DNA of 64,000 nt from an uncultured Actinomycetes bacterium (GTDB lineage Bacteria > Actinomycetota > Thermoleophilia > UBA2241). The translations under genes were made by a program, and so were the position numbers. The DNA is taken from the NCBI GenBank assembly GCA_963755025.1, contig CAVWIH010000027.1, positions 23,068 through 87,067 on the forward strand. The letters are read 5' to 3'. The notes beneath the pieces are model-generated. The model ran no database searches and was not told the origin of the DNA. It saw only the letters and a program-made list of their open reading frames with translations. Shown here piece by piece: positions 1 through 64,000 of the stretch (the first letter of the stretch is position 1; each line of letters opens with the position of its first letter).

Positions 1-5
1 ATTCC

Positions 6-38
6 TTATTGGACAAATAACTGGTCGCTATTCAAGAT
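6..38 (+). promoter_or_regulatory. Putative hdr operon promoter with AT-rich palindromic operator
   Basis: TTATT-GGACA-AATAA inverted repeat at 6-20 overlaps TGGACA (10-15); CAAGAT follows after a 17-nt spacer (33-38). GGGGAG RBS precedes ATG 69. Confidence 0.4.
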
Positions 39-68
39 GACGTGACCGGCTTGGACGACTGGGGAGCC

Positions 69-1070
69 ATGGCGACGACCACACCTGATATCCCGGCGGT
101 GACGGGCGGCGTGCTGCTCTTTCGCAGCTGCCTGATCTCGACCGAATACCCGGGCTGCGAGGCGGCCACCAAGTGGCTCTTCGAGCGCTTCGGCATCGAG
201 TACGCCGTGCTGCCCGAACAGACCTGCTGCACCGGCTTGGGCTACTACTCGGAGATCGTGCCGGTGGCCACGTCGGTGGCTCTGGCCGCGCGCAACGCCT
301 GCGTCGCGGTCGAGAGCGGCCACCCCGTGATGAGCTACCTCTGCTCGACCTGCTACGCCATCAACAAGAAGGCGCGCAACATACTGGCGGTGCCCGAGTA
401 CCGCGCCGACACCAACCGCGTGCTCGCCGAGCTCGATCGCCAGTACACCGACGACGTCGCGGCCACCGTGCGCCACAGCCACACCATGGAGATCCTGTGG
501 AGCGCCCACGAGTCGATCCCCGGTCTCATCAGGCGGCGGCTCGACGGCATCAAGGTCGCCACCCACCCGGCCTGCCACTACTGCAAGGTCTTCCCCGACG
601 AGGTCGTGGGCGACAGCGAGAACTTCATGATCCCCGAGGACCTGCTCGAGGCCACCGGGGTCGTCAAGACCGGTCTCTACAACGAAAAGACGGGGCACTG
701 CGGGGCCGGCTTTCGCCAGCGCTTCGTGAACCCTTCGATCGCCATGGCGGTCACCCGCGAGAAGCTGCGCCGCCTCGCCCAGGAGAAGGTCGACGTGTGC
801 GTCCACATGTGCCCGAACTGCGCCATCCAGTTCGATCGCCACCACGACATCATCGAGGAGTCGTCGCACGAGACCTACCCCTTCGTGCACCTCCACGTGC
901 AGCAACTCCTGGCTCTCGCCTTGGGAGCCGACCCCGACAAGGACTGCGGCGTGGCCTCGCACTCCCAGGACATCGAGCCGCTGCTGGCGCGCATCGGCGC
1001 GCGCCGCAGGGTCGGCGTGACCCCCGCCGGCGACGCGGCCGGCCCGACTCCGGCCGGAGACCACCAGTGA
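69..1070 (+). CDS. hdrB: Heterodisulfide reductase subunit B (CCG domains)
   Basis: FRSC, QTCCTG, CSTC, HPACHYC, HCGAGFRQRF, MCPNC and QLLALALGAD motifs; RBS GGGGAG before ATG 69. Confidence 0.9.
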   Translation: MATTTPDIPAVTGGVLLFRSCLISTEYPGCEAATKWLFERFGIEYAVLPEQTCCTGLGYYSEIVPVATSVALAARNACVAVESGHPVMSYLCSTCYAINKKARNILAVPEYRADTNRVLAELDRQYTDDVAATVRHSHTMEILWSAHESIPGLIRRRLDGIKVATHPACHYCKVFPDEVVGDSENFMIPEDLLEATGVVKTGLYNEKTGHCGAGFRQRFVNPSIAMAVTREKLRRLAQEKVDVCVHMCPNCAIQFDRHHDIIEESSHETYPFVHLHVQQLLALALGADPDKDCGVASHSQDIEPLLARIGARRRVGVTPAGDAAGPTPAGDHQ

Positions 1071-4000
1071 GGGCCGGCGTCTTTCTGTGCCGGTGCGGCG
1101 GCAACATCTCGGGCGTGCTCGACCTCGAGGACCTCGCCGCCGGCGTGCGCAGCCTCGACGGCGTGGTCGCCGTCGACGTCAACCAGTTCATGTGCGGCAC
1201 CGAGGGTCGCGAGATCATCGCGAAGGCGGTCGAGGACCGCGGCCTCGACCACCTCGTGATCGCCTCATGCTCGCCGCGCTTTCAGGGGCCGACCTTCGAG
1301 CGCATCGCCCGCGAGCTGCGCCTCGGCGAGAACGCCGTCGCCTTCGCCAACATCCGCGAGGGCTGCTCGTTCATCCACGCCGCCGTTCCGGCGCTGGCCC
1401 AGGAGAAGGCCCGCAAGATCGTGCGCGCCGCCGTAGCCCGCGCCCACTGTCAGTCCGACCTGCCGCGCTCACGCACGTTCCTGCACCGCTCGGCGCTCGT
1501 GGTCGGCGGCGGCATCGCCGGCATGACGGCCGCCGAAGAGCTTGCCGGCGCCGGCATCGAGGTCCACCTGGTCGAGCAGTCGCCGAGCCTGGGCGGCTAC
1601 ATGGCGCGACTCTCCAAGACCTTTCCCACCGAGGACTGCGCCATGTGCTCACTGGCGCCGCGCCTGACCACCACCGCCCTCGAGTCGCGCGTGCACCTGC
1701 ACACGCTGACCGAGGTCGGCGAGATCTCGGGCCCGCCCGGCGAGTTTCGCGTGACGCTGCGCCACAAGCCGCGCTACGTCACCGAGGCCTGCGTGGGCTG
1801 CGGCGAGTGCGAGCCCGTGTGCCCGGTGAGCTACGGCAACGACTTCGATTTCGGCGTCGCCCAGCGGCGCGCCATCAACCGGCCCTTCGCCAACGCCGTG
1901 CCGGCCACGTTCCACGTAGAGCGCAAGGGCTGGTCGCCCTGTAAGAGCGCCTGCGCCGTGCACACCTCGGCTCAGGGCTACGTCGCCCTGGTCGCCGCCG
2001 GGCGCTTCGCCGAGGCCTATCGCGTGGCCGCCGAGCCCAACCCGTTTCCCAGCGTCTGCGGACGCATCTGCACGCGTCTGTGCGAGACCGCCTGCGCGCG
2101 CGGCGCCGTCGACCAGCCGGTCGCCATCGCCGCCCTCAAGCGCTTCGTGGCCGACGAGATCGGCCCCACGCTGCCGGTAGCGCCGGCCCCGGTCATCCAC
2201 GACGAGAAGGTCGCCGTGGTGGGCGGCGGGCCGGCCGGCCTGACCGCCGCCCGCGACCTCGCCGACCTGGGCTACGCCACCACCGTCTTCGAGGCCCAGC
2301 CGGTGGCCGGCGGCATGCTGCGCACCGGCATCCCCGACTACCGCCTGCCGGGCGCCACCATCCAGCGCGAGATCGACCAGATCCTCGCCCGGGGCGTCGA
2401 GCTGCGCTTGAACCAGCGCGCCGGCGCCGACTTCACGGTCGACGGGCTGCTCGCCGACGGCTTCAGCGCCGTCTACCTGGCCACCGGGCTGCAGCGGAGC
2501 GCCGCTGTCGAGATCCCCGGCGCCGAGCTCGACGGCGTGCAGGGGGCGGTCGAGCTGCTGCGCGCCGTCAACCTCGGCCGACCGGCGGCGGTGGGCGCCA
2601 GGGTCGTCGTGATCGGCGGCGGCGACGTCGCCCTCGACGCCGCCCGCAGCGCCATCCGACTGCAGGTGACCGCCGGGCGCGAGCCCGACGTCACGCTGGT
2701 TTACCGGCGCTCCAGGGTCGAGATGCCGGCCAACGCAAGCGAGGTCGACGAGGCCAAAGACGAGGGCCTCAAGGTCGAGTTCCTCGTGCAGCCGGTCGCG
2801 ATCTGCGGCAAGGACGGCGCGGTCGCCGGTCTCACGGCCGAGCGCTGCGCGCTCGCCGAGCCCGACGCTTCGGGCCGCCGCCGGCCGCTGCCCATCGCCG
2901 GCTCGCGGTTCGAGCTGGCGTGCGACACGGTGATCTTCGCCGTCGGCCAGGCCGTCGTGACCGACTTCCTCGACGGCTGCGCCGGCGTGCGCCTCGAGGA
3001 CGGCCAGGTGAAGACCGACCGCGACACCGGCATGACCGACCGCCCCGGCGTCTTCGCCGGCGGCGACGTGGCGGCCACCGGCCTGTTCACCGCCATCGAA
3101 GCGGTCGCCGCCGGCCGCCGCGCCGCCGCCGCCATCCACAACCACCTGCGCGGCGAGACGCTGCTGCCGGTCTGGCAGCAGGAGCAGGGCGCCGCTCGCC
3201 CGACGACCGAGGAGCTCGCCGCCGTCGCCGTGGGCCAGCGCGTGCCGATGGCGCTGGTCGACGGACTGCGCCGCCGCGCCGACTGGCACGAGATCTCGCC
3301 CGGCTACGACGCCGCAGGGGCCGTCGCAGAGGCCGCGCGCTGTCTGTCGTGCGCCGTCTGCGCCGACTGCGGCTCGTGCGTGCGCGCCTGTCCGTCGGGC
3401 GCCGTCGACCTGGACGACCGCGAGTGGCGTGAAGAGATCTCGGTGGGCGCCGTGATCGTGGCCACCGGCCATCAGGAGTTCGACGCCCGGCGCAAGCCGG
3501 CGCTCGGCTTCGGCCGCTTTCGCAACGTCCTGACCCAGAGCCAGCTGGCCCGCCTGCTGGCCGCGGCCGGACCGACCGAGGGCGAGGTTCGCCGGCCTTC
3601 CGACGGCGCCGCGCCGCGCAGGATCTTCATGCTGCAGTGCGTGGGTTCGCGCGACTGCCAGAGCAGCGGCAACGAGCATTGCTCGGCCGTCTGCTGCCTG
3701 TTCGCCACCCTGCACGCCTCGCTGCTCAAACAGCACTACCCCGACGCCGAGATCACCATCGCCTACACGGACATGCGCACCCCGGGCAAGGGGCACGAGG
3801 AGTACTACCGTCTCGTGCAGAGCCGCGGCGTGCGCTACGTGCGCGGCCGCATCGCCGAGCTCGTCGAAGAACCCGACGAGCGCCTGCGCGTGCGCCTCGA
3901 GGACACAGCGACCGGCGCCAAGCACGAGGAGCTGTTCGACCTGGTCGTGCTCTCGGCGGGCCTCGAGGCCTCGGACGGCACCCGGCAGATCGCCCGGGTG

Positions 4001-4420
4001 GCCGGCCTGCAGACGGGCGCGGCCGGCTTCATCAAGGAGTACCACCCCAAGCTCGCCCCCGTCGACACGCAGCGCGCCGGCATGTTCGTGTGCGGCACCG
4101 CGCAGGGGCCCAAGAACATCCCCGACTCGATCGCCCAGGCCAAGGCGGCGGCGGCGCGCGCGGTCGCCATGCTGTCCAGCGGCTTCGTGCTCACCCCGGC
4201 CCAGGTGGCTTCGTCGGACACGACCGTCTGCATAGGCTGCGGCGTCTGCGAAAGCTCGTGTCCGCAGGGCGCGGTGGCGCTCTCGGGCGCGGTCGCGCAC
4301 GCCGTGGTCGACGCCAACGTCTGCCGCGGCTGCGGCATCTGCGCCGCCGACTGCCCCTCGGGCGCCATGCAGCTGGGCGGCTTCAGCGACGCCGAGATCC
4401 TCGCCGAGGTGACGGTGTGA
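1067..4420 (+). CDS. hdrL: Large HdrA-family protein (HdrL type) with inserted GltD/SudA-like FAD/NAD(P)H module
   Basis: GTG start overlaps the hdrB stop (GTGA). GVFLCRCGGNI, NIREGCS, GGGIAG, KTFPTEDCAMC; GltD motifs NPFPSVCGRICTRLCE, GGGPAG, GGGDVALD, YRRSR; then QCVGSRD, CSAVCC, GPKNIPDS and a C-terminal 2x[4Fe-4S] domain. Confidence 0.9.
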   Translation: MRAGVFLCRCGGNISGVLDLEDLAAGVRSLDGVVAVDVNQFMCGTEGREIIAKAVEDRGLDHLVIASCSPRFQGPTFERIARELRLGENAVAFANIREGCSFIHAAVPALAQEKARKIVRAAVARAHCQSDLPRSRTFLHRSALVVGGGIAGMTAAEELAGAGIEVHLVEQSPSLGGYMARLSKTFPTEDCAMCSLAPRLTTTALESRVHLHTLTEVGEISGPPGEFRVTLRHKPRYVTEACVGCGECEPVCPVSYGNDFDFGVAQRRAINRPFANAVPATFHVERKGWSPCKSACAVHTSAQGYVALVAAGRFAEAYRVAAEPNPFPSVCGRICTRLCETACARGAVDQPVAIAALKRFVADEIGPTLPVAPAPVIHDEKVAVVGGGPAGLTAARDLADLGYATTVFEAQPVAGGMLRTGIPDYRLPGATIQREIDQILARGVELRLNQRAGADFTVDGLLADGFSAVYLATGLQRSAAVEIPGAELDGVQGAVELLRAVNLGRPAAVGARVVVIGGGDVALDAARSAIRLQVTAGREPDVTLVYRRSRVEMPANASEVDEAKDEGLKVEFLVQPVAICGKDGAVAGLTAERCALAEPDASGRRRPLPIAGSRFELACDTVIFAVGQAVVTDFLDGCAGVRLEDGQVKTDRDTGMTDRPGVFAGGDVAATGLFTAIEAVAAGRRAAAAIHNHLRGETLLPVWQQEQGAARPTTEELAAVAVGQRVPMALVDGLRRRADWHEISPGYDAAGAVAEAARCLSCAVCADCGSCVRACPSGAVDLDDREWREEISVGAVIVATGHQEFDARRKPALGFGRFRNVLTQSQLARLLAAAGPTEGEVRRPSDGAAPRRIFMLQCVGSRDCQSSGNEHCSAVCCLFATLHASLLKQHYPDAEITIAYTDMRTPGKGHEEYYRLVQSRGVRYVRGRIAELVEEPDERLRVRLEDTATGAKHEELFDLVVLSAGLEASDGTRQIARVAGLQTGAAGFIKEYHPKLAPVDTQRAGMFVCGTAQGPKNIPDSIAQAKAAAARAVAMLSSGFVLTPAQVASSDTTVCIGCGVCESSCPQGAVALSGAVAHAVVDANVCRGCGICAADCPSGAMQLGGFSDAEILAEVTV

Positions 4421-5004
4421 GTGTGGTGGCCGGGGTCGCCCGGGCGCTGCCGGGAGTGCACGCCGCGCCGGAGGCAAGCGAAGTGCCGAGCGCGGCCGCC
4501 GCGGAGGATGCGGCCCCGCGGGGTGCAGCCGTGCCGGGTGCCGCCGCGCCGGGTGCCGCCGCGCCGGGTGCCGCCGCCCTGGGTGCCGCCGCGCCGGGTG
4601 CGGAGCCGCGCCGCACCGTCGTCGCCTTCTGCTGTCGCGAGTGCGCTTACGCCGCGGCCGACGCCAGCGCCAACGCGCGCACGTCGCTGCCGCCGACCGT
4701 GCGCCTGGTGCTGCTGCCTTGCACGGGCCGGGTCTCGCCGCTGCACCTGCTCGAGGCGCTGGCCGGCGACGCCGACGGCGTCATGGTGGCGGGCTGCCTC
4801 GAGGGCCAGTGCCACTATCGCGAGGGCAACTTCAACGCCCTCGACCGCGTGCTGTTCGTGCAGCGCGTGCTGGCCTCGGTGGGCGTCGAACCCGAGCGCG
4901 CGCGCATGTTCACCATGAGCGCCGGCGAGCCGCCCAGGTTCGCGGCCGCCGTGCGCGAGATGGACCGCGCGATCGCCGCCCTGCCGCCCCTGCCGAGGTC
5001 GTGA
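4417..5004 (+). CDS. mvhD: MvhD/FlpD-type [2Fe-2S] subunit with Ala/Pro-rich N-terminal extension
   Basis: FCCRECAYAAAD, PCTGRV, GCLEGQCHYREGN, ERARMFTMSAGE; GTGA overlap with hdrL. Confidence 0.88.
   Translation: MSVVAGVARALPGVHAAPEASEVPSAAAAEDAAPRGAAVPGAAAPGAAAPGAAALGAAAPGAEPRRTVVAFCCRECAYAAADASANARTSLPPTVRLVLLPCTGRVSPLHLLEALAGDADGVMVAGCLEGQCHYREGNFNALDRVLFVQRVLASVGVEPERARMFTMSAGEPPRFAAAVREMDRAIAALPPLPRS
4521..4601 (+). repeat. 15-bp tandem repeat, about 5 copies (GAAAP)
   Basis: GGGTGCCGCCGCGCC-like units at 4521, 4536, 4551, 4566, 4581. Confidence 0.9.
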
Positions 5005-5006
5005 CG

Positions 5007-5423
5007 ATGCCGCTGAGCCACCGCGGCCGCGAGGTACTGGAGCGTCTGCCGCAGGCCGCCTTTGCCGGCGACAGCGCTCTGGGCTGCGAGATCGTGCGCC
5101 ACGACGAGCTCTGCGTGGGCTGCGGCAGGTGCGCCGCCGCCTGCCCGAGCGGGGCCAACACCCAGAGCGACCGTTTCGACGTGAACCAGCTTCTCGACGC
5201 CCCCCAGGGCAGCCGGCGCGGCGCCCTGGGCGCCGCCTTGCGGCGCCTGCAGCGCCGCGCCCCCGACGGCCCCGTGGCCGTGCCCGCGCGCGTCACGACC
5301 TATCGCACGATCGACTACGACGCCGCCGTCTGCCTGGGCTGCGGCGCCTGCGCCCGCGCCTGCCCGGCGCAGGCCATCGAGGCGCTGGCCCCGCGGGTCG
5401 CGCCGGTCGAGGTCGCGACGTGA
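5007..5423 (+). CDS. 2x[4Fe-4S] ferredoxin-like protein with long inter-cluster insert
   Basis: CVGCGRCAAACP and CLGCGACARACP; start is GTG 5001 or ATG 5007. Confidence 0.8.
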   Translation: MPLSHRGREVLERLPQAAFAGDSALGCEIVRHDELCVGCGRCAAACPSGANTQSDRFDVNQLLDAPQGSRRGALGAALRRLQRRAPDGPVAVPARVTTYRTIDYDAAVCLGCGACARACPAQAIEALAPRVAPVEVAT

Positions 5424-8002
5424 GCGGCGTCGAGGCCGCCACCGGCGCCACTGTGAGCGGCGCCGCCGCCGCGAGCGACGCGAACCTCGCCACGACGATC
5501 GCGCACGCCGCGAGCGGCGCCCGGCCGCTCGTGCTGCTCTGCGAGTGCGCCGGCACCATGGCCAACATCGACTTCGCGGCGCTCGAGACGCGCCTCGCCG
5601 CCCACGCCGACGTGCGGCGCGGCGCCCACTGGTGTGCGCGCGACGGCCAGGCGCGCCTGCTCGAGCTCCTCGAGGGCGACCCGCGGCGGCCGGTCTTCGC
5701 CGGCTGCTCGCGCGACTTCTCCGACCGCCGCTTCCAGCGCCTCGCGGCGCGCGGCCTGCGCCTCGAGACGGCCGACATCCGCGAGGGCTGCTCGTGGGTG
5801 CACGACGGCGACACGGCGGTCGTCACCGACAAGGCGGCCCGCATAGTCCTGGCGGCGATGGCCTACCCGAGCGCTTCGGCCGATACGCTGGCCCGTACGC
5901 ACAGGATCGACTCGGTCCTGGTGATCGGCGGCGGCGTGGCGGGCACACAGGCCGCCGTCGAGCTCGCCCAGATGGGTCACCGCGTCGACATGGTCGAGAG
6001 GCGCCCGTTCCTGGGCGGCCGCGCGGCCCGCATAGGCACAGTGTTCCCGACCAACGACTGCGGCCAGTGCCTGCCGACCACCGACGCCCAGGCGGGCACG
6101 CGCAAGTGCTTTCACCGCAACGTCGCCATCGACGACCCCAGCCTGCACATCTGGCGGCGCACCACCGTCGAGGCGGTCACCGGGCGCCCCGGCGAGTTCG
6201 AGGTCGCCCTCAAGCGCCTGCCGAACATCGTCACCGCCGAGTGCCTCAACTGCAGCACCTGCGAGACCGTCTGCCCGGAGCCGTCGAGCGACGGCGCGCA
6301 CAAGGCGATCTTCGCCGAGTTCTACGACGGCCGCGTGGTGCGCACCGTCGACCTCGACACGTGCACCTTCTGCGGCGCCTGCGCCAAGGACTGCCCCGTG
6401 CAGGCCATCGACTTCAGCCAGTCTCCGGAGCGCACCACCGTCAAGGCCGGGGCGGTGCTCACCGCCGTGGGCTGCGACCCTTCGCCGGCGGCGCTCATCG
6501 ACCACCTCGGCTACGGCCGCGACAACGTGGTCACGCAGACCGAGTTCGCCGAGATGATGGACGACTGGACCGCCATGGCGTCGGTGGGCCGCACGCCGGC
6601 TCGCGACGTCGTGATGGTGCAGTGCGCCGGCTCGCGCGACCGCCGCCGCCTGCCCTACTGCTCGCGCCTCTGCTGCATGATCGCCCTCAAGCACGCGACG
6701 CGGCTCAAGCGCCTCTTTCCCGAGATGAAGGTGACGATCTGCTACCTCGAGCTGCGCACGGCCGGCATCGGCTACGAGAACTGGTACCTCGAGGCGCGGC
6801 GCGCCGGCGTCGAGTTCCTGCGCGGCACGCCGCCCAGCGTGCAGTTCGACGAGCACGGCCGACCGGTGATCGAGGTCGAAGACATGACGGTGACCGAGAA
6901 GAAGACGTTGCGCCCCGACCTGGTCGTGCTCTCGCACGGCATGGTACCGGCGAAGGAGGTCGCGAGCCTGGCCGAGGTGCTGGGCATCGAGAGGAGCGAG
7001 GACGGCTTCGTCGAGATCCTCGACCGCAAGAACCGCGCCACCGAGACGACCCGCGAGGGCATCTTCGTGTGCGGCTCGGCGGCCGGTCCCAAGGCGCTCG
7101 TCGAGTGCAACACCGAGGCCTCGGCGGTGGCGGCCGAGATCCACAACTTCCTGGGCTCGGCCGGCCGCCGCATGTCGCCCGCCTCGACCGTGCGCGCGGC
7201 GGCCTGCGTGGGCTGCGACGTGTGCGAGTCGATGTGCCCCTTCGGCGCCATCAGCCGCGTCGAGCGCCCGGCCGGGGCGCCGCGCCCGGCCGAGGTCGAC
7301 GGCGACGGCAGACTGGCCGTCATCGACTCGGAGACCTGCCGTGCCTGCGGCATCTGCGCCGCCAACTGCCCGGAGATGGCGATCGAGCATCACCTCTCCG
7401 ACGACGACCTCACCGGCCGCCTGCGCCTGCTGGCGGGCGACGTCGAACGACCGGTGATCGGCTTCTACTGCAAGGAGTGCGCCGGCGCGGCGATCGCCCT
7501 GAGCGGGCTGCGCCACGACGCCTACCCCGCCAACGTCTGCCTGATCGAGCTGCCCTGCCTGGGCCGGGTGAGCGCCCTGCATATCGTCGAGGCGGCCCGC
7601 CTGGGCGCGGCCGGCGTCTTTTTGGCCGGCTGCGCCGAGGGCCGCTGCCAGTTTCGCGCAGGCGACACGAGCGCCGCCGCCCAGGCGGCGCTCGCCGACG
7701 AGTTGCTCACCGCCGCGGGGCTGGCCATGCCGCTCGAGCTCTGGCACCTGTGCGCCGTCGATCGCGGCACCGTCGGGCGCCGTATCCGCCTGTTCTGCGC
7801 ACGCGCCCAGGGCGACGAGGCCGCCGCCGCGATGCTCGTCTCCGAGACCCACCTCGTGGACCGGGCCACCGGCGCCGGCGACACCGCGGGCGACGCGCCG
7901 CGCGCACACGGCGCCGGTGACGAGGACTCTCCGCTGGGCGGGCGCCGCTCGCGCGGCGTCAGGGCGTCGCTTGCCGAAGGGGGTTGCCGTGACTGTCGCT
8001 GA
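5420..8002 (+). CDS. hdrA: HdrA-MvhD fusion (QmoB/HdrA-like architecture)
   Basis: LCECAGTM, DIREGCSWVH, GGGVAG, FPTNDCGQC, two ferredoxin domains, QCAGSRD, CSRLCCMIALKH; C-terminal MvhD motifs FYCKEC, PCLGRV, GCAEGRC. Confidence 0.88.
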   Translation: MSGVEAATGATVSGAAAASDANLATTIAHAASGARPLVLLCECAGTMANIDFAALETRLAAHADVRRGAHWCARDGQARLLELLEGDPRRPVFAGCSRDFSDRRFQRLAARGLRLETADIREGCSWVHDGDTAVVTDKAARIVLAAMAYPSASADTLARTHRIDSVLVIGGGVAGTQAAVELAQMGHRVDMVERRPFLGGRAARIGTVFPTNDCGQCLPTTDAQAGTRKCFHRNVAIDDPSLHIWRRTTVEAVTGRPGEFEVALKRLPNIVTAECLNCSTCETVCPEPSSDGAHKAIFAEFYDGRVVRTVDLDTCTFCGACAKDCPVQAIDFSQSPERTTVKAGAVLTAVGCDPSPAALIDHLGYGRDNVVTQTEFAEMMDDWTAMASVGRTPARDVVMVQCAGSRDRRRLPYCSRLCCMIALKHATRLKRLFPEMKVTICYLELRTAGIGYENWYLEARRAGVEFLRGTPPSVQFDEHGRPVIEVEDMTVTEKKTLRPDLVVLSHGMVPAKEVASLAEVLGIERSEDGFVEILDRKNRATETTREGIFVCGSAAGPKALVECNTEASAVAAEIHNFLGSAGRRMSPASTVRAAACVGCDVCESMCPFGAISRVERPAGAPRPAEVDGDGRLAVIDSETCRACGICAANCPEMAIEHHLSDDDLTGRLRLLAGDVERPVIGFYCKECAGAAIALSGLRHDAYPANVCLIELPCLGRVSALHIVEAARLGAAGVFLAGCAEGRCQFRAGDTSAAAQAALADELLTAAGLAMPLELWHLCAVDRGTVGRRIRLFCARAQGDEAAAAMLVSETHLVDRATGAGDTAGDAPRAHGAGDEDSPLGGRRSRGVRASLAEGGCRDCR

Positions 8003-9263
8003 ACCGGTGCGGGGCGCGGTCGCCGCCATCGCCGCCGACTACCGCATCTGCTACCAGTGCGGCCAGTGCACCGCCGCCTGCCCGAGCGGCGCCGACCTGC
8101 GGTCGGGGCCACGGCGCGTCATGCGCCTGCTGCTCGCCGAGCAGGCCGAGCAGCTCCTCGCCTGCGAGGACATCTGGCGCTGCACCGGCTGCGGCGCCTG
8201 CAGCGCCGCCTGCCCCATGGACCTTGACGTGGCCGAGGCGCTGGCCCGGGTGCGCGCGCTGGAGCGCGCGCACGGCGGCCAGCGCTGCCCCGAGCGCGGC
8301 GCCGCCTTGGTGGCCGCGCGGCGGCTCGCCGAGCACGACACGATCGACTCGCTGGCGTTCGGCACGGCCATGGCCGGCCGCGGCTACGTGCCGAGCGACC
8401 TCGTCGGCGCCGCGGGCGCCGCGGCGCGCCTGCTCCAGGGCCGGCTGCGGCGGACCGCGCATCCTCAGGCAGCCGGGCCCGCGACGGCCACGGCGGCGGC
8501 CGCGTCGCACGCGGCGGCCGCTTCCGAGTCGCTCGCCACAGGTTCGGCGGCGGGGTTCGCGGCGGCGGCTGCGGGGTTCGCGGCGGCGGCTGCGCCGCCG
8601 CTCCCCTTCTACCCGGGTTGCGCCCTCACCCAGGACGCGGCGGCCCACGCCCTCACGCGCGCCGCGGCCGCCGGCCTTGGTCTGGAGCTCAGCGAGACAA
8701 GCGGCGCGCCCTGCTGCGGGCACCCCAGCCGCGGCGCGGCCGCGCCGGGCGCGATGGGCGACGAGACGCTCGTCACCGCCTGTCCGGCCTGCGACCGGAG
8801 CCTGCGCGAGGCCGGCATCCCGACGACGCCCCTCTGGGAGGCGCTCGTCGACCGCACGTTGCGCGGCGGTCGCGACCTGCGAGCGGCCGGCGCGGCCTTC
8901 GTGCCCTACGTCGGTTGCCTCGCCGAGCGCGACCGCGCCCTCGACACGCTGGCCGGCGCGGCCGCCCTTGCCCAAGTCGACTGCCTGACCTCGTACCCGG
9001 CGCTGCACAGCGGCTGCTGCGGCGCCCTGGGCGGCATGTACCGCGGCGAGACGCAGGCGGTGCGGCGGTTGCTCGACTACGCCGCCGAACGCGACGCCGC
9101 CGTGGTCACCACCTGCCTGCTATGCCGCGACAACCTGCGTTCGTCCGCCCGCCGGCGCCGGCTGCCGGTCCAGGTCCAGTTCTGGCCCGAGTTCTTCAGC
9201 GCCGCCGGCCCCGCCGCCGACGCCGGACCCACCAACTTCACCGATGGAGGCGCCCATGACTGA
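7989..9263 (+). CDS. Compact HdrC-HdrB (HdrD-like) fusion: 4Fe-4S dicluster plus two CCG domains
   Basis: CYQCGQCTAACP, IWRCTGCGACSAACP, then FYPGC/CCG/CPAC and YVGC/CCG/CLLC. Confidence 0.8.
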   Translation: MTVAEPVRGAVAAIAADYRICYQCGQCTAACPSGADLRSGPRRVMRLLLAEQAEQLLACEDIWRCTGCGACSAACPMDLDVAEALARVRALERAHGGQRCPERGAALVAARRLAEHDTIDSLAFGTAMAGRGYVPSDLVGAAGAAARLLQGRLRRTAHPQAAGPATATAAAASHAAAASESLATGSAAGFAAAAAGFAAAAAPPLPFYPGCALTQDAAAHALTRAAAAGLGLELSETSGAPCCGHPSRGAAAPGAMGDETLVTACPACDRSLREAGIPTTPLWEALVDRTLRGGRDLRAAGAAFVPYVGCLAERDRALDTLAGAAALAQVDCLTSYPALHSGCCGALGGMYRGETQAVRRLLDYAAERDAAVVTTCLLCRDNLRSSARRRRLPVQVQFWPEFFSAAGPAADAGPTNFTDGGAHD

Positions 9264-9978
9264 GCGCGACGAGCGCCCGACCGCCGTGCCCGACGCCGGG
9301 GCCGGCGTGCCCAGCGCCGAGGCCGCCGTGCCCGTACGGGTGAACCCTTACGCCGTGATCGCCCCCGGCGAGTTCCACCGGCGGCCCGAGGCCCGCCTCG
9401 ACCTGGTCGAGCGCATCGTGAACGACCCCCGCATGCACGACCACAAAGAGGGCTTTCTCTCCTGCCTGCAGTGCGGCGTGTGCACCTCGGGCTGCCCGGC
9501 GGCGCGCTTTGCCGACTATTCGCCGCGCCAGGTGGCGCGGCGCGCCTACGAGGGCGACCCCTCGCTGCTCGAAGACGACTCGGTGTGGTTCTGCTTCTAC
9601 TGCTACACCTGCCAGAGCCGCTGTCCGCGCAAGAACAGCGTGGCGGTGATCAACCAGGTGATCCGCTCCATGCAGGTCGAGAGCGGCTACGGCATCAAGC
9701 ACGTCGAGATGTTCGCGGCCTGGGGCGAGCAGTTCTACGACAAGGGCATGGGCGGCACGCCGCACGTCTTCTTCAGCGACATCGCCGAGGCTTGGGGGCC
9801 GAAGTGGCAGGCCTTCATCGCCGGCCGCGACGCGCTGCGCGAGGAGCTCGGCGTGGGCGACATGTACCCGTCGGCGGCGACCGTGGCCGAGGTACGCGCC
9901 GTCATGAGGGCGACCGGCTTCAAGGCGCGCCTCGAGAGCCTGGGCGCCTGGGGCGGCCGGCGGCCCGACGAGGATTGA
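9256..9978 (+). CDS. hdrC: Heterodisulfide reductase subunit C
   Basis: CLQCGVCTSGCP, YSPRQV, WFCFYCYTCQSRCP; GGAGG RBS at 9246-9250. Confidence 0.9.
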   Translation: MTERDERPTAVPDAGAGVPSAEAAVPVRVNPYAVIAPGEFHRRPEARLDLVERIVNDPRMHDHKEGFLSCLQCGVCTSGCPAARFADYSPRQVARRAYEGDPSLLEDDSVWFCFYCYTCQSRCPRKNSVAVINQVIRSMQVESGYGIKHVEMFAAWGEQFYDKGMGGTPHVFFSDIAEAWGPKWQAFIAGRDALREELGVGDMYPSAATVAEVRAVMRATGFKARLESLGAWGGRRPDED

Positions 9979-10260
9979 CCCCACCGTCGGTTGCGTGCCG
10001 CGGATGGCCGTGTGGAGCGCATGACCTTTCCTGAAGAGGCCTCACGTCGCACGCTTTGGCCTTTTCCAAGTGGCTGACTCACCCCGAGACGCTCGGATGC
10101 CAATCCACGCCACAGGGCGATCCTTGGGGGTAAGGCGATGCGCAGCCTGTTCCACGTCGTCGGCACGAGTGCGATGCTCCGCCTGTCGTTCGGTGTCGTG
10201 ATGGGGTGTGGTCGGTACCCAGCCGCCCGCGACCAGTCGGCCGCGCCATAGGCGCGCGCC

Positions 10261-10269
10261 TGCTAGAAT
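10261..10269 (+). promoter_or_regulatory. Extended -10 element upstream of nadA
   Basis: TGcTAGAAT about 65 nt before the nadA ATG. Confidence 0.5.
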
Positions 10270-10335
10270 CTGTACAGCCCTGCCGGTGCGGTGGCGCCGG
10301 CGCCTGTCTCGCCGACGCTCAAGGACGGCTGCCCG

Positions 10336-11247
10336 ATGACCGACTTCTCCGACTCCCAGCAGGAGCTTCGCGACCTGGCCGCCGCGCGCGACGCCATCAT
10401 CCTGGCGCACAACTACCAGCGCCCCGAAGTGCAGGACGCGGCCGACCTGGTGGGCGACTCGCTGGAGCTCGCCCGCAAGGCGGCGGCCACCGACGCCGCG
10501 GTGATCCTCTTCTGCGGCGTGCACTTCATGGCTGAGACGGCCAAGATCCTCTCGCCCGCCAAGACCGTGCTCATGCCCGATCCCCACGCCGGCTGCCCGA
10601 TGGCCGACATGGTGACGGTCGAAGGCCTGCGCGCCTTGAAGGCGCAGCACCCCGACGCCGCCGTGGTCGCCTACGTCAACACGAGCGCCGAGATCAAGGC
10701 CGAGGTCGACGTCTGCTGCACCAGCGCCAACGCCCCCGAGATCGTGGCCCGCATCCCCGCCGAGCAGCCCATCATCTTCGTGCCCGACCGCAACCTGGGC
10801 GACTGGGTCGCCGGACGCACCGGGCGCACGAACATGATCATGTGGCAAGGCTACTGCCCCGTGCACGAGCAGATGACCGCCGACGAGGTGAGCGCCGCCC
10901 TCGCCGCACACCCAGGGGCCGAGCTCATGGCGCACCCCGAGTGCGGTCGCGAGGTGCGCGCCCTGGCCACGGTGATCACGAGCACCTCGGGCATGCTGCG
11001 CTACCCGGCCACGAGCGCCGCCCGCGTGTTCGTGGTGGCCACCGAGACGGGCCTGCTGCACCGCCTGCGCGGACTCTACCCCGACCGTGAGTTCCTGCCG
11101 GCCGCGCGCGGCGCGATCTGCCCCAACATGAAGCGCACCACCCTCGACAAGGCGATCGCCGCCTTGGACGAGGGCCTGAACGAGATCGTGGTGCCGCCGC
11201 GCATCGCCGAACGCGCCCTCGCGTCGGTCGAGCGCATGATGGCCTGA
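10336..11247 (+). CDS. nadA: Quinolinate synthase A
   Basis: LAHNYQRPEVQ, GDSLEL, FCGVHFMAETAKIL, AGCPMADM, YVNTSA, CPVH, AHPEC, CPNMK. Confidence 0.95.
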   Translation: MTDFSDSQQELRDLAAARDAIILAHNYQRPEVQDAADLVGDSLELARKAAATDAAVILFCGVHFMAETAKILSPAKTVLMPDPHAGCPMADMVTVEGLRALKAQHPDAAVVAYVNTSAEIKAEVDVCCTSANAPEIVARIPAEQPIIFVPDRNLGDWVAGRTGRTNMIMWQGYCPVHEQMTADEVSAALAAHPGAELMAHPECGREVRALATVITSTSGMLRYPATSAARVFVVATETGLLHRLRGLYPDREFLPAARGAICPNMKRTTLDKAIAALDEGLNEIVVPPRIAERALASVERMMA

Positions 11248-11319
11248 GCGCCCGTCCGGGCGCGTGAGTTCCCCGGTCTAGCAGCGCCGCGCGCCGGGAA
11301 AGCCTACCGGCAGAGCATC

Positions 11320-11778
11320 ATGCCACCTGGCAAGCACAACTCCAGCGACAAGCCCGACCGCGGCAACAGCAGCGACCGCGCGCGCGACTCCGCCCGAGAC
11401 CCCACGCGCGACTCCGCCCGAGACCCCGGCCGCGAACGCCCGCACGATCCCGCCCGCGAACGCCCGCACGATCCCGCCCGCGACCCGGACGCCGGCGAGC
11501 ACTACGAAGTCGTGACGGTCGAGCACCTGCTGGCGCCGGGCGCCCCCAGCCTCCCCACGCCGCCTGCCGGCCACGCCCGGTACGCCTACGTGCTGGAGGG
11601 TCAGGTGACCGCGCGGATCGGCGCCGAGACGCTGATCGCCGGACCCGGCAGCATCGTCTCGCTGCCCGCGAGCTTCCGTCACTCGCTCGCCTGCGCCGGC
11701 GACACGACGGCCCGCGTGCTCGTCGTGCACGTGCGCGAGACGGAGCGGGAAGATCCGGCGGAGCGCCGCGCCGCGTAG
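11320..11778 (+). CDS. Cupin-domain protein with repetitive charged N-terminus
   Basis: YVLEGQV...AGPGSIVSLPASFRHS cupin pattern; 24-bp periodic repeats at about 11377-11490. Confidence 0.65.
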   Translation: MPPGKHNSSDKPDRGNSSDRARDSARDPTRDSARDPGRERPHDPARERPHDPARDPDAGEHYEVVTVEHLLAPGAPSLPTPPAGHARYAYVLEGQVTARIGAETLIAGPGSIVSLPASFRHSLACAGDTTARVLVVHVRETEREDPAERRAA

Positions 11779-11867
11779 CGCACGCGGCGTCGCGCGGTGC
11801 GATGGGCGAACCGCGCCCCCGACCGCGCCGCCCCACCGTCGCGCCGCGTAGCGCACGCGGCTGACGC

Positions 11868-12974
11868 CTACGTCGCGTCGTCGGCCACCTGCAGCACCGC
11901 CGCGCCGCGGATGCCGTCGTGCTTGAGAGCGATCAACGCCTCGTTGGCCTGGTCGAGCGGGAACACCTGGATCTCGGTGACGATGGGGATGGCCGCCGCC
12001 AGGCGCAGCAACTCGGCGGCGTCGCGCCGCGTCGAGTTGGTCACGCTGCGAATGACGCGCTCCCCATAGAGCAATGGGTATTCGAACGCCGGCACCGGCG
12101 ACGAGTAGATGCCGCCCATGGCGACCGTGCCGCCCTTGTCGAGCACCTTGAGGGCCTCGATGGCGAGCTCGCCGACCGGCGCGAAGACGATGGCCGCATC
12201 GAGCTTGACGGCGGCGTCGCCGCCGGGCTGCTCGTCGGCCGCGCCCGCCCACACGGCGCCGAGCTCGAGGGCCAGGCGCCGGTGCTTCTCGTCGCGGGTG
12301 AAAGCGTAGACCTCGGCGCCCCAGTAGCGCGCGATCTGCAGACAGATGTGGGCGGCGGCCCCGAAGCCGTACAGCCCCAGGCGCCGGCCGGCGGCCGCTC
12401 CTGGGCCGGCCGGGGTCGCGACGCCCGCGCCCGAGCCGGCGGCACCCGCCGTCGCGCCGGCGCCGGCTCCCGCCGGCACGAGGCCCGACAGGTGCAGCGA
12501 GCGATAGCCGATGATGCCGGCGCACAGCAGCGGCGCCGCCGCCAGATCGCTCAGCCTCTCGTGCAGCGGGTAGCTGAAGGCAGCCGGCGCCACGGTGAGC
12601 TCGGCGAAGCCGCCGTCGACGTCCCAGCCCGTGAACTGGGCGGCGTCGCACAGGTTCTCGTCGCCGCGCCGGCAGTAGCGGCAAGTGCCGTCGGTGGAGT
12701 GCAGCCAGGGCACGCCGACGCGGTCGCCGACGCGGTGCTCGGTCACACCCTCGCCGAGCTCGACGACGCGGCCCACGATCTGGTGACCGGGCACGACCGG
12801 AGACTTGTGCGGCGGCAGCTCGCCCTCGGCGACGTGCAGGTCGGTGTGACAGACGCCGCAGGCGCTCACAGCGATCAGGATCTCGCCGGCGCCGGGGTGC
12901 GGCCGGGGGAGCTCGACGAGCTCCAGGGGCCGCTCGTCGATCGGCTTGGGCTGACGCAGCAGCATGGCTCTCAT
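11868..12974 (-). CDS. Zinc-dependent alcohol dehydrogenase
   Basis: CGVCHTDLH, PGHQIVG, CRYCRRGDENLC, APLLCAGIIGY, GLYGFGAAA. Confidence 0.92.
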   Translation of the reverse strand: MRAMLLRQPKPIDERPLELVELPRPHPGAGEILIAVSACGVCHTDLHVAEGELPPHKSPVVPGHQIVGRVVELGEGVTEHRVGDRVGVPWLHSTDGTCRYCRRGDENLCDAAQFTGWDVDGGFAELTVAPAAFSYPLHERLSDLAAAPLLCAGIIGYRSLHLSGLVPAGAGAGATAGAAGSGAGVATPAGPGAAAGRRLGLYGFGAAAHICLQIARYWGAEVYAFTRDEKHRRLALELGAVWAGAADEQPGGDAAVKLDAAIVFAPVGELAIEALKVLDKGGTVAMGGIYSSPVPAFEYPLLYGERVIRSVTNSTRRDAAELLRLAAAIPIVTEIQVFPLDQANEALIALKHDGIRGAAVLQVADDAT

Positions 12975-13018
12975 GGCGGCCTCCGCGAGTGGTTGCCCGA
13001 AATCATACCCGCGCGGCG

Positions 13019-13456
13019 CTAGGTCACCGTGCGTGAGCCGGGCTCAGGCACGACCGCGACGCAACTGATCTCGACCAGCGCCTCGGGCACGATGAGCTCG
13101 GTCACCCCGACGGCCGTCCAGGCCGGCAGCGGCTCGTCGAAGATCTCCGCGGCGACCTGCAGGAGCGCGGCAAGCTGGCGCTGCAGCCCCACGTGATACG
13201 AGGTCAGGCTGACCACGTGCGGCCAACCGACCCCAGCCGCGGCCAGGGTCTCGCCGAGGTTGGCGAAGGTGCCGCGGATCTGCTCCTCGACGCCCGCCGG
13301 AAAGACGCCGTCCGCCCCTTCCCCGGTGTGGCCCGTGACCTGCACCGTGTCGCCGGCCCGGATCGCCGCCGGCACGCGCGTCTCTTCGTAGAAGTCAGAC
13401 CAATGCGAGGGCACCACGGCGACGCGACCGGCCGGCGTGTTCCTGCCTTCTGCCAT
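13019..13456 (-). CDS. RidA/YjgF family protein, non-Arg subfamily
   Basis: TGHTG, EQIRGTFANLGETLAAAG, PAWTAVGVTEL, VEI; Trp at the position of the catalytic Arg. Confidence 0.85.
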   Translation of the reverse strand: MAEGRNTPAGRVAVVPSHWSDFYEETRVPAAIRAGDTVQVTGHTGEGADGVFPAGVEEQIRGTFANLGETLAAAGVGWPHVVSLTSYHVGLQRQLAALLQVAAEIFDEPLPAWTAVGVTELIVPEALVEISCVAVVPEPGSRTVT

Positions 13457-13480
13457 GTGCGCTCCTTTCCTAGGGTTCGC

Positions 13481-14291
13481 CTAGCTCAGCACGTCCTTGC
13501 GCCCGAACACGGCGACCGCGGCGAGCAGCGCCACGCCTACCGTCGCCCCGTAGCTCTCGAGCGCCTGCCTGACAGGTTGCCAGTAGATCGGATAACGGAA
13601 CAGGTTGACGAAGGCGAGGCGGTAGCTCGAATACGTGTAAGGCTTCAGGAAGTCGAACACGCTGAAGGCGTTCAGGATGGTCAGCACGGTGAAGACGGCG
13701 ATGGCGATGATCGCCGCCGTGAGGCTCGAGTCGGTGAGCGTCGAGATGAACAGGGCGATGGTCAGCGAGCAGACCGCGCCCGCGACCACCAGCAGGTAGG
13801 CCACGCCGATCAAGGCCGAGCGCGTGCGATGTGCCGATCGTCGTGCCCGACAGGGTGACCAGCGGGCGCAGGCCGAAGGCCGCGGCGCCCGCCGCCAGCG
13901 CCACCACGGCCACCAGGGCGGCCCCGGCCAGCGCGTAGAGCACGGCCACGGCCCACTTGGTGAGGAGCACGCCCGTGCGGCTCACTGGACGCGACAGCCA
14001 GGTCTTGAGCGTGCCCGTCTCGGCCTCGCTGGCCACCGACGAGGCGCCGCCCATAGCGGCGACGATGGGCAGCAGGAACGAAGCCAGCGCGATCAGCGCC
14101 GAGAGCATCACGAGCAAGCCGTTCTGGGCGACGTGCGCCACGAACGGCGGCTCGCCGGGGTCCTGCGGGCGCGGCGTCTGCAGCGCCCCCGCGGCGACCA
14201 CGATGAGCGGCACGGCCACGAGCCCCGTCCAGCCCAGGTAGGTGCGCTTCTGGTGGGCGACCTTGATGGCCTCGAGGCGAAGCGATGTCAT
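13481..14291 (-). CDS. ABC transporter permease (paralog 2), frameshifted near 13814
   Basis: EAETGTLKTWLSRPVSRT motif; joining ORFs 14291-13815 and 13813-13481 gives a full-length paralog of the upstream permease. Confidence 0.8.
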
Positions 14292-14334
14292 CGGCTCTCC
14301 TGCACCACGTTCGGCCCGCCGCTGCCCGCCTGCC

Positions 14335-15144
14335 CTACGTGAGGATGTCCTTGCGCCGAAAGATGAGCCACGAGACCAGCAGCAGCCCGGCTACGGTGGC
14401 CCCGTAGGCGAGCAGGGCGTGGCGGATGGGCTGCCAGTAGATCGGGTCGCGAAACAGGTTGATGAAGGCCATGTCGTAGCTCGTGAACGTGTAGGGCTTC
14501 ATGAAGTCGAAGTAGCTGAAGCTGTTCAGGATGGTCAGCACGACGAACACCACCATGGCACTGATGGCCGCGGTCAGGCTCGAGTTGCTGAGCGTCGAGA
14601 AGAACAGCGCCAGCGAGACCATGCAGAGCAGCGCGGCCAGGATGAGCAGGTTGGCGAGCACGATGCGGCCGAGTCCGGCCGAGATGCTGATCGTCGTGCC
14701 CGACAGCGTGGTGAGCGGGTGGGCGCCGAACACGAGCCAGCCCGCGACGAGACCGCCGACGCCCACGAGCAGCATGCCGACCACGATGTAGAGGATGGCG
14801 ACGCCCCATTTTGAGAAGAGGATCGCGGTGCGGCTCACCGGGCGGCTCATCCAGGTCTTCATGGTGCCCTGCTCGGCCTCGCCGGCCAGGGGGAAGGCGC
14901 CGGCCATGGCGGCGATCAGCGGAAAGAGAAAGAACGAGAGCACGCCGATCGCCGCCAGCGGGGTGAAGATGCCGTTGTTGGTGATCTGCGCGAAGAACGG
15001 CGGCCCCTGGCCGGGGGCGGGCTTCGAGTTCGACAGGTCGAGCGCCACCACGATGAGCACGGGTACCGCCAGCAGGCCGGCCCAGCCCAGGTAGGTGCGC
15101 CGCTGAAAGAGGATCTTGGTGAACTCGCGGCCCAGGCTGCCCAC
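14335..15144 (-). CDS. ABC transporter permease (paralog 1)
   Basis: GEAEQGTMKTWMSRPVSRT, about six TM segments. Confidence 0.88.
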   Translation of the reverse strand: MGSLGREFTKILFQRRTYLGWAGLLAVPVLIVVALDLSNSKPAPGQGPPFFAQITNNGIFTPLAAIGVLSFFLFPLIAAMAGAFPLAGEAEQGTMKTWMSRPVSRTAILFSKWGVAILYIVVGMLLVGVGGLVAGWLVFGAHPLTTLSGTTISISAGLGRIVLANLLILAALLCMVSLALFFSTLSNSSLTAAISAMVVFVVLTILNSFSYFDFMKPYTFTSYDMAFINLFRDPIYWQPIRHALLAYGATVAGLLLVSWLIFRRKDILT

Positions 15145-15150
15145 GCCGGC

Positions 15151-16233
15151 CTACCCCTGGTCCCCGCCGGCCGGCGAGCGGGCGGCCTCGGCCGCCCGCT
15201 CGCCGCGCCCGGCGTCGACGTCGGAGCTCTGCGTGAGCTCCAGAAAGAAGTCTTCGAGGCCCTGCTCGACGGCGGGCACCACGGCGCGCACGGCGATGCC
15301 GTCCGCCACGAGGCGCCGCACGAGCTCGGGTACGCCCTCGTCGCCGGCGCGCACGATCAGGTTGCCCTCGTCCCAGCTCACGCCCTGCGCGCCGAACAGG
15401 GCGCGCGCCGTCTCGAAGGCCTTCTGCTGGTCGCCGGTCACCACCTTGACCGCCTCGTCGTGCGGGCGCAGCGCGCTGACCGGACCCTCGATGACGGTGC
15501 GGCCGCGGTTGATGATGACGGCCCGATTGCAGACCTGCTCGACCTCGTGCAGCAGGTGCGAGCTCAAAAAGACGGTGGTGCCGGCCGCGCCCAGCTCGCG
15601 CACGAGCTCGCGCACGTCTTTCATGCCCTGCGGGTCGAGGCCGCTCGTGGGCTCGTCCAGGATGATGACCTCGGGCCGGGCGAGCAGCGCGTTGGCGATG
15701 CCCAGGCGCTGCTTCATGCCGTGCGAGTAGCCGCCCACCTTGCTGTCGCCGCGCGCCAGCAGGCCGACCGTGTCGAGCACCTCGCTGATGCGCTCCTCGG
15801 TCGCGCGGCCGCCGGCCGCGCCGATCAGCCGCAGGTTGCGGCGCGCGCTCATGTTGGGGTAGAAGGCCGGCACCTCGACGAAGCCGCCCAGGTGACGCAG
15901 CGCGGCCACGCGGTCGCCGGGCACGCGGTGGTCGAGCACGTCGACGTGGCCGCTGGTCGGGAAGATGAGGCCGAAGATCATGCGGATGGTCGTCGTCTTG
16001 CCGGCCCCGTTGGGCCCGAGAAAGCCGAAGACGTCGCCGCGGCAGACGGCGAGGTCGAGATGGTCGACGGCCAGCAGCTTGCCGAAGCGCTTGGTGAGGC
16101 CGTGGGTGGCGAGCACCACGGGGCGGCCGGCGCAGACCGGGGCGGGCGGCCCCGCGTCGCCGCTCGTGGTGCCGCCCGCCGGCGCCCCCGCGGGCGCCTG
16201 GTCTGTGCCGGTCATCTGGCTAGTGCCGTCCAT
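15151..16233 (-). CDS. ABC transporter ATP-binding protein
   Basis: GPNGAGKTT, YSHGMKQRL, DEPTSGLD, SSHLL. Confidence 0.93.
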   Translation of the reverse strand: MDGTSQMTGTDQAPAGAPAGGTTSGDAGPPAPVCAGRPVVLATHGLTKRFGKLLAVDHLDLAVCRGDVFGFLGPNGAGKTTTIRMIFGLIFPTSGHVDVLDHRVPGDRVAALRHLGGFVEVPAFYPNMSARRNLRLIGAAGGRATEERISEVLDTVGLLARGDSKVGGYSHGMKQRLGIANALLARPEVIILDEPTSGLDPQGMKDVRELVRELGAAGTTVFLSSHLLHEVEQVCNRAVIINRGRTVIEGPVSALRPHDEAVKVVTGDQQKAFETARALFGAQGVSWDEGNLIVRAGDEGVPELVRRLVADGIAVRAVVPAVEQGLEDFFLELTQSSDVDAGRGERAAEAARSPAGGDQG

Positions 16234-16278
16234 TGACTTCGTCGCCGCCGCTCAAGCAGGCGTGACTTCGTCGCGCGC

Positions 16279-17571
16279 TTAGTGCAGGCTGCCGGCGACC
16301 TGGTCGACGACGCTCCAGGGCACCAGGCCGGCGACCACGACCCGCACGTCGCCCTGGCGGAACGTCACGACCGAGCCGAGGGACGTCTGCAGCCTGACTG
16401 CGGGCGCCCCGTTGACGGTGGCCTTGCCGATCATCGAGACCTGGCCGAGGCCCTGGGCGATCTGCGCGTCCTGGGCGGCCGTGGTGCGCGACTCGACGAC
16501 CACGACCGTACCGAAGCCGGTGCCGTAGGCGAGCACCGCCGTTGGGTGCCCGGCGAAGCCGGCCACCGCGTTGCGCTGCGCCGGCGTCAGCCCGGTCGCG
16601 GGGCTCGCGGTGCTCGTGCCTTTGGTCGGCGTGACGAACGCGCCGCGGAACTCGACGCCCGCCGGAGTCGAGGACGGCGTGAGCAGGAACGGGGCCTGCG
16701 CCTTGGCTTGCGCCAGCGTCAGCGGCCTGTGCTGCGCGGTCTTACCGGCCGTGTCGTTGCCGGTCATGCCTTTGAGAGCCGCGGGCGCCTTCACGGTCTT
16801 GTGGACGATGGTGGCGCCGCTCGGCGGCGTGAAGGTGAACAGGCTGTCGGCACTGGGTGAGAACGAGACCGTCTTGAAGCCCGCCGAGAGCACCGCCGTG
16901 GTGTCGCCCTTGGCGAAGACCTGCACCTGCAGGGGCACCCAGCGCTGCCCGTCGATGGCCACCGTCACCGAACCGACGCTGGTGAGCGACGAGGTGGGCG
17001 TGAGGGTCAGCGTGTAGGTCTGGCGACCGGCGACGGTCGCCTGCCCGTCGACGCTCAGGGTCGCGGTGGGCGCGAGCCTGGCGATGAGCCGGGAGATGGC
17101 GGTCGCAGGGTCGAGGCTCGAGGCCGGCGACGGCGTAGGCGTCGACGAGCCGGCGTGTGCGGGCAGCGTGTACTGCGTGGCCGTCGTGGTCATCGAGTCC
17201 CAGGTCCACACGGTGGCGCCGTTGCCGACCACCACGAAGTCGCCGTTCTGTCCCTGCGATTCGAGGCGCACTTTGCCGTCTTGCGCCCATACGCGGCCCG
17301 AGCCGCCGGTGAGCAGGCTCGACAGGCCGCCCGGGGTCTGCGTGCCGCCGAGCGACAGCAGCGACGAGCCGCCGAGCAGGCCGTTGCTCCAGGCCACGTC
17401 GCCGCTCACCGCGGTCGTGCCCTGCGCCTTGGTGGCGACGTTGTTCAGGAGGTCGGAGACGGTGATCGGCGGCAGGGTCGAGGGACTCTGGGCGGCGGCG
17501 GTGACGACGACGACCAGCGCGACGACTACGGCTGCCGCCGCGGCAAGAAGGGCGATGGTTCTGCGGCGCAT
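16279..17571 (-). CDS. Secreted LolA/RseB-like (DUF2092-type) protein
   Basis: Signal peptide, then RVWAQDGKVRLE, VWTWDS, VAGRQTYTLTLTP, AIDGQRWVPLQVQV, FTFTPPSGATI. Confidence 0.7.
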   Translation of the reverse strand: MRRRTIALLAAAAAVVVALVVVVTAAAQSPSTLPPITVSDLLNNVATKAQGTTAVSGDVAWSNGLLGGSSLLSLGGTQTPGGLSSLLTGGSGRVWAQDGKVRLESQGQNGDFVVVGNGATVWTWDSMTTTATQYTLPAHAGSSTPTPSPASSLDPATAISRLIARLAPTATLSVDGQATVAGRQTYTLTLTPTSSLTSVGSVTVAIDGQRWVPLQVQVFAKGDTTAVLSAGFKTVSFSPSADSLFTFTPPSGATIVHKTVKAPAALKGMTGNDTAGKTAQHRPLTLAQAKAQAPFLLTPSSTPAGVEFRGAFVTPTKGTSTASPATGLTPAQRNAVAGFAGHPTAVLAYGTGFGTVVVVESRTTAAQDAQIAQGLGQVSMIGKATVNGAPAVRLQTSLGSVVTFRQGDVRVVVAGLVPWSVVDQVAGSLH

Positions 17572-17672
17572 AGTGACTCCTTTGGCTCCTTGCGGTCCTC
17601 TCGGCGGCCGCGGCTCTCTCTCGGCTGCTCCCTCTTTGTTCCATCATGACGCCCCATTGGAACTTCGGCCCC

Positions 17673-18947
17673 TCAGGGCAGCGTCATCACGTACGCCTTC
17701 CAGCCCGTGTAGAAGCGGCCCCACGACTCGTGCAGGTCGCGGCGCACGACCTGTTTGACCGCCGGTCCGGTGAGCGAGCTCTGGGCGACGTCCACGCTGA
17801 AACGCCGCAGTGCGGCCTGGCCCCAGCCGGCCAGCACGTACTTCACGAGCGCGCCGCCCTCGAGGTAGGCGAGGGTCACGCGAGACATGCTGCCGCCGGC
17901 CCACAGGTCGCTCCTCGCGAAGGTGGCGAGCAGCGGCATGCTGCGATTACCGGCGGCCAGCTCGGCCCGCAGCGGCGCGTAGCTGCGGTCGCCCTCGACC
18001 GCGGTGGCCATGCCCTCGAGCAGCAGCGGCGGCGCGTGCGCGGTGTGGTAGAACCAGCGCCAGGTGAGCGTGTGGGTCACCTCGTGGGCCAGCATGTGGA
18101 CGGTCCAGGGGTCGGCCGGCGGCAGGGCCGACGCCAGCACGCCGATGTCGGTGGGCGACCACAGGGTCGCCCGTGTCGTGGTGGGCAGCCGGGCGAAGAA
18201 ACGCTCGCGTTCCAGGATGTGGGTCTGCCCCAGATAGCCCGTGACCTCGGCCGCCGTCGCGTAGACAAAGACGACGATCGGACGGTCGCCGCTCACCCCC
18301 AGCAGGGCGGCGACGTCGGCCCGGGCCTGCGGCATGTCGCCGGCAAGCTCGAGGGCGAGCGGCCGCCAGGTCGCGTCGGATACCACGACCGCACCGTCGC
18401 GCACCACGGCGCGCGGCGTGCGGAACGCCATGAAGTACTCGCTGCGCATGGCGGCCGGCGATCTGTCGCCGGCGACCCGCAGGCGGGTGCCGCTCCCGGT
18501 CACGACCAGCAGCCGTTCGGCGACGACGCGGTCGGACGGCCCGGCGCCGCCGGGACGCCCGGCGAACTTCACGTCGAAGACGCCGGCCTGCTCGTCGACT
18601 GTGCTCACCACCACATGGAGCCCGCGCCAGGGGATCGGCGCCAGGTGGAGGTAGAGGGCGTCGAGGGCGCGTCGCGCGGCCGCGCCGTCGGCCGGCAGGG
18701 CGCGGTCCCAGGCGTGCCTGCGCCGCGCCGTGAGGGCCGGCAGGCTCGCGTCGATCCAGCGTTCCACGGCCGCCGCGCGCACCGTCGCAAGCGACGCCGC
18801 AGGCGGCGGCACGACGACGGCGTGGCGCGCGACCGGGGCGCGGAACGCCTCGACGAAGCCGCCCACCGCGAGGGCCACAGCGACGACGACGGCCACCATC
18901 AGGAGCGGCACGCCGACGGCACGACCAGACTCCCGACGGACATCCAT
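17673..18947 (-). CDS. Membrane-anchored gluzincin (peptidase MA-like) protein
   Basis: N-terminal TM; HEVTH followed by LLEGMA; probable leaderless start (TACGCT 7 nt before ATG). Confidence 0.7.
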   Translation of the reverse strand: MDVRRESGRAVGVPLLMVAVVVAVALAVGGFVEAFRAPVARHAVVVPPPAASLATVRAAAVERWIDASLPALTARRRHAWDRALPADGAAARRALDALYLHLAPIPWRGLHVVVSTVDEQAGVFDVKFAGRPGGAGPSDRVVAERLLVVTGSGTRLRVAGDRSPAAMRSEYFMAFRTPRAVVRDGAVVVSDATWRPLALELAGDMPQARADVAALLGVSGDRPIVVFVYATAAEVTGYLGQTHILERERFFARLPTTTRATLWSPTDIGVLASALPPADPWTVHMLAHEVTHTLTWRWFYHTAHAPPLLLEGMATAVEGDRSYAPLRAELAAGNRSMPLLATFARSDLWAGGSMSRVTLAYLEGGALVKYVLAGWGQAALRRFSVDVAQSSLTGPAVKQVVRRDLHESWGRFYTGWKAYVMTLP

Positions 18948-19084
18948 ACGCTGCAGCGTAGCACCCCGGCGGCGGCGCGGCACCGCCCCGGCCATGCCCG
19001 GCCCGGCCCGCCGGCGAACCTGACGACAAGGTGAGCGCGCCGCACTGCAGAACAGAAGAGACAGGCCAGACGAAAGTTGGACCC

Positions 19085-20454
19085 ATGAAACGCCGACGCG
19101 ACAAGGCCCGGGACAGGCGCGACCGTCAGGCACACGACGCGGCGCCTCGCACCGGCGCAGCGCCTCGTACCGGCGCGGCGACTCGTACCGGCGCGCGACT
19201 GGTACCGGCGCGCGACTCGTAACGACGCGGCTTCCGGTAGCGCGCCCGGGGGCGCGCCGGTGCGCTACCGCTCGCGGCCGGTGAAGGCTTCGGGCCGCGT
19301 GGTGGCCATGGTGGCGGCGCTCGTCGCGCTCACCGTCGTGGCGGCCATCGCGCTGGCGACGGCGTTCTCGCCGAGGGGCGGGGGCGGCTCCGCCGCCCGC
19401 CCCCGTCGCTTCGAGCACCGCCGGGCTCGCGTCGAGCGCTTCGTCGACGCGCGTCCCTTCGAGCCCCGGAGCGTCGCCCAGGGCGGCGTCGCACGCCGGC
19501 GTGACGGTCGTCTCGGGCGGCGACACGATGGGCGACCGGGGCGTCAAGTCGTACATCGCGGCGCACGGCCCCGACGCGGTCTTCGCCGGTATCGCACCCG
19601 TCCTGCGGGCGGCCGACGCGTCCTGGGTCAACCTCGAGTCGCCGCTCACCACGATCAGCGACCCCTACCCCGGCAAAGACGTGCACTTTCAGGGCGACCC
19701 GCGCCTGGCCGCCGGCCTCGCCTTCGCCGGCGTCGACGTCGTGAACATGGCCAACAACCACGCCGTCGACCAGGGGCCGGCCGGCCTAGTCGACTCCATC
19801 CGCACGGTCGAGGCCGCCGGCATCAAGGTGGTCGGCGCGGGCAGGAACGCGAGCGCCGCCCGGCGGCCGGCCATCGTGCGGGCGAGCAACGGCGCGACCA
19901 TCGGCTTTCTCGGCTGGACCGACATCATCTGGCCCGGCTTTGCCGCCGGCAGCGGCCCCGGGGTGGCCACGGGGGTCACCGACATGAGTCAGGTGACGCA
20001 GGCCATCCGCGCGCTCAAGCGACGCGTCGACTACGTCGTCGTCTGCTTTCACTGGGGTATCGAATACACCGACACGCCGCTCGCCTCTCAGGTCTCCGAG
20101 GCGCACGCGGCGATCGATGCCGGCGCCGACCTGGTCATCGGCCACCACCCACACGTGCTGCAGGGCGTGCAGCTCTACAAGGGCCACGTCATCATCTACA
20201 GCCTGGGCGACCTGGTCTTCGATCACTACAGCCTGGCCACCGGCCAGACGGTGCTCGTCTCCGCCGCACTCTCGCCGCACGGGGTCAGCGCGACCCTCAT
20301 TCCCGTCTACGCGTCGTCGGACGGCATCCCGGCAATCGTTACGGGCGCCGCCGGACGTGCCATACTGCACCACATGCAGCAGATCTCAGCACCCTTGGGC
20401 GCCCACCTGAAGATCGTCGGCGATCGCGCCTACGTGCGCTCGTCGGGCGCGTGA
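19085..20454 (+). CDS. CapA/PGA_cap family metallophosphoesterase-fold protein, with 5' frameshifts
   Basis: GDTM, VNLESP, ANNHAVDQG, FHWGIEY, GHHPHVLQ, YSLGD. TM anchor lies in another frame (19260-19400); indels at about 19190-19215 and about 19398. Confidence 0.8.
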
Positions 20455-20467
20455 CCACAGCCCGCGC

Positions 20468-21391
20468 GTGATCCCCGTCTTCTTTCATATCGGCCCCATC
20501 ACCATCTACAGCTTCGGCGTGATGGCCGCGTGCGCCCTGGTCGCCGCCTCGCTCGTCGCCTACCTCGTGCTGCGCACGCGCGGCGTGTCGTTCGAGTTCG
20601 CCTACGAGCTGCTGTTCGTGGCCGGCATCGGCGGGTTTGCCGGCGCCCGCATCTACTACCTGGCGCAGCACTGGGCGGCCGTCAAGGGCGACCTGTTCCA
20701 CAACGTCTTCAGCGGCTCGGGCTTCACCTGGTACGGCGGCCTGATCGGCGGCTTCATCTGCGTCGCGCTCTGGGCCCGTTTTCGTCACGTGCCGGTCGGC
20801 CTCATGGCCAACGCCGCCGGGCCGGCGGTGGCCGTGGGCTACGCGATCGGGCGCATCGGCTGCCTGCTTTCGGGCGACGGCGACTACGGCAGCCCCACCA
20901 AGTCGTTCATCGGCATCGCCTTCCCGCACGGCACGGTGCCCACGCCGCCGGGCGTCAAGGTCTGGCCGACGCCGCCCATCGAGACGTTCGTCATGCTGCT
21001 CGTCGGCTGGTTCCTCTATCGCAAGGCGAAGCGCGCGCAGCCCGGCTGGTATGTGTGGGGCTGGTTCATGGTGCTGGCCGGCATCGAACGCCTGCTGATC
21101 GAGTTCATCCGCCGCAACCCGGTGGTGTTCCTGGGGCTGCGCACGACGCAGTGGGAGTCGATCGGCAGCATCGCCGCAGGCGTCGCCATCATCCTCTACA
21201 CGCGAAACCGGCCGACCGTCGAGGTCTCACTCGAGGCGGCGCGCCCCGCCCGCGGCGCCAAGGGTAGCGTGGCCAAGGGCGCGGCCGGCAAGAACGCGCC
21301 GGGCAAGGGTGCGTCGGCGGCCAAGTCGGGCTCGAGCGGCGCAGCCCGGGGTGGCCGCAAGCCGGCCAAGAGCGGGCGCTCCGGCTCCTGA
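20468..21391 (+). CDS. lgt: Prolipoprotein diacylglyceryl transferase
   Basis: YSFGVM, GARIYY, GFTWYGGLIGG, AIGRIGCLLSGD, RLLIEFIR; basic low-complexity tail. Confidence 0.88.
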   Translation: MIPVFFHIGPITIYSFGVMAACALVAASLVAYLVLRTRGVSFEFAYELLFVAGIGGFAGARIYYLAQHWAAVKGDLFHNVFSGSGFTWYGGLIGGFICVALWARFRHVPVGLMANAAGPAVAVGYAIGRIGCLLSGDGDYGSPTKSFIGIAFPHGTVPTPPGVKVWPTPPIETFVMLLVGWFLYRKAKRAQPGWYVWGWFMVLAGIERLLIEFIRRNPVVFLGLRTTQWESIGSIAAGVAIILYTRNRPTVEVSLEAARPARGAKGSVAKGAAGKNAPGKGASAAKSGSSGAARGGRKPAKSGRSGS

Positions 21392-21473
21392 TACGCCGGC
21401 CGGAGGCGCTGGGCGAGAACGACGTCGTTCGCCGCGTCAGACGTGCGGGCGCGAGTGGTAGCCCGTCCCCCAG

Positions 21474-22257
21474 TCAGGAGTGCGCCGGCACCGGCACGAG
21501 CAGCAGCGGGCAGGGGGCGTCTTCGAGCAGGCGCCGCACGAACATCGAATGCCCCGCGGCGAACACCCCGGCCCAGGCCAGCACGATCAGGTCGGCGGGC
21601 GGCGTGGTGGCCTCTTTGACGATCACCTCGGGGGGGTCGCCGACGCCCACCACGGTGCGATGACGGCCGCCTTCGGGGCAGGTCGCGAAGCGCATGGTGA
21701 ACTCGTCGTGCCACGACGACCACTCGTAGTGCTCCTGGTCGACCATGCGGGGCGCCGGCAGGCTGCCGGGCTCGTCGGGCATGTCGGCCGTGCCCACGTG
21801 CACCACGACGATCTCGCGGCCGCGCCCGCAGAAGGCTTCGTCGGTCACGCGCATGGCTTCGGAGCTCGAGGGGCTGCCGTCGAGCGGCACCACGATGCGG
21901 CGCAGCGTCGAGATGGGACGCATACCGGGGCGCACGACGAACAGCGTCTGCGGCGCGCGGGCGAGCAGGGCGTCGGCCAGCGGGCCGACGCCCTGCTCGC
22001 CCGCGCGCCGCAGGGCAAAGACCCACCACGTCCTCGTCGCCGGCGGCGGCGAGCACCGCGGCCACCGGGTCGCCGTGCGCCTCCTCGACCATGGTGTTGG
22101 TCGTCAGGCGGGCGGGCAGCTCGAGGTCGGGGGCGGCGTCGTCGGCCCTGACGTGCAGCCCGCGCACCGGCCAGCCGCTCACGTGCGACAGGGCGCGCGC
22201 CGAGACCAGCAGCTCCTCGCTCTCGGGGCCGGGGTCGAGCATGATGAGCAGGTTCAT
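21474..22257 (-). CDS. Tandem universal stress protein, frameshifted near 22022
   Basis: MNLLIMLD...HGDPVAAVL, then RRIVVPLDGS, GDPPEVIV, DLIVL, APCPLLLV; ATGA overlap with the GH65 stop. Confidence 0.78.
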
Positions 22258-25200
22258 GGGCGCTCCTCCCAGGTCCCTCGCAGACTCTTGCGAAAGTGGT
22301 GGTCGCCGAGCGCGAGATGGCGCTTGCGCCGCCCGACCACGACGGTCGCCGCGATGTCGCCGACCGTGATGCGCAGCTCGCCGCCCTGGGCCGCGACCTG
22401 AAAGCGCGAGCCGCGAAAGCGCACCGTGTACGAGAACGAGGTCCAGTCGTCGGGCAGGTGAGGGTCGATGACGAGCGTCTCGTCGTCGCGCCGCACGCCG
22501 CCGAAACCCATGACCGCCGCTTGCCACAAGCCGCCCATGGTCGCCATGTGCAGGCCGCGAGCGGCGTTGCCCATGTTGTCGGAGAGGTCGATGTCGGAGG
22601 CCATGTGGAAGGCCTCGGCGGCGAGCTTGATGTCGCCCAGGCGCGCCGCCAGGGCGGCGTGGATGCCCGGCGACAGTGAGCTGCCGTGGCTGGTGATGGG
22701 CTCGTAGTAGCGCAGGTTGGCGAGGGCGGCGTCGGCGGGGATCTCGTTGGACAGCACGTAGCAGAGCATCACGACGTCGGCCTGCTTGACCACCTTGGCG
22801 TTGAGGGTCACCTCGCGGCCGAGCAGCAGGTCGGCCGCCATGGGGCGCGCGGCCAGAGCCGCCGGGTCGACGTCGTCCATCTCGTAGAACCCCGCGAACT
22901 GCTCGTAGAGCTTGGTGTGCGGGTCGTAGCCGTCGACCAGCGCGTCGGCCACGTTGCGCCAGTGGACGAGCTCGCCGGCCGTCAGGCCTATGCGCTCGGC
23001 GAGCGCCGCCGCCCTGTCGGGGGCGCGCTCGGTGAGCCACGGAAAGGCGTCGAGGGCGCGCTCGATGTTGTAGCGCGCGAGCACGTTGGTGTAGGCGTTG
23101 TCGTCGACGCCCTCGTGGTATTCGTCGGGCCCCACGACGACCGAGATGTGAAAGCGGCCGAGCTCGTCGCGGCTCGCTCGCGACGCCCAGAAGCGAGCAG
23201 TCTCCAGGAGCAACTCCACGCCCATGCGCTCCATGAACTCGTCGTCGCCGGTGCACTTCCAGTACTCCCACACGGCCCAGCCCACGTCGGCCGAGATGTG
23301 GTGCTCGAGCAGGCCGGAGAGGATGGGGATCATCTCGCCGTGCGGCCCTATGCCGTAGGGCGGCGTGGTCTCGATGCCCTTGTCGGCCGACTCCCAGGGG
23401 AACAGCGCGCCCTTGAAGCCCATGTCGCGAGCCTTGCGCCGGGCGCCGTCGAGGTTGCGAAAGCGATAGGTGAGCAGGGTGCGCGCGGTCTCGGGGTGGG
23501 TGTAGATGAAGAACGGCACGACGAAGATCTCGGTGTCCCAGAAGACGTGGTTGAAGTACGACATGCCCGACAGGCCGCGAGCGCCCACCGAGACGGTCTC
23601 CTTGGTGGGGTGGGCCGTCGACATCATGTGATACATGGAGAAGCGCAGGGCGAGCTCGGCGTGCGCGTCGCCGCCGATCGACACCGCGGCGTCGTTCCAG
23701 CGCTCGCGCCAGGCCGCGACGTGGCGCCGCAGAAGCTCGTCGAAACCGGCGGTCTCGGCCTTTTCGAGCACGTTCAAGGCGGCCGTCGTGGCCGGCGGCC
23801 GGCTCGGCGAGGAGACCACGGCCGCTATGCGGTCGATGGTCGCGGGTTCGTTGCAGTCGAGGCGACCGCCGATCACGTCGCGCGACTGCTCGAGGTAGCG
23901 CGCCACGGGCGAACCCGACGCCGGCCTGGTCGAGACCGCCAGCACGTGGCCGCCGCCCTTGCGCCCCTTGGTGCGCGCCACGAAGCCGCTGCCGTTGAGC
24001 GTGGTGAGCGAGGCGTCGTAGACCGGACCGCCGGCGTGCGAGACGCCCACACAGGCCTCCCAGACGAGACGTCCGCAGAAGTCTTCGGGGCTCGCCTCGG
24101 CGCGCAGCACCATGATCGAACGGTCGGCCAGCGAGGCGAAGCGCGCCGTGCGCACGCGCACCGTGCGGCCCACGCGGTCGCGCTGCCGCCAGTAGCGAAA
24201 GACGATGCCCTGACTCATGTCGAGCACGCGGCGGTGCTCGATGATCTCGCCGTTGGTCAGGTTCAACGGCATGCCTTCGACCAGCAGCCGCACGCAGAGC
24301 CAGTCGGGCGCCATGACCGGCTGGCGTATGTGCAGCTCGCCGGTGTCGTCGCCGAAGACGCCGGCTACGAAGGTCGCCGGCGTGGATGCCGGCGAGCCCT
24401 CTTCGAGCGAGCCGCGCGTGCCGGTCTCGCCGTTGGCCACGGTCAGCCAGGTCTCGACCTCGCGCTCGCGGAAGGGGTCGAAGCCCTCGACCTGGAACAG
24501 CCAGTCGCGGTCGGTGCTGGGCGACGGAAAGCTTTCGAGCACGCGCGCCTCGCGCAGGGCGATCTGCTCGTCGAGCAGCTCGAGCACGGCGGCATGGCCG
24601 CCGCCCACGCGCTGCACGTTGCGTGCCGCGCCGTCGCGTTCGGCGCCCACCGAGGCGAACGCGGCGCCGTGCAGCTCGGGGATCATGAGGCGGCGAGCGG
24701 CGCCGCCGGCGCCGCCGTCGAGGCCGAAGTCGGCGCCCACGACGAGCACCTCGCGGGCGTCGTAGTCGCGGTACCGCACGATCCACTGCAACAGCCAGCG
24801 CATGCTGTCGGCGAAGTCGGTGAGGGCGAAGTCGAGGCGGCCGTCGCGCCAGCTCACGCAGGGGCGCGGCACGCCGGCGGAGTGCGCGAGGCCGCCGGCC
24901 AGCTCGACCAGATCGCTCCAGCCGCCGATACCGGCGTCGATGAGACGCTCCAGCAGGTCGTCGGCCGGCGGCCGCCCCAGTACGAGGCTGTGGCGGTGGC
25001 GGCCGCTCCCGACCCTGCTCGGCACACCTTTCGCGTCCAGAGCGTCGCGCACCGCGGCGACCGCGGCGCCGAGCTGCGCGTCTTCGTCGGCGGTCATGAG
25101 GCGGCGGTCGATCAGGCGCGGTCCGGCGGGCCCCAGCACATAGGCCTCGGCGCCGTCGGAGAGCAGCAGGAACAAGCGACCCTCGACGTCGGGGCGCGCG

Positions 25201-25409
25201 TAGAGGCGGGGATCGACGGCGTCGATCCCCGCCCGCGCGACCAGCGCGACGTCGACGCCGAGCGAGGTCAGCCGCTCGACGCGGGCGCGCAGCTCGACGG
25301 GGGCGGCGGCGGCGCCCTCGGGCGCCGCCGCCGCCCACTCCAGGCAGAGCACGCGAAAGGCGCGTCCCAGATGGGTCTTCGTGGGAAGAGTGGCAGCCGG
25401 CAGTTGCAT
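22254..25409 (-). CDS. GH65 alpha-glucoside (trehalose/kojibiose/maltose) phosphorylase with N-terminal degenerate HAD-like domain
   Basis: TVANGETGTRGSLEE, ARGLSG, YFNHVFWDTE, GALFPWES, GPDEYHE, KQADV, HGSSLS. Confidence 0.88.
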   Translation of the reverse strand: MQLPAATLPTKTHLGRAFRVLCLEWAAAAPEGAAAAPVELRARVERLTSLGVDVALVARAGIDAVDPRLYARPDVEGRLFLLLSDGAEAYVLGPAGPRLIDRRLMTADEDAQLGAAVAAVRDALDAKGVPSRVGSGRHRHSLVLGRPPADDLLERLIDAGIGGWSDLVELAGGLAHSAGVPRPCVSWRDGRLDFALTDFADSMRWLLQWIVRYRDYDAREVLVVGADFGLDGGAGGAARRLMIPELHGAAFASVGAERDGAARNVQRVGGGHAAVLELLDEQIALREARVLESFPSPSTDRDWLFQVEGFDPFREREVETWLTVANGETGTRGSLEEGSPASTPATFVAGVFGDDTGELHIRQPVMAPDWLCVRLLVEGMPLNLTNGEIIEHRRVLDMSQGIVFRYWRQRDRVGRTVRVRTARFASLADRSIMVLRAEASPEDFCGRLVWEACVGVSHAGGPVYDASLTTLNGSGFVARTKGRKGGGHVLAVSTRPASGSPVARYLEQSRDVIGGRLDCNEPATIDRIAAVVSSPSRPPATTAALNVLEKAETAGFDELLRRHVAAWRERWNDAAVSIGGDAHAELALRFSMYHMMSTAHPTKETVSVGARGLSGMSYFNHVFWDTEIFVVPFFIYTHPETARTLLTYRFRNLDGARRKARDMGFKGALFPWESADKGIETTPPYGIGPHGEMIPILSGLLEHHISADVGWAVWEYWKCTGDDEFMERMGVELLLETARFWASRASRDELGRFHISVVVGPDEYHEGVDDNAYTNVLARYNIERALDAFPWLTERAPDRAAALAERIGLTAGELVHWRNVADALVDGYDPHTKLYEQFAGFYEMDDVDPAALAARPMAADLLLGREVTLNAKVVKQADVVMLCYVLSNEIPADAALANLRYYEPITSHGSSLSPGIHAALAARLGDIKLAAEAFHMASDIDLSDNMGNAARGLHMATMGGLWQAAVMGFGGVRRDDETLVIDPHLPDDWTSFSYTVRFRGSRFQVAAQGGELRITVGDIAATVVVGRRKRHLALGDHHFRKSLRGTWEERP

Positions 25410-25633
25410 CGTCTCGGTGGTCGCAGGTTCGGGCGAGTCATTCCCGCCCCTCGCCTATCGTACGCTACCGTCTTGCCGGCGATGCTTACGAGGGCGGTGC
25501 GGTGCGGCCGCCGTCGGCCGGGTAAGGGCGACTCGAGCCGCCCTGCGCCGCGCACGAAGCGAGCCGAACGCGGAGATCTGATGAAGCATGCCGCGACGCG
25601 AGGGCGCGGGCTCCGCGAATGTTTGAGACGGCG

Positions 25634-25687
25634 CATAGGCGGGCCACAGAGAGTTCTCAGCATCTCCACAGCAAACGGCCGTACACT
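25634..25687 (+). promoter_or_regulatory. Four 11-bp-phased direct repeats (OmpR/PhoP-type box) plus -10 TACACT
   Basis: CATAG 25634, CACAG 25645, CTCAG 25656, CACAG 25667; TACACT 25682-25687. Confidence 0.65.
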
Positions 25688-25751
25688 GCCTGCAGGCACA
25701 CCTGTCGCGCGGTCGCGGTCGCGCGCGTGGCGGCAACGAGGAGGCGCACCT

Positions 25752-26444
25752 TTGAGCGAACATCCCAAGGTCCTGGTCGTCGACGACGAAGAGAGCCTCA
25801 CCGACCTGATCGGCCTCGCCCTGCGCTACGAACAGTTCGAGGTCGACGTCGCCCACACGGCCAAGGCGGCGCTCGCCGCCCTGCCCGCCTTTCGCCCCGA
25901 CCTCGTCGTGCTCGACGTCATGCTGCCCGACACCGACGGCTTCGAGGTGGCGCGGCGCATCGCCGCCGAATCGCCCTCGACGCCGGTGCTGTTCCTCACC
26001 GCCCGCGACGGCACCGAAGACAAGGTGCGCGGCCTCACGCTCGGCGGCGACGACTACATGACCAAGCCCTTCAGCCTCGAGGAACTGGTCGCCCGCATCC
26101 GCGCCATCCTGCGACGCACGCAGCGCGACGGCGGCGCCCACGAGCGGCTCGTCTACTCCGACCTCGAGATGGACGAAGACACCTACGAGGTGCGCCGCGC
26201 CGGCACGCGCGTCGAGCTCACGGCCACCGAGTACAAGCTGCTGCGCTACCTCATGCTCAACCGCCGCCGTGTGCTGTCCAAGTCGCAGATCCTCGACCAC
26301 GTCTGGAACTACGACTTCGCCGGCGACGCCAACGTCGTCGAGATCTACATCAGTTACCTGCGCAAGAAGCTCGACCCCACGGGCCCGCCGCTCATCCACA
26401 CGGTGCGCGGCTTCGGCTACTGCCTGCGCGACGCGCGGGACTGA
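25752..26444 (+). CDS. OmpR/PhoP-family response regulator
   Basis: TTG start after GAGGAGG; VLVVDDE, LDVMLPD, FLTARD, DDYMTKPF, IHTVRGFGY. Confidence 0.93.
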   Translation: MSEHPKVLVVDDEESLTDLIGLALRYEQFEVDVAHTAKAALAALPAFRPDLVVLDVMLPDTDGFEVARRIAAESPSTPVLFLTARDGTEDKVRGLTLGGDDYMTKPFSLEELVARIRAILRRTQRDGGAHERLVYSDLEMDEDTYEVRRAGTRVELTATEYKLLRYLMLNRRRVLSKSQILDHVWNYDFAGDANVVEIYISYLRKKLDPTGPPLIHTVRGFGYCLRDARD

Positions 26445-26453
26445 CGAGCGCCC

Positions 26454-28106
26454 ATGTCGCTGCGGCTGCGCCTGTTGCTCGCCCTGGTCGGCCTCGTGGC
26501 CGTCGGCCTGCTGGTGGCCGACGGCGTGACGTACGTCTCGCTGCAGTCGTTCCTGCTGCAGCGCGTCGACCAGCAGCTCGAAGCCGCGCGATATCCCGTC
26601 CTGTATCAGATCGAGCGGGTCGGCTCGGGCTTGCCCGGCGACGTGCCGAACGTGACCCCGGGCGAGCAGGCCACCCTTCCACCTGGGACCTACGGCTGCC
26701 TGCTCGACGCTACGGGGCAGATCGTCGTCGGAAGTCAGGTCATCTTCTCCTACAGCTCGGCCACTGCACCCACGCCGGCGCTGCCTGCCGGCCTGGTGGC
26801 CACCACGGCCCACGACAACGGCAAGTCGACCCTTACCGTAGCGGCCGCGAGCCATTCTTCGTCGCACTTCCGGGTGCTCGCCACGCAATACGAGAACTCG
26901 TCGTACACGCTGGTCGTCGCCATCCCGCTGACCGACGTCACGCAGACTCTGCAGCGCCTGCAGCTCATCGAGGCCATCGTGACCCTGACGGTCCTGGTCG
27001 GCCTCGGCTTCCTGGCCTGGTGGATCGTGCGCCGCGAGCTGCGTCCGCTCGACGACATGGCGGCGACCGCCGGCGCGATCGCGGCCGGCGACCTCTCGCA
27101 GCGCATCGAGCGCGCCGACTCGCGTACCGAGGTCGGCCGCCTGGGGCTGGCCCTGAACGCCATGCTGGCGCAGATCGAAGCGGCCTTCACCCGCAGCCAC
27201 AACTCCGAGAACGCCCTGCGCCATTTCCTTGCCCAGGCGTCGCACGAACTGCGCACGCCGCTCTCGTCGATCCGCGGCTACGCCGAGCTCTTCCGCCGCG
27301 GCGCGAAGGAGCGCCCCGAAGACCTCGACCTGGCCATGCGACGCATCGAGCAGGAAGCGGCGCGCATGGGCATCCTGGTCGAAGACCTGCTGCTGCTCGC
27401 TCGCCTCGACGAGGGCCGCGCCCTCGACCGCGGGCCCGTCGACCTTACGCAGCTCGCCGCCGACGCCGTGGCCGACGCCCGCATCCTCGAGCCCGGCCGC
27501 GACATCACGCTCGAGCATGGCGAGTCGATCGTCGTGCTGGGCGACGAGAGCCGGCTGCGCCAGGTCTTCACCAACCTCGTGGTCAACGCCCTGCGACACG
27601 GCGGCGAGCAGGCGCGAGTGCGGGTCGCCACCAGAGCGGTCGACGGCCGCGCCCTGATCGAGGTGAGCGACGACGGCGTGGGCATGACCAGCGACGTCGC
27701 CGCCCGTGTGTTCGAGCCGTTCTACCGCCCCCAGGAGTCGCGCGCCAAGGGCGAAGGCACAGCGGGGCTCGGCCTGTCGATCGTGGCGGCCATCGCCGAG
27801 GCGCACGGGGGCGGAGTCGACCTCAAGACGGCGCCCGGCCAGGGCGCGCGCTTCCGGGTGAGCCTGCCGCTCGCCGCCCCCGAGGCGCCCGACGACGGGC
27901 CGGCCCCCGGCGACGGCGCGGTGCGCGATGTCGGCGCAGCCCCGAGCTCGGCGCCGTCGTCACTAGATGCCGCGATACCGGGCGCTCCCGCAGCGCCCGG
28001 CGCTCCCGCAGCGCCCGGCGCTCCCGCGGCGCCCGCGCCGCGGCGCCCGGCGACGCAGCGCCCGCCGCAGCGCCCCACGGCCGCGCCCCGGACGGCGAGA
28101 CGGTAG
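26454..28106 (+). CDS. HAMP-domain sensor histidine kinase
   Basis: Two TMs, HAMP, ASHELRTPL, NLVVNA, DDGVG, GLGLSIV; 18-bp x3 repeat in the tail (27978-28031). Confidence 0.93.
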   Translation: MSLRLRLLLALVGLVAVGLLVADGVTYVSLQSFLLQRVDQQLEAARYPVLYQIERVGSGLPGDVPNVTPGEQATLPPGTYGCLLDATGQIVVGSQVIFSYSSATAPTPALPAGLVATTAHDNGKSTLTVAAASHSSSHFRVLATQYENSSYTLVVAIPLTDVTQTLQRLQLIEAIVTLTVLVGLGFLAWWIVRRELRPLDDMAATAGAIAAGDLSQRIERADSRTEVGRLGLALNAMLAQIEAAFTRSHNSENALRHFLAQASHELRTPLSSIRGYAELFRRGAKERPEDLDLAMRRIEQEAARMGILVEDLLLLARLDEGRALDRGPVDLTQLAADAVADARILEPGRDITLEHGESIVVLGDESRLRQVFTNLVVNALRHGGEQARVRVATRAVDGRALIEVSDDGVGMTSDVAARVFEPFYRPQESRAKGEGTAGLGLSIVAAIAEAHGGGVDLKTAPGQGARFRVSLPLAAPEAPDDGPAPGDGAVRDVGAAPSSAPSSLDAAIPGAPAAPGAPAAPGAPAAPAPRRPATQRPPQRPTAAPRTARR

Positions 28107-28219
28107 ACTAAGCCGCGGCGGCGACAGGGCCCGCACGCCGCCACCGTTGTCCGCTCGGTCCAGGCTGGACCGCGCGCACAAGGACGGCCGGCGAAACGCG
28201 ACCAAGGAGCCGTAGCGCG

Positions 28220-29497
28220 ATGAGATTCGATGTCCCCTACGTGCGGCGGCAGTTCCCGGCGCTCGCCCGCACGATCGACGGGCAGCCGGCCGCCTACTTC
28301 GACAGCCCCGGAGGCACGCAGGTGCCGCAACGCGTGGTCGACGCGGTCACCGACTACCTCATCAACCACAACTCGAACGTCCACGGCTTCTTCGCCACGA
28401 CGATCGAGAGCGACCACCTGCTGGCCGACGCCCGCGACGCGCTCGCCGACTTCCTGGGCTGCGACTGGGACGAGGTCGCCTTCGGCGCCAACACGACGAC
28501 GCTCAACTTCCTGCTGGCGCACAGCCTCGCCCGCGACTTGCACGAGGGCGACGAGGTCGTCATCACCGAGATCGACCACGAGGCCAACCGCGGCCCTTGG
28601 CTCTCACTGCAGGACCGCGGCGTCGTGGTGCGCGAGGTGCCGGTCGACCCCGCCACCTGCACGCTCGACTGGGAGGCCTTCGCCGCCACCGTGAACGAGC
28701 GCACCAAGATCGTCGCCACCGTCTGGGCGAGCAACGCCGTCGGCACCATCAACGACGTCGCGCGTGTCGTCGCCCTCGCCCACGAGGTCGGCGCCATCAC
28801 GGTGATCGACGCGGTGCACTACGCGCTGCACGGCGTGATCGACGTCGCCGCCCTGGGCTGCGACTTTCTGCTCTGCTCGGCCTACAAGTTCTTCGCGCCG
28901 CACGTCGGTGTGCTGTACGCGCGCCGCGAGACCGCCGAGCTCGTGCGTGCCCTGCGCCTGCGCACCCAGCTGCGCGAGACGCCCTTCAAGTTCGAGACCG
29001 GCACCTTGAACCACGAGGGCATCGTCGGCGCCGGGGCGGCCGTCGAGTTCATCGCCGACATGGGCCGTCATCACCTGCGCCGCGTCGCGGCCGAGCCGGC
29101 CCTCGCCGAGCGCTTGGAGGGGCTCGACGGGCGCCGCCGTCAGATCGTGGCCGGCATGCTGGCCGCCGAGGCCCACGAGCAGCCCCTGGCGCGACGCCTG
29201 ATCGACGGCCTGCGCGAGATCCCCGGCGTCACCGTCTACGGACCGCCCGACGACCACCCCCGCACCTCGACCGTGGCCTTCACCGTGAGCGGCGCGTCGC
29301 CCGAGGATGTCTGTCGCACCCTCGGCGACGAGGGCCTGTTCCTCTGGGACGGCCACTTCTACGCCATCCGGCTGGTCGAGCGGCTCGGGCTGATCGAGCG
29401 CGGCGGCCTGGTGCGCGCGGGCCTCGCGCCCTACACGACCGCCGCCGAAGTCGAGCGCCTGCTCGCCGCGGTGGGCCGCGTGGCCACCGGGCGCTAG
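28220..29497 (+). CDS. Cysteine desulfurase-like class V PLP enzyme
   Basis: YFDSPGGTQVP, DHEAN, DAVHY, CSAYKFF, FETGT, GHFYA. Confidence 0.88.
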   Translation: MRFDVPYVRRQFPALARTIDGQPAAYFDSPGGTQVPQRVVDAVTDYLINHNSNVHGFFATTIESDHLLADARDALADFLGCDWDEVAFGANTTTLNFLLAHSLARDLHEGDEVVITEIDHEANRGPWLSLQDRGVVVREVPVDPATCTLDWEAFAATVNERTKIVATVWASNAVGTINDVARVVALAHEVGAITVIDAVHYALHGVIDVAALGCDFLLCSAYKFFAPHVGVLYARRETAELVRALRLRTQLRETPFKFETGTLNHEGIVGAGAAVEFIADMGRHHLRRVAAEPALAERLEGLDGRRRQIVAGMLAAEAHEQPLARRLIDGLREIPGVTVYGPPDDHPRTSTVAFTVSGASPEDVCRTLGDEGLFLWDGHFYAIRLVERLGLIERGGLVRAGLAPYTTAAEVERLLAAVGRVATGR

Positions 29498-29509
29498 CGC
29501 CGCACGCCC

Positions 29510-30607
29510 GTGGCCGCGCCCGTGACGCGCAAGCTCTGCCTGCTCGGCTTCGGCAACGTCGGCCGGCGCTTCTGCGAGCTCGTGGCGCGCACGGGCGACG
29601 AGCTCGCCCGCGACCACGGTCTGCGCGTCGCCTTCACCGCCGTGGGCACCCGCTCGCACGGCAGCCTGCTGGCGCGCGACGGCCTGTCGGCCGCCGAGGT
29701 GCTCGCCGCGGCCGGCTGCGACCGGTCGGCCGGCGCGGGCGCCGGGCAGACCGGCGCGGGCGCCCCACCGGCCGGGCCGGCGGCGTTTCCCGACCCCGCG
29801 CGACCCGGCGCCGAGCTGGCGGCCGCCAGCGGCGCCGACGTGCTGGTCGAAGCGACCCCGCTCGACCCCCGCGGCGGCGCGGCGGCCATCGCCCACCTCG
29901 AAGCCGGGCTCACTCGGGGCATGGACGCGATCACCGTCAACAAGGGACCCATCGCCTGGGACTACCGGCGCCTCACCGAGCTCGCCGCGGCGCACGGCCG
30001 GCGCCTGCTGTTCGAGGGCGCGGTCATGGACGGCTGCCCGGTCTTCAGCCTCTTCCGCTCGTGTCTGCCCGACTGCCGGCTGCTCGGCTTCGACGCGGTG
30101 TTCAACTCGACCACGAACTACATCCTCGACGCGATGGGCGAGGGCGGCGGCTTCGCCGCCGCCCTCGCCCAGGTGCAGGCCGCGGGCTACGCCGAAGCCG
30201 ATCCCGCCCACGACATCGACGGCCACGACGCCGCCGCCAAGACGGTCGTCCTGGCGAACGTGCTGATGGGCGCCTCGCTCACGCCCGACGACGTGCCCAA
30301 GGACGGCATCGCCGGCGTGAGCGCCGCGCGGGTGACGGCGGCGCGGGCCGCCGGACGACGGCTGCGCGTCGTCTGCTCGGCGCGCCGCGGCGCAGCCGAC
30401 GGCGCCTTCGAGCACGTACGAGCAGCCGTGCGCCTCACCGAGCTTGCGCCGGAGCACCCCCTGTACGCGGCCGGCGGCTCGACCCTGTCGGTGCTGCTGC
30501 ACACCGACCTCATGGGCACGCTGCAGATCGCCGAGCACGATGCCCTGCCCGAACAGACGGCCTACGCCATCTACGCCGACCTGCTGGCCATCCACGAGCG
30601 ACGGTAG
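29510..30607 (+). CDS. Homoserine dehydrogenase, short form without ACT domain
   Basis: GFGNVG, TVNKGP, FEGAVMDGCP, NSTTNYIL, GYAEADP, DIDGHDAAAK. Confidence 0.85.
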   Translation: MAAPVTRKLCLLGFGNVGRRFCELVARTGDELARDHGLRVAFTAVGTRSHGSLLARDGLSAAEVLAAAGCDRSAGAGAGQTGAGAPPAGPAAFPDPARPGAELAAASGADVLVEATPLDPRGGAAAIAHLEAGLTRGMDAITVNKGPIAWDYRRLTELAAAHGRRLLFEGAVMDGCPVFSLFRSCLPDCRLLGFDAVFNSTTNYILDAMGEGGGFAAALAQVQAAGYAEADPAHDIDGHDAAAKTVVLANVLMGASLTPDDVPKDGIAGVSAARVTAARAAGRRLRVVCSARRGAADGAFEHVRAAVRLTELAPEHPLYAAGGSTLSVLLHTDLMGTLQIAEHDALPEQTAYAIYADLLAIHERR

Positions 30608-30616
30608 CGGCGCGGC

Positions 30617-30708
30617 GAGCGCGAAAGGGGCGAGCGGCCCGCGGGCGGCCCGTCGAGCGCGAAAGGAGCGGGCGGCCCGTCGAGCGCGAAAGGAGCGAGC
30701 GGCCCGGC
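30617..30708. repeat. Intergenic 27-bp-unit repeat, about 3 copies, between convergent genes
   Basis: GAGCGCGAAAGGRGCGRGCGGCCCG at about 30617, 30655 and 30682. Confidence 0.8.
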
Positions 30709-30736
30709 CGCCACGAGCGGCACGGGCCCGGGCGCG

Positions 30737-31591
30737 CTACTCGGCGTTGGCCAGGGCCGTGCGGAACCGCAGGACCGCCGCCGTGTTCCAGTCGACGTGG
30801 TCGTTGCGCGCCCCCGTCAGGTCTTTGAACTGCGCCGCGTCGTTGGCCATGGCGTGGCCGATGACGTTCTCCGAGCTGATGTCGTAGGTCGCCTGCAGCC
30901 AGGCGACGAGGCGCAGGCCGGCGGCGACCTGCCGGGGGCGCGCGAAGATCTGCGCGATCGCCTGCGCGGGGCCGGAGGCCGCCGGCTGCACGAACTCTAT
31001 GCCGATGGCGCACCAGTCGAGGCCCACGGTGTGCCGGGCGCGCACGTCGAGCGGCACCTGCTGGTAGATGGTGCCGTTTTCGTCGATCACGAAGTGGGCG
31101 GCGACGCCCGGCAGCTCGCCGAGCGCCGGCGCGTTCGAGGCGAACGTATTGTGGGCGGCGGCGTAGGTGGAGGTCGCCGTGTAGTGCAGCACGATGACCT
31201 GGGGGTGCAGCACCCAGGTGTCCTGCCCGTAGTGGCGCTTGCTGAAGGCCGCCATCTCGGCCCTGCGCTGCGGGCCGTAGGGCACGAGGTCCTGGACGAT
31301 CGGGGGCGCGGTCACGCGCGCGTCGCCCGACGGACTCGCGCCCGCGACCGCGCCGTTCGCCGCGCCGGTACCCGAGGGCGAAACGCTCGCCGTCGGTGAG
31401 GCGGCAGGCGAGGCGCTCGGGCTCACCGGGGCGAGCGATGCGCCGGCCACAGGGGGCGAGCTCGCCGTCGCCGCACCGTGCCAGGGCCGCCAGACCAGCG
31501 CGGCGACAGCCAGGCCGACGATCACGACGACGATCAGCGCGACGCGGCGCCGGTGACGCCGGCGCCTGCGCGAGTCTTCGCGCCGCTCCAT
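30737..31591 (-). CDS. Membrane-anchored N-acetylmuramoyl-L-alanine amidase (Amidase_2)
   Basis: TM and Ser/Pro linker, then IVLHYTA, AHFVIDENGTIYQ, ARHT, IGIEF, VIGH. Confidence 0.82.
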   Translation of the reverse strand: MERREDSRRRRRHRRRVALIVVVIVGLAVAALVWRPWHGAATASSPPVAGASLAPVSPSASPAASPTASVSPSGTGAANGAVAGASPSGDARVTAPPIVQDLVPYGPQRRAEMAAFSKRHYGQDTWVLHPQVIVLHYTATSTYAAAHNTFASNAPALGELPGVAAHFVIDENGTIYQQVPLDVRARHTVGLDWCAIGIEFVQPAASGPAQAIAQIFARPRQVAAGLRLVAWLQATYDISSENVIGHAMANDAAQFKDLTGARNDHVDWNTAAVLRFRTALANAE

Positions 31592-31780
31592 GCGTTCACC
31601 ACGTTCCCCGGGCCGCCGTTCATGTGAAAAGAAGTCACTCACGCGCTGTCGGTCCTCACGGTCGTCGTCTTTGCGCTGCCTGCGGTGCGCCGTTTTCCTC
31701 TCAAAGGTACACGGCCCAGGCCGCTCGCGCACGTCTGAGCGGCGACTGTTGCGCTTCCGGCCCTGCGCTGCAGCCCGCCG

Positions 31781-32614
31781 TCAGACGATCAGGGCGAGCA
31801 GGCTGATGCCGGCCAGCGTGCAGGCGATGCCGACCCACTGCTGCGGCCGCGGCCGTTCGTGCAGGAAGGCGACGCCCAGGATCACCGCAAACGTGCCGAA
31901 CTGGGTGGCGGTGACCGCCGCCACGGTGAGCGGGCCCATGGCCAGGGCGAGAGTGGCGCAGACGAGCCCGCCGAGCTCGAGCAGGCCGGCGCCCGCCGCC
32001 GTGGGGCGCAGCGCGCGGGGCAGGGCAAAGCCGCCGGAGAGCAGCGCGACCGGCAGCGCGATGGCCAGCGAGACCGAGCGCGAGATGGCCGCCTGCGAGA
32101 GCCAGCTGATGTCGTGGGCGTAGCCGTACGACACCAGGACGCAGGCAAACAGCGCGCCCGAGGCCAGCGCCCAGGGCACGCCTTTGGCCGTCTTGGCGCG
32201 GCCCTCGATCGAGGCCAGCACGGCGCCGCCGGCACAGAGCGCGAGCGCCAGACCGATGAGCGGGGTGACGCGCTGGCCGAGCGCCACGAAGACGACCGCG
32301 GCATAGGCGCCCTGCAGGGCGTTCAGCGCGCTGATCAGGCCCAGGTCGCCGCCGCGCAAGCCGCGCAACAGGCAGAAGAAGGCGCCGAAGTAGGTCACGC
32401 CGGCGACGGCCGCCATGCCGGCGGCGCGCCACTGCGCGCCGCCGCTCGGCAGCCCGTCGACCAGCAACGCGATGGGCACGATGATGACGGCGCCGGCGAG
32501 CAGTACCCAGACCACCTGCGTGAGGGCGCGCGCCGCGCGCGCGACCCGCTGCGAGAACAGGTCGCTGGTGGCGTAGGAAAACGCCGAGCCGAGGCCGACG
32601 AGGATGGTGAGCAC
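31781..32614 (-). CDS. EamA/DMT family transporter
   Basis: About ten TMs, FLHERP motif; leaderless-type TAGACT 7 nt upstream. Confidence 0.85.
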   Translation of the reverse strand: MLTILVGLGSAFSYATSDLFSQRVARAARALTQVVWVLLAGAVIIVPIALLVDGLPSGGAQWRAAGMAAVAGVTYFGAFFCLLRGLRGGDLGLISALNALQGAYAAVVFVALGQRVTPLIGLALALCAGGAVLASIEGRAKTAKGVPWALASGALFACVLVSYGYAHDISWLSQAAISRSVSLAIALPVALLSGGFALPRALRPTAAGAGLLELGGLVCATLALAMGPLTVAAVTATQFGTFAVILGVAFLHERPRPQQWVGIACTLAGISLLALIV

Positions 32615-32775
32615 GGGCGCTAGTCTACAGGAGCAGCGTGAGGCGGCCGACAGGCCGCCCCGCGCCGTCGCGCGCGGTCGGGCCGCGCCCGCCGCCGCGC
32701 CTCGTCAGGCTGCGCTCGTCGCCCCGCGCTTCCGGGCTCCGCCCGGCGCGCGGCGCGCCCTCGCCCGCGCGCCGT

Positions 32776-33991
32776 CTAGCAGACCACTGGCCGGCAGACG
32801 AGGCTGTCGGCGTAGCGGCGCTGCGAGAGGTCGGCGTGCTTGGCGACGATGGTATCGGCGAGGCGGTCGAGCGCCTCGTAGTCGGCGGCGCGCGGCAGGC
32901 CCTTGACCATGACCGGCTCGAGGAACTCGACCTTGAGGCGGCCGAGGAGCTCCTGGATGGTCTCGACCGTTTTGCCGGCCCAGCCGTAGGAGCCGATCAC
33001 CGTGGCGTATTTAGCCCGCGGGCGCAGCGCGTTGGCCAAAAAGGCGGCGCTGGCGGCCAGCGGGTGCGGCCCAGTGAGCACGGTCGGCGTGCCCAGCACG
33101 ATGGTGCCGGCGTGCACCAGCGAGGTCGCGAGGTCGCCGGCGTCGAGCGTGGTCAGGTCGAAGCGCTCGACCGTGACGCCGCGCTCGGTGAGCGCCATGA
33201 TGAGGTGGTCGACCATGAGGCGCGTGCTGTCGTGCATCGACACAAAGGGCAGGCAGACGATGTTCTGGGGCTCGCCGCCGGCCCAGTCGCGGTAGGCGTC
33301 GATGATGAACGACGGGTCGTTGTACAGCGGGCCCGTGGCTGGGCCCGATGAACTCGATGGGGTACTTCGTGACCTTGTCGATGTTCTTCAGCACCTGGGG
33401 GCCGAAGGGCATCATGATCTCGGCGTAGTAGCGCTTGGCGCCGTCGAAGACTTCGTGGCGGTCGGCGAACAGGTCGCTCGTCGCCAGGTGCGAGCCGAAG
33501 AAGTCGCAGCTGAAGAGGATCTTGTCTTCGGCCAGCCAGGTGCACATGGTCTCGGGCCAGTGCACCCACGGCGTGAACACGAAGGTCAGCGTCTTGTCGC
33601 CCAGCGAGAGGGTCTCGCCGTCGGTCACGATCAGAAAGCGGGCGTCGTCGATGTGCAGGTGGTCGATCAGCAGCGCCTTGGCCTTGGCGTTGCAGACGAT
33701 GGTGAGCTCGGGGAAGCGCTCGAGCAGCAGGGGCGTGCAGCCCGCGTGATCCTGCTCGACGTGGTGGATGACCAGGTAGTCGGGCGCGGGAAGCTGGTCG
33801 AGCTGGCCGGCCAGCGTAGCCCACTTGGCCGGATCGACCGTGTCGATCAGGGCGTTCTTCTCGCTGCCCTTCACGAAGTAGGCGTTGTAGCTTGTGCCGT
33901 CGGGCAGCGGGATGAGGGCGTCGAACAGGCGCCGGTCCCAGTCGACGTGGCCAATCAGATAGACGTTGTCGCGGATCGTTCGTGCCTTCAC
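32776..33991 (-). CDS. fprA: Flavodiiron protein (FprA/A-type flavoprotein), frameshifted near 33330
   Basis: GTSYNAY, IDTVD, HHVEQDHAG, HWPET, CDFFGSH, PSHG; flavodoxin part SMHDST, GTPT, GSYGWAG in the shifted frame; TATAAT at 34034-34039 (-). Confidence 0.88.
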
Positions 33992-34190
33992 GGGTTTCAA
34001 ACCCCCATCGCAGGTGCTCGGTATCGTGCGTCGATTATAACCGCGCCGCACACCGCCGCCGGCTGCTGAGGGCCGCGCCGCACGTCGCCGCACGCTGCTG
34101 ATGACCGCGCCCCCCACATCGCCGCCCGATGCTGGCCGTGAAACGCGGAATCCCGTATCGTCTCCTGCCAGATCCGCCGAGGGAGAGAAG

Positions 34191-35825
34191 ATGAGCGACT
34201 TGATCGGGCGTACCGACTCCGCGTACGACCTTCCGCTGACCATCAACGCCATGTTCGCCGCGCCGCTCGCCAACAACCCGGAGCAGGAGATCACCTATCG
34301 CGGCCAGGTGCGCATGACCTACACCACCTTCCGCGAACGGGTCAGACGGCTCGCCGCCGCCCTGCTCGGCCTTGGCGTGAAGGCCGGCGACACCGTCGGC
34401 GTGCTCGACTGGGACAGCCATCGCTACCTCGAGTGCTTCTACGCCGTGCCCATGATCGGCGCCGTGCTGCACACCGTGAACGTGCGCCTCTCGCCCGAGC
34501 AGCTCGTCTACACGATCGATCACGCCGAAGACGACGTGCTGCTGGTCAACGGCGAGTTCCTGCCCCTGATCGAGAACGTCAAGGGCCGCATCGACACGGT
34601 CAAGAAGATCGTGCTGCTGACCGACGACGGCGCCCCCGAGACCACGCTGTCGTTCGACGGCGAGTACGAAGCGCTGCTCGCCGCGGCCGCGCCGCTCGCG
34701 TCGTTTCCCGACTTAGACGAGAACACGCGGGCCACCACGTTCTACTCGACCGGCACGACCGGCCTGCCGAAGGGCGTGAGCTTCAGCCACCGGCAGATCG
34801 TGCTGCACGCCCTCAGCTCGACCGCGACCATCTGCTCGGCGCGCGCCTGCCGCCTGTCGCGCGAAGACGTCTACATGCCGCTCACCCCCATGTTCCACGT
34901 GCACGCCTGGGGGATCCCGTACATCGCCACGATGCTGGGCATCAAGCAGGTCTACCCGGGCAAGTACGTGCCCGACGTCCTGCTCAAGTTGCTCGTGAGC
35001 GAACAGGTCACCTACTCGCACTGCGTGCCGTCGATCCTCCACATGCTGGTCACCAACCCGTCCACCGCCGCGGTCGACCTCTCGAAGTGGAAGGTGATCA
35101 TCGGCGGCGCGGCGCTGCCCCGCTCGACCGCGCTGGCCGCCCTGAAGCGCGGCGTCGACGTGGTCGTAGGCTACGGGCTGTCGGAGACCTGTCCGGTGCT
35201 CACCGTCTCCGACCTTTCGGCCGCGCAGTGCCAGCTGCCGCCCGAGGAGCAGGTGCCGCTGCGCACCCGGACCGGCACGCCGATCGCCCTCGTCGAGCTC
35301 AAGATCGTCGACGAGCAGGGCGGCGAGGTGCCGCACGACGACAAGGCCACCGGCGAGATCGTGGTGCGCGCTCCCTGGCTCACGCAGAGCTACCACAAGG
35401 ACCGCGCCAACTCCGAGAAGCTCTGGAAGGACGGCTGGCTGCACACGCAGGACATCGCCGCCTGGGACATCCACGACTCGGTGCGCATCACCGACCGCGC
35501 CAAAGACATCGTCAAGGTCGGCGGCGAATGGCTCTCGTCGCTCGAGCTCGAGGACATCCTCTCGTCGCACCCCGCCGTCGCCGAGGCCGCGGTGATCGCC
35601 CGCCCCGACGACAAGTGGGGCGAGGCGCCCCTGGGGCTGATCGTCACGCGGCCGGGACACGAGGTCACGGCCAAAGAGCTGCACGTACACGTGAAGAGCT
35701 TCATCGCCGCCGGCGTGCTGCCGCGCGAAGCGGTGCTCACCACCGTGCGCTTCGTCGAGTCGATCGACCGCACGGGGATCGGCAAGATCAACAAGGTGAC
35801 GCTGCGCGAGAAGTACCTGGACTAG
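34191..35825 (+). CDS. Fatty-acid--CoA ligase (AlkK-like)
   Basis: YSTGTTGLPKG, PMFHVHAWG, GYGLSET, GWLHTQD, TDRAKDIVKVGGE, KWGEAP. Confidence 0.92.
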   Translation: MSDLIGRTDSAYDLPLTINAMFAAPLANNPEQEITYRGQVRMTYTTFRERVRRLAAALLGLGVKAGDTVGVLDWDSHRYLECFYAVPMIGAVLHTVNVRLSPEQLVYTIDHAEDDVLLVNGEFLPLIENVKGRIDTVKKIVLLTDDGAPETTLSFDGEYEALLAAAAPLASFPDLDENTRATTFYSTGTTGLPKGVSFSHRQIVLHALSSTATICSARACRLSREDVYMPLTPMFHVHAWGIPYIATMLGIKQVYPGKYVPDVLLKLLVSEQVTYSHCVPSILHMLVTNPSTAAVDLSKWKVIIGGAALPRSTALAALKRGVDVVVGYGLSETCPVLTVSDLSAAQCQLPPEEQVPLRTRTGTPIALVELKIVDEQGGEVPHDDKATGEIVVRAPWLTQSYHKDRANSEKLWKDGWLHTQDIAAWDIHDSVRITDRAKDIVKVGGEWLSSLELEDILSSHPAVAEAAVIARPDDKWGEAPLGLIVTRPGHEVTAKELHVHVKSFIAAGVLPREAVLTTVRFVESIDRTGIGKINKVTLREKYLD

Positions 35826-35829
35826 CGAG

Positions 35830-35875
35830 CGGCAGGGGGCGGCGGCGGGCACAAGCCCGCCGCCGCCCCCTGCCG
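35830..35875. terminator. Perfect 21-bp GC stem-loop, likely bidirectional terminator
   Basis: CGGCAGGGGGCGGCGGCGGGC-ACAA-GCCCGCCGCCGCCCCCTGCCG between convergent genes; no U-tract. Confidence 0.75.
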
Positions 35876-35934
35876 TCACGCTCAAGGCCGGCGTACCCGC
35901 TCGGGAGGCGGCGAACTCGCCGCCGGCGAGCTCA

Positions 35935-36006
35935 TCAGGTCGAGGCCAGCAGCGCCAGCGCGACGATGAGCAGCGCGCTACCGAGCACCCACCAGCGTGT
36001 CCTCAT
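35935..36006 (-). CDS. Putative small single-TM protein (23 aa; about 41 aa to 35882 if one indel is corrected)
   Basis: MRTRWWVLGSALLIVALALLAST with GAGGGG RBS and a TATCAC -10-like element. Confidence 0.45.
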   Translation of the reverse strand: MRTRWWVLGSALLIVALALLAST

Positions 36007-36083
36007 GGTCCCCTCTTCGTCGTCTCGCCTGTGATACCGCGCCAAGGCGACGGCGAGTCGTGTTGGGGAGCGGCTTCGGTCGT

Positions 36084-37331
36084 CTACGTCTGCGGCGTGC
36101 GCTCGAGCTCGTCGGCGAGCTGCTCCACGAACAGGCCGACGTCGGTGACCACGCCGATCGTCTGAAAGCTGCCCCGGTCGGCGAGCTTGGTGACCACCGC
36201 CGGGTTGATGTCGACGCACACGGTGTGCACGGCGGCCGGCAGCAGGTTGCCGGTGGCGATCGAGTGCAGCATGGTCGAGAGCATGAGGCAGGCGCCGGCG
36301 CGCTGCGCGTAGGCGCGCATCGCGCGCTGCGCTTCGAGCACGTCGGTGATCACCTCGGGCAGCGGCCCGTCGTCGCGGATCGAACCGGCCAGCACGAAGG
36401 GCGTGCCGGTCGTCACCAGCGTGTGCATGAGGCCCGAGCGCAGCACGCCCTGGTCGACGGCGGCGGCGATGCCGCCGCAGCGGCGGATGGTGTTGATGGC
36501 CCGCAAGTGGTGCTCGTGGCCGCCGGGCGTGGGCATGCCGGTCTTCATGTCGATGCCCAGCGAGGTGCCGAAGAGGTTCGACTCGATGTCGTGCGTGGCG
36601 ACCGCGTTGCCGCCGAACAGGGCGCCCACGTAACCCGCGCGAATGAGGCGCGCGAGCTGGGCGGCCGACCCGGTGTGGACCACGGCGGGGCCGACCACCG
36701 CGATCGTCAGCTTGCCTTCGTCGCGCACGCGGCGCAGCAGGCGCGCCACCTCGCGCACGATCTGCGCCTTGGGCTTTTCGCTCGACACCGCCGAGGCCAT
36801 GAACTCGAAGGGCTGGCTTTCGCGGGGCCGCGCCAGGGGCACCACGCGAATGCCGTGGTGGCCCACGACGAAGAGCTCTCCGGCGGCCACATCGGAGAGC
36901 GGCAGGGTCTCGGCGCGGGGACCGTCGGCGCCGACCGCGGGCCGTACGCGCACGCCGCAGTCCATCTCTGGTCCCTCGACGCGCAGCCACTCGCCGTCGA
37001 GCCGCACGTAGGTCTCGAGGTTGGTCGTCGAGTAGAACTCGTCGGGGAACACGCCGTCGGCCGGCGCCGGCGCAAGCACGGCGTCTTCGGGCGCCACGGC
37101 CACGGCGCCGTGCTCCTGCACAGCCGTGAGGATCTCTTCGAGGTGCGCCCGGTCGCGGCCGTGTATGCGGATGACGGCCCGCGAGATGTCGGTCTGGGTG
37201 CGTCCCACGTCGAACGAGAGGATCTCGAACTCGCCCTCGAGGTCCATGACGTCGTCCATGATCTGGGGCACCATCAGCGAGTCGATCAGGTGGCCCTCGA
37301 TGCGTACGTCTTCGTAAGGTTTCTCAGTCAT
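36084..37331 (-). CDS. TIGR00300 / LOR-SDH family protein (ArgZ/AgrE-type ornithine cyclodeaminase domain)
   Basis: EGHLIDS, DGVFPDEFYSTTN, EMDC, FEFMASAVSSEKP, GNAVATHDIE, LAGSIRDDGPLP, TMLHSIATGN, KLADRGS. Confidence 0.88.
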   Translation of the reverse strand: MTEKPYEDVRIEGHLIDSLMVPQIMDDVMDLEGEFEILSFDVGRTQTDISRAVIRIHGRDRAHLEEILTAVQEHGAVAVAPEDAVLAPAPADGVFPDEFYSTTNLETYVRLDGEWLRVEGPEMDCGVRVRPAVGADGPRAETLPLSDVAAGELFVVGHHGIRVVPLARPRESQPFEFMASAVSSEKPKAQIVREVARLLRRVRDEGKLTIAVVGPAVVHTGSAAQLARLIRAGYVGALFGGNAVATHDIESNLFGTSLGIDMKTGMPTPGGHEHHLRAINTIRRCGGIAAAVDQGVLRSGLMHTLVTTGTPFVLAGSIRDDGPLPEVITDVLEAQRAMRAYAQRAGACLMLSTMLHSIATGNLLPAAVHTVCVDINPAVVTKLADRGSFQTIGVVTDVGLFVEQLADELERTPQT

Positions 37332-37389
37332 CGCCTGCGATTATCTCCTAACTGGCGTCGATGTCCTTGGCGGCTCGCGCGCCGGCGCT

Positions 37390-38364
37390 TCAGCCGGCGT
37401 CGCGGTCGGTCGTCCGCTCGATCGGCACGAGCGCCTCGGCGGGCGCCTCGTTCTCGGCGCCGCCCGCTCCCGGCAGCAGCTCGATCAGCAGCATGCCGCC
37501 GAAGATCAGCGACGCCCCGGTGAGCATGCGCCAGGTCACCGTGTCGAGGCCCGCGATCACGCCGGCGACGGCGGCGAAGACGCTCTCGAAGCAGAGCAGC
37601 ACGGCGGCGTGCGTCGAGCTTGTGTAGCGCTGCGCCCACGACTGGATGAAGAAGGCGTAGATGGTGCCCGAGAGCGCCGTCCAGAGGATGGCCGCCCAGG
37701 CCTGCCAGCCGAGCGCCAGCGTGAGGTGCGCCACGAACGGTGTGATGACCAGCAGGATGGCGGTCGACACGGCCATCTGCGTGACCGCCAGGGTCGAGGG
37801 CGGCACCTTGGGCGCGAAGAAGCCGGTGGTCATGATGTGCAGGCCGTAGAGCAGGGCGCCGAGCAGCGTGAGGGCGTCGCCCCAGCTCACCGTGAGGTTG
37901 CCGCGCAGCGACAGAAAGCCCAGTCCGGCGGTCGCCACGAAGGCGCCCAGCACCTGGAACCAGCCCGGCGAGCGCCGCGACACCGCCCAGTACAGGAACG
38001 GCACCATGGCCACGCTGAGCCCGGTGATGAAGCCCGACTTGCCGGGCGTCGTGTACTGCAGGCCGATGGTCTGCACGACCAGGGCGGTGAGGTAGAAGCC
38101 GCCCAGCAGGCCGCCCATACGCCACTGCGCCCGCGTCGCGCGCAGCAGCGCCCGCGGCTGGATCGCCGAGAAGATGACCGTCGCCACGACGTAGCGAAAG
38201 AGCAGGTAGACCATGGTGCCGGCCACCACGCTCTTGGCGATCGGGCTGACGGCGTCGGTGGTGCGTTCGGTGACGTGCTTGATGACCACGAAGTTGACGC
38301 CCCAGAAGACCGCCACCGAAAACAGCGCGAGGTCGGCGACGAGGGCTTTGCGGCGCGACACCAT
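37390..38364 (-). CDS. EamA/DMT family transporter
   Basis: FWGVNFVVIK, GLQYTTPGKSGFITG, GDALTL, QSWAQRYT, ESVFA. Confidence 0.9.
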   Translation of the reverse strand: MVSRRKALVADLALFSVAVFWGVNFVVIKHVTERTTDAVSPIAKSVVAGTMVYLLFRYVVATVIFSAIQPRALLRATRAQWRMGGLLGGFYLTALVVQTIGLQYTTPGKSGFITGLSVAMVPFLYWAVSRRSPGWFQVLGAFVATAGLGFLSLRGNLTVSWGDALTLLGALLYGLHIMTTGFFAPKVPPSTLAVTQMAVSTAILLVITPFVAHLTLALGWQAWAAILWTALSGTIYAFFIQSWAQRYTSSTHAAVLLCFESVFAAVAGVIAGLDTVTWRMLTGASLIFGGMLLIELLPGAGGAENEAPAEALVPIERTTDRDAG

Positions 38365-38489
38365 GGGGCCCATCCTCTCACCCGCCGCGCGGGCGGTCGA
38401 CCTTGGTCCGGCCGCGGCGACCCTGCCGACGCTGCGCGGGCGGCGCGCTGCGCAGCGCAGCGGCCGCGGCGCTGAGCGGCGCGGCGGGC

Positions 38490-39275
38490 TTACGCCGTGA
38501 AGCCGCCGTCGACCACCCAGGTACGGCCGGTCACGAAGCTCGCCTCGTCGCTTGCCAGGAACGCCACGACCGCGGCGAGCTCGGCGGGCTGCCCGATGCG
38601 TCCCAGCGGGTAGCCGTCGGCCTGCCACGACTCGTAAGCCGCGGGGTCGTCGGCGTCGGCGATCGCCTTGGCCAGCATGGGGGTGTCGAAGATCGCCGGA
38701 GAGACGCTGCAGACGCGCAGGTTGTCGGGCCCGTGGTCGATCGCCAGCGTCCGCGTGAGCATGATGACGCCCGCCTTGGCGGCGGCGTAGGCGGCTGCCC
38801 CCGGCTCGCCGTGGGTGCCCGAATCGCTCGCGATGTTGACGATCACGCCGGAGCGGCGCGGCGCCATGTGCCGGACGGCCTCGCGGCACAGGAAGAAGGT
38901 GCCCTTGAGGTTGGTGTCCATAAGCAGGTCGTAGTCGGCTTCGCTCCACTCGGCGATCGGCTTCTCGGTCCAGATGCCGGCCGAGTTGACGAGGATGTCG
39001 AGGTGGCCGTGCTGCGCGACGGCGTCGGCGAAGAGACGCTCGCACTCGGCGGTGCGGGCGACGTCGCCCAGCACGGTCGAGAAGAGCGCCCCGTCAAAGC
39101 CGGCGTCGCCGGCGATGGCGGCCGCGCGCGCCGCGACCGCGTCGCAGCGTCCCTCGTCGCGGCCGCCCACGGCGACCGACACGCCCTCGGCCGCGAGGCG
39201 GCACACGACCGCTTCGCCGAGGCCCGACGACCCGCCGGTGACGAGCGCCGTCCTGCCCGCAAGACCCTTCAACAT
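38490..39275 (-). CDS. Short-chain dehydrogenase/reductase
   Basis: TGGSSGLG, VNSAG, NIAS, YAAAK, VDGG. Confidence 0.92.
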   Translation of the reverse strand: MLKGLAGRTALVTGGSSGLGEAVVCRLAAEGVSVAVGGRDEGRCDAVAARAAAIAGDAGFDGALFSTVLGDVARTAECERLFADAVAQHGHLDILVNSAGIWTEKPIAEWSEADYDLLMDTNLKGTFFLCREAVRHMAPRRSGVIVNIASDSGTHGEPGAAAYAAAKAGVIMLTRTLAIDHGPDNLRVCSVSPAIFDTPMLAKAIADADDPAAYESWQADGYPLGRIGQPAELAAVVAFLASDEASFVTGRTWVVDGGFTA

Positions 39276-39300
39276 CGCACTCCCTCTCTCTCTTCAGCCT

Positions 39301-40755
39301 TCACTCTGCCACGCCGCACCAGCGCATGGTGGCCAGGGCGACCGCCGCCGCGGTGTCGACGAGCTCCTCGACGGCCACGCACTCGTCGACCGCGTGGGCC
39401 GTGTCCATGCCGCCCGGGCCGAACGAGAAGGTCGGTATGGCGCCGTGCAGGGTGAACGTCGCGGCGTCGTGCCAGGAGTCGAGCCCGCCGACCCGCGACG
39501 GCCGCCCCACCGCCGCCGCGGCGTCGAGCACGGTGCTCACCAGGGGGTGGTCGGCGGCGATCTCGGCGGGCGGCACCTCCCACTCCCACTCCCAGGCGAT
39601 CGGGTGGGCGGCCAGCCAGGGATCGCTCGCCGCGGCCCCGTCGATGCGCTCGCGGATCTCGGCCTTGACCGGCTCGGCCCCCAGCGTCGGGTGCCACTGA
39701 GCCGGCAGGTAGTGGCAGTCGAGGGTCAGGTGGCAGAAGGCGGGGTAGGTGACGTCCCAGGTGCCGCCGTCGACCAGGACCGGCACGATGTCGCCGGGGG
39801 CGAGCAGGGGGTGGCGCTGGTCGGCGCGCACCCGCCAGTCGGCGTTGATGCGCCGCACCTCGCTGAGCACCGGCACGAGCTTGTCGATGGCGTTGACGGC
39901 GCCGCCCTCGCGCCAGTCGGGCTGGGGCTCCTGGGAGTGCCCGGCGCGCCCCGGAATGGTGAGTCGCGGCTTGAGGATGCCGCGGCAGGCCACCCAGGCC
40001 TCGAAGCCGGTGGGCTCGGCGCACAGGCCCGCTGCCGGGTGCAAGCCGCGCTCCGCGAAACGGCGCACCACCGACCAGCTGCCGGCGCCCGACGACTCCT
40101 CGTCGGTGACCGAGGCGAACACGACCTCGCCGCCGAGCGCCACACCGGCCCGATGCAGCGCCTCGAGGGCGACGACCAGCGCGGCGAGGCCGCCCTTCAT
40201 GTCGTTCGTGCCGCGCCCGTAGAGCAGGCCGTCGCGCTCGGTGACCACGAAGGGATCGCTGGTCCACTGCTCGCGCGGCTCGACGCCGACTGCGTCGATG
40301 TGACCGGTGAGCAGCAGGCTGCGCTCCGCGGCGGCGCGCGCGACGTGCGGCGACGCGGCCGACCCGGCGGCGGCGCGCGCGGCGCGCGGCGACGCGGCCG
40401 ACCCGGCGGCGGCGGCCGCATCGGCGGCGGCCGCATCGGCGGCGGCCGTACTGCGCCCCGCCCCCGGCAGACGGGCGATCAGCTGGGGGCGGCCCACGAA
40501 GTCGAGCCCGGGCGGCACGAAGCGGCCACCGGCGCCGGTCGGTGCGGGCTCCCACAGGTCGATCTCGGCGCCCAGCGCGGCGAGGCGCGCCGCCAGCAGG
40601 CGCTGAAGCTGCGCTTCAGCGCGGGGCGGCGCGCCGGCGTCGCGCGCCGTGGTATCGAGGGCGACGAGCTGAGCGACCAGGTCGCAGAGCTCGTCGCGGC
40701 CGGCCCGCACGCGGGCCAAGACGCGCTCCTCCAGGGCTGTGCGTGCCGCGCTCAA
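39301..40755 (-). CDS. M20 ArgE/DapE-family deacylase
   Basis: GHIDAV, YGRGTNDMKGG, VTDEES, AEPT, GRAGH, AHAVDE; Ala-rich repeat insert at about 40325-40450. Confidence 0.9.
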   Translation of the reverse strand: MSAARTALEERVLARVRAGRDELCDLVAQLVALDTTARDAGAPPRAEAQLQRLLAARLAALGAEIDLWEPAPTGAGGRFVPPGLDFVGRPQLIARLPGAGRSTAAADAAAADAAAAAGSAASPRAARAAAGSAASPHVARAAAERSLLLTGHIDAVGVEPREQWTSDPFVVTERDGLLYGRGTNDMKGGLAALVVALEALHRAGVALGGEVVFASVTDEESSGAGSWSVVRRFAERGLHPAAGLCAEPTGFEAWVACRGILKPRLTIPGRAGHSQEPQPDWREGGAVNAIDKLVPVLSEVRRINADWRVRADQRHPLLAPGDIVPVLVDGGTWDVTYPAFCHLTLDCHYLPAQWHPTLGAEPVKAEIRERIDGAAASDPWLAAHPIAWEWEWEVPPAEIAADHPLVSTVLDAAAAVGRPSRVGGLDSWHDAATFTLHGAIPTFSFGPGGMDTAHAVDECVAVEELVDTAAAVALATMRWCGVAE

Positions 40756-40961
40756 TAGCTGCCTCGTTGTTCGTCGGCGCCCGGCCGCTGCGGCGCGCGC
40801 GACCGGGTGCTCTGCACGAGATCTCTCCGAGCGATTCTACGCCCGCACCCGAAGCCCGCCACACGAGAAGGTCCTTCGCCTCACGGCGGCGATACTCGGG
40901 AGAGTAGCCGCACCTGCTGTAAGCTTGCCGTGCCCGGCCGTAGCTCCAGGAGGTCTTTGCC

Positions 40962-41363
40962 ATGTGCGCCGACGAGCTATCAGACAAGATCCGCGTCATC
41001 AGGCCCCAGGACGTGAGTTGGCAGGAGGCGATGGTGGGTCCCGAAGAGCACGACCCGCCCGGCGAGGAGTGCGTCGCCGCGGCCTCGGCCGACGAGCGCT
41101 TCAGCTGCGGCCTGTGGCACCGCGACGTGCAGCGGCGCTACTTCGAACGGCCCTACCACGAGGTGGCCTTCATCCTCGAGGGGCAGGTAGAGGTGACCGA
41201 CGAAGACGGCAACCGGGTGATCGCCGGCCCCGGCGACATCCTCATCACGCCGCAGGGCAGCAAGGGCTACTGGAAGAACCTGGGCCCGGTGAAGAAGTTC
41301 TGGACGATCTACGAAGACCCGGCCGCCCATCTCGAGGCTTACCTCGGGCCCGGGGGGTTCTGA
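40962..41363 (+). CDS. Cupin (EutQ/DUF861-like) protein
   Basis: CGLW, YHEVAFILEGQV, GPGDILITPQGSKGYW, VKKFW; AGGAGG RBS. Confidence 0.82.
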   Translation: MCADELSDKIRVIRPQDVSWQEAMVGPEEHDPPGEECVAAASADERFSCGLWHRDVQRRYFERPYHEVAFILEGQVEVTDEDGNRVIAGPGDILITPQGSKGYWKNLGPVKKFWTIYEDPAAHLEAYLGPGGF

Positions 41364-41386
41364 CAGGCGATGAGCGGACGGCCCCG

Positions 41387-42067
41387 GTGACGCCGATCGG
41401 CCTGCCGCTGCCCGACGTGGTGCCGGTGTTGCGCGGTACCGGGGTCGCGCTGCGCCCGCCGCGGCCCGCCGACGGCGGCGTGATCGCCCGCCTGGGCGTC
41501 GACCCGGCGATGGAACGCTTCTTCGGGGTCGAGCACGCCACCCGGCGCGGACTCACCTCGGCCGAGGCGCACGCCGCTCTTTCGCACCTCGGCAGCCGCA
41601 CCGGCACGCAGGGCTGGGTGATCGAGCGCGACGGCCGTCTGGTGGGCCTCGCCCGGCTCTTCGCCGTCGAACCCGACGAGCGCCGCGCGCGCTACGCCGT
41701 GACGCTTCTCTCCCACGACTGGGTCAACCAGGGGATGGGCACCGAGGCGACCCGTCTGGTGCTCGCCTACGCCTTCGGGGTGCTCGGCCTCCACCGGGTG
41801 TCGGCCCGGGTGCTGTCGTTCAACGAGCGGGCCCTGGCCTGCTTTCGTGCCTGCGGGTTCGTCGAAGAGGGCCGCGAACGCGAGAGCGTGCCCTTCGAAG
41901 GGTTGCGCTACGACCTGGTGCTCATGGGCGTGCTCGACCGCGAGTTCGCCGCCCTGGCGGCGGCGCGACCCGAGTGCGCCCGCCTGTCGGCGCTCGCCCG
42001 CGTGGTGCGCGACGAGCTCGCCGAGCGCCCCGCCGGCGCGCCACCCGCACCCGCTCGATCTTTCTAG
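41387..42067 (+). CDS. RimJ/RimL-type GNAT acetyltransferase
   Basis: NQGMGTEA, FGVLGLHRV, FNERALACFRACGFVEEGRERE. Confidence 0.85.
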   Translation: MTPIGLPLPDVVPVLRGTGVALRPPRPADGGVIARLGVDPAMERFFGVEHATRRGLTSAEAHAALSHLGSRTGTQGWVIERDGRLVGLARLFAVEPDERRARYAVTLLSHDWVNQGMGTEATRLVLAYAFGVLGLHRVSARVLSFNERALACFRACGFVEEGRERESVPFEGLRYDLVLMGVLDREFAALAAARPECARLSALARVVRDELAERPAGAPPAPARSF

Positions 42068-42119
42068 CCGCACACCCGCGCGCGCGAGCCGCGAGAACGC
42101 GGCCGGCCGCGCGAGCCCG

Positions 42120-43724
42120 CTAACCGCGCACCCGCACCTTGAAGCTCGCGGCTCCCGAACCGCCGCGCCGGTCGTACACGCGCACCGTCACGGTGAACAC
42201 GCCGTCACGGTGGTAGACGTGGCCGAGCAGGAAGCTGTGCGAGCGGCCCACGGAGCGCCGGGTCTGCGATCCGTCGCCCCACACGACCACCGTGCGCCAG
42301 ACGTCGGCGCCGGGGTCGGTGAACGCGATGCGACGGCGCAAGGCGACACCGCGGCGCGCGACGCCGGGGCGCTGGGCCGCGACGCGCGGCGCCACGTTGC
42401 GCACCACGACCTTGAAGCGCGTGGCGCCGGCGCCGGCGCCGTCACCGTTCACCGTCACCCTGACCACGTAGCTGCCGGCCACCTTGTAGCGGTGCGCCAG
42501 GCTGAAGCTGTGGTCGGGCGCCAGGGTGAGCGGCTGTGCGCCGCCGCCGTAGTCGACCGTGGCCGTCCAGCCTGTGTCGGCGCCCGCGTCGGTGAACGAC
42601 CCGGCGCGGGCGAAGCTCTGGCCTTCGGACAGCGTCGCGTCGCCGCCGGCGCTCACCACGAGGGCCGCGGGCTGCAACGAGCGCGTGTCGACGACCTCGA
42701 AGTCGCCGCCGGTGACCCGACCGAGCTCGTGCAGGTCGTCGTCGCTCCAGCGCGGGTCGGGGGCGCCCGAGACGTACCAGTTCGAGCCGTTGTCGGCGAC
42801 CATCATGCCGTAAGTCTTGAGCGCCTGCAGGATGACGCGCACCTCGGGCGAGAAGCCCGAGATGTCGAAGCTCGCCTTCAGGCGCACGCGCAGGCCCATG
42901 GGCGGCAAGTCGGGGTTCGTGTCGCTGCTCGCGTAGTGCGTCGCCGGGTACACGTAGGCCTTCTGCGTCTGTGCCACCGTGAAGCGCAGGGCGTGGTCGA
43001 TGACGCCCTTGGTGACCGCCTCGTCGTAGCGCACGAGACCGGGCAGGATGGGCAGGCCGGCGGCGTCGGCCGACGTCCAGCCGGCCGGCCGGGTGGCATT
43101 ACTGGTCAGGTCGAAGACCGCTCCCGAACCCGCCTTCCAGCTGCCGTCGCCCTGCGGATAGGCATCGAAGAGCTCGTAGAGCACCTGGTTGTCGGTGTCG
43201 AGCACCAGCACGTGGCGGTCGCCGTCGCTGTTCGGGCCGCCCTCGATGGGGGCGTCGGAGGGGATCGGATAGGGCCCGGGGTCGCTCTCGTCGGCGTAAT
43301 CGAACGAGACCGGCACCTTCTTCTGCGTACCCGAGACGCAGACGTAGGGGATGCCGTTGGGGGCGCCGTCCCAGGTCGTGCCGAAGTCGGCGTGCAGGCC
43401 GGTGGTCAGGCCCATGCTGCGCAGATAGGCGGCCGAGTTCGGGTCGACGGGCAGCGTGTCGACGGGCGTGTTCCAGGGGTTGTTCGTCGGGAACAGGGTG
43501 AAGGGGATGGGGCTGTCGAGCCCGAACGTGGCGGCCTCGGCGGCGCGCGGCGCGGCGGCCAGCAGGCAGAGCGCGAGCAGCGCCACGGCCAGCACGAACA
43601 GGCCGGCGGCGGGCGGCGGCAGGAACGATCGCGAGCCGGTAGGCGTGCGCAGGAACAGTCTCGAGCCGGTGGGCGTGCGCAGGAACAGTCTCGAGCCGGT
43701 GGGCGTGCGCCGCGTCTTGGCCAT
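42120..43724 (-). CDS. Secreted protein: conserved uncharacterised N-domain plus two PKD-like domains
   Basis: Signal peptide; NNPWN, GIPY, DGDRHV, SADAAGLPILPGLVRYDE, PPMGLRVRL; FTDAG..WTATVDYG and FTDPG..VVWGDG PKD motifs. Confidence 0.7.
   Translation of the reverse strand: MAKTRRTPTGSRLFLRTPTGSRLFLRTPTGSRSFLPPPAAGLFVLAVALLALCLLAAAPRAAEAATFGLDSPIPFTLFPTNNPWNTPVDTLPVDPNSAAYLRSMGLTTGLHADFGTTWDGAPNGIPYVCVSGTQKKVPVSFDYADESDPGPYPIPSDAPIEGGPNSDGDRHVLVLDTDNQVLYELFDAYPQGDGSWKAGSGAVFDLTSNATRPAGWTSADAAGLPILPGLVRYDEAVTKGVIDHALRFTVAQTQKAYVYPATHYASSDTNPDLPPMGLRVRLKASFDISGFSPEVRVILQALKTYGMMVADNGSNWYVSGAPDPRWSDDDLHELGRVTGGDFEVVDTRSLQPAALVVSAGGDATLSEGQSFARAGSFTDAGADTGWTATVDYGGGAQPLTLAPDHSFSLAHRYKVAGSYVVRVTVNGDGAGAGATRFKVVVRNVAPRVAAQRPGVARRGVALRRRIAFTDPGADVWRTVVVWGDGSQTRRSVGRSHSFLLGHVYHRDGVFTVTVRVYDRRGGSGAASFKVRVRG
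43621..43710 (-). repeat. 30-bp tandem repeat x3 (RTPTGSRLFL)
   Basis: AGGAACAGTCTCGAGCCGGTGGGCGTGCGC-like units at 43621, 43651, 43681. Confidence 0.9.
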
Positions 43725-43889
43725 CGTGCCTCCTTGGGACCGCCGGCGTGGCGGGACCGTCGCGCCCGCGCCTGAGGACCGTATCGGCCGGGCTGGAGAC
43801 CCGGCTTACCGCTTAGCGTAGACCATTCTGGCTATCGGGTCCGACGGCGACGGCGCGAGCCTCGAAGGAGCGGTGGTAGCATCGCCCGC

Positions 43890-45228
43890 ATGGACGCGCG
43901 CCCCACCCCGCTCACGATGCGCCGCCGCCTGGCGGCGCTGCCGGGCAACGTCGTCGCCCTGGGCATCGTCAGTCTGATCGCCGACTTCAGCTCCGAGATG
44001 ATTTACCCGGTGTTCCCCGGCTTCGTGACCCGCGTGCTGGGCGCCTCGGCGGCGATCCTGGGGCTGATCGAGGGCGCGGCCGAGGCGACCGCCAGCCTCA
44101 CCCGTTACCCCTTCGGCCGGCTCTCCGACCAGATCGGCCGGCGGCGCCCGTTCGTGCTCGGCGGCTACGGCTTGGCCGCCCTCGGCAAGCTCGTGCTGGC
44201 GGTGGCCTTCGTCTGGCCGGTCGCGTTCCTTGGGCGGGTGCTCGACCGCACCGGCAAGGGCATGCGCACGGCGCCACGCGACGCCCTGCTCGCGGCCGGC
44301 GTGCGCGACCAGGACCGCGGCCTCGCCTTTGGCCTGCACCGCACCATGGACACGGCCGGCGCCGTGCTGGGGCCGCTGTTCACCCTGCTCCTCCTGCACC
44401 TCGGCGTCTCGCTGCGCTGGGTCTTCGCCCTGGCGGTCATACCGGGATTGCTCAGCGTGGTCGTCATCTGGAGAGGCGTGCGCGAGCGCGCGGCGCGCGG
44501 GGCGGCTGCGCCGGAGCGCGGCGGCGCGCGAGACGAGCGAAGCGACCGCGACGAGGGGCGCAGCGGCCGCGACCGCGACGGGCGGCTCCGCGGCGTCCGC
44601 GCAGAGCGCCGCGCCGGGCTCCGCAGCCCCGGCGGCCGCCGCTCGCGCGCGCCTGCGCCTGCCCGCGTCGCGGCGCTTTCGCCGCCTGCTGCTGGCTTCG
44701 CTCGTCTTTGCCGTGGGCAACTCGAGCAACGCCTTCATCCTGCTCAAGGCCTCGTCGGTAGGCTACAGCGAGACCGGCGTGATCCTCGTCTACGTGCTCT
44801 ACAACCTGACGTACGCGGCCGGCTCGCTGCCTCTCGGAGGCCTGTCGGACCGTATCGGTCAATTCCCCGTGGTGACCGGCGGCTTCCTCGTGTTCGCGGC
44901 GGTCTACGCGGGCTTCGCCGCGGCCCACGGCATGGCGGCGGTCGCGTTGCTGTTCGCAGCCTACGGCCTGTACATCGCGGCCACCGAAGGCACCACCAAG
45001 GCGCTCATCAGCCGCACCGCCCCCGACGCGGAGCGCGCCTCGGCGATGGGCTTCTTCGACACCTCGATCGGCCTCGCGAGCTTTGCCGCGAGCGCCATCG
45101 GCGGCCTGCTGTGGTGGTCGGTCGGCCCCTGGGCGACGTTCCTGTTCGGCGCCGTCACCGCGGCGCTCGCCGCCGTGCTGCTGCTGCTCTTCGCACGAGG
45201 GATAGAGCCTCGGCCGCAGAAAGCCTGA
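43890..45228 (+). CDS. MFS transporter, frameshifted at about 44490-44530
   Basis: DFSSEMIYP, GRLSDQIGRRRP, DRTGKGMRTAPRDAL; second half GNSSNAF, GGLSDRIG in the shifted frame. Confidence 0.85.
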
Positions 45229-45312
45229 CGAGCAGACTCCGCGCGCTCCCGCCGGCTCTGGTCTGGAGCCCGCGAGGCGCGATCCGACCGCCGGCCCGAG
45301 GAGACCGCGCCG

Positions 45313-46587
45313 ATGAGATCGACCGTGAGCGCCACACACGACAGGCAACGGGTCCGGTATGAACGGAGCGTCTTGAGCTGGCGCCTGGGCGCCGCGGCGC
45401 TCGCCGCGTTCGTCGCGCTCGCGGTGGCGGCGATGCTCGCCGCCTGCGGCGGCGGCTCGCCGGCGCCGGCCGCAACTGTGACCATCACCGCCACGCCGAG
45501 GGCGTCGTCGAGCGCCTCGCCGACTCCGGGTGCTTCGGCGACCAGCGCCACCGTCAGCGCGCAGCTCGTCGTGGCCGTAGCCAGCGGCCCCAAGGCCAAC
45601 GGCATCAGCGTGGTCAACGCCACCGGCAAGGTGAAGCAGCTCGTCGCCCCGAGCGGCGGCCCCATCAGCGACCTCGCCTGGGCGCCCGATGGGCAGCGCC
45701 TGGCGTTCCTGCGGGCGGTCAGTGACACCGACTCGACGAGCAGCCTCTTCGTCTACAACGTGCCGCGCAAGCTGCTCTACCAGGTCGGCGCCGGTATCTC
45801 GCCGGCCACGATCCAGAGCTTCGCCTGGCTGGGCGCGACCCAGCTCGTCGAGTGCTACTTTCCGGTCGGCGCCACCACTTACCGCGCCAACGGCACGCTC
45901 TACGTGCGCGACATCGCCAAGAGCTCGGGGCAGGCCCTCAAAGACAGCGGCGGCCACCTGGTCAAAGGCTCGAGCGTCTCGGCGTCGGCCGACGGCGTGC
46001 ACCTCGCCTTTGTCACCTACGGCGCCAAGTCGGGCGGCATGATCGCCGAGAAGCTGCACCTCTACGAGGCCGCCGACCTCGCCGTGACGACCGTGGCCAC
46101 CGGGTCGGCGCCGGCGCAGGACGACGGCGACCAGTTCACCTACCCCGCCATCTCGCCCGACGGCTCGCTGATCGCCACCGAGCAGACCGGCAGCGACATC
46201 GGCTTCGGACTGACAGTGTACGGCGCCGACGGCGCCAAGCACCTGCAGACGGGCTCGCTGGTGTGGCCGTCGCCGGTGTCGTGGACCTCGTACGGGCCGC
46301 GCCTCGCCTTTAGCGGCGGGGTGGCCTCGGGCGGCGGCGAAAACGACGCGCTCAACGTCTGGGCGCCCGGAGCGAGCACCGCGACGCGCATCCTCACGGT
46401 CGCCAAGCTGCCCGTCACGTCGCTTGCCTTTACGCCCAAGGCCTCGCAGATCGCCTACGCCGTGGCTAAGACAAGCGGCCTGCAGAGCACCCTGTGGATC
46501 GTCGACTCAGATGGCTCCAACAGGCACCTGCTGCTGGGCGACGGCAGCTCGCCGGCCTGGGCGGTCGCGCGCGTCGCCTTCCCCTGA
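45313..46587 (+). CDS. TolB/PD40 beta-propeller lipoprotein
   Basis: LAAC lipobox, Ser/Thr/Pro linker, WAPDGQRLAF, ISPDGSLIA, DSDGSNRH...SPAW; start codon uncertain. Confidence 0.75.
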   Translation: MRSTVSATHDRQRVRYERSVLSWRLGAAALAAFVALAVAAMLAACGGGSPAPAATVTITATPRASSSASPTPGASATSATVSAQLVVAVASGPKANGISVVNATGKVKQLVAPSGGPISDLAWAPDGQRLAFLRAVSDTDSTSSLFVYNVPRKLLYQVGAGISPATIQSFAWLGATQLVECYFPVGATTYRANGTLYVRDIAKSSGQALKDSGGHLVKGSSVSASADGVHLAFVTYGAKSGGMIAEKLHLYEAADLAVTTVATGSAPAQDDGDQFTYPAISPDGSLIATEQTGSDIGFGLTVYGADGAKHLQTGSLVWPSPVSWTSYGPRLAFSGGVASGGGENDALNVWAPGASTATRILTVAKLPVTSLAFTPKASQIAYAVAKTSGLQSTLWIVDSDGSNRHLLLGDGSSPAWAVARVAFP

Positions 46588-46741
46588 CCGTACGCGCCCG
46601 GGACGCTCGCGTCGCGCGCAGACCGGACGGGCCGCGACCAGACATGCAGGCAGCTTGGGCCGAATGGGCCGTGACCAGACACGCGGGAATGACCGCAACG
46701 ACAGGCAAAGAGGACGGCGGCGGTGCGCCAAGGGGGGAATG

Positions 46742-46818
46742 TGGCGGGAGCGACGAGACTCGAACTCGCGACCTCCGGCGTGACAGGCCGGCGTTCTAAC
46801 CAGCTGAACTACGCCCCC
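46742..46818 (-). tRNA. tRNA-Asp (GUC)
   Basis: GGGGGCG-TA-GTTCAGCTGGTTAGAAC-G-CCGGCCT-GTC-ACGCCGG-AGGTC-GCGAGTTCGAGTCTCGT-CGCTCCC-G-CCA cloverleaf; TGcTACAAT promoter at about 46877-46885. Confidence 0.97.
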
Positions 46819-46960
46819 GCGAAGAAGCGACGACCGGCGGCCACGGGCGCACCGGTCGTAAGTGCAGTGACGACGGATTGTAGCAGATGAGCACAGGTCG
46901 GCAAACCTCGCGGGGCGTTGCACCACCCGCGCCGGCGCGCGCCGTGGCATACTCAGGCTC

Positions 46961-47800
46961 ATGACCGGCTACCCGTACGACCCGGCCGACTACGACGCCT
47001 ACAACTCGAGCGAGCTCGCCGAGATCTACGACGCCGTCTACGCCGACCGCGACGACCACGCCTTCTGGGCCGCGGTCGCGCCGGCCGACGGCGCCATCCT
47101 CGAGCTCGCCTGCGGCACGGGGCGCGTGCTGCTGCCGCTGGCCCGCGCCGGCCACGAGATCGTCGGCCTCGACCTGTCGGCACAGATGCTCGAGCGCTGT
47201 CGTGCGCACCTGGCCGTCGAGCCTGCGGCGGTGCGCGAGCGCGTGCGGCTGGTGCAGGCCGACATGACCTCGTTCGAGCTCGGGCGGCGCTTCGCGCTCG
47301 TCACGAGCCCGTTCCGCGGCTTTCAGCACATCACGAGCGTCGAGCGCCAGCTCGCCTGCCTGGGCCGCTGCCATGCCCACCTCGCCCCTCACGGCCGGCT
47401 CGTGCTCGACCTCTTCAACCCCGACCCGGCGCTGCTCTACGAGCGCGGCGGCAGCGACGGCGAGGAGACGGCCGAGACGGTCGCCTGGAGCGAGGGCCGC
47501 ACGATCCGCTGGTGGGGCCACGTCACCGGCTTTCACCGCGCCCGCCAGGTCAACCAGTGCGAGATGACCTACGAGATCAGCGAGCCCGACGGCCGCTCGC
47601 GACGGATCACCGAGCGCTTCCCCATGCGCTACCTGTTCCGCCACGAGCTCGAGCACCTGCTGGCCCGGTCGGGTTTTGCCATCGAGGCGCTCTACGGCGA
47701 TTACGACCGTTCACCGTACGGCGACGACTCGCCGGAGCTGATCGTGGTCGCCCGAGCCATCGCGTGGCCCGCGTCCTTTGCGCATGAGCGGACGGCGTAG
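46961..47800 (+). CDS. Class I SAM-dependent methyltransferase
   Basis: LELACGTGR, GLDLSAQML, QADM, HLAPHGRL. Confidence 0.9.
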   Translation: MTGYPYDPADYDAYNSSELAEIYDAVYADRDDHAFWAAVAPADGAILELACGTGRVLLPLARAGHEIVGLDLSAQMLERCRAHLAVEPAAVRERVRLVQADMTSFELGRRFALVTSPFRGFQHITSVERQLACLGRCHAHLAPHGRLVLDLFNPDPALLYERGGSDGEETAETVAWSEGRTIRWWGHVTGFHRARQVNQCEMTYEISEPDGRSRRITERFPMRYLFRHELEHLLARSGFAIEALYGDYDRSPYGDDSPELIVVARAIAWPASFAHERTA

Positions 47801-47847
47801 TACGTTCAGCGCCATCGAGCCCTTCACCCTGGGCACACAAAGGAGTC

Positions 47848-49454
<1,607 letters not shown>

Positions 49455-49458
<4 letters not shown>

Positions 49459-49575
49459 ACGAGCACGACTCCAGCGAGCCGCCGCCTCTCAGCGACGCGG
49501 CGCGCGTTCAGCGGCGGCTGTGGGGCACCGACCCGTGGACGTGGCGGAGCACGCCGAGGCGCACGACCTGCCGCT
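49455..49575 (+). pseudogene. Truncated 5' fragment of a probable methyltransferase gene
   Basis: GTGA overlap; ARVQRRLWGTDP..W/AEHAEAHDLPL resembles N-termini of actinobacterial methyltransferases as I recall them; ends abruptly. Confidence 0.4.
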
Positions 49576-49579
49576 GACA

Positions 49580-50592
49580 GCGCGCCGCCGTCACCGCATG
49601 CGCGCTCGGCTGCGCCGCCGCGCGACCGCAGCCGGCTCGCGCCCTGAACTCGAGCGACCTGCGCATGAAACAGGACGTCCAGCTGCTCAAGGGCTACATC
49701 GACGCCCAGGGAGCCGCGACGGTTTCCTGTATCCGACCGGCACGCAGGTGCGCAAGGCGGCGGCCTGATCGCCCCCATCTGGCCCCTCAGCCCGTTCAGC
49801 GGCCTTCCCCTGGCGCCCGGCGCCGCAGCCGGCCACTACACCTACACCGTGGCAGCCGATCGCCAGAGCTACGCGCTCACCGGACGCCTCTCGAAGGGGC
49901 GTACGTACACGGTGCGCGGTGCGAGTCCAGCCTGGCTGGCCGCCGAGCGCGCCAAAGACGCCGCCGCCCTGACCAAGGTCAGCGACAAGGTCGTGAAGGT
50001 GGGCACGGAGTACATCGCCTCGATCATCGACCGCTTCGCCGTCGACAACAACGACGCCTATCCGACCGCCGGCATGGTCGCCCCATCCACGATGATCGAG
50101 TCCGGTCAGCCGCTCTACGATTACTGGCCAGTGAACCCGTGGTACGGCACGGTGATGTGCGAGGGCCCAGGGCTGGGTTCGTACATCTACACCCTGCCGA
50201 GCGCGTCGAGCTGTGCTCTCACCGGACACCTCTCAAGCACCGACTTCACCGTCGGCGAAAGCGCCACGACCGACCCCGTCGTCAACGGCCTCCTCAACGA
50301 ACAGGACCGGGCGGCCGAAGCCGGCTGCCAGGCGCTCAAGGACTACGTCGACGAGTGGACGCTCGCTCACGACGGCGCGCTCACGACGGTCGCCCAGCTC
50401 GCGCCTACCGGCGTCGTCGGCCTGGCGCACGCCTGGTGGCCGACGGACCCGTTCTCCGCCGCGGGGAACAGCATGGAGCCGGGAGCGCAAGAAGGGAACT
50501 ACGCCTACACGCCCGGCGACGACGGCACGTTCACGGTGACGGTCAACCTCGTGGCGACCTCAAAGTACCCCTCGAGCTACACCGCTGAGTAG
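49580..50592 (+). CDS. Secreted protein with three tandem pilin/GspG-head-like repeats; 5' part frameshifted
   Basis: Three repeats of helix-(YP)...WPxxP(F/W)...GxYxYT...LTGxLS (third copy more diverged); intact frame 49849-50592; indels near 49720 and 49757. Confidence 0.55.
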
Positions 50593-50686
50593 CCTGTCTG
50601 AGGCGCGGCGGCAGGCTCACGGGGCCGCAGCGGCAGGCTCACGGCCGCGGCGCATGCTCGGAGTCGCGCCATGATGCGCGCGGAAC

Positions 50687-50722
50687 TGGTGGGCCTGACT
50701 GGACAACTCTCGAACCACCTCC
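50687..50722 (-). mobile_element. Degenerate tRNA(Ile-like) 3' fragment, putative att scar
   Basis: Minus strand GGAGGT-GGTTCGA-gagtt-GTCCAGTCAGGCCCACCA; coincides with a visible drop in GC. Confidence 0.55.
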
Positions 50723-51140
50723 GTGAAGAGGTAAAACGCTTGATGGACTCGACATCAGAGTAAGCCAAGCCATCGCTTTGCGCTCGACTTGGGACGAGCA
50801 ACATCGAGCAACCTGCGGGAGAGCTCGGCTGGACTCTCGGTGGACGCGCATAGGTTTAGGAAACCTGCCGAAGGCGTGACGGGCGGTAGCTCACCGTGCG
50901 CGATTGTGCTGCACGATCTGGGTGTCTCAACAGACTGTGTGCTTACCCGTATTCCCCTGTCATCGGCCGTGAGTGAGCGTCTCGTCGGCAATCCGTCGGC
51001 ATTGGAGGATGCGGACGTGCGCCACTCGACCTGGCGCTGTAATGGCCGACTCCATCTCATTCACTTCAGGAAGCCTGCCGAAGGCAAAGGTTCTTCCACC
51101 GAGGTGGAGCCAGAGCGGTTGTTCGCAGGCCGATTCCCCG

Positions 51141-52406
51141 CTACCGGCGTTCCTTCGCAAGAGAGTCTAAGATCTCGGCGAGCTGACGTGTGAGCACGCG
51201 ACCGTCGAAACGGTGCACGACGGCCAGGTTAGGTGGCTTGAGGCGTCCACCGCGAACGTCCGCAACAAAGGCCGCCAGCGCCGGTCCAAGCGGCTCGTCG
51301 GGGGCAACGCAGCGTCCCGCGTCCGCCTCGTCTATCAGCTCGCGCGCAACCGAATCTCGCGGCGTCTGGGCAAACACAGGCCGCTCGCTTGCCAGGTATT
51401 CGAAGACCTTGCCGGTCATGGTCCCCCGCTGCAGACCGGTGATCAGCAGGAGTGCATCGGCAGCGCGCTGCACACCAAGGGCCCGAGCCCGCGGAGCGAA
51501 GGGCTCGATCAAGACCCGATCGGCGATGCCAAGTGCTGCGCAACGTGCGGTGATCTCGGATCCGCCCACGCCCAGAAAGAGGATGTGCACATCGTCGGGC
51601 AGCGCCGCAAAGGCGTCGAGAAACCTGTTGACCTGCTCGCTGCGACCGTAGACTCGGCCGGTATAGACGATCCAAAACCCACGGCCGAGATCGACCTCGT
51701 CGATCTCCTCCTCCGGGTCGTAGCCGTTGGGGATGACGGTCGTCATGGCGGCCTGGCCTGGGTGGAGGCGGCGCATCTCGTCGGCCATAGGCTCGTTTAT
51801 GACGGTCACGGCGCTTGCCTGCGACAGCGCCCGGCTCTCGAGCCATTCGTTCAGGGCCTTGTGCCATCGTGTCGGATAGTGGCGAAACTCGTAGGTGCGC
51901 CACGGGTCGCGGTAGTCCGCCACCCAGGGAATCCCGCTCTCTTTGGCAAGCTCGGCGGCCACGAGGTGTGCTGAGCCGCGAGGGTAGCTCGAGAAGATAG
52001 CGTCATAGCGTTGCTCGCGCAGCAGGCGCCGCCCCAAGAGCACCGCCGGTACGATCCAACTGACGTAGACGTCGGGTATCTGGAGCCACTCTTCGATGGC
52101 TCCACGCCGTGAGGTGCGGTGACGTTGTGAGGGAGCTGCCGCCGTCGTCGCTGTGCCGGCTACTGGCTGCCCGCGCTTCGGCCCGGCGACGCGCCGGGCC
52201 AGAGCGTAGAGGCGTTCCAAGTCGAGCGCGCCGGCGCGCTCGATCCTGACATCGGGGGGATCGGAGACCGGGCCTTGTGCACGCACGGTAAGCACCGTCG
52301 GCTGCCAGCCGCAGGCGGGCAGGTAACGCAGAAAGCGCAGATGACGCGCCGTGCCACCGCTTTCCGAGGGCGGGAACGGATTCGCGATGTAGAGGAGACG
52401 TTTCAT
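51141..52406 (-). CDS. Glycosyltransferase family 4
   Basis: FPPSESGGTAR, WVADYRDPW, IPNGYD, YTGRVY, GKVFEYLASERP. Confidence 0.9.
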   Translation of the reverse strand: MKRLLYIANPFPPSESGGTARHLRFLRYLPACGWQPTVLTVRAQGPVSDPPDVRIERAGALDLERLYALARRVAGPKRGQPVAGTATTAAAPSQRHRTSRRGAIEEWLQIPDVYVSWIVPAVLLGRRLLREQRYDAIFSSYPRGSAHLVAAELAKESGIPWVADYRDPWRTYEFRHYPTRWHKALNEWLESRALSQASAVTVINEPMADEMRRLHPGQAAMTTVIPNGYDPEEEIDEVDLGRGFWIVYTGRVYGRSEQVNRFLDAFAALPDDVHILFLGVGGSEITARCAALGIADRVLIEPFAPRARALGVQRAADALLLITGLQRGTMTGKVFEYLASERPVFAQTPRDSVARELIDEADAGRCVAPDEPLGPALAAFVADVRGGRLKPPNLAVVHRFDGRVLTRQLAEILDSLAKERR

Positions 52407-52559
52407 ATGTAGCTCAGGAGAAGCTCAGGGCTGAGTCGATTGAGGCGAAGTCACGGTCCTCGCTCTTCGCAGTACAGGCCGAACTCAAGCAGCTATCCTA
52501 ACGCACATGAACCACCCGAGTCGTCGATGTGAGCCACCGGAGGGGACGGAGGCCGCGCT

Positions 52560-52700
52560 GCATGATCTCGCCCGCGCCGACGGAGATGACGAAATGAGTC
52601 TCGAGGCGATCAGCTCAACGAGGTTGAGTGAGTCGAGCAGACCGTCGCGAAATCGGGCCGTATCCTGCTCGATGGGCTTCCCCGGGCCGTGTGATGAAAG
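52560..52700 (-). pseudogene. Decayed acyl carrier protein copy
   Basis: PIEQDTARFRDGLLDSLNLVELIA/(frameshift)LETHFVISVGAGEIM aligns with the intact ACP at 54584-54859. Confidence 0.6.
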
Positions 52701-53099
52701 TGCACGACCGCTGATGCGTGGCTCTCCAGTTACACAGAGGACGCTCGTCGTGTCGCTGTTCGTGCCGGTCTGAGCGCCAGAGCTGGTGCCGACTTTCGGC
52801 TCGGAAGGGTCCGCGAACCTCTGCCCGTCCACCATTGGCCCATGGAGGGCATCGGCTGAGCATATCGGTGGCTCAGCCCCCCTTCGGGGAGCCAGTGGCC
52901 CAGATGCCGCTTCACCGGTCTGCACAATCATCGCCTGGGACCCCGCCCAGGGCCGCGACGTGGCGGTGGACCAGAGGGGTCGCGCGGCTTCGGGCGCCGG
53001 CGCCGAGTCTGTGTCGAGCCTGCAGGACAGACTCGCAGCCAGCTTCACTCCCCGCAGACTGCGCGCTGCCAGATGCGAGCGCCCTCTGTCTCTGCGCGC

Positions 53100-54390
53100 C
53101 TACACCGACGGAATGCCGAGCGCGAAGTTGCGCGTGAGCCAGAGCATGCCCACAAACGAGCAGGCGATGAGCGCCCAGGCCAGCACCGGCCGCTTCCGCG
53201 TGGCGTAGGCGAGGGCCATGAACAGCGGGAAGATCACCAGGGCGAAGCGTGGGAACGAGTACAGCGCGTGCAGCGGCGTCGGAAAGCAGAGCGGCACGAG
53301 CAGGCTCACCACGGCGAACATCGTGTAGGCCGGCGCGAGACGGCGCCAGCCGGCCACCACGCAGGCGCCGGCAAAGAGCAGCGTGGCAAAGCCGAAGAGC
53401 GCCAGGATGGGGTCGTGCCCGCCCGGCCTCGGCAGGAGCAGCGGCCGCAGGCCGCCCCGGTGGGCTCGCAGCGTGTGGTAGGCGGCGATCGCGGCCCGAT
53501 AGCCGTGGACTATGTCGGCCGTGGGCAGCGCCAGCGCGCGTCCCCAGAAGGTGCGCTCGGCCACCGAGAAGGCCAGGGGATCGCCCAGGCGCCACCACAG
53601 GTAGGCCATGTAAGCGAGCAGGCCGACCGGAATGAGCGCAAGCCAGCCCAGGCGCAGGTCACGGGGCCAACGCAGCGAGACGCTGCGCCAACTCCACCCC
53701 TGCTGCCGTCCGTAGAGGAGCAGGAGCGCCGGCAGGAGCGCCAGGCCGCTGCTGCGCGTGGCCACCGCCAGCATGCCGGCGACCCCCGCCGCCGCCCAGC
53801 TGCCGCGGCGCGCAAAGATTAAGGCGGCCACGGTGAGCAGCAGGAACAGCGACTCGCTGTAGACCAGGCCAAAGCAGAGCGCGGTGGGAAAGACCGAGAT
53901 GAAGGCCACGGCCAGCGCGGCGGTGTGCGTGTCGAACTCGGCGGCCGTGAGGCGGTAGAGCAGCACCATGGCCGCCGCGTAGCAGGCAAGCGACAGCAGC
54001 ACGCCGGCCAGCGGGTAGTCGCCGCCGGTCACCACGGCCGCCCCGCGTAGCGCCACCGGATAGAGGGGAAAGAACGCCGCGCTGTGCGGGCGCCAGTAGC
54101 CGCCGCGCGCGATGGCGATGAACCAGCCGCCGTCTTTGGTGGCCGACTCCCGCGTGAGCCGCGACACAAAGCTCCAGTGCAACGGCGCGCCGCCCACGCG
54201 ACGCCGCCCCGTGACCACATAGCCCACGACCAGCACCGCCAGTCGGCTGGCGAGCGCCACCGCCAGGGCCACGCCCCAGCCGGGCAGGCCCAGGGCCCGC
54301 CCATGGCGCTGCGAGCCCGAAGAGCGGCGTCGCCCCGGCCGACCGCGACGCAGCTGGAGCCGAAGCTCGGCGATACGCGTCCACGGACAT
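53100..54390 (-). CDS. PIG-V-like GT-C mannosyltransferase; start uncertain, probable 5' indel
   Basis: DGGWFIAIARGGY, AFFPLYP, FPTA, YSESLF, TRSSG, GDPLAF, SFPRF. Confidence 0.85.
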
Positions 54391-54583
54391 GTCTCCCATT
54401 CTGTCACGCGCGACCAGACGCAACCACCAGGGCGGAGAAGGATCGACTCTCGAGAGTCCCGATTCACGCACGCTAGGGCGCTGTATACGTAGGAGTCGGG
54501 ATGGGCGACCGGGTTCTTCTACGACGGAGGCAGGCCGCCAGCAGCGTCCGAGCCGTCTGCCGAACGCGACAACTCTTCGACGG

Positions 54584-54859
54584 TCAGGCCGATGGGATGA
54601 TAGCCCGCTTGCGCGCGACGAAGGCCACGATGTGCTGAACGCTGTCGAGATTCTCAAAGACGACGTCGGCACTGCTGATCGCGATGGCGAACCGGGCCTC
54701 GAGGAACGTGATGAGGCTCAGCAAGTTCATCGAATCGAGAAGCCCGCTGCGAAACAACGGGGTATCGACTTCGATATGATCGTCCGGCACGTCGTCGAGC
54801 TCGTCGCGGATGAACTGGAGGATCGTGTCAGTTTCGCTTGTGTCGAAGAAGTCTTTCAT
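54584..54859 (-). CDS. Acyl carrier protein (DltC-like)
   Basis: DTPLFRSGLLDSMNLLSLITFLEARFAI...ENLDSV with the phosphopantetheine Ser. Confidence 0.85.
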   Translation of the reverse strand: MKDFFDTSETDTILQFIRDELDDVPDDHIEVDTPLFRSGLLDSMNLLSLITFLEARFAIAISSADVVFENLDSVQHIVAFVARKRAIIPSA

Positions 54860-55084
54860 CTTGTCAAAGGAGCCTGCGACACACAGCACACCTGTCCCAG
54901 CTGGCCCCCGGGACGGCAACCCGCCGCTGGCTGGCTTGGCACCACAGTCCCCTGTACGAGATGACCGACATGGTCCCTCCGCCGTCTGCCGGTGGCACAG
55001 TGTTGCGCCATGCTACCACGCCTGGCACGAGCATCGGGCGCATGCGCTCCCCCTGCATGTCCGCCCGCTTGCGTCTGTCGTACC

Positions 55085-55207
55085 GTTGTCGACCGGGCGG
55101 TCCTGTCGAGCCGTAACCCCGACGACCTGCCGGCGTTCTGCGCGCAGATGATCCGGCTGTTCGCCCTTGGCCGCAAGCAGAGCGAGCGCGCCAACCTGGC
55201 GGCCTAG
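55085..55207 (+). pseudogene. C-terminal remnant of a PfpI/DJ-1 family gene
   Basis: VVDRAVLSSRNPDDLPAFCAQMIRLFA matches the PfpI C-terminal VVDxxLxTSRxPDDLPAF pattern. Confidence 0.6.
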
Positions 55208-55225
55208 CTTCCTAGCGCAGCGGGG

Positions 55226-56956
55226 TCACTCGGCCGGCGCCGTCGCGAGGTCGTCGGTCGCCCCGGCGTCGGCTTCGTCGGCCGGCGCCGCGCCCGGCAG
55301 GGCGGTGGTCACCGCCGGCAGCCCGCCCGGCGCCAGACGCGTGGCAGTGACCGACGCCAGCGCCATGAACACCCACATGTAGGGGTCTTCGAAGAAGGCG
55401 TTGTACGTGAGGCTGTGGATGAACAGGGCGAGCACGCAGGCGACGAGCGCGGCCTGCCAGAGATAGAGCCGCCGGTCGGCGCCGAAGCGGCGTTTGCGCA
55501 GGGTGGTGGCGAAGAAGGTCACGAGCAGGCCGGCGAAGGCGATCAGGCCGAGCGATCCCTGTTCGGCGGCCACCGTCACCACCGTCGTGTGACTGTCGCG
55601 CAGCGACAGGCTGGCCGCATGCGTCAGGCGGAAGTGGGGGTAGGCCAGCGGAAAGCCGCCCAGGCCGACGCCGCCCACCGGGTAGCGTTCGTACATGAGG
55701 ATGCCGGCGCGCACCAGGTAGAAGCGTCCGCCGGTGAGCTTGTTCCAGCCCCTCGTGCTGTCGAGCTTGGCGCCCAGGTTCTGGGGATGGCGCAGGGCGG
55801 TGACGCCGGCGACGCCGATCAGCAGGATGAGCACCGTGACGAGCGCCGCGATGGTGCCCCTGCGCCGGCCGAGCCAGGCCATCTCGAGGATGACGCCGCC
55901 CAGCAGCAGGCCCGCCACGCTCGAGCGCGAGAACGTCACGATGAAAGCGATCGCGGCGAGCGCGACCGCACCGGCCGCGAGGGTCATGGCGCGCCGGCGC
56001 CCTGCGGATGCGTCGCGCAGGCGCGCCGTCAGGAACAGGGCCACCCCGATGAGCATGACGAAGGCCAGGAAGCGGCCGAAGATGTTGGGGTCCCAGAACA
56101 GCGAGTTCGAGCGGAACGTGTGCTGATAGACGAGGTCGTGCTCGATGCCGGCGCGGTTCACGATGACCCAGCGCGTCGGGTACTGCACGATGCCGATCGC
56201 CGCGAGCACCGCGCCGGCGGCGACGAAGGTGACCAGCAAGCGCGACAGCCGGCGGACGTCGGTCGTGTAGCGGTAGAGCACGTAGTAGAGCGCGGCGAAC
56301 GGCAGGTAGAAGGCAAAGAGCTTGATGAGCGCGTCGGCGAAGGCCTTGGGGTGGGCGGCGTAGTGCTGCGCCGCCCAGAGCGACGAGACGCCGATGATGG
56401 CGATCATGACCGCGAGGGCAATGCGCACCGGGTCGGGCCGCCAGTCGTCGGGCAGGCGCAGCCGGTCGCGCACGACCATCTCGGCGAGCACGACGGCCAG
56501 CAGGACGAGGTACAGCGGGATGAGGAGGTTGCTGGTGCTCGAACCGTGGGGCAGTCCCACGCGCAGCGGCGCCAGCACCAGCACGACCGGCATGGCCCAG
56601 TCGGGGTAGCGGAAGGCAAGCCAGGCGAGCGCGGCGACGAACACCGCCACCCCGGCCCCGGCGACACCCAGCAGGGGCAGGTGGTGAGTCAGCCGGGCGG
56701 CCGTGCCCCCCGTGGAGCGCAGGGCGCCCAGCGAGAAGCCGACGAGCAGCACGGTGAAGACGACCAGGCCGACGAAGATGAGGCGCCGCGCGAGCGCGCC
56801 GCGAGGGATCCCGACGAAGAGACTGAGGAAGGTGGCGAGCAGGCCGAGCAGGCTCAGCCTGGCGAGAAGGAGGCTGGACAGGGCGGACCTACCGTGACGC
56901 CGGCGCCGCCGAAGGAGCCGCGAAGGGCAAGACACGGGATGAAGGGACCGCAACAC
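55226..56956 (-). CDS. O-antigen ligase/Wzy_C family membrane protein; start uncertain
   Basis: Many TMs; RSNSLFWDPNIFG, TFSRS, PVGGVGLGGF, SHTTVVTVAAEQG; TGcTATAAT at 57133-57141 (-). Confidence 0.82.
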   Translation of the reverse strand: MLRSLHPVSCPSRLLRRRRRHGRSALSSLLLARLSLLGLLATFLSLFVGIPRGALARRLIFVGLVVFTVLLVGFSLGALRSTGGTAARLTHHLPLLGVAGAGVAVFVAALAWLAFRYPDWAMPVVLVLAPLRVGLPHGSSTSNLLIPLYLVLLAVVLAEMVVRDRLRLPDDWRPDPVRIALAVMIAIIGVSSLWAAQHYAAHPKAFADALIKLFAFYLPFAALYYVLYRYTTDVRRLSRLLVTFVAAGAVLAAIGIVQYPTRWVIVNRAGIEHDLVYQHTFRSNSLFWDPNIFGRFLAFVMLIGVALFLTARLRDASAGRRRAMTLAAGAVALAAIAFIVTFSRSSVAGLLLGGVILEMAWLGRRRGTIAALVTVLILLIGVAGVTALRHPQNLGAKLDSTRGWNKLTGGRFYLVRAGILMYERYPVGGVGLGGFPLAYPHFRLTHAASLSLRDSHTTVVTVAAEQGSLGLIAFAGLLVTFFATTLRKRRFGADRRLYLWQAALVACVLALFIHSLTYNAFFEDPYMWVFMALASVTATRLAPGGLPAVTTALPGAAPADEADAGATDDLATAPAE

Positions 56957-57320
56957 GTGGTCGCAGAAGGCAGTGACAGTGGGGGCTTCGTTCGCGAGCG
57001 CCGTGCGATCTGTGCGTCTTTTTGACTCGGCTCATAGAGGCCTCTTATGAGATCGTGAGAAGTGCGCACCCAAAACGCCACGCGCCTAGAACAGCTGGCG
57101 CCGGGCTGAGAGTGCCATCGATGAGAAACGGCATTATAGCAACCAATGTGATCGCCCGTGGGACATAGTTAGACAGGACCAAAGCGTCGCCCAAGTGCGT
57201 GTAGCGGTGGGGTTGCACGTTCCCCGCGTTGCGATTCTGAGCCGAGGCAGCCTTCACGGGAGATGCGCCGGGGCACAGAGGTTGCCTGGGGAGCTGGACG
57301 CACGTAACCTTCGGTGATGC

Positions 57321-58094
57321 ATGCCCGCAGTGAGCAGCAACGACAGGCTAGGAAGGAGCCGACGTCGGGCCAAGCGCCGACGCATGGTGGCCATCTCAGT
57401 GGTCGTGTCCATCGTATTCGGTGCCATTTGGATCGCATACGCTTGGCCGTCGTCCGCACCGGCCCTTGTGCCTGTCCCCAACGTCGTGTCGCAATTCGAT
57501 CAGGCCAAAGCAATCAACCAGCGCATCGTAGTCGCCCGACTCGACGGCATCGACTTGCTCCTGCCGATTGACCTGGATGCGACGACGGCAGTTGCCTTTC
57601 ATCCGGTGGATCAGACAAACAGCGTCGCTTTGACGCCTGTCGGTCGGCAAGGCGACCCCTCGGGGATCAGCGGGACTCTGGCCGACATTTTCGCTAGCGG
57701 CTCCATGCGCTACTTCACTATGGCGGCGGCGATGGCCATGACAGCTCAGCGCCGACCGCCGGACTCGACGTGGGCGCAGTGCCTGGTGCGACTATCTATG
57801 CCCCAGCCAACGGTCAGGTGGTCGCCGTCACCGACTACCAGCTATTGGGCCGCTACGCCGACACCGAGATCGACATCCAGCTCGCTGACGATCCGAGCAT
57901 TGTCCTGACGGTCACTCACGTCGAGGATCCACGGGTATCGATCGGCGATGCGGTGACCGCCGGCCAGACCGTGCTGGAGGCGTGCGGGGCTTCCCGCCCG
58001 ATCTTCACCAGGAGCTGCAGCAGTTCACGAGACGACAACGGTGACCATGCTCAAATAGTCGCAGAGCAGGTCCCACGCCGATCTCGGGGTCATG
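57321..58094 (+). CDS. Membrane-anchored M23-like protein, multiple frameshifts; end approximate
   Basis: TM, AVAFHP, then GLDVGAVPGATIYAPANGQVVAV, THV, VSIGDAVTAGQT; indels near 57722, 57977 and 58030. Confidence 0.6.
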
Positions 58095-58456
58095 AACCTA
58101 AGCCGCAACCATGCGGCGAGTCGGCTCAAGCAGGCCGCCGAGGGCAGACTCGGGACGGACGAAGGCTGCTACGGAGCGCGGGCCTCTTTTGCTTGCTTGG
58201 CCTGCATAGGCGTGCTGGTGCGGAGCTCTTGGCTGCCGGCCGAGCGTGGGTAGTTCGATTACCGGACCCGCAGCCGCGAATTCAACTGGGACCTTAGGGT
58301 CTACTACCCGGCCGGGCACACCTGGGACCCTGGGATGGGGTGCGCTAAGCCCTTAATCGCCGTAAACGATGGCCCTCAGCCACTTAGGTTCGTGCGCAAC
58401 CCAGCTTCCGCACCGTTCGGCTCATCTCCACGGACGACCGGTCGCGCCCTCCTCGT

Positions 58457-60265
58457 CTACACGTAGATCTGAAAGTCGAACAGCTTGCGGTAGGCGCCCT
58501 CGGCTTCGAGTAGTTCGTCGTGCGTGCCGCGCTCCTCGATCACGCCGCGGTTGAGCACGACGATCTGGTCGGAGTGCTGCACGGTCGAGAGGCGATGAGC
58601 GATCACGATCAGCGTCTTGCGGTGACGCACGCCGTCGAGGGCCTGCTGGATGTACTGCTCCGACTCCGAGTCGAGGGCGCTGGTGGGCTCGTCGAGAATG
58701 AGGATCTCGGGGTCCTGGAGAAAGACGCGGGCAAGCGCAAGGCGTTGACGCTCGCCGCCCGAGAGCCGCACCCCACGGTCGCCGACGTTGGTGTCGAGGC
58801 CGTTGGGCAGCTTGCCCACGAAGCTGGCGCAGAAGCTGGACTCGAGGGCCTCGGCGATCTCGTCGGCGCCGGGCTCGCGCTCGAGCCCGTAGACAAGGTT
58901 GTTGTAGATGCTGTCGTTGAACAGCAGGGCGTCCTGGGTCGTGAAGCCGATGGAGCGACGCAAGCTGCGCAGTTCGAAGTCCTGCACGGGGCGGCCGTCG
59001 AACAAGATGCGGCCCTCGTTGGCGTCGCGCAGGCGCGGGATCAGGTCGACCAGGGTCGACTTGCCCGAGCCCGACCTGCCGACGATGGCCGTCTGCGAGC
59101 GGCAGGGGATCTCGAGGTCGACGCCGCGCAGGACGAGCTCACCGGTCTCGTCGCCGTAAGCGAAGCTCACGCGCTCGAGGCGGATGCCGTCGTGCAGGCC
59201 GGCGAAGGGGGCGTCGCCGCCCACGATGCGCCGCGAGGCGTTGGCGCGGTCGAACGTGTCGCGCACGAGATGGAGGCTGTCGATGTTGGCGACGAGGGAC
59301 TGGCGACCGTTGTTGAAGGCCTTCGAGTTGTTGTTGAGCTGCAGCAGGATGAACAGGAAGATGCCGATCGTCGCGAGGCTGGCGTGCAGCCACTGCACGC
59401 CCACGAAGATCACGGCGAACAGCATGAGCGTCTGCAGAGGATCGATGGTGATCTCGACGATGCCGCCCAGCACCGAGATGCGCCGCTGGGCGTCGCCGAA
59501 GCGCGTCGCGACCTCGGTGACATTGGCGGTCTCCCGGTCTTCCTGGCCCAGCATCTTGATCAGGCGCAAGGCGGCGATGCGCTCCGAGATCACCGAGTAG
59601 GTCTCGTTGTTCAGCTCGGCGGTGCTGCAGCCCAGCGCTCGCGAGCGCTTGATGTTGTTGTTGACCAGCAGCGAGATCAGCACGAGCGCGACGATCGTGA
59701 TGAGCGTGAGCTTGACCTGCAGCGCGAGCATCACGGCCACGTACATCACGATCAGCAGGCCGACTGAGATCTGCTGCATGAACTGGGTGATGGCGCTGCC
59801 GCCGCGCTGCACCTGGGCGGTGAGCGTGCTCAGCAGGTTGCTGTTGCCTTCGCCCACGGCGAAGGCGAGGTCGCCGTGGATGACGGCGGCGAACCCTGCA
59901 GTGCGCAGGCGTACCATCGCCCGCTGCTGGACGGCCGACATGTAGGACACGTAGGCGAGGTACACGATCTCGCGCAAGATGATAGGCACGAAGGCGATGA
60001 TCAGGATGTTCAGCAGCGTCAGCGGCAGCCCGAGCGCGGTGAGCGCCTTGTCGAGCAGCGTCGAGAAGATGTTGCCGCCCTTGTGGCTGCTGCCGAACTC
60101 GATGAACTGCAGCACCGGCGACAGCATGCCGACCGCCAGCGATTGCGTGATCGCCAGGAAGAACGACAGCAGGACGAGCAGGCCGACCTCTCTGCGGCGC
60201 ACGGAGAGGATGTCGAACAACTCACGGCCGGCCAGCAGCCAGCGGTTCTTGTGTGGTGCGGTCAC
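58457..60265 (-). CDS. MsbA/PglK-like ABC exporter (fused TMD-NBD)
   Basis: GRSGSGKST, LSGGERQR, DEPTSALD, IAHRLST; GAGGAG RBS before GTG 60265. Confidence 0.92.
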   Translation of the reverse strand: MTAPHKNRWLLAGRELFDILSVRRREVGLLVLLSFFLAITQSLAVGMLSPVLQFIEFGSSHKGGNIFSTLLDKALTALGLPLTLLNILIIAFVPIILREIVYLAYVSYMSAVQQRAMVRLRTAGFAAVIHGDLAFAVGEGNSNLLSTLTAQVQRGGSAITQFMQQISVGLLIVMYVAVMLALQVKLTLITIVALVLISLLVNNNIKRSRALGCSTAELNNETYSVISERIAALRLIKMLGQEDRETANVTEVATRFGDAQRRISVLGGIVEITIDPLQTLMLFAVIFVGVQWLHASLATIGIFLFILLQLNNNSKAFNNGRQSLVANIDSLHLVRDTFDRANASRRIVGGDAPFAGLHDGIRLERVSFAYGDETGELVLRGVDLEIPCRSQTAIVGRSGSGKSTLVDLIPRLRDANEGRILFDGRPVQDFELRSLRRSIGFTTQDALLFNDSIYNNLVYGLEREPGADEIAEALESSFCASFVGKLPNGLDTNVGDRGVRLSGGERQRLALARVFLQDPEILILDEPTSALDSESEQYIQQALDGVRHRKTLIVIAHRLSTVQHSDQIVVLNRGVIEERGTHDELLEAEGAYRKLFDFQIYV

Positions 60266-60660
60266 CGATCTCCTCGGCCGCTTCACACATTGACTTGCAA
60301 CGCGACTGTGATTGCGGCGCCCCGGACTGTCCAATATTCGGGCGGCGCGTACGTGGTCACTCAGCAAGCCACTCTTGACAAGTCGCGGGCAGCCCTCGAG
60401 AAATCTGTCGTGCGACATCCCCACGCACACAGCGCCAGTCGGCCCAGGCCGCGCCTGGCGATGAATACCGGCAAGGCATTCAAGGTGTCCCGCAGTCTAG
60501 CACGCGCTATTTGCGGATGCGGCACTGCATTGGCGGGAACCCATTCGTTGGTCCACCTCCTATGTTAGTGCAGGAGCCACCTCCGTTGGCGCCGGTGGTG
60601 CGAGGTCGGCCAGCCTGAACGTGGTGAGCCTGAAGCTCGGAAGGCTGGGCCACGACTCGG

Positions 60661-62190
60661 TCACTCGGTGGCAGAACCGGGGCCGATTGCGGCGAGCTTC
60701 GCACCTTGCTCTTGCTCCTCGCGGCGAGCCCGGATCAAAACGGCGACCGCCAGACCGAGGAGGATGGCCATGGGCGGAAACTTGATGGCCGTGCTGGGCC
60801 CGATCATGGCGATTGTGAATCCGGCCAGCGAGACCGCCGTGGCAAGCCCCAGGTAGCGCAGCAGCGGGTCGCGCGCCCATCGCGCGACGCGCACCATCGA
60901 GCGCAGCGCCATGAGGTAGATCGTGATGAAGATCAGCAGGGCCGGCAGACCACCGTCGACGAACACCTCGAGCCACCAGTCGTGCACGTTGACGATCGTG
61001 AACTGCAGATTCTGGCGGCCGACGACCGTCTCGGCGTTGCCCGGCCCGACACCCAGAAAGTAGCGCGTGGCGGCGGCGTGCAGGCCGGCGATCTGCAGGT
61101 CGAAACGCACACCGCCGCTGCCCTGGCCGCTGCGCACCTCGCCTGCGATCTTGGTGAGCGTGAACTTGCCGAAGGTGCTGCCGCCGTGCCCTGACAGAAG
61201 GACTCCGGCTCCGAGCACGACGACGACGACCAATACAACGGCGCCGCGGCGCACCCGCGGGGTGCCGTGCGCCACTACCACGATTACCACGATCACGGTC
61301 TCAAGACCGAACGTCAGCAGACTGGCGCGCGATCCCGAGAACAGCAGCGCGGCGGTGCTGGCAAGCACCGCAGCGACGGTGAGGGCGGTCGTGGCCCGCG
61401 TCCGTCGCCAGGCGGGCAGCAGCAAGACGAACGGCCAGCACAGCGCGAGGTACGTGGCGAAGTCGTTGGTGTTGTAGAAGAAGGCTTCCGGAGACCGAGG
61501 ATGGGCGCGAGAAGGATTAGCAGAAGGCAGATGGATGTGGAGGGTCCACTCAGCGGTGGCGACCAGCAGCGCGAGACCCAAGACGAGGGCCAGTCCGAGC
61601 AGCAGGCCCCGTAGCCGCCGACGGCTCGTGCCGGCGCTGGCCGCTGCGACGGCGATCGCACCCAGCTCGGCGAACAGCAGCAGGTAGTGCAGACCCGCCT
61701 GCCGGTCGGGCGCCCAGGCCAGCGTGATCACAAGCCAGGCAAACCAGGCGGCGTAGAGCGCCGCGAAGGTCGGCGCCTCCAGGCGCCAGCGTCGACGGAC
61801 GACGATGAGCCAGGGCGCACCGACTAAAACGATCAGGATTAGCACCATGCGCAGCGCAAAGAACGACCGGAGATGCGGGAAAGCGGCCACAGGGCCGATG
61901 ATGGCAAGCCCCGGCACAGCCATGACGGCTGCCGCCAGCAGGCGGCGCACGGACAGCCTGGCGAGCCTGCGGCGAACGACGGCAAGGACGCAGATGATCA
62001 GCGCGGCCAGCGGCAGGCCGACTGCAACTTCGAGATGCCGGTGCGAGGCGTGGCCGCGCAGGGCGAAGGCGGTGAGAGCTGCCGCCGCGACGGCTCCGAC
62101 CAGCAGCGCGCCGACCAGAAGCACTCTGTTTGCGGGCTGCGACGGTGTTCGGGGCGCGGCCTGTGCGCCACCAGGGTGCTTCTCTGTCAT
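60661..62190 (-). CDS. O-antigen ligase/polymerase family protein (TuaE-like)
   Basis: FYNTNDFA, SGSRAS, GVGPGN, NVHDWWLEVFVDGG. Confidence 0.82.
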   Translation of the reverse strand: MTEKHPGGAQAAPRTPSQPANRVLLVGALLVGAVAAAALTAFALRGHASHRHLEVAVGLPLAALIICVLAVVRRRLARLSVRRLLAAAVMAVPGLAIIGPVAAFPHLRSFFALRMVLILIVLVGAPWLIVVRRRWRLEAPTFAALYAAWFAWLVITLAWAPDRQAGLHYLLLFAELGAIAVAAASAGTSRRRLRGLLLGLALVLGLALLVATAEWTLHIHLPSANPSRAHPRSPEAFFYNTNDFATYLALCWPFVLLLPAWRRTRATTALTVAAVLASTAALLFSGSRASLLTFGLETVIVVIVVVAHGTPRVRRGAVVLVVVVVLGAGVLLSGHGGSTFGKFTLTKIAGEVRSGQGSGGVRFDLQIAGLHAAATRYFLGVGPGNAETVVGRQNLQFTIVNVHDWWLEVFVDGGLPALLIFITIYLMALRSMVRVARWARDPLLRYLGLATAVSLAGFTIAMIGPSTAIKFPPMAILLGLAVAVLIRARREEQEQGAKLAAIGPGSATE

Positions 62191-62482
62191 GCAGGCCTCC
62201 GCCCGATCGAACGAAGTGTCGACTCTACCGAAGTGGAGCGGTTTGAGCCAAGGGAGAACGCCCAAAGCCTGCAAGCGTGTCGCCACTTCACGGCTGGCCG
62301 AGCACGACGAGCTAAGGAGTAGCATGGTGAGCGACGAACGACCCTTTCGCGCTCAACGCTTATCGCGACGGCACTCCCTGCCGAACTCTTGAGGCTGCGG
62401 GTCCAAGACGAGCATCCCTGATGCGCACAAGGAGCCACGTCGATGTACGACAGCGGCGCAAGCACCGAACATCGAATCAGGC

Positions 62483-64000
62483 ATGTCACAGCCTGCCCTG
62501 ATCGGCTGCTGCGTGCTTCTGGCCGGCCTGGTTGGTATGGCTCGGCCGGCTCTCAGTGCACCTCAGCGCGACCCCTCCTTCAGCACCCTCGCCCAGCGCC
62601 AGGCCTCTACCCAGTTTGCCAAACTGGGCAAAGCTGTCTTCGATCCAAACGACCTGATCACGAACGTCAACTTCGGCGCGATCGACTCGCTGACAGAACC
62701 GGCCATCCAGGGTTTCCTGGCCGCCCAGACCGGTGTCCTCGATTCTTACGAGACAGGCGACCACAGCGGCGTCAAGCGCAGACGCCGCCGCGATCATCTG
62801 GGAGGCCGCCCGGGCCTGGAGGGTGAGCCCCAAGGTCATCCTCGCGACCCTCCAAAAAGAGCAGGGTCTTCTGAGCGCCACCTCACCCTCGGCGGACGCT
62901 CTTGACTGGGCCATGGGCTGCGGCTGTCCCGACTCGGGTTCGCGCGACACCGTCTACGAGGGCTTTGGCAAACAGGTCTGGTACGGCGCAGAGTCGCTGC
63001 ACGATGACGGCCAGGGCTGGTCGGCTGGCATCGCCAAGGTCTGCGGCGATGGCACCGTGCAACCAGCCAATGAGGCCAGCTATGCGCTTTACACCTACAC
63101 CCCCTGGATCGGTCTGGCCGGTGGCGGCAACAAGCTCTTCTGGACGCTCTACTGGCAGTATTTCGGTAACCCCCTAGCGATCGACACCACCGCACCGACG
63201 ACGACCGTCTCGGGCACCGACGGCCTCTGGCACGCCAAGGCAGTGACCTTGAGCTTCAGTGCCGCCGACAACCCGGGCGGCACCGGCGTCGCTTATACCG
63301 AGTACTCACTGGATCGCGGCCCTTGGGTGAAGGGCGCCAAGCTCACCCTGGCCGCTCCAGCCAACCACGCAGCCGACGGCATCCATAGCGTGCACTATCG
63401 CTCCGCCGATGACGCCGGCAACCTTGAAAAGGCGAAGAGCTGCACCGTGAAGATCGACACCACCCCGCCCACGACGAGCGTCTCGGGGGACGACGACCAC
63501 TGGCACAACAGGGCGGTGGTCCTGAGCTTCCACGCCGTCGACAGCGGCAGCGGTGTGGCCTGCACCGAGTTCAAACTCAACGGTAGCCCCTGGACGAAGG
63601 GGGCTGCCGTCACCGTCCCGGCGCCCGCCGACCATTCAGGCGACGGCAGCCATACGGTGCTTTATCGCTCCGCAGATGTCGTCGGCAACGTCGAGGCGAC
63701 CCAGAGCTGCGTCGTCAACATCGACACGCGCGCCCCGCGGCCCGTCGCCAGATGGGCGACGAGTGTGACGCGCGGCCACACGGCAAGCCTGTGGTACTTC
63801 GTCAACGATCCGCGGCCGGGCAGCCCGACCGCGACGGTCACAATCCGCATCGAAACGTCGGCTGGCCGCCTGGTGAGGAAGCTCGTGGAAAGCGACGTGG
63901 CCGTCGATAAGCGACTTGTGGCGACCTTTGTCTGTCGACTGAAGCGGGGGCACTATCGCTTCTTGGTCTATGCCACCGATGCCGCCGGCAACTCTCAGAG
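62483..64000 (+). CDS. Secreted protein with putative lysozyme-like N-domain and Ig-like repeats; frameshift near 62782, runs off the window
   Basis: Signal peptide; VSPKVILATLQKEQGL, AMGCGCPDS, YTYTPW; repeated DTTxPTTxVSGxD..WH...YRSADxxGNxE units. Confidence 0.7.

Follow-up and report, generated by a model that had tools for sequence, protein, structure and literature searches.

The locus analysed here raises the question of what is made by an operon that supplies each Hdr-type module twice, and of where such an enzyme would obtain its electrons. An earlier note on the 64,000-nt window (the whole stretch of DNA that was analysed) had proposed a stand-alone complex of two unequal halves that takes electrons from NAD(P)H. 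Our analysis confirms that the double-Hdr operon is real and partly supports this interpretation. The predicted enzyme is most likely an NAD(P)H-driven, ferredoxin-coupled disulfide reductase, a general kind of enzyme that has already been predicted from genomes and is known so far as a genome prediction.

Organization of the operon

The operon occupies positions 69-9978 of the + strand, and in the ORF calls every neighbouring pair of its seven genes overlaps by 4-20 nt or abuts, as had been noted. All on the + strand, the genes begin with hdrB (69-1070; two Pfam CCG domains and a full-length, 326-bit match to the HdrB model NF041780) and hdrL (1067-4420; an HdrA split by an NfnB/GltD-like NAD(P)H:FAD module, identifiable with Pfam, NCBIfam, and PDB chains). 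These are followed by a free mvhD (4417-5004, start uncertain and possibly as late as 4531; Pfam FlpD, 138 bits, aa 68-189), fdx (5001-5423; a 140-aa ferredoxin with two [4Fe-4S] motifs of Pfam Fer4 families), and an hdrA-mvhD fusion (5420-8002; HdrA2 model NF040770, 462 bits; FlpD at aa 679-769). An hdrCB fusion (8007-9263, alternative start 7917; HdrC-type dicluster domain and two CCG motifs) and hdrC (9244-9978; NF041890, 200 bits, positions 7-190 of 192) complete the operon. The module count given previously was correct: two HdrA-, two MvhD, two HdrC-, and two HdrB-type modules, plus a ferredoxin.

Judged from sequence, cluster and FAD motifs are complete across all seven products, and domain searches predict more than 20 Fe-S clusters alongside three flavin sites and two MvhD modules. 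A Pfam domain search found no hydrogenase, Flx, or Fdh domains in the operon or its flanks. The third-codon-position G+C of the gene calls (GC3) is 0.94-0.95 in each of the seven genes. Within the operon, neither a promoter-like site nor a terminator-like site on the + strand was found, the sole terminator-like match being on the - strand. Upstream lie divergently transcribed hemE-like and amine-oxidase-like genes; downstream, after a 313-nt gap, lies nadA.

A putative promoter/operator at positions 5-38 (+ strand) comprises an imperfect 17-nt palindrome (5-21), a −35-like TTGGAC that it overlaps (9-14), and a −10-like CAAGAT (33-38). The region is AT-rich in a genome of 71% GC, and Thermoleophilia loci repeatedly show related AT-rich elements ahead of hdrB, with CTTAT...ATAAG half-sites and −35/−10-like hexamers. 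The 17-mer is single-copy in the 3.37-Mb assembly when up to 3 mismatches are allowed. A generic promoter scan found no promoter at 5-38, so the assignment is drawn from conservation alone. In one wetland metatranscriptome run, contigs at least 90% alike span 30 of 30 operon bins, and 31 of 283 contigs are at least 99% alike to the operon; this does not show transcription, and was counted as weak support for the single-complex reading given below.

Conservation and genomic context

The gene arrangement is conserved far beyond chance. Among 80 loci in GTDB species-representative genomes, the full seven-gene order, whose conservation the note had left to be checked, is identical in 59, and the remaining 21 end at a sequence edge and retain a contiguous run of the same order; loci cut by a sequence end aside, none of the 80 carries half a cassette. 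The order spans Thermoleophilia, Acidimicrobiia, Dormibacteria, and Binatia, and the ferredoxin gene occupies the same place in every locus long enough to show that position. The cassette is present in 18 of 20 regions from relatives (15 complete, 2 ending at a contig end, and 1 fragmented).

In Dormibacteria-type loci, the NAD-linked hoxEFUYH genes lie directly upstream of the cassette on the same strand (12/12), and pfor and a ferredoxin gene lie upstream in 11 of 12, the twelfth ending at a contig end. This position of the cassette, directly behind pfor-fdx-hoxEFUYH, is new. The description as stand-alone thus holds for the operon itself and in the host lineage, where hydrogenase, Flx, and Fdh are absent from it, but not for the Dormibacteria-type loci.

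The host is an uncultured peat-soil Thermoleophilia MAG of 3.37 Mb and 84% completeness, so absences are provisional; its relatives are Thermoleophilia MAGs, consistent with the non-methanogenic actinobacterium that had been supposed. Of the partners that the note had named, several are encoded elsewhere in the genome: an hdrCBA-flxDCBA-like cluster on another contig, four [FeFe]-hydrogenase matches, and a TGA-containing molybdopterin gene resembling a selenocysteine formate dehydrogenase. DsrC is represented by a single family match, a frameshifted, one-cysteine TusE-like gene, and no two-cysteine DsrC was found in the 84% complete genome. PFOR is also encoded and, with the [FeFe]-hydrogenases, indicates that a ferredoxin pool is present. 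This pool, and the pfor, ferredoxin, and hoxEFUYH context of Dormibacteria-type loci, were counted in favour of a single complex.

Two unequal HdrA proteins

HdrL is a type III HdrA. It matches HdrA at aa 1-285 and 764-1115 (540-556 bits against methanogen HdrA chains) and has Fer4_20 and Pyr_redox_2 domains (GltD/NfnB-like) at aa 283-760, the NfnB-like module sitting between the two cluster motifs of the inserted ferredoxin domain. The insert is nearest to Nfn- and Stn-type transhydrogenase subunits (9n5u, 8oh5, 4ylf), with 296 bits against T. maritima NfnB (4ylf_B). The insert seen earlier is genuine. Its two Rossmann motifs are intact, as is the residue corresponding to NfnB Arg187 (R426, unchanged in all 13 of the HdrL aligned).

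HdrA-MvhD is a type Ia (HdrA2-like) HdrA fused to MvhD, scores 305 bits against methanogen HdrA, and retains a free inserted ferredoxin domain. In particular, it retains the flavin-N5 lysine, Lys409 of methanogen HdrA (motif CCMIALKHA; K in 56 of 59 aligned orthologues), while HdrL has lost it (Leu here; Leu, Val, or Ala in 68 of 69 orthologues), a new observation. The Glu354 and Glu356 equivalents in HdrL are Q and A/S, respectively (63/69 matched). K409 and E356 are proposed, in the excerpted texts of PMC12054007 and PMC6405883, as markers of bifurcating HdrA. The Glu356 position of HdrA-MvhD is Ala or Ser, with an acidic residue one position later, so the protein agrees imperfectly with this published two-residue criterion for bifurcation.

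By analogy with the HdrA of methanogens, which is an obligate dimer, HdrL and HdrA-MvhD probably form a heterodimer. That HdrL but not HdrA-MvhD has lost Lys409 suggests divided roles and gives the idea of unequal halves support at the sequence level. Both proteins have an intact N-terminal cluster domain and a Cys197 equivalent, so nothing forces them to pair with each other.

CCG-cluster heads and small electron carriers

The second CCG motif of HdrB is a variant (PACHYC ... GHCGAG) having a Cys-to-His change and an extra Cys, both retained in 56-57 of 60 orthologues. The variant is rare among 119 full-length cluster representatives, and its conservation is new. HdrB aligns at 17-309 to 5odc_B (136 bits against methanogen HdrB). 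The best NCBIfam models are ferredoxin:CoB-CoM HdrB for HdrB, HdrA2 for HdrA-MvhD, and Methanobacteria-type HdrC (NF041890) for HdrC, with ferredoxin:CoB-CoM HdrC second. The eight cluster Cys of HdrC are retained in 56-58 of 58 orthologues.

HdrCB is a soluble, HdrD-like HdrC-HdrB fusion with an Ala-rich linker, and its eight ferredoxin-type Cys and its ten CCG-motif Cys never vary among the orthologues compared (48 of 48). In its AlphaFold2 model (pLDDT 85), the best PDB folds are EtfD (9ojn), HdrB, LutA, and HdrC, the top match being M. smegmatis EtfD at a TM-score of 0.52. The first ~65 aa of free MvhD are an Ala/Pro-rich low-complexity stretch; orthologues align only from aa 35-67 onward, and the gene caller places the start at 4531. 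Fdx has a ~55-aa insert between its two [4Fe-4S] motifs.

Proposed mechanism and alternatives

We give an even chance to the reading in which the seven genes would form one soluble, self-contained Hdr-type complex, with NAD(P)H replacing hydrogenase or formate dehydrogenase. Its cofactor sites are read from sequence, and we infer the order of electron transfer. Specifically, the NfnB-like FAD spliced into HdrL would oxidise NAD(P)H, and electrons would reach the FAD of HdrA-MvhD by way of the HdrL clusters, both MvhD [2Fe-2S] modules, and the small ferredoxin with its 2x[4Fe-4S] clusters. This FAD would be the likely bifurcating site, because it is the only HdrA-type flavin with an N5 lysine, and HdrL would then be mainly a donor module in place of MvhAG. 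One electron would go to a CCG-cluster head, reducing a disulfide, and the other would reach a low-potential ferredoxin through the inserted ferredoxin domain, which is free in HdrA-MvhD. The proposed reaction, which may run in reverse, is 2 NAD(P)H + oxidised ferredoxin + R-S-S-R' -> 2 NAD(P)+ + reduced ferredoxin + 2 thiols. The two heads (HdrB with HdrC, and HdrCB) carry different ligands at their active sites, and each may act on a sulfur substrate of its own. CoM-S-S-CoB is an unlikely substrate, and F420H2 is not expected as donor. Bifurcation could instead take place at the NfnB-like FAD, and the electron path would then differ from the one proposed.

The genes might instead encode two separate, co-regulated enzymes, HdrA-MvhD with HdrB and HdrC, and HdrL-MvhD-ferredoxin-HdrCB, each acting alone or as a homodimer. 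We consider this rather unlikely. The intact N-terminal domains and Cys197 equivalents mean that each HdrA could homodimerise, the best models for HdrA-MvhD and HdrB, and the second-best for HdrC, are of the HdrA2B2C2 subclass, and HdrA2B2C2 functions without a second HdrA according to the excerpts of PMC5296606 and PMC12054007. However, the genes of the two would-be enzymes are interleaved, with hdrB first, hdrC last, and hdrL, mvhD, and fdx between, in exactly the order kept across all four lineages named above; a single-half locus is never seen, save where a sequence end cuts the locus; and the confinement of Lys409 loss to HdrL points to shared work. It is unlikely that the product is an NAD(P)H:disulfide (or persulfide/polysulfide) reductase that neither bifurcates nor couples to ferredoxin and that serves thiol homeostasis or the handling of sulfur. 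Three flavins, two MvhD modules, and more than 20 predicted Fe-S clusters far exceed what a simple reductase needs, Lys409 is still present in HdrA-MvhD, as is a free inserted ferredoxin domain, and the Dormibacteria context is one of ferredoxin and hydrogen metabolism; yet HdrL lacks both proposed bifurcation residues, position 356 itself is not Glu in HdrA-MvhD, and the cassette occurs in Dormibacteria and Acidimicrobiia, which are mostly aerobic or facultative.

The closeness of the NfnB-like module to Nfn- and Stn-type subunits, and the PFOR and ferredoxin genes upstream in 11 of 12 Dormibacteria-type loci, would also suit a confurcating, Nfn-like redox balancer, in which PFOR-reduced ferredoxin and a thiol or other mid-potential donor yield NAD(P)H, a direction suggested for S. 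fumaroxidans HdrABC/HdrL in the excerpted text of PMC5947623. We judge this quite unlikely: direction is not readable from sequence, and no thiol-generating partner is encoded near the operon. It is improbable that one or both CCG heads act on a non-disulfide, for instance an organic acid or an acceptor resembling a quinone, as do the CCG-domain proteins LutA, GlcF, SdhE/TfrB, and EtfD. The EtfD and LutA fold matches of HdrCB, the absence of any HdrB chain matching its CCG part in a sequence search of the PDB, and the unusual ligand set in the second motif of HdrB would fit such a role. Against it, solved HdrB chains and the NCBIfam model for HdrB both align with HdrB full-length, none of the ten CCG cysteines is lost in HdrCB, and among neighbouring genes across loci no organic-acid pathway gene is conserved beside the cassette.

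Relation to known systems

Novelty had been overstated: published work already covers clusters that join HdrL to HdrABC, HdrA with an NfnB insert, and HdrA as a heterodimer. HdrL with HdrABC is described, in the excerpted texts, for Syntrophobacter fumaroxidans (PMC5947623) and Desulfobacterium autotrophicum HRM2 (PMC2702500), HdrL being an HdrA that contains a glutamate-synthase-like part able to bind NAD(P)H. The former cluster (Sfum_0819-0824) was detected as protein with sulfate present (PMC5947623). As excerpted, both loci resemble the operon in having HdrL followed by MvhD and an Fe-S protein, in adjoining HdrA, HdrB, and HdrC, and in lacking a catalytic hydrogenase subunit. Compared by description, the operon differs in adding an HdrC-HdrB fusion, in having its second HdrA fused to MvhD, and in having hdrB first and hdrC last; cassette hosts, moreover, do not reduce sulfate, and the 84% complete genome yielded no DsrC with two cysteines.

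Type III HdrA (NfnB-inserted, HdrA9-11) of ANME-1 and a proposed heterodimeric tandem HdrA in ANME archaea are set out in the excerpt of PMC9012536. Like the operon, these have an NfnB-like module interrupting the inserted ferredoxin domain and two adjacent unequal HdrA genes. The ANME tandem proteins, as excerpted, have lost the N-terminal domain and Cys197 in a complementary fashion, whereas both HdrAs here retain the two features, so the ANME-style complementarity argument for a heterodimer is absent. Archaeal type III HdrA all keep K409 and E356 in the excerpt of PMC12054007, and HdrL has neither.

The MvhAGD-HdrABC complex of hydrogenotrophic methanogens (5ODC and Hdr assemblies solved later) has the HdrA/B/C and MvhD folds in common with the operon, and almost every cluster ligand as well. 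In contrast to it, the operon has an NAD(P)H module instead of MvhAG, two different HdrA proteins rather than a homodimer, an HdrL without Lys409, and an HdrB with His at the Cys193 equivalent. Methanosarcina acetivorans HdrA2B2C2, described as heterotrimeric and without a partner HdrA in the excerpt of PMC12054007, also has an HdrA (type Ia) fused to MvhD, and the excerpted authors of PMC5296606 predicted bacterial homologues using NADH. HdrL, free MvhD, the ferredoxin, and HdrCB have no counterpart in HdrA2B2C2. For FlxABCD-HdrABC of Desulfovibrio and other anaerobes, NADH oxidation is proposed to be coupled to reduction of ferredoxin and of the DsrC disulfide via HdrABC and the MvhD-like FlxD. 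The operon has no FlxA/B/C-type genes, and the host genome carries its Flx-like genes in the separate hdrCBA-flxDCBA-like cluster.

Gene content and organization of the operon

The operon occupies positions 69–9978 of the plus strand of the window and belongs to a Thermoleophilia metagenome-assembled genome (MAG) of 3.37 Mb (39 contigs, 84% complete, 5% contaminated, 71% G+C). Spurious open reading frames are numerous in this G+C-rich DNA; genes were chosen by a third-position G+C gene call, and their identities were assigned with Pfam and NCBIfam. The gene call places seven plus-strand genes between 69 and 9978, each with a third-position G+C fraction (GC3) of 0.94–0.95, and adjacent genes overlap by 4–20 nt or abut. 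Specifically, hdrB (69–1070) is followed by hdrL (1067–4420), in which an HdrA is split at residues 283–760 by a Fer4_20 and pyridine-nucleotide oxidoreductase module; mvhD (4417 or later to 5004); a two-cluster ferredoxin gene (5001–5423); an hdrA-mvhD fusion (5420–8002) encoding 860 residues, with an FlpD domain at residues 679–769 and a match to NF040770 of 462 bits; an hdrC-hdrB fusion, hdrCB (8007–9263); and hdrC (9244–9978). An earlier note had described these seven genes from the sequence alone as a duplicated Hdr operon supplying each module in two architectures together with a ferredoxin, and the gene call, Pfam and NCBIfam bear out that description of genes, modules and arrangement in every particular. 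Orthologues lack the Ala/Pro-rich, low-complexity segment with PGAAA-like repeats encoded by the 5' part of mvhD (window 4417–4620), and the start codon of this gene is uncertain.

The flanks of the operon are unrelated to it: divergent hemE-like and amine-oxidase-like genes and a small four-cysteine (Cys4) ORF lie upstream, and nadA and a cupin gene lie downstream. A domain search identified no hydrogenase or formate dehydrogenase (Fdh) domain within the operon or its flanks, and no Flx-type domain (FAD_binding_6, NAD_binding_1, DHODB Fe-S, or flxB/flxC ferredoxin-like) within the operon. Genes for MetF and lipoate-binding protein are neither in nor beside it.

Conservation of the cassette

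The seven genes form a conserved cassette. Within the host's family, 20 of 24 other genomes carry an HdrA-MvhD orthologue with 69–92% identity; a search of 16 genomes from six sister families yielded no orthologue, only paralogues with 33–36% identity. We fetched 20 regions from these genomes. The seven-gene order recurs in 18 of them: it is complete in 15, runs off a contig end in two and is split into many frames in one. The remaining two regions are paralogue matches lacking the cassette. In one genome of the family (G021, 51% complete), HdrA-MvhD is left only as pieces that are 49–81% identical; there, the cassette order is right and the genes are divided into many short frames (region L029, 3800–13600), reflecting either pseudogenisation or poor assembly.

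A scan based on an HdrL alignment, with one genome per GTDB species, yielded 203 relatives; we retained the best 80. The seven genes are present in the same order in 59 of these 80 loci; each of the other 21 has a contiguous run of the same order and ends at most 405 nt from the last gene present. The order is thus conserved among these loci, and the possibility allowed for in the earlier note, that it is not, fails. The 80 loci include ones labelled Acidimicrobiales, Candidatus Dormibacteria, Candidatus Binatia and, in one case, "Deltaproteobacteria" MAG (HdrL identity 62–67%), and one cluster of HdrB orthologues is labelled Thermoguttaceae. The sequence-matched relatives are named Thermoleophilia or Actinomycetota MAGs, with palsa, bog, fen, peat and soil as sources.

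Two dissimilar CCG heads

The cassette encodes two CCG-type units, HdrB with HdrC and the HdrCB fusion. HdrB can be aligned end to end with solved HdrB chains, and its first CCG motif is canonical. The second motif has a histidine at the position of Cys193 of HdrB in the methanogen structure 5ODC and a new cysteine three residues past the equivalent of Cys153, and so still contains five cysteines in a geometry that differs from the canonical one. This pattern is present in 56–57 of 60 orthologues. Among 119 full-length representatives of the 50%-identity clusters nearest to HdrB, the pattern is shared by two only, P0121 (70% identity) and P0123 (39%), and more than 100 have the canonical Cys-Cys; the histidine is also present in a few incomplete or partly aligned entries. 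The homologue search with HdrB returned only close orthologues, at least 69% identical, and did not reach Methanosarcina HdrB2.

HdrCB is more divergent among orthologues than HdrB (47–67% versus 70–92% identity). Its eight ferredoxin-type and ten CCG cysteines are invariant in all 48 orthologues, and its AlphaFold2 model (pLDDT 85, pTM 0.82) is closest to Mycobacterium smegmatis EtfD (9ojn), followed by HdrB, LutA and HdrC. HdrCB is a soluble HdrD-like unit. The two heads are chemically different, and both look functional. In a complex prediction combining HdrB and HdrCB with HdrC as partner, a control with chain 2 replaced scored equally high.

Two HdrA proteins with unlike flavin sites

Both HdrL and HdrA-MvhD align over the HdrA domains to solved HdrA chains and retain the Cys motifs. 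The two differ at the flavin. A lysine and a glutamate at flavin N5, K409 and E356 in methanogen HdrA numbering, have been proposed as marks of a bifurcating HdrA (PMC12054007; PMC6405883). In HdrA-MvhD, the Lys409 column reads CCMIALKHA, with lysine in 56 of 59 aligned sequences; the three exceptions are two HdrL fragments and one aberrant sequence. In HdrL, the column reads CCLFATLHA in an ungapped alignment anchored on both sides, and the 69 sequences have Leu (62), Val (5), Ala (1) or an unmatched position (1). At the Glu354 and Glu356 columns, HdrL has Gln and Ala/Ser (63 of 69 matched), whereas HdrA-MvhD has Glu/Asp at the former and Ala/Ser/Thr at the latter, followed by an acidic residue. 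The lysine is also present in other HdrA paralogues of the host genome, two more NfnB-inserted proteins among them; a single paralogue has a histidine instead.

The HdrL insert lies between two CxxCxxCxxxCP motifs and matches Thermotoga maritima NfnB with 296 bits. The equivalent of NfnB Arg187 is retained (GIPDYRLP; R426, invariant in 13 of 13), and mvhD directly follows hdrL; HdrL thus fits the description of an HdrL, or type III HdrA. By the published residue criterion, the HdrA-type flavin of HdrL looks non-bifurcating and the flavin of HdrA-MvhD looks bifurcating or nearly so. The NfnB-type flavin of HdrL remains a candidate for a bifurcating site.

Redox partners in the host genome and in related loci

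Elsewhere in the host genome, contig C16 carries an hdrC-hdrB-hdrA-mvhD cluster followed by Flx-like genes. Beyond mvhD lie two genes resembling ferredoxin genes and one for a FlxA-like, FAD/NAD-binding protein (region L111, 700–7700), a classical Hdr-Flx arrangement. Contig C37 has four [FeFe]-hydrogenase matches, and the genome also encodes a pyruvate:ferredoxin oxidoreductase (PFOR). On contig C30, an 857-residue GltD-like/HdrC/CCG fusion with a DUF7479 domain adjoins a xanthine-dehydrogenase-type molybdoenzyme (region L113, 6195–14900). Close to the fusion gene is one for a molybdopterin oxidoreductase whose reading frame contains a TGA; it is probably a selenocysteine formate dehydrogenase. 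The earlier note's claim that the operon stands alone, with no hydrogenase, Flx or Fdh, therefore holds for the operon and its flanks and does not extend to the genome, given the Hdr-Flx cluster on C16, the [FeFe]-hydrogenases on C37 and the probable Fdh on C30. [NiFe]-hydrogenase and CODH/ACS (acetyl-CoA synthase) gave no match in the host genome, absences that are provisional at 84% completeness. [NiFe] matches are present in 33 of 40 other genomes of the family, and several of them lie beside a different HdrA paralogue in genomes that also hold the cassette; a simple loss of the hydrogenase from an Hdr therefore does not account for the cassette.

Two further HdrL-type loci were observed. 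The one on C14 (region L112, 6600–13050) comprises mvhD, an NfnB-inserted hdrA, hdrA, a 99-residue ORF, hdrC and a CCG protein gene; the one on C20 (region L010, 5400–12500) comprises an NfnB-inserted hdrA, hdrA and mvhD, with hdrC and hdrB ~2 kb beyond mvhD, past two plus-strand ORFs. DsrC was considered as a substrate of the operon's enzymes and rejected: the single PF04358 match in the genome (C26, 30170–30467) is split over two frames, has one C-terminal cysteine only, and by its predicted sequence is TusE-like rather than a two-cysteine DsrC.

The most telling neighbourhood comes from a different phylum, in the Dormibacteria-type loci (L076–L084, L087, L108 and L109). In all 12, hoxH and HoxW protease genes lie directly upstream of the cassette on the same strand. 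The 11 loci that reach far enough show pfor, a DHOD-like gene, a small ferredoxin gene, hoxE, hoxF, hoxU, hoxY, hoxH and the HoxW protease gene, with HoxW called in 10 of the 11; hypA is present in 8 of the 12. The arrangement occurs in none of the other 68 of the 80 loci. This neighbourhood places the cassette among NAD(H)-, ferredoxin- and H2-handling genes. Between the hox genes and hdrB lies a gap of ~500 nt that contains a conserved palindrome, so that co-transcription is not implied; the palindrome suggests that the cassette has its own regulated promoter in these loci.

Proposed mechanism and alternatives

We give about even weight to the reading that the cassette encodes one soluble complex. 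In particular, NAD(P)H would be oxidised at the NfnB-like FAD of HdrL; electrons would pass by way of Fe-S modules to the FAD of HdrA-MvhD, the one with the lysine; and there they would be split between a CCG head, which would reduce a disulfide, and ferredoxin. The cofactor sites are read from sequence; we infer in what order the electrons move, that the two HdrA proteins form a heterodimer and which way the reaction runs.

The main alternatives concern the assembly, the bifurcation, the direction and the substrate. For ANME archaea, Chadwick et al. propose tandem-HdrA heterodimers on the grounds that the N-terminal domain and Cys197 occur in a complementary fashion (PMC9012536). Such complementary loss was looked for here and not found: aligned to 5odc_A, HdrA-MvhD and HdrL both keep the N-terminal cysteines, the DCxxC motif and, within it, the equivalent of Cys197. 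The pair thus lacks the complementarity of the ANME proteins, and a heterodimer is not forced by sequence alone; the Cys197 equivalent, present in both proteins, discriminates nothing between hetero- and homodimer. Two separate enzymes, each built around its own HdrA, are accordingly compatible with these residues, and we regard that arrangement as unlikely. A reductase that does not bifurcate would accord with HdrL, which has neither K409 nor E356, and less well with HdrA-MvhD, which has the pair in part; we consider it improbable. Confurcation, the same chemistry run in reverse, was suggested by the authors for the cluster of Syntrophobacter fumaroxidans, whose protein was detected only with sulfate (PMC5947623); for the cassette we hold it to be slightly more improbable again. 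Least probable of the four is that the heads act on substrates other than disulfides.

A more elaborate version of the single-complex reading is speculative, and we rate it as distinctly doubtful. Here the cassette would be a hitherto unrecognised three-flavin, two-stage machine. NAD(P)H would enter at a first stage made up of the degenerate HdrA flavin and the NfnB-type flavin of HdrL, and the two MvhD modules and the ferredoxin would connect that stage to a second, true bifurcating HdrA. Each head would have its own sulfur substrate, and one of these substrates would be a thiol cofactor or carrier new to soil Actinomycetota, Dormibacterota and Binatota. If true, peat and soil bacteria would have a major and so far overlooked way of generating low-potential ferredoxin from NAD(P)H or H2.

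Hdr-type enzymes are among the few known engines of flavin-based electron bifurcation. To our knowledge, the only Hdr-type bifurcating enzymes studied biochemically are the methanogen versions and one Methanosarcina variant. The cassette appears to be a compact, self-contained, NAD(P)H-driven version. Because it occurs unchanged in numerous uncultured bacteria from peat and soil, across several phyla, it may be a common route by which they balance NAD(P)H, ferredoxin and H2 when oxygen is absent. The built-in asymmetry of the cassette, with one HdrA flavin having the N5 lysine and one lacking it, and with two unlike heads, is a natural experiment on the bifurcating flavin, and its predicted thiol substrate bears on the sulfur and redox biochemistry of abundant soil lineages. 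Its value is that of a well-defined target with a predicted function, not of a new principle.

Relation to known systems

The general idea is already in print, in the form of HdrL clusters, NfnB-inserted HdrA, proposed tandem HdrA heterodimers and HdrA-MvhD fusions. Specifically, the definition of HdrL comes from Desulfobacterium autotrophicum, where a heterodisulfide reductase/glutamate synthase fusion precedes mvhD (PMC2702500); Syntrophobacter fumaroxidans Sfum_0819–0824 has hdrABC beside an Fe-S protein, MvhD and HdrL (PMC5947623); ANME-1 HdrA has a 500-residue NfnB-like insertion within the inserted ferredoxin domain (PMC9012536); Yan et al. described the HdrA-MvhD fusion subclass HdrA2B2C2 and predicted NADH-using bacterial homologues (PMC5296606); and a 2025 survey names type Ia and type III HdrA (PMC12054007). 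In the literature searched, where most subscription journals and supplements were outside coverage, we found no paper on the seven-gene cassette.

HdrL shares with type III HdrA the NfnB/GltD-like insert in the inserted ferredoxin domain and the adjoining mvhD; unlike HdrL, all archaeal type III HdrA conserve K409 and E356, according to the survey (PMC12054007). The C-terminal MvhD fusion on HdrA, together with HdrB and HdrC, is common to the operon and HdrA2B2C2 (type Ia). With methanogen HdrABC (5ODC), both HdrA proteins share the HdrA domains, the Cys motifs and the equivalent of Cys197, a residue that in that obligate dimer completes the N-terminal cluster of the other HdrA. The two canonical CCG motifs of that enzyme (C...CC...CxxC twice, for two noncubane [4Fe-4S] clusters) are kept entirely in HdrCB, whereas the second is altered in HdrB. 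Methanogen HdrABC is fed by MvhAG or FdhAB and reduces CoM-S-S-CoB, whereas the operon has no hydrogenase or Fdh genes. FlxABCD-HdrABC, with flxA and flxB/flxC beside hdrABC, is represented by the separate C16 cluster and not by this operon. The sulfur-oxidising sHdr system has the order hdrC1B1A-hyp-hdrC2B2, a single HdrA lacking MvhD, and lipoate-binding protein genes nearby; the operon differs in having two HdrA-type genes, two MvhD modules and another gene order.

Upstream elements and expression

Upstream of hdrB, window positions 5–38 are AT-rich and contain an imperfect 17-nt palindrome overlapping a −35-like hexamer; related CTTAT...ATAAG elements recur 5' of hdrB in Thermoleophilia loci. 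The only good match to the 17-mer in the host genome is the operon's own site, and a regulon search therefore yields no functional context. A generic scan of the operon found no promoter and a single terminator-like site, on the minus strand inside hdrL (shuffled sequences, mean 2.3). In the Dormibacteria-type loci, a conserved perfect palindrome, TTCTCT-3 nt-AGAGAA, lies ~160 nt upstream of hdrB, between hoxW/hypA and hdrB.

The small Cys4 ORF lies on the minus strand ~450 nt upstream of hdrB, outside the window (region L009, 19424–19618). It has a zinc-ribbon-like CxxC...CxxC motif and a conserved C-terminal EGYRP, and recurs 5' of the cassette in 24 loci. A candidate regulator by position, it has no Pfam match, and its distance from hdrB is variable.

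In one wetland metatranscriptome run, contigs at least 90% alike cover all 30 bins of positions 1–10400; 31 of the 283 contigs are at least 99% alike, and most come from relatives and are no proof of transcription. Farther along the window, a minus-strand tRNA gene (46745–46818) is followed, a few kb on, by ~14 kb of lower G+C (50000–64000; 62–69% versus 70–76%) with few genes by the GC3-based caller, which may be an acquired island.

Follow-up and report, generated by a model that had tools for sequence, protein, structure and literature searches.

An HdrB–HdrC Pair with Archaeal Sequence Kinship and a Rearranged Second CCG Site in a Seven-Gene hdr Operon of a Soil Actinobacterium

How an uncultured soil actinobacterium with 72% GC comes to encode HdrB and HdrC proteins that look archaeal, and what these proteins do there, is the question raised by the stretch of DNA analyzed here (64,000 nucleotides; hereafter, the window). 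No catalysts of homolytic heterodisulfide cleavage are known other than the paired non-cubane [4Fe-4S] clusters of HdrB, and in every solved structure each of the two sites has its five Cys. HdrB proteins in which a cluster ligand is replaced, including those named at NCBI as archaeal ferredoxin:CoB-CoM reductases and a bacterial clade common in soil and peat metagenome-assembled genomes (MAGs), offer Fe-S enzymologists a natural experiment in how such clusters are ligated. Bacterial Hdr homologues and HdrL-type operons were known before, and the finding is of moderate interest. In the reading that we prefer, with a probability of roughly 0.7, HdrB and HdrC together make up the disulfide-reducing module, split between two proteins, of a soluble Hdr complex encoded by seven genes, have archaeal HdrBC as kin, and carry a rewired second site.

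Layout of the hdr Operon

Pfam and NCBIfam scans place hdrB first and hdrC last in an NAD(P)H-linked hdr operon of seven genes on the forward (+) strand, with hemE upstream and nadA downstream. The gene order is HdrB, HdrL-like HdrA with an NfnB/GltD NAD(P)H module, MvhD, ferredoxin, HdrA with MvhD, HdrD-like protein, and HdrC. The hdrB open reading frame spans 42..1070 (+), with GTG at 42 as an alternative start; ATG at 69 was chosen as the start because the N-termini of relatives align from residues 1–5, and the resulting gene (69..1070, +) encodes 333 residues with two CCG domains (PF02754, 59 bits in two CCG-domain stretches; NF041780). The 1117-residue HdrL-like HdrA (1067..4420, +; Pfam Pyr_redox_2 and Fer4_20) matches NCBIfam HdrA2 in three stretches (707 bits) and the NAD(P)-binding family PRK12771 at residues 283–781 (481 bits); its GltD/NfnB-like NAD(P)H module (approximately residues 283–781) is carried by the inserted-ferredoxin region. 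In the frame of the MvhD/FlpD-type [2Fe-2S] protein (4417..5004, +; PF02662, 137.8 bits), the domain occupies residues 68–189, and the actual start may thus lie further downstream. The ferredoxin gene (5001..5423, +) encodes two [4Fe-4S] motifs, which are matched by Fer4 families in two stretches.

The second HdrA (5420..8002, +) is HdrA2-like and has a fused C-terminal MvhD domain (NF040770 HdrA2, 462.5 bits, profile positions 4–740 of 777; FlpD at residues 679–769); its start codon is uncertain, with GTG candidates at 5420, 5453, and 5531. The HdrD-like fusion (7989..9263, +; Fer4_17 and a weak CCG match) consists of an HdrC-type di-cluster N-terminal part (TIGR03290 match at residues 19–93), an Ala-rich linker, and two CCG motifs, both of which seem intact in the translation as judged by eye. 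HdrC (9244..9978, +; NF041890, 200.5 bits) has 244 residues and comprises a di-[4Fe-4S] ferredoxin part and a C-terminal extension. The original prediction had placed hdrC at 9256–9978; the end at 9978 is correct, and the frame begins at 9244, with 9256 being its second ATG. HdrB contains VLLFRSCLISTEYPG, CSTCYAINKK, THPACHYCKV, HCGAGFRQRF, and HMCPNCAIQFDR, and HdrC contains VWFCFYCYTCQSRCPRKNSVAVINQ and the C-terminal REELGVGDM...RATGF. All 11 motifs quoted earlier for the two proteins, including all five of HdrB, are present in these translations.

Domain scans reveal each component of an NAD(P)H-linked operon of the HdrABC/HdrL type, namely a GltD/NfnB-like HdrA, MvhD, an FeS protein, and HdrABC parts. 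The FlxABCD genes of the Hdr-Flx (FlxABCD–HdrABC) systems of sulfate reducers have no counterpart here: Pfam and NCBIfam scans detect no Flx-like gene among the seven operon genes or the flanking hemE and nadA. By gene content alone, the hallmarks of the sulfur-oxidizing sHdr system (lipoate-binding protein, DsrE/TusA sulfur transferases, and paired sHdrB1/B2) are absent from the operon and the remaining window. Electrons of NAD(P)H would enter at the NfnB-like module, from which the HdrA flavin may bifurcate them to ferredoxin and, via HdrC, to the two HdrB clusters, which would reduce a disulfide; the reverse direction (confurcation) is also conceivable.

The MAG to which the window belongs (84% complete) yields few clues to the substrate. 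No [NiFe] hydrogenase was found in it. Its cofH-like gene for F420 (367.7 bits, just below the cut-off) is not decisive, and neither is a ComA-family gene. A match to the DsrC/TusE family was rejected as a substrate clue, being far from the operon, split over two frames, and provided with one C-terminal Cys. The neighbors of paralogues that consist of HdrB and HdrC only encode a PALP enzyme, a class-V aminotransferase, and TauE, which are faint hints of sulfur metabolism.

Kinship of HdrB and HdrC

HdrB scores 325.8 bits on NF041780, the equivalog model of ferredoxin:CoB-CoM HdrB, versus 163.8 bits on TIGR03288, the model of canonical HdrB from class I methanogens. The NF041780 match is the best among the HdrB models and runs end to end (profile positions 5–303 of 304), with a score under the cut-off of 450 bits, as is that of P0121 (348.4 bits), the representative of the 50%-identity cluster of HdrB itself (70% identity); the TIGR03288 score likewise falls short of its cut-off (345 bits). 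For HdrC, the best NCBIfam score is with the Methanobacteriales model NF041890 (profile positions 7–190 of 192), again under the cut-off (200.5 versus 270 bits). HdrC has the form of this family, with a di-cluster ferredoxin part, a long C-terminal extension, and an NF041780-type HdrB encoded with it. The extension is of the NF041890/NF041779 type; TIGR03290 is covered only at profile positions 3–83 of 144, and HdrC chains in the PDB align to residues 70–159 only. An alignment indicates that the quoted HdrC motifs are common to window HdrC and the archaeal HdrC proteins adjoining NF041780-type HdrB genes. Because both subunits score below the curated cut-offs, they are assigned to a bacterial branch of their own, outside the archaeal equivalogs.

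These scores also bear on the idea that the window enzyme is a true CoM-S-S-CoB heterodisulfide reductase in a bacterium. The best-scoring families are indeed ferredoxin:CoB-CoM reductase subunits, and the genome has a ComA-family gene (308 bits). Against this stand the sub-threshold scores of HdrB and HdrC on the equivalog models and the fact that ComA is also matched in the controls Bacillus subtilis and Corynebacterium glutamicum, so that the family has no specificity for coenzyme M. In addition, we know of no coenzyme B synthesis in soil Actinomycetota, and we regard such an activity as extremely improbable.

Among 1.84 billion cluster representatives, the closest foreign cluster to HdrB is P0123 (39% identity, 246 bits), followed by P0126, P0127, and P0128 (about 195 bits each). 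P0123 is the sole one of 110 full-length representatives above the NF041780 cut-off (492 bits), and its named relatives are all Methanobacteriales (Methanosphaera, Methanobacterium, and Methanobrevibacter). Those of P0127 are mostly labeled Helarchaeota or Promethearchaeota, with one incomplete name ('Candidatus De...'). Methanosarcina acetivorans also has a protein above the NF041780 cut-off. Since the archaeal P0123 is nearer to HdrB than any bacterial representative cluster, HdrB is not nested in an ordinary bacterial Hdr clade. The predicted resemblance to archaeal ferredoxin:CoB-CoM subunits therefore holds at the level of profile scores and nearest foreign cluster, and the trees agree with it.

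In a 57-row HdrB tree, bacteria, Methanobacteriales, and P0408 group together with support of 97/99, or 99/96 with the Helarchaeota group added. A 61-row HdrB tree contains a clade of all sequences without the first Cys of the second CCG motif (CCG2) (100/98), within which the bacteria (100/100) and the bacteria plus P0408 (97/84) are also recovered. HdrB lies within the same 100/98 clade as the NF041780 members, but it does so on a separate long branch, adjacent to the archaeal members and not nested in them. The other named members of the tree group are all archaeal; the HdrB trees are unrooted, and most outgroup representatives lack names, so that some may be bacterial. A tree of HdrC only was uninformative because of long fused-protein outgroups (of which P0224, P0241, and P0255 probably have no HdrC-like N-terminal part) and was replaced by an HdrC–HdrB concatenate, in which bacteria and archaea unite with 97/95. 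The HdrB trees and the concatenate thus put the bacterial clade with archaeal kin, with borderline results in AU tests.

The borderline AU results could mean that the archaeal kinship is an artefact, and that the bacterial proteins are a fast-evolving branch of bacterial HdrL-associated HdrBC with a Cys swap convergent with that of Methanobacteriales. The AU test on HdrB alone does not reject placement of the bacteria with other NF041780-like representatives (p = 0.232 and 0.079), but the concatenate marginally rejects their placement with six fused representatives (p = 0.040). The bacterial stem is long (1.0–1.4 changes per column), which makes long-branch effects possible, but similarity scores, which are independent of any tree, favor the Methanobacteriales cluster over all other foreign clusters by about 50 bits, HdrC is independently best on the Methanobacteriales model, and the branch supports are high (100/98 for HdrB, 97/95 for the concatenate). 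Convergence would be in keeping with the double origin of His210, which arose in Methanosphaera and in bacteria in any case, and yet it would have to account for two linked rare states in common, loss of Cys210 and gain of Cys172. The other genes of the operon match the HdrABC/HdrL type known from Desulfobacterota (PMC5947623), which would also fit an artefact. On balance, we consider this explanation unlikely.

Affinity to Methanobacteriales does not extend to either HdrA: for both proteins, the Methanosarcina HdrA2 model gives a better score than hdrA_Methbact, which indicates that the operon is a mosaic and was not moved as a unit. The bacterial clade is hosted by Actinomycetota, Dormibacterota/Chloroflexota, one Thermoguttaceae MAG, and delta-proteobacterial MAGs. 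All seven genes occur in order at 53 of the 80 bacterial loci, and contig ends cut 20 further loci. In the order to which the window belongs, the operon is present in 63/89 genomes, including that of the window, and in 27/32 high-quality ones; outside this order, one of 300 genomes sampled across the phylum has it. Identity between phyla within the bacterial clade is 70–79%, which suggests that spread between phyla was lateral. Archaeal loci have the arrangement hdrC-hdrB-hdrA in 56 of 80 cases, and their products are 30–42% (HdrC) and 36–44% (HdrB) identical to those of the window. No description of this clade was found in the open-access literature on Hdr in Thermoleophilia, Dormibacteria, and Gaiellales.

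The sequence comparisons support archaeal HdrBC of the NF041780/NF041890 type (Methanobacteriales), together with Helarchaeota-labeled proteins, as probable closest kin of the bacterial HdrBC clade. The alternatives of inter-domain transfer or an unrecognized bacterial branch were anticipated in the original prediction, and a distinct bacterial clade below the curated cut-offs, with archaeal nearest relatives, supports this. As the most economical history, we infer one old inter-domain transfer, probably from archaea to bacteria, in which HdrBC became coupled to an NAD(P)H input module of the HdrL type, followed by spread among soil phyla.

In a reverse transfer, bacteria would have invented this HdrBC type, from which Methanobacteriales and the Helarchaeota-labeled MAGs would have obtained an additional Hdr. 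The HdrB of Methanothermobacter marburgensis (8rvu/8rwn chains) is of the canonical CCG type and only distantly related to the Methanobacterium NF041780-type protein (165 bits), which identifies the latter as a distinct paralogous family within the order. The unrooted tree is likewise compatible with a bacterial origin, and the AU test on HdrB alone does not reject a single archaeal clade with the bacteria outside it (p = 0.298). However, the successive named neighbors of the bacterial clade (P0408, Methanobacteriales, and the Helarchaeota group) are all archaeal, and the motifs form a series from CCG with Tyr or Phe at position 172, through TCG with Tyr, to TCG or HCG with Cys, of which the most derived state is in bacteria. 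The rarity of the gene in the phylum beyond its own order also argues against reverse transfer, which we judge to be quite unlikely.

The Rearranged Second CCG Site

The N-terminal site of HdrB is complete (Cys21, Cys53, Cys54, Cys92, and Cys95), and the C-terminal site consists of Cys169, Cys172, His210, Cys211, Cys248, and Cys251. Relative to a protein with two five-Cys CCG sites (PF02754; C...CCG...CxxC), the first site thus retains all five Cys, and in the second, four canonical Cys remain, accompanied by His210 and Cys172. The second-site changes are encoded at 573..584 (+), where the Cys169-His-Tyr-Cys172 codons specify the first ligand and an extra Cys at +3 (as identified in alignments and column counts), and at 696..701 (+), where the His210-Cys211 codons specify HCG in place of the canonical CCG. 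When aligned to the solved chains 5odc_B, 8rvu_b, and 9sfi_C, HdrB reads 'hcgag' versus 'ccgag' and 'achyck' versus 'gchflk'. This confirms that the second CCG is HCG and that an extra Cys is present in HYC, as had been noted. In the AF2 model of HdrB (pLDDT 91.2), residues 169–172 form a short helical turn directly after the strand of residues 162–166, with Cys169 and Cys172 on one turn. The best fold matches of this model are methanogen HdrB chains (TMt 0.90, TM-score normalized to the target).

The pattern C169/C172/H210/C211/C248/C251 is kept in 116 of 120 close homologues, from which hdrB is judged to be a real, conserved gene. When motif states are written as the residues at positions 169/172/210/211/248/251, the archaeal-family relatives (n = 201) comprise 151 sequences with C,C,T,C,C,C, 15 with C,C,H,C,C,C, 11 with C,Y,T,C,C,C, 19 that retain CCG with Phe or Tyr at position 172, and five in three other patterns. 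In the remaining representatives (115 scored), all 99 sequences of the 12 commonest patterns have the canonical CCG and no Cys at 172. Across the 120 close bacterial homologues and the 201 archaeal-family relatives, one ligand position is replaced in 305/321 sequences, almost invariably together with a compensating Cys. Loss of the first CCG2 Cys is common to every sequence of the tree group of bacteria and archaeal kin; this Cys is replaced by His in bacteria and Methanosphaera and by Thr in most Methanobacteriales, and both bacteria and Methanobacteriales have gained the Cys at +3 from the first ligand.

From this covariation, Cys172 probably takes over ligation from the lost CCG2 Cys, in line with the suggestion that the extra Cys supplies the missing ligand. 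In the 11 C,Y,T sequences, neither the first Cys nor the new Cys is present, which means that the new Cys is not strictly required. No account of the ligand swap was found in the open-access literature on CCG variants.

A tentative extension is that loss of the first CCG2 Cys, together with Cys at +3, defines a distinct catalytic type of HdrB, which would have arisen in archaea, among the proteins annotated as ferredoxin:CoB-CoM reductase, and would then have been captured by soil bacteria, wired to an NAD(P)H module, and dedicated to reducing a non-methanogenic thiol-disulfide couple. A second cluster of altered geometry or potential might then permit different disulfide chemistry. If so, widespread Actinomycetota and Dormibacterota of peat and soil would hold an archaeal-derived, electron-bifurcating enzyme. 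For microbial ecologists, the finding as a whole suggests a concrete hypothesis, namely that archaeal ancestry underlies the catalytic core of a seven-gene operon that is widespread in uncultured soil bacteria.

Comparison with Known Hdr Systems

The nearest known system is HdrBC of Methanobacteriales (NF041780/NF041890), with which the window proteins share full-length profile matches, a common clade, loss of the first CCG2 Cys, the extra Cys in CHYCK, and, for HdrC, matching motifs and the C-terminal extension of archaeal NF041890 proteins. Unlike the hdrC-hdrB-hdrA loci of Methanobacteriales, hdrB and hdrC in the window open and close a seven-gene operon that includes an NAD(P)H module, and the host is a high-GC bacterium that gives no sign of methanogenesis cofactors.

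In its other components, the operon resembles the HdrL clusters of Syntrophobacter fumaroxidans (HdrABC/HdrL, Sfum_0819-0824) and Desulfobacterium autotrophicum (HdrL), and also the HdrA/NfnB fusions of ANME-1. On a comparison of parts lists, the Syntrophobacter and Desulfobacterium clusters and the window have in common HdrABC, an FeS protein, MvhD, and a large HdrA with an NAD(P)H-binding module (PMC5947623; PMC9012536). The accounts of the Syntrophobacter, Desulfobacterium, and ANME-1 clusters in these sources are at the genome or proteome level and concern anaerobes. The window operon differs from those of Syntrophobacter and Desulfobacterium in adding the HdrD-like fusion and a second HdrA.

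The solved MvhAGD–HdrABC, Fdh–Hdr–Fmd, and Elp–Hdr complexes (5ODC, 7BKB, 8RVU, and related entries) provide the structural reference. HdrB has the same fold (TM-score 0.90 normalized to the target) at approximately 30–32% identity to the solved chains, with all five Cys in its first CCG site, and its second site keeps four ligands out of five. In contrast, all solved Hdr chains have CCG in the second motif and a residue other than Cys at +3, and none has the H/T-CG variant. In 5ODC, the first Cys of this motif is Cys193; the ligand numbering of Wagner et al. (2017) is given here after PMC13083937.

A precedent for a changed ligand is mycobacterial EtfD (PDB 9OJN), a membrane-bound protein that links ETF to menaquinone and is a weak structural match to window HdrB (TMq 0.57). 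According to the structural account in PMC13083937, C-T-G in EtfD is associated with a linear [3Fe-4S] cluster, and a His completes its non-catalytic non-cubane cluster; one changed CCG Cys can thus alter cluster type or ligation. The Cys that is swapped in EtfD is the second of the pair, unlike in window HdrB, in which it is the first (PMC13083937).

Affinity of HdrB and HdrC to an archaeal family

HdrB and HdrC of the window are best described as representing, in bacteria, a branch of the NF041780/NF041890-type HdrBC of archaea that falls below the equivalog cut-offs, a reading that is supported by the data, and comparison of sequences also supports rewiring of the second cluster site as a derived trait that they would have in common with their archaeal kin. 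All of the motifs quoted for both proteins in the original prediction are found in the translations, and the archaeal ferredoxin:CoB-CoM-type affinity that it proposed is borne out by the nearest foreign cluster, the best profiles and the tree groupings. In a search of HdrB against 1.84 billion cluster representatives, its own cluster (P0121, 70% identity) was followed by a gap, then by the next full-length cluster, P0123 (39% identity, 246 bits), and by P0126, P0127, and P0128 (~195 bits). Only P0123 exceeds the curated cut-off of NF041780, the model for subunit HdrB of ferredoxin:CoB-CoM heterodisulfide reductase (1 of 110 full-length representatives among the best 150 matches), and its named relatives all belong to Methanosphaera, Methanobacterium, Methanobrevibacter or Methanobacteriaceae; those of P0127 are mostly Candidatus Helarchaeota or Promethearchaeota. 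As a control, Methanosarcina acetivorans also has a member above this cut-off. In Methanothermobacter marburgensis, the canonical HdrB (8RVU/8RWN) has CCG and is distinct from the NF041780-type family, scoring only 165 bits against the NF041780-type protein of Methanobacterium formicicum.

The archaeal family was represented by 80 low-GC (23–42%) metagenome loci, with the order hdrC-hdrB-hdrA in 56. HdrC of these loci is 30–42% identical to that of the window, and the signatures W.CFYCYTC.S.CP..NS....NQ and R.ELGLG...TGF are common to both. The best profile for the window HdrC is NF041890 (Methanobacteriales HdrC; 200.5 bits over the full length, below the cut-off of 270), and solved HdrC chains align only to its ferredoxin part.

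In a 57-row HdrB tree, the bacterial clade (paired supports 100/100, stem 1.02) groups with Methanobacteriales and one Helarchaeota-labelled protein (97/99), and the Helarchaeota group attaches next (99/96). When ten sequences were added, every sequence without the first CCG2 Cys fell into one clade (100/98), which joins the Helarchaeota group (100/95) and within which bacteria and P0408, an HdrB relative labelled Helarchaeota, are united (97/84). The HdrC+HdrB concatenate (511 columns) recovers bacteria plus archaea (97/95), bacteria (100/100), and archaea (98/98). The AU evidence is weaker than these branch supports: moving the bacteria to other NF041780-like representatives gave p = 0.232 and p = 0.079 for HdrB and p = 0.040 for the concatenate, in tests further weakened because the groups were defined after inspection of the first tree. 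A clade of all archaeal-type rows excluding bacteria was not rejected (p = 0.298), and bacteria nested in the archaeal rows and bacteria sister to them are therefore indistinguishable; a direction of transfer, like the chemistry, is something that we can only infer.

The second cluster site

The CCG1 site of HdrB has five of five cysteines. Alignment to solved HdrB chains agrees with the predicted HCG reading of CCG2 (His210-Cys211), and the extra Cys is Cys172, three residues past the first ligand of this site (Cys169-His-Tyr-Cys172) and absent from the solved enzymes. The site was scored at six columns (169/172/210/211/248/251) across all fetched proteins. Close bacterial homologues have C,C,H,C,C,C (116 of 120), whereas the 201 archaeal-family relatives comprise C,C,T,C,C,C (151), C,C,H,C,C,C (15, the Methanosphaera group), C,Y,T,C,C,C (11), CCG retained with Phe/Tyr at 172 (19, the Helarchaeota-type group), and three other patterns (5). 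For the 115 other representatives scored, the 12 commonest patterns listed all have canonical CCG without Cys at 172 (99/99).

Loss of the first Cys of CCG2 maps onto one well-supported clade, in two branches of which, bacteria and Methanobacteriales, the new Cys is found. Except in 14 of 182 sequences, Thr or His at 210 is accompanied by the new Cys. Because Thr is unable to ligate iron and the new Cys nevertheless persists beside both Thr and His, Cys172 is the likelier replacement ligand on sequence grounds, and bacterial His210 may be an additional or alternative candidate. In the AlphaFold model of HdrB (pLDDT 91.2), which is closest in fold to HdrB chains from methanogens (TMt 0.90), residues 169–172 lie on a single short helical turn directly after a strand, an arrangement that would be compatible with a CxxC-like pair. 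The EtfD structure paper shows that a cluster of another type can result when one Cys of the CCG motif is altered, and names Cys81 and Cys234 as the bridging ligands of Hdr (PMC13083937); these are conserved in the window HdrB as Cys95 and Cys251. TCG with Tyr at +3 and no compensating Cys occurs in the HdrB relatives P0408, P0411, P0426, P0432, P0454, P0461, P0462, P0464, and P0466–P0468, ten of which form a separate clade (100/100).

Operon structure and occurrence in bacteria

The MAG (3.37 Mb, 84% complete, ~72% GC) carries the window on an 87-kb contig. Seven closely packed or overlapping genes make up the hdr operon (69–9978, + strand): HdrB (69–1070); an HdrA of 1117 aa with a GltD/NfnB-like NAD(P)H module within the inserted-ferredoxin region (1067–4420); MvhD (4417–5004); a di-cluster ferredoxin (5001–5423); another HdrA, fused to an MvhD domain (5420–8002); an HdrD-like fusion, in which an HdrC-type N-part is followed by an Ala-rich linker and by two CCG motifs intact-looking by eye (7989–9263); and HdrC (9244–9978). 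Counting the HdrD-like fusion, the operon encodes a pair of disulfide-reductase modules together with two distinct HdrA subunits, which may build an asymmetric complex. A uroporphyrinogen-decarboxylase-like gene in divergent orientation, read from the sequence, lies upstream on the contig (URO-D score of 441 bits for its counterpart at the homologous locus L004), nadA lies downstream, and the remaining window holds ordinary housekeeping genes. Further along, a gene at 36087–37340 (− strand) exceeds the cut-off of TIGR00300 with 523.6 bits and encodes a nickel-pincer-nucleotide-dependent ornithine cyclodeaminase. At ~50000–64000, GC falls from ~72% to 65–69% and several ORFs match none of the NCBIfam models at E ≤ 1e-40; this segment may be foreign.

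Close homologues of HdrB are numerous in public data, the best 120 being 69–94% identical. One-genome-per-species data yielded 580 stretches encoding HdrB relatives, the best 80 of which are all in bacterial MAG records labelled Actinomycetes, Thermoleophilia, Gaiellaceae, Acidimicrobiales/-aceae or Actinomycetota; Candidatus Dormibacteria, Dormiibacterota or Changshengia; Chloroflexia; Thermoguttaceae (one); or delta-proteobacterial (two). Among these 80 loci, the seven-gene order is identical in 53 and agrees up to the contig edge in a further 20; in the other 7 (L024, L025, L057, L060, L065, L066, L067), HdrC directly follows HdrB, with no HdrA within the flanks examined. At least five of these seven are in genomes that also have the seven-gene form, judged by record titles or contigs in common. 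Genes near the seven loci encode, among others, a PALP enzyme (L057 and L066), TauE with a methyltransferase (L025), and, at L066, a class-V aminotransferase. A strong HdrB match is present in 63 of 89 genomes of the window's own order, its own genome counted (27 of 32 high-quality genomes), and in 1 of 300 other sampled genomes of the phylum. HdrB identity of 70–79% across different phyla points to probable lateral spread among soil lineages. In a Thermoleophilia MAG, HdrB (L083, 10001–10936) is 50% identical to that of the window, HdrA, MvhD and ferredoxin being 66–86% identical; basal to the other bacteria in the HdrB trees and on a long branch, it is either fast-evolving or replaced in an otherwise conserved operon.

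Possible function and related systems

By analogy with the related systems named below, NAD(P)H would drive flavin-based bifurcation, with electrons passing to ferredoxin and a disulfide being reduced at HdrB, or the reverse; nothing in the 64 kb of the window points to which disulfide this is. Immediately upstream of the hdr operon, Dormibacteria/Chloroflexia loci carry a PFOR-like gene and the genes of a Hox-type, NAD-linked [NiFe] hydrogenase (NuoE-like and HoxU-like proteins, the small and the large subunit, and HypA; L027, 3735–9823, with similar genes in ~10–12 such loci), a neighbourhood consistent with a role in NAD(P)H–ferredoxin balancing. No [NiFe] hydrogenase was found in the window's own MAG (84% complete). 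Elsewhere in that genome (G000:C26:30170-30467), a DsrC/TusE-family match is divided between two frames where a 555-aa open frame ends, possibly owing to a frameshift or assembly error; close to its C-terminus (...PNPKTCTV) it has one Cys.

M. acetivorans HdrA2B2C2 is described as the sole characterised enzyme with an HdrA-MvhD fusion (PMC5296606), and fusions of the HdrA/NfnB kind have been noted in ANME-1 (PMC9012536). As a whole, the window operon is of the HdrABC/HdrL kind, which is reported for Syntrophobacter fumaroxidans at the genome and proteome level (PMC5947623).
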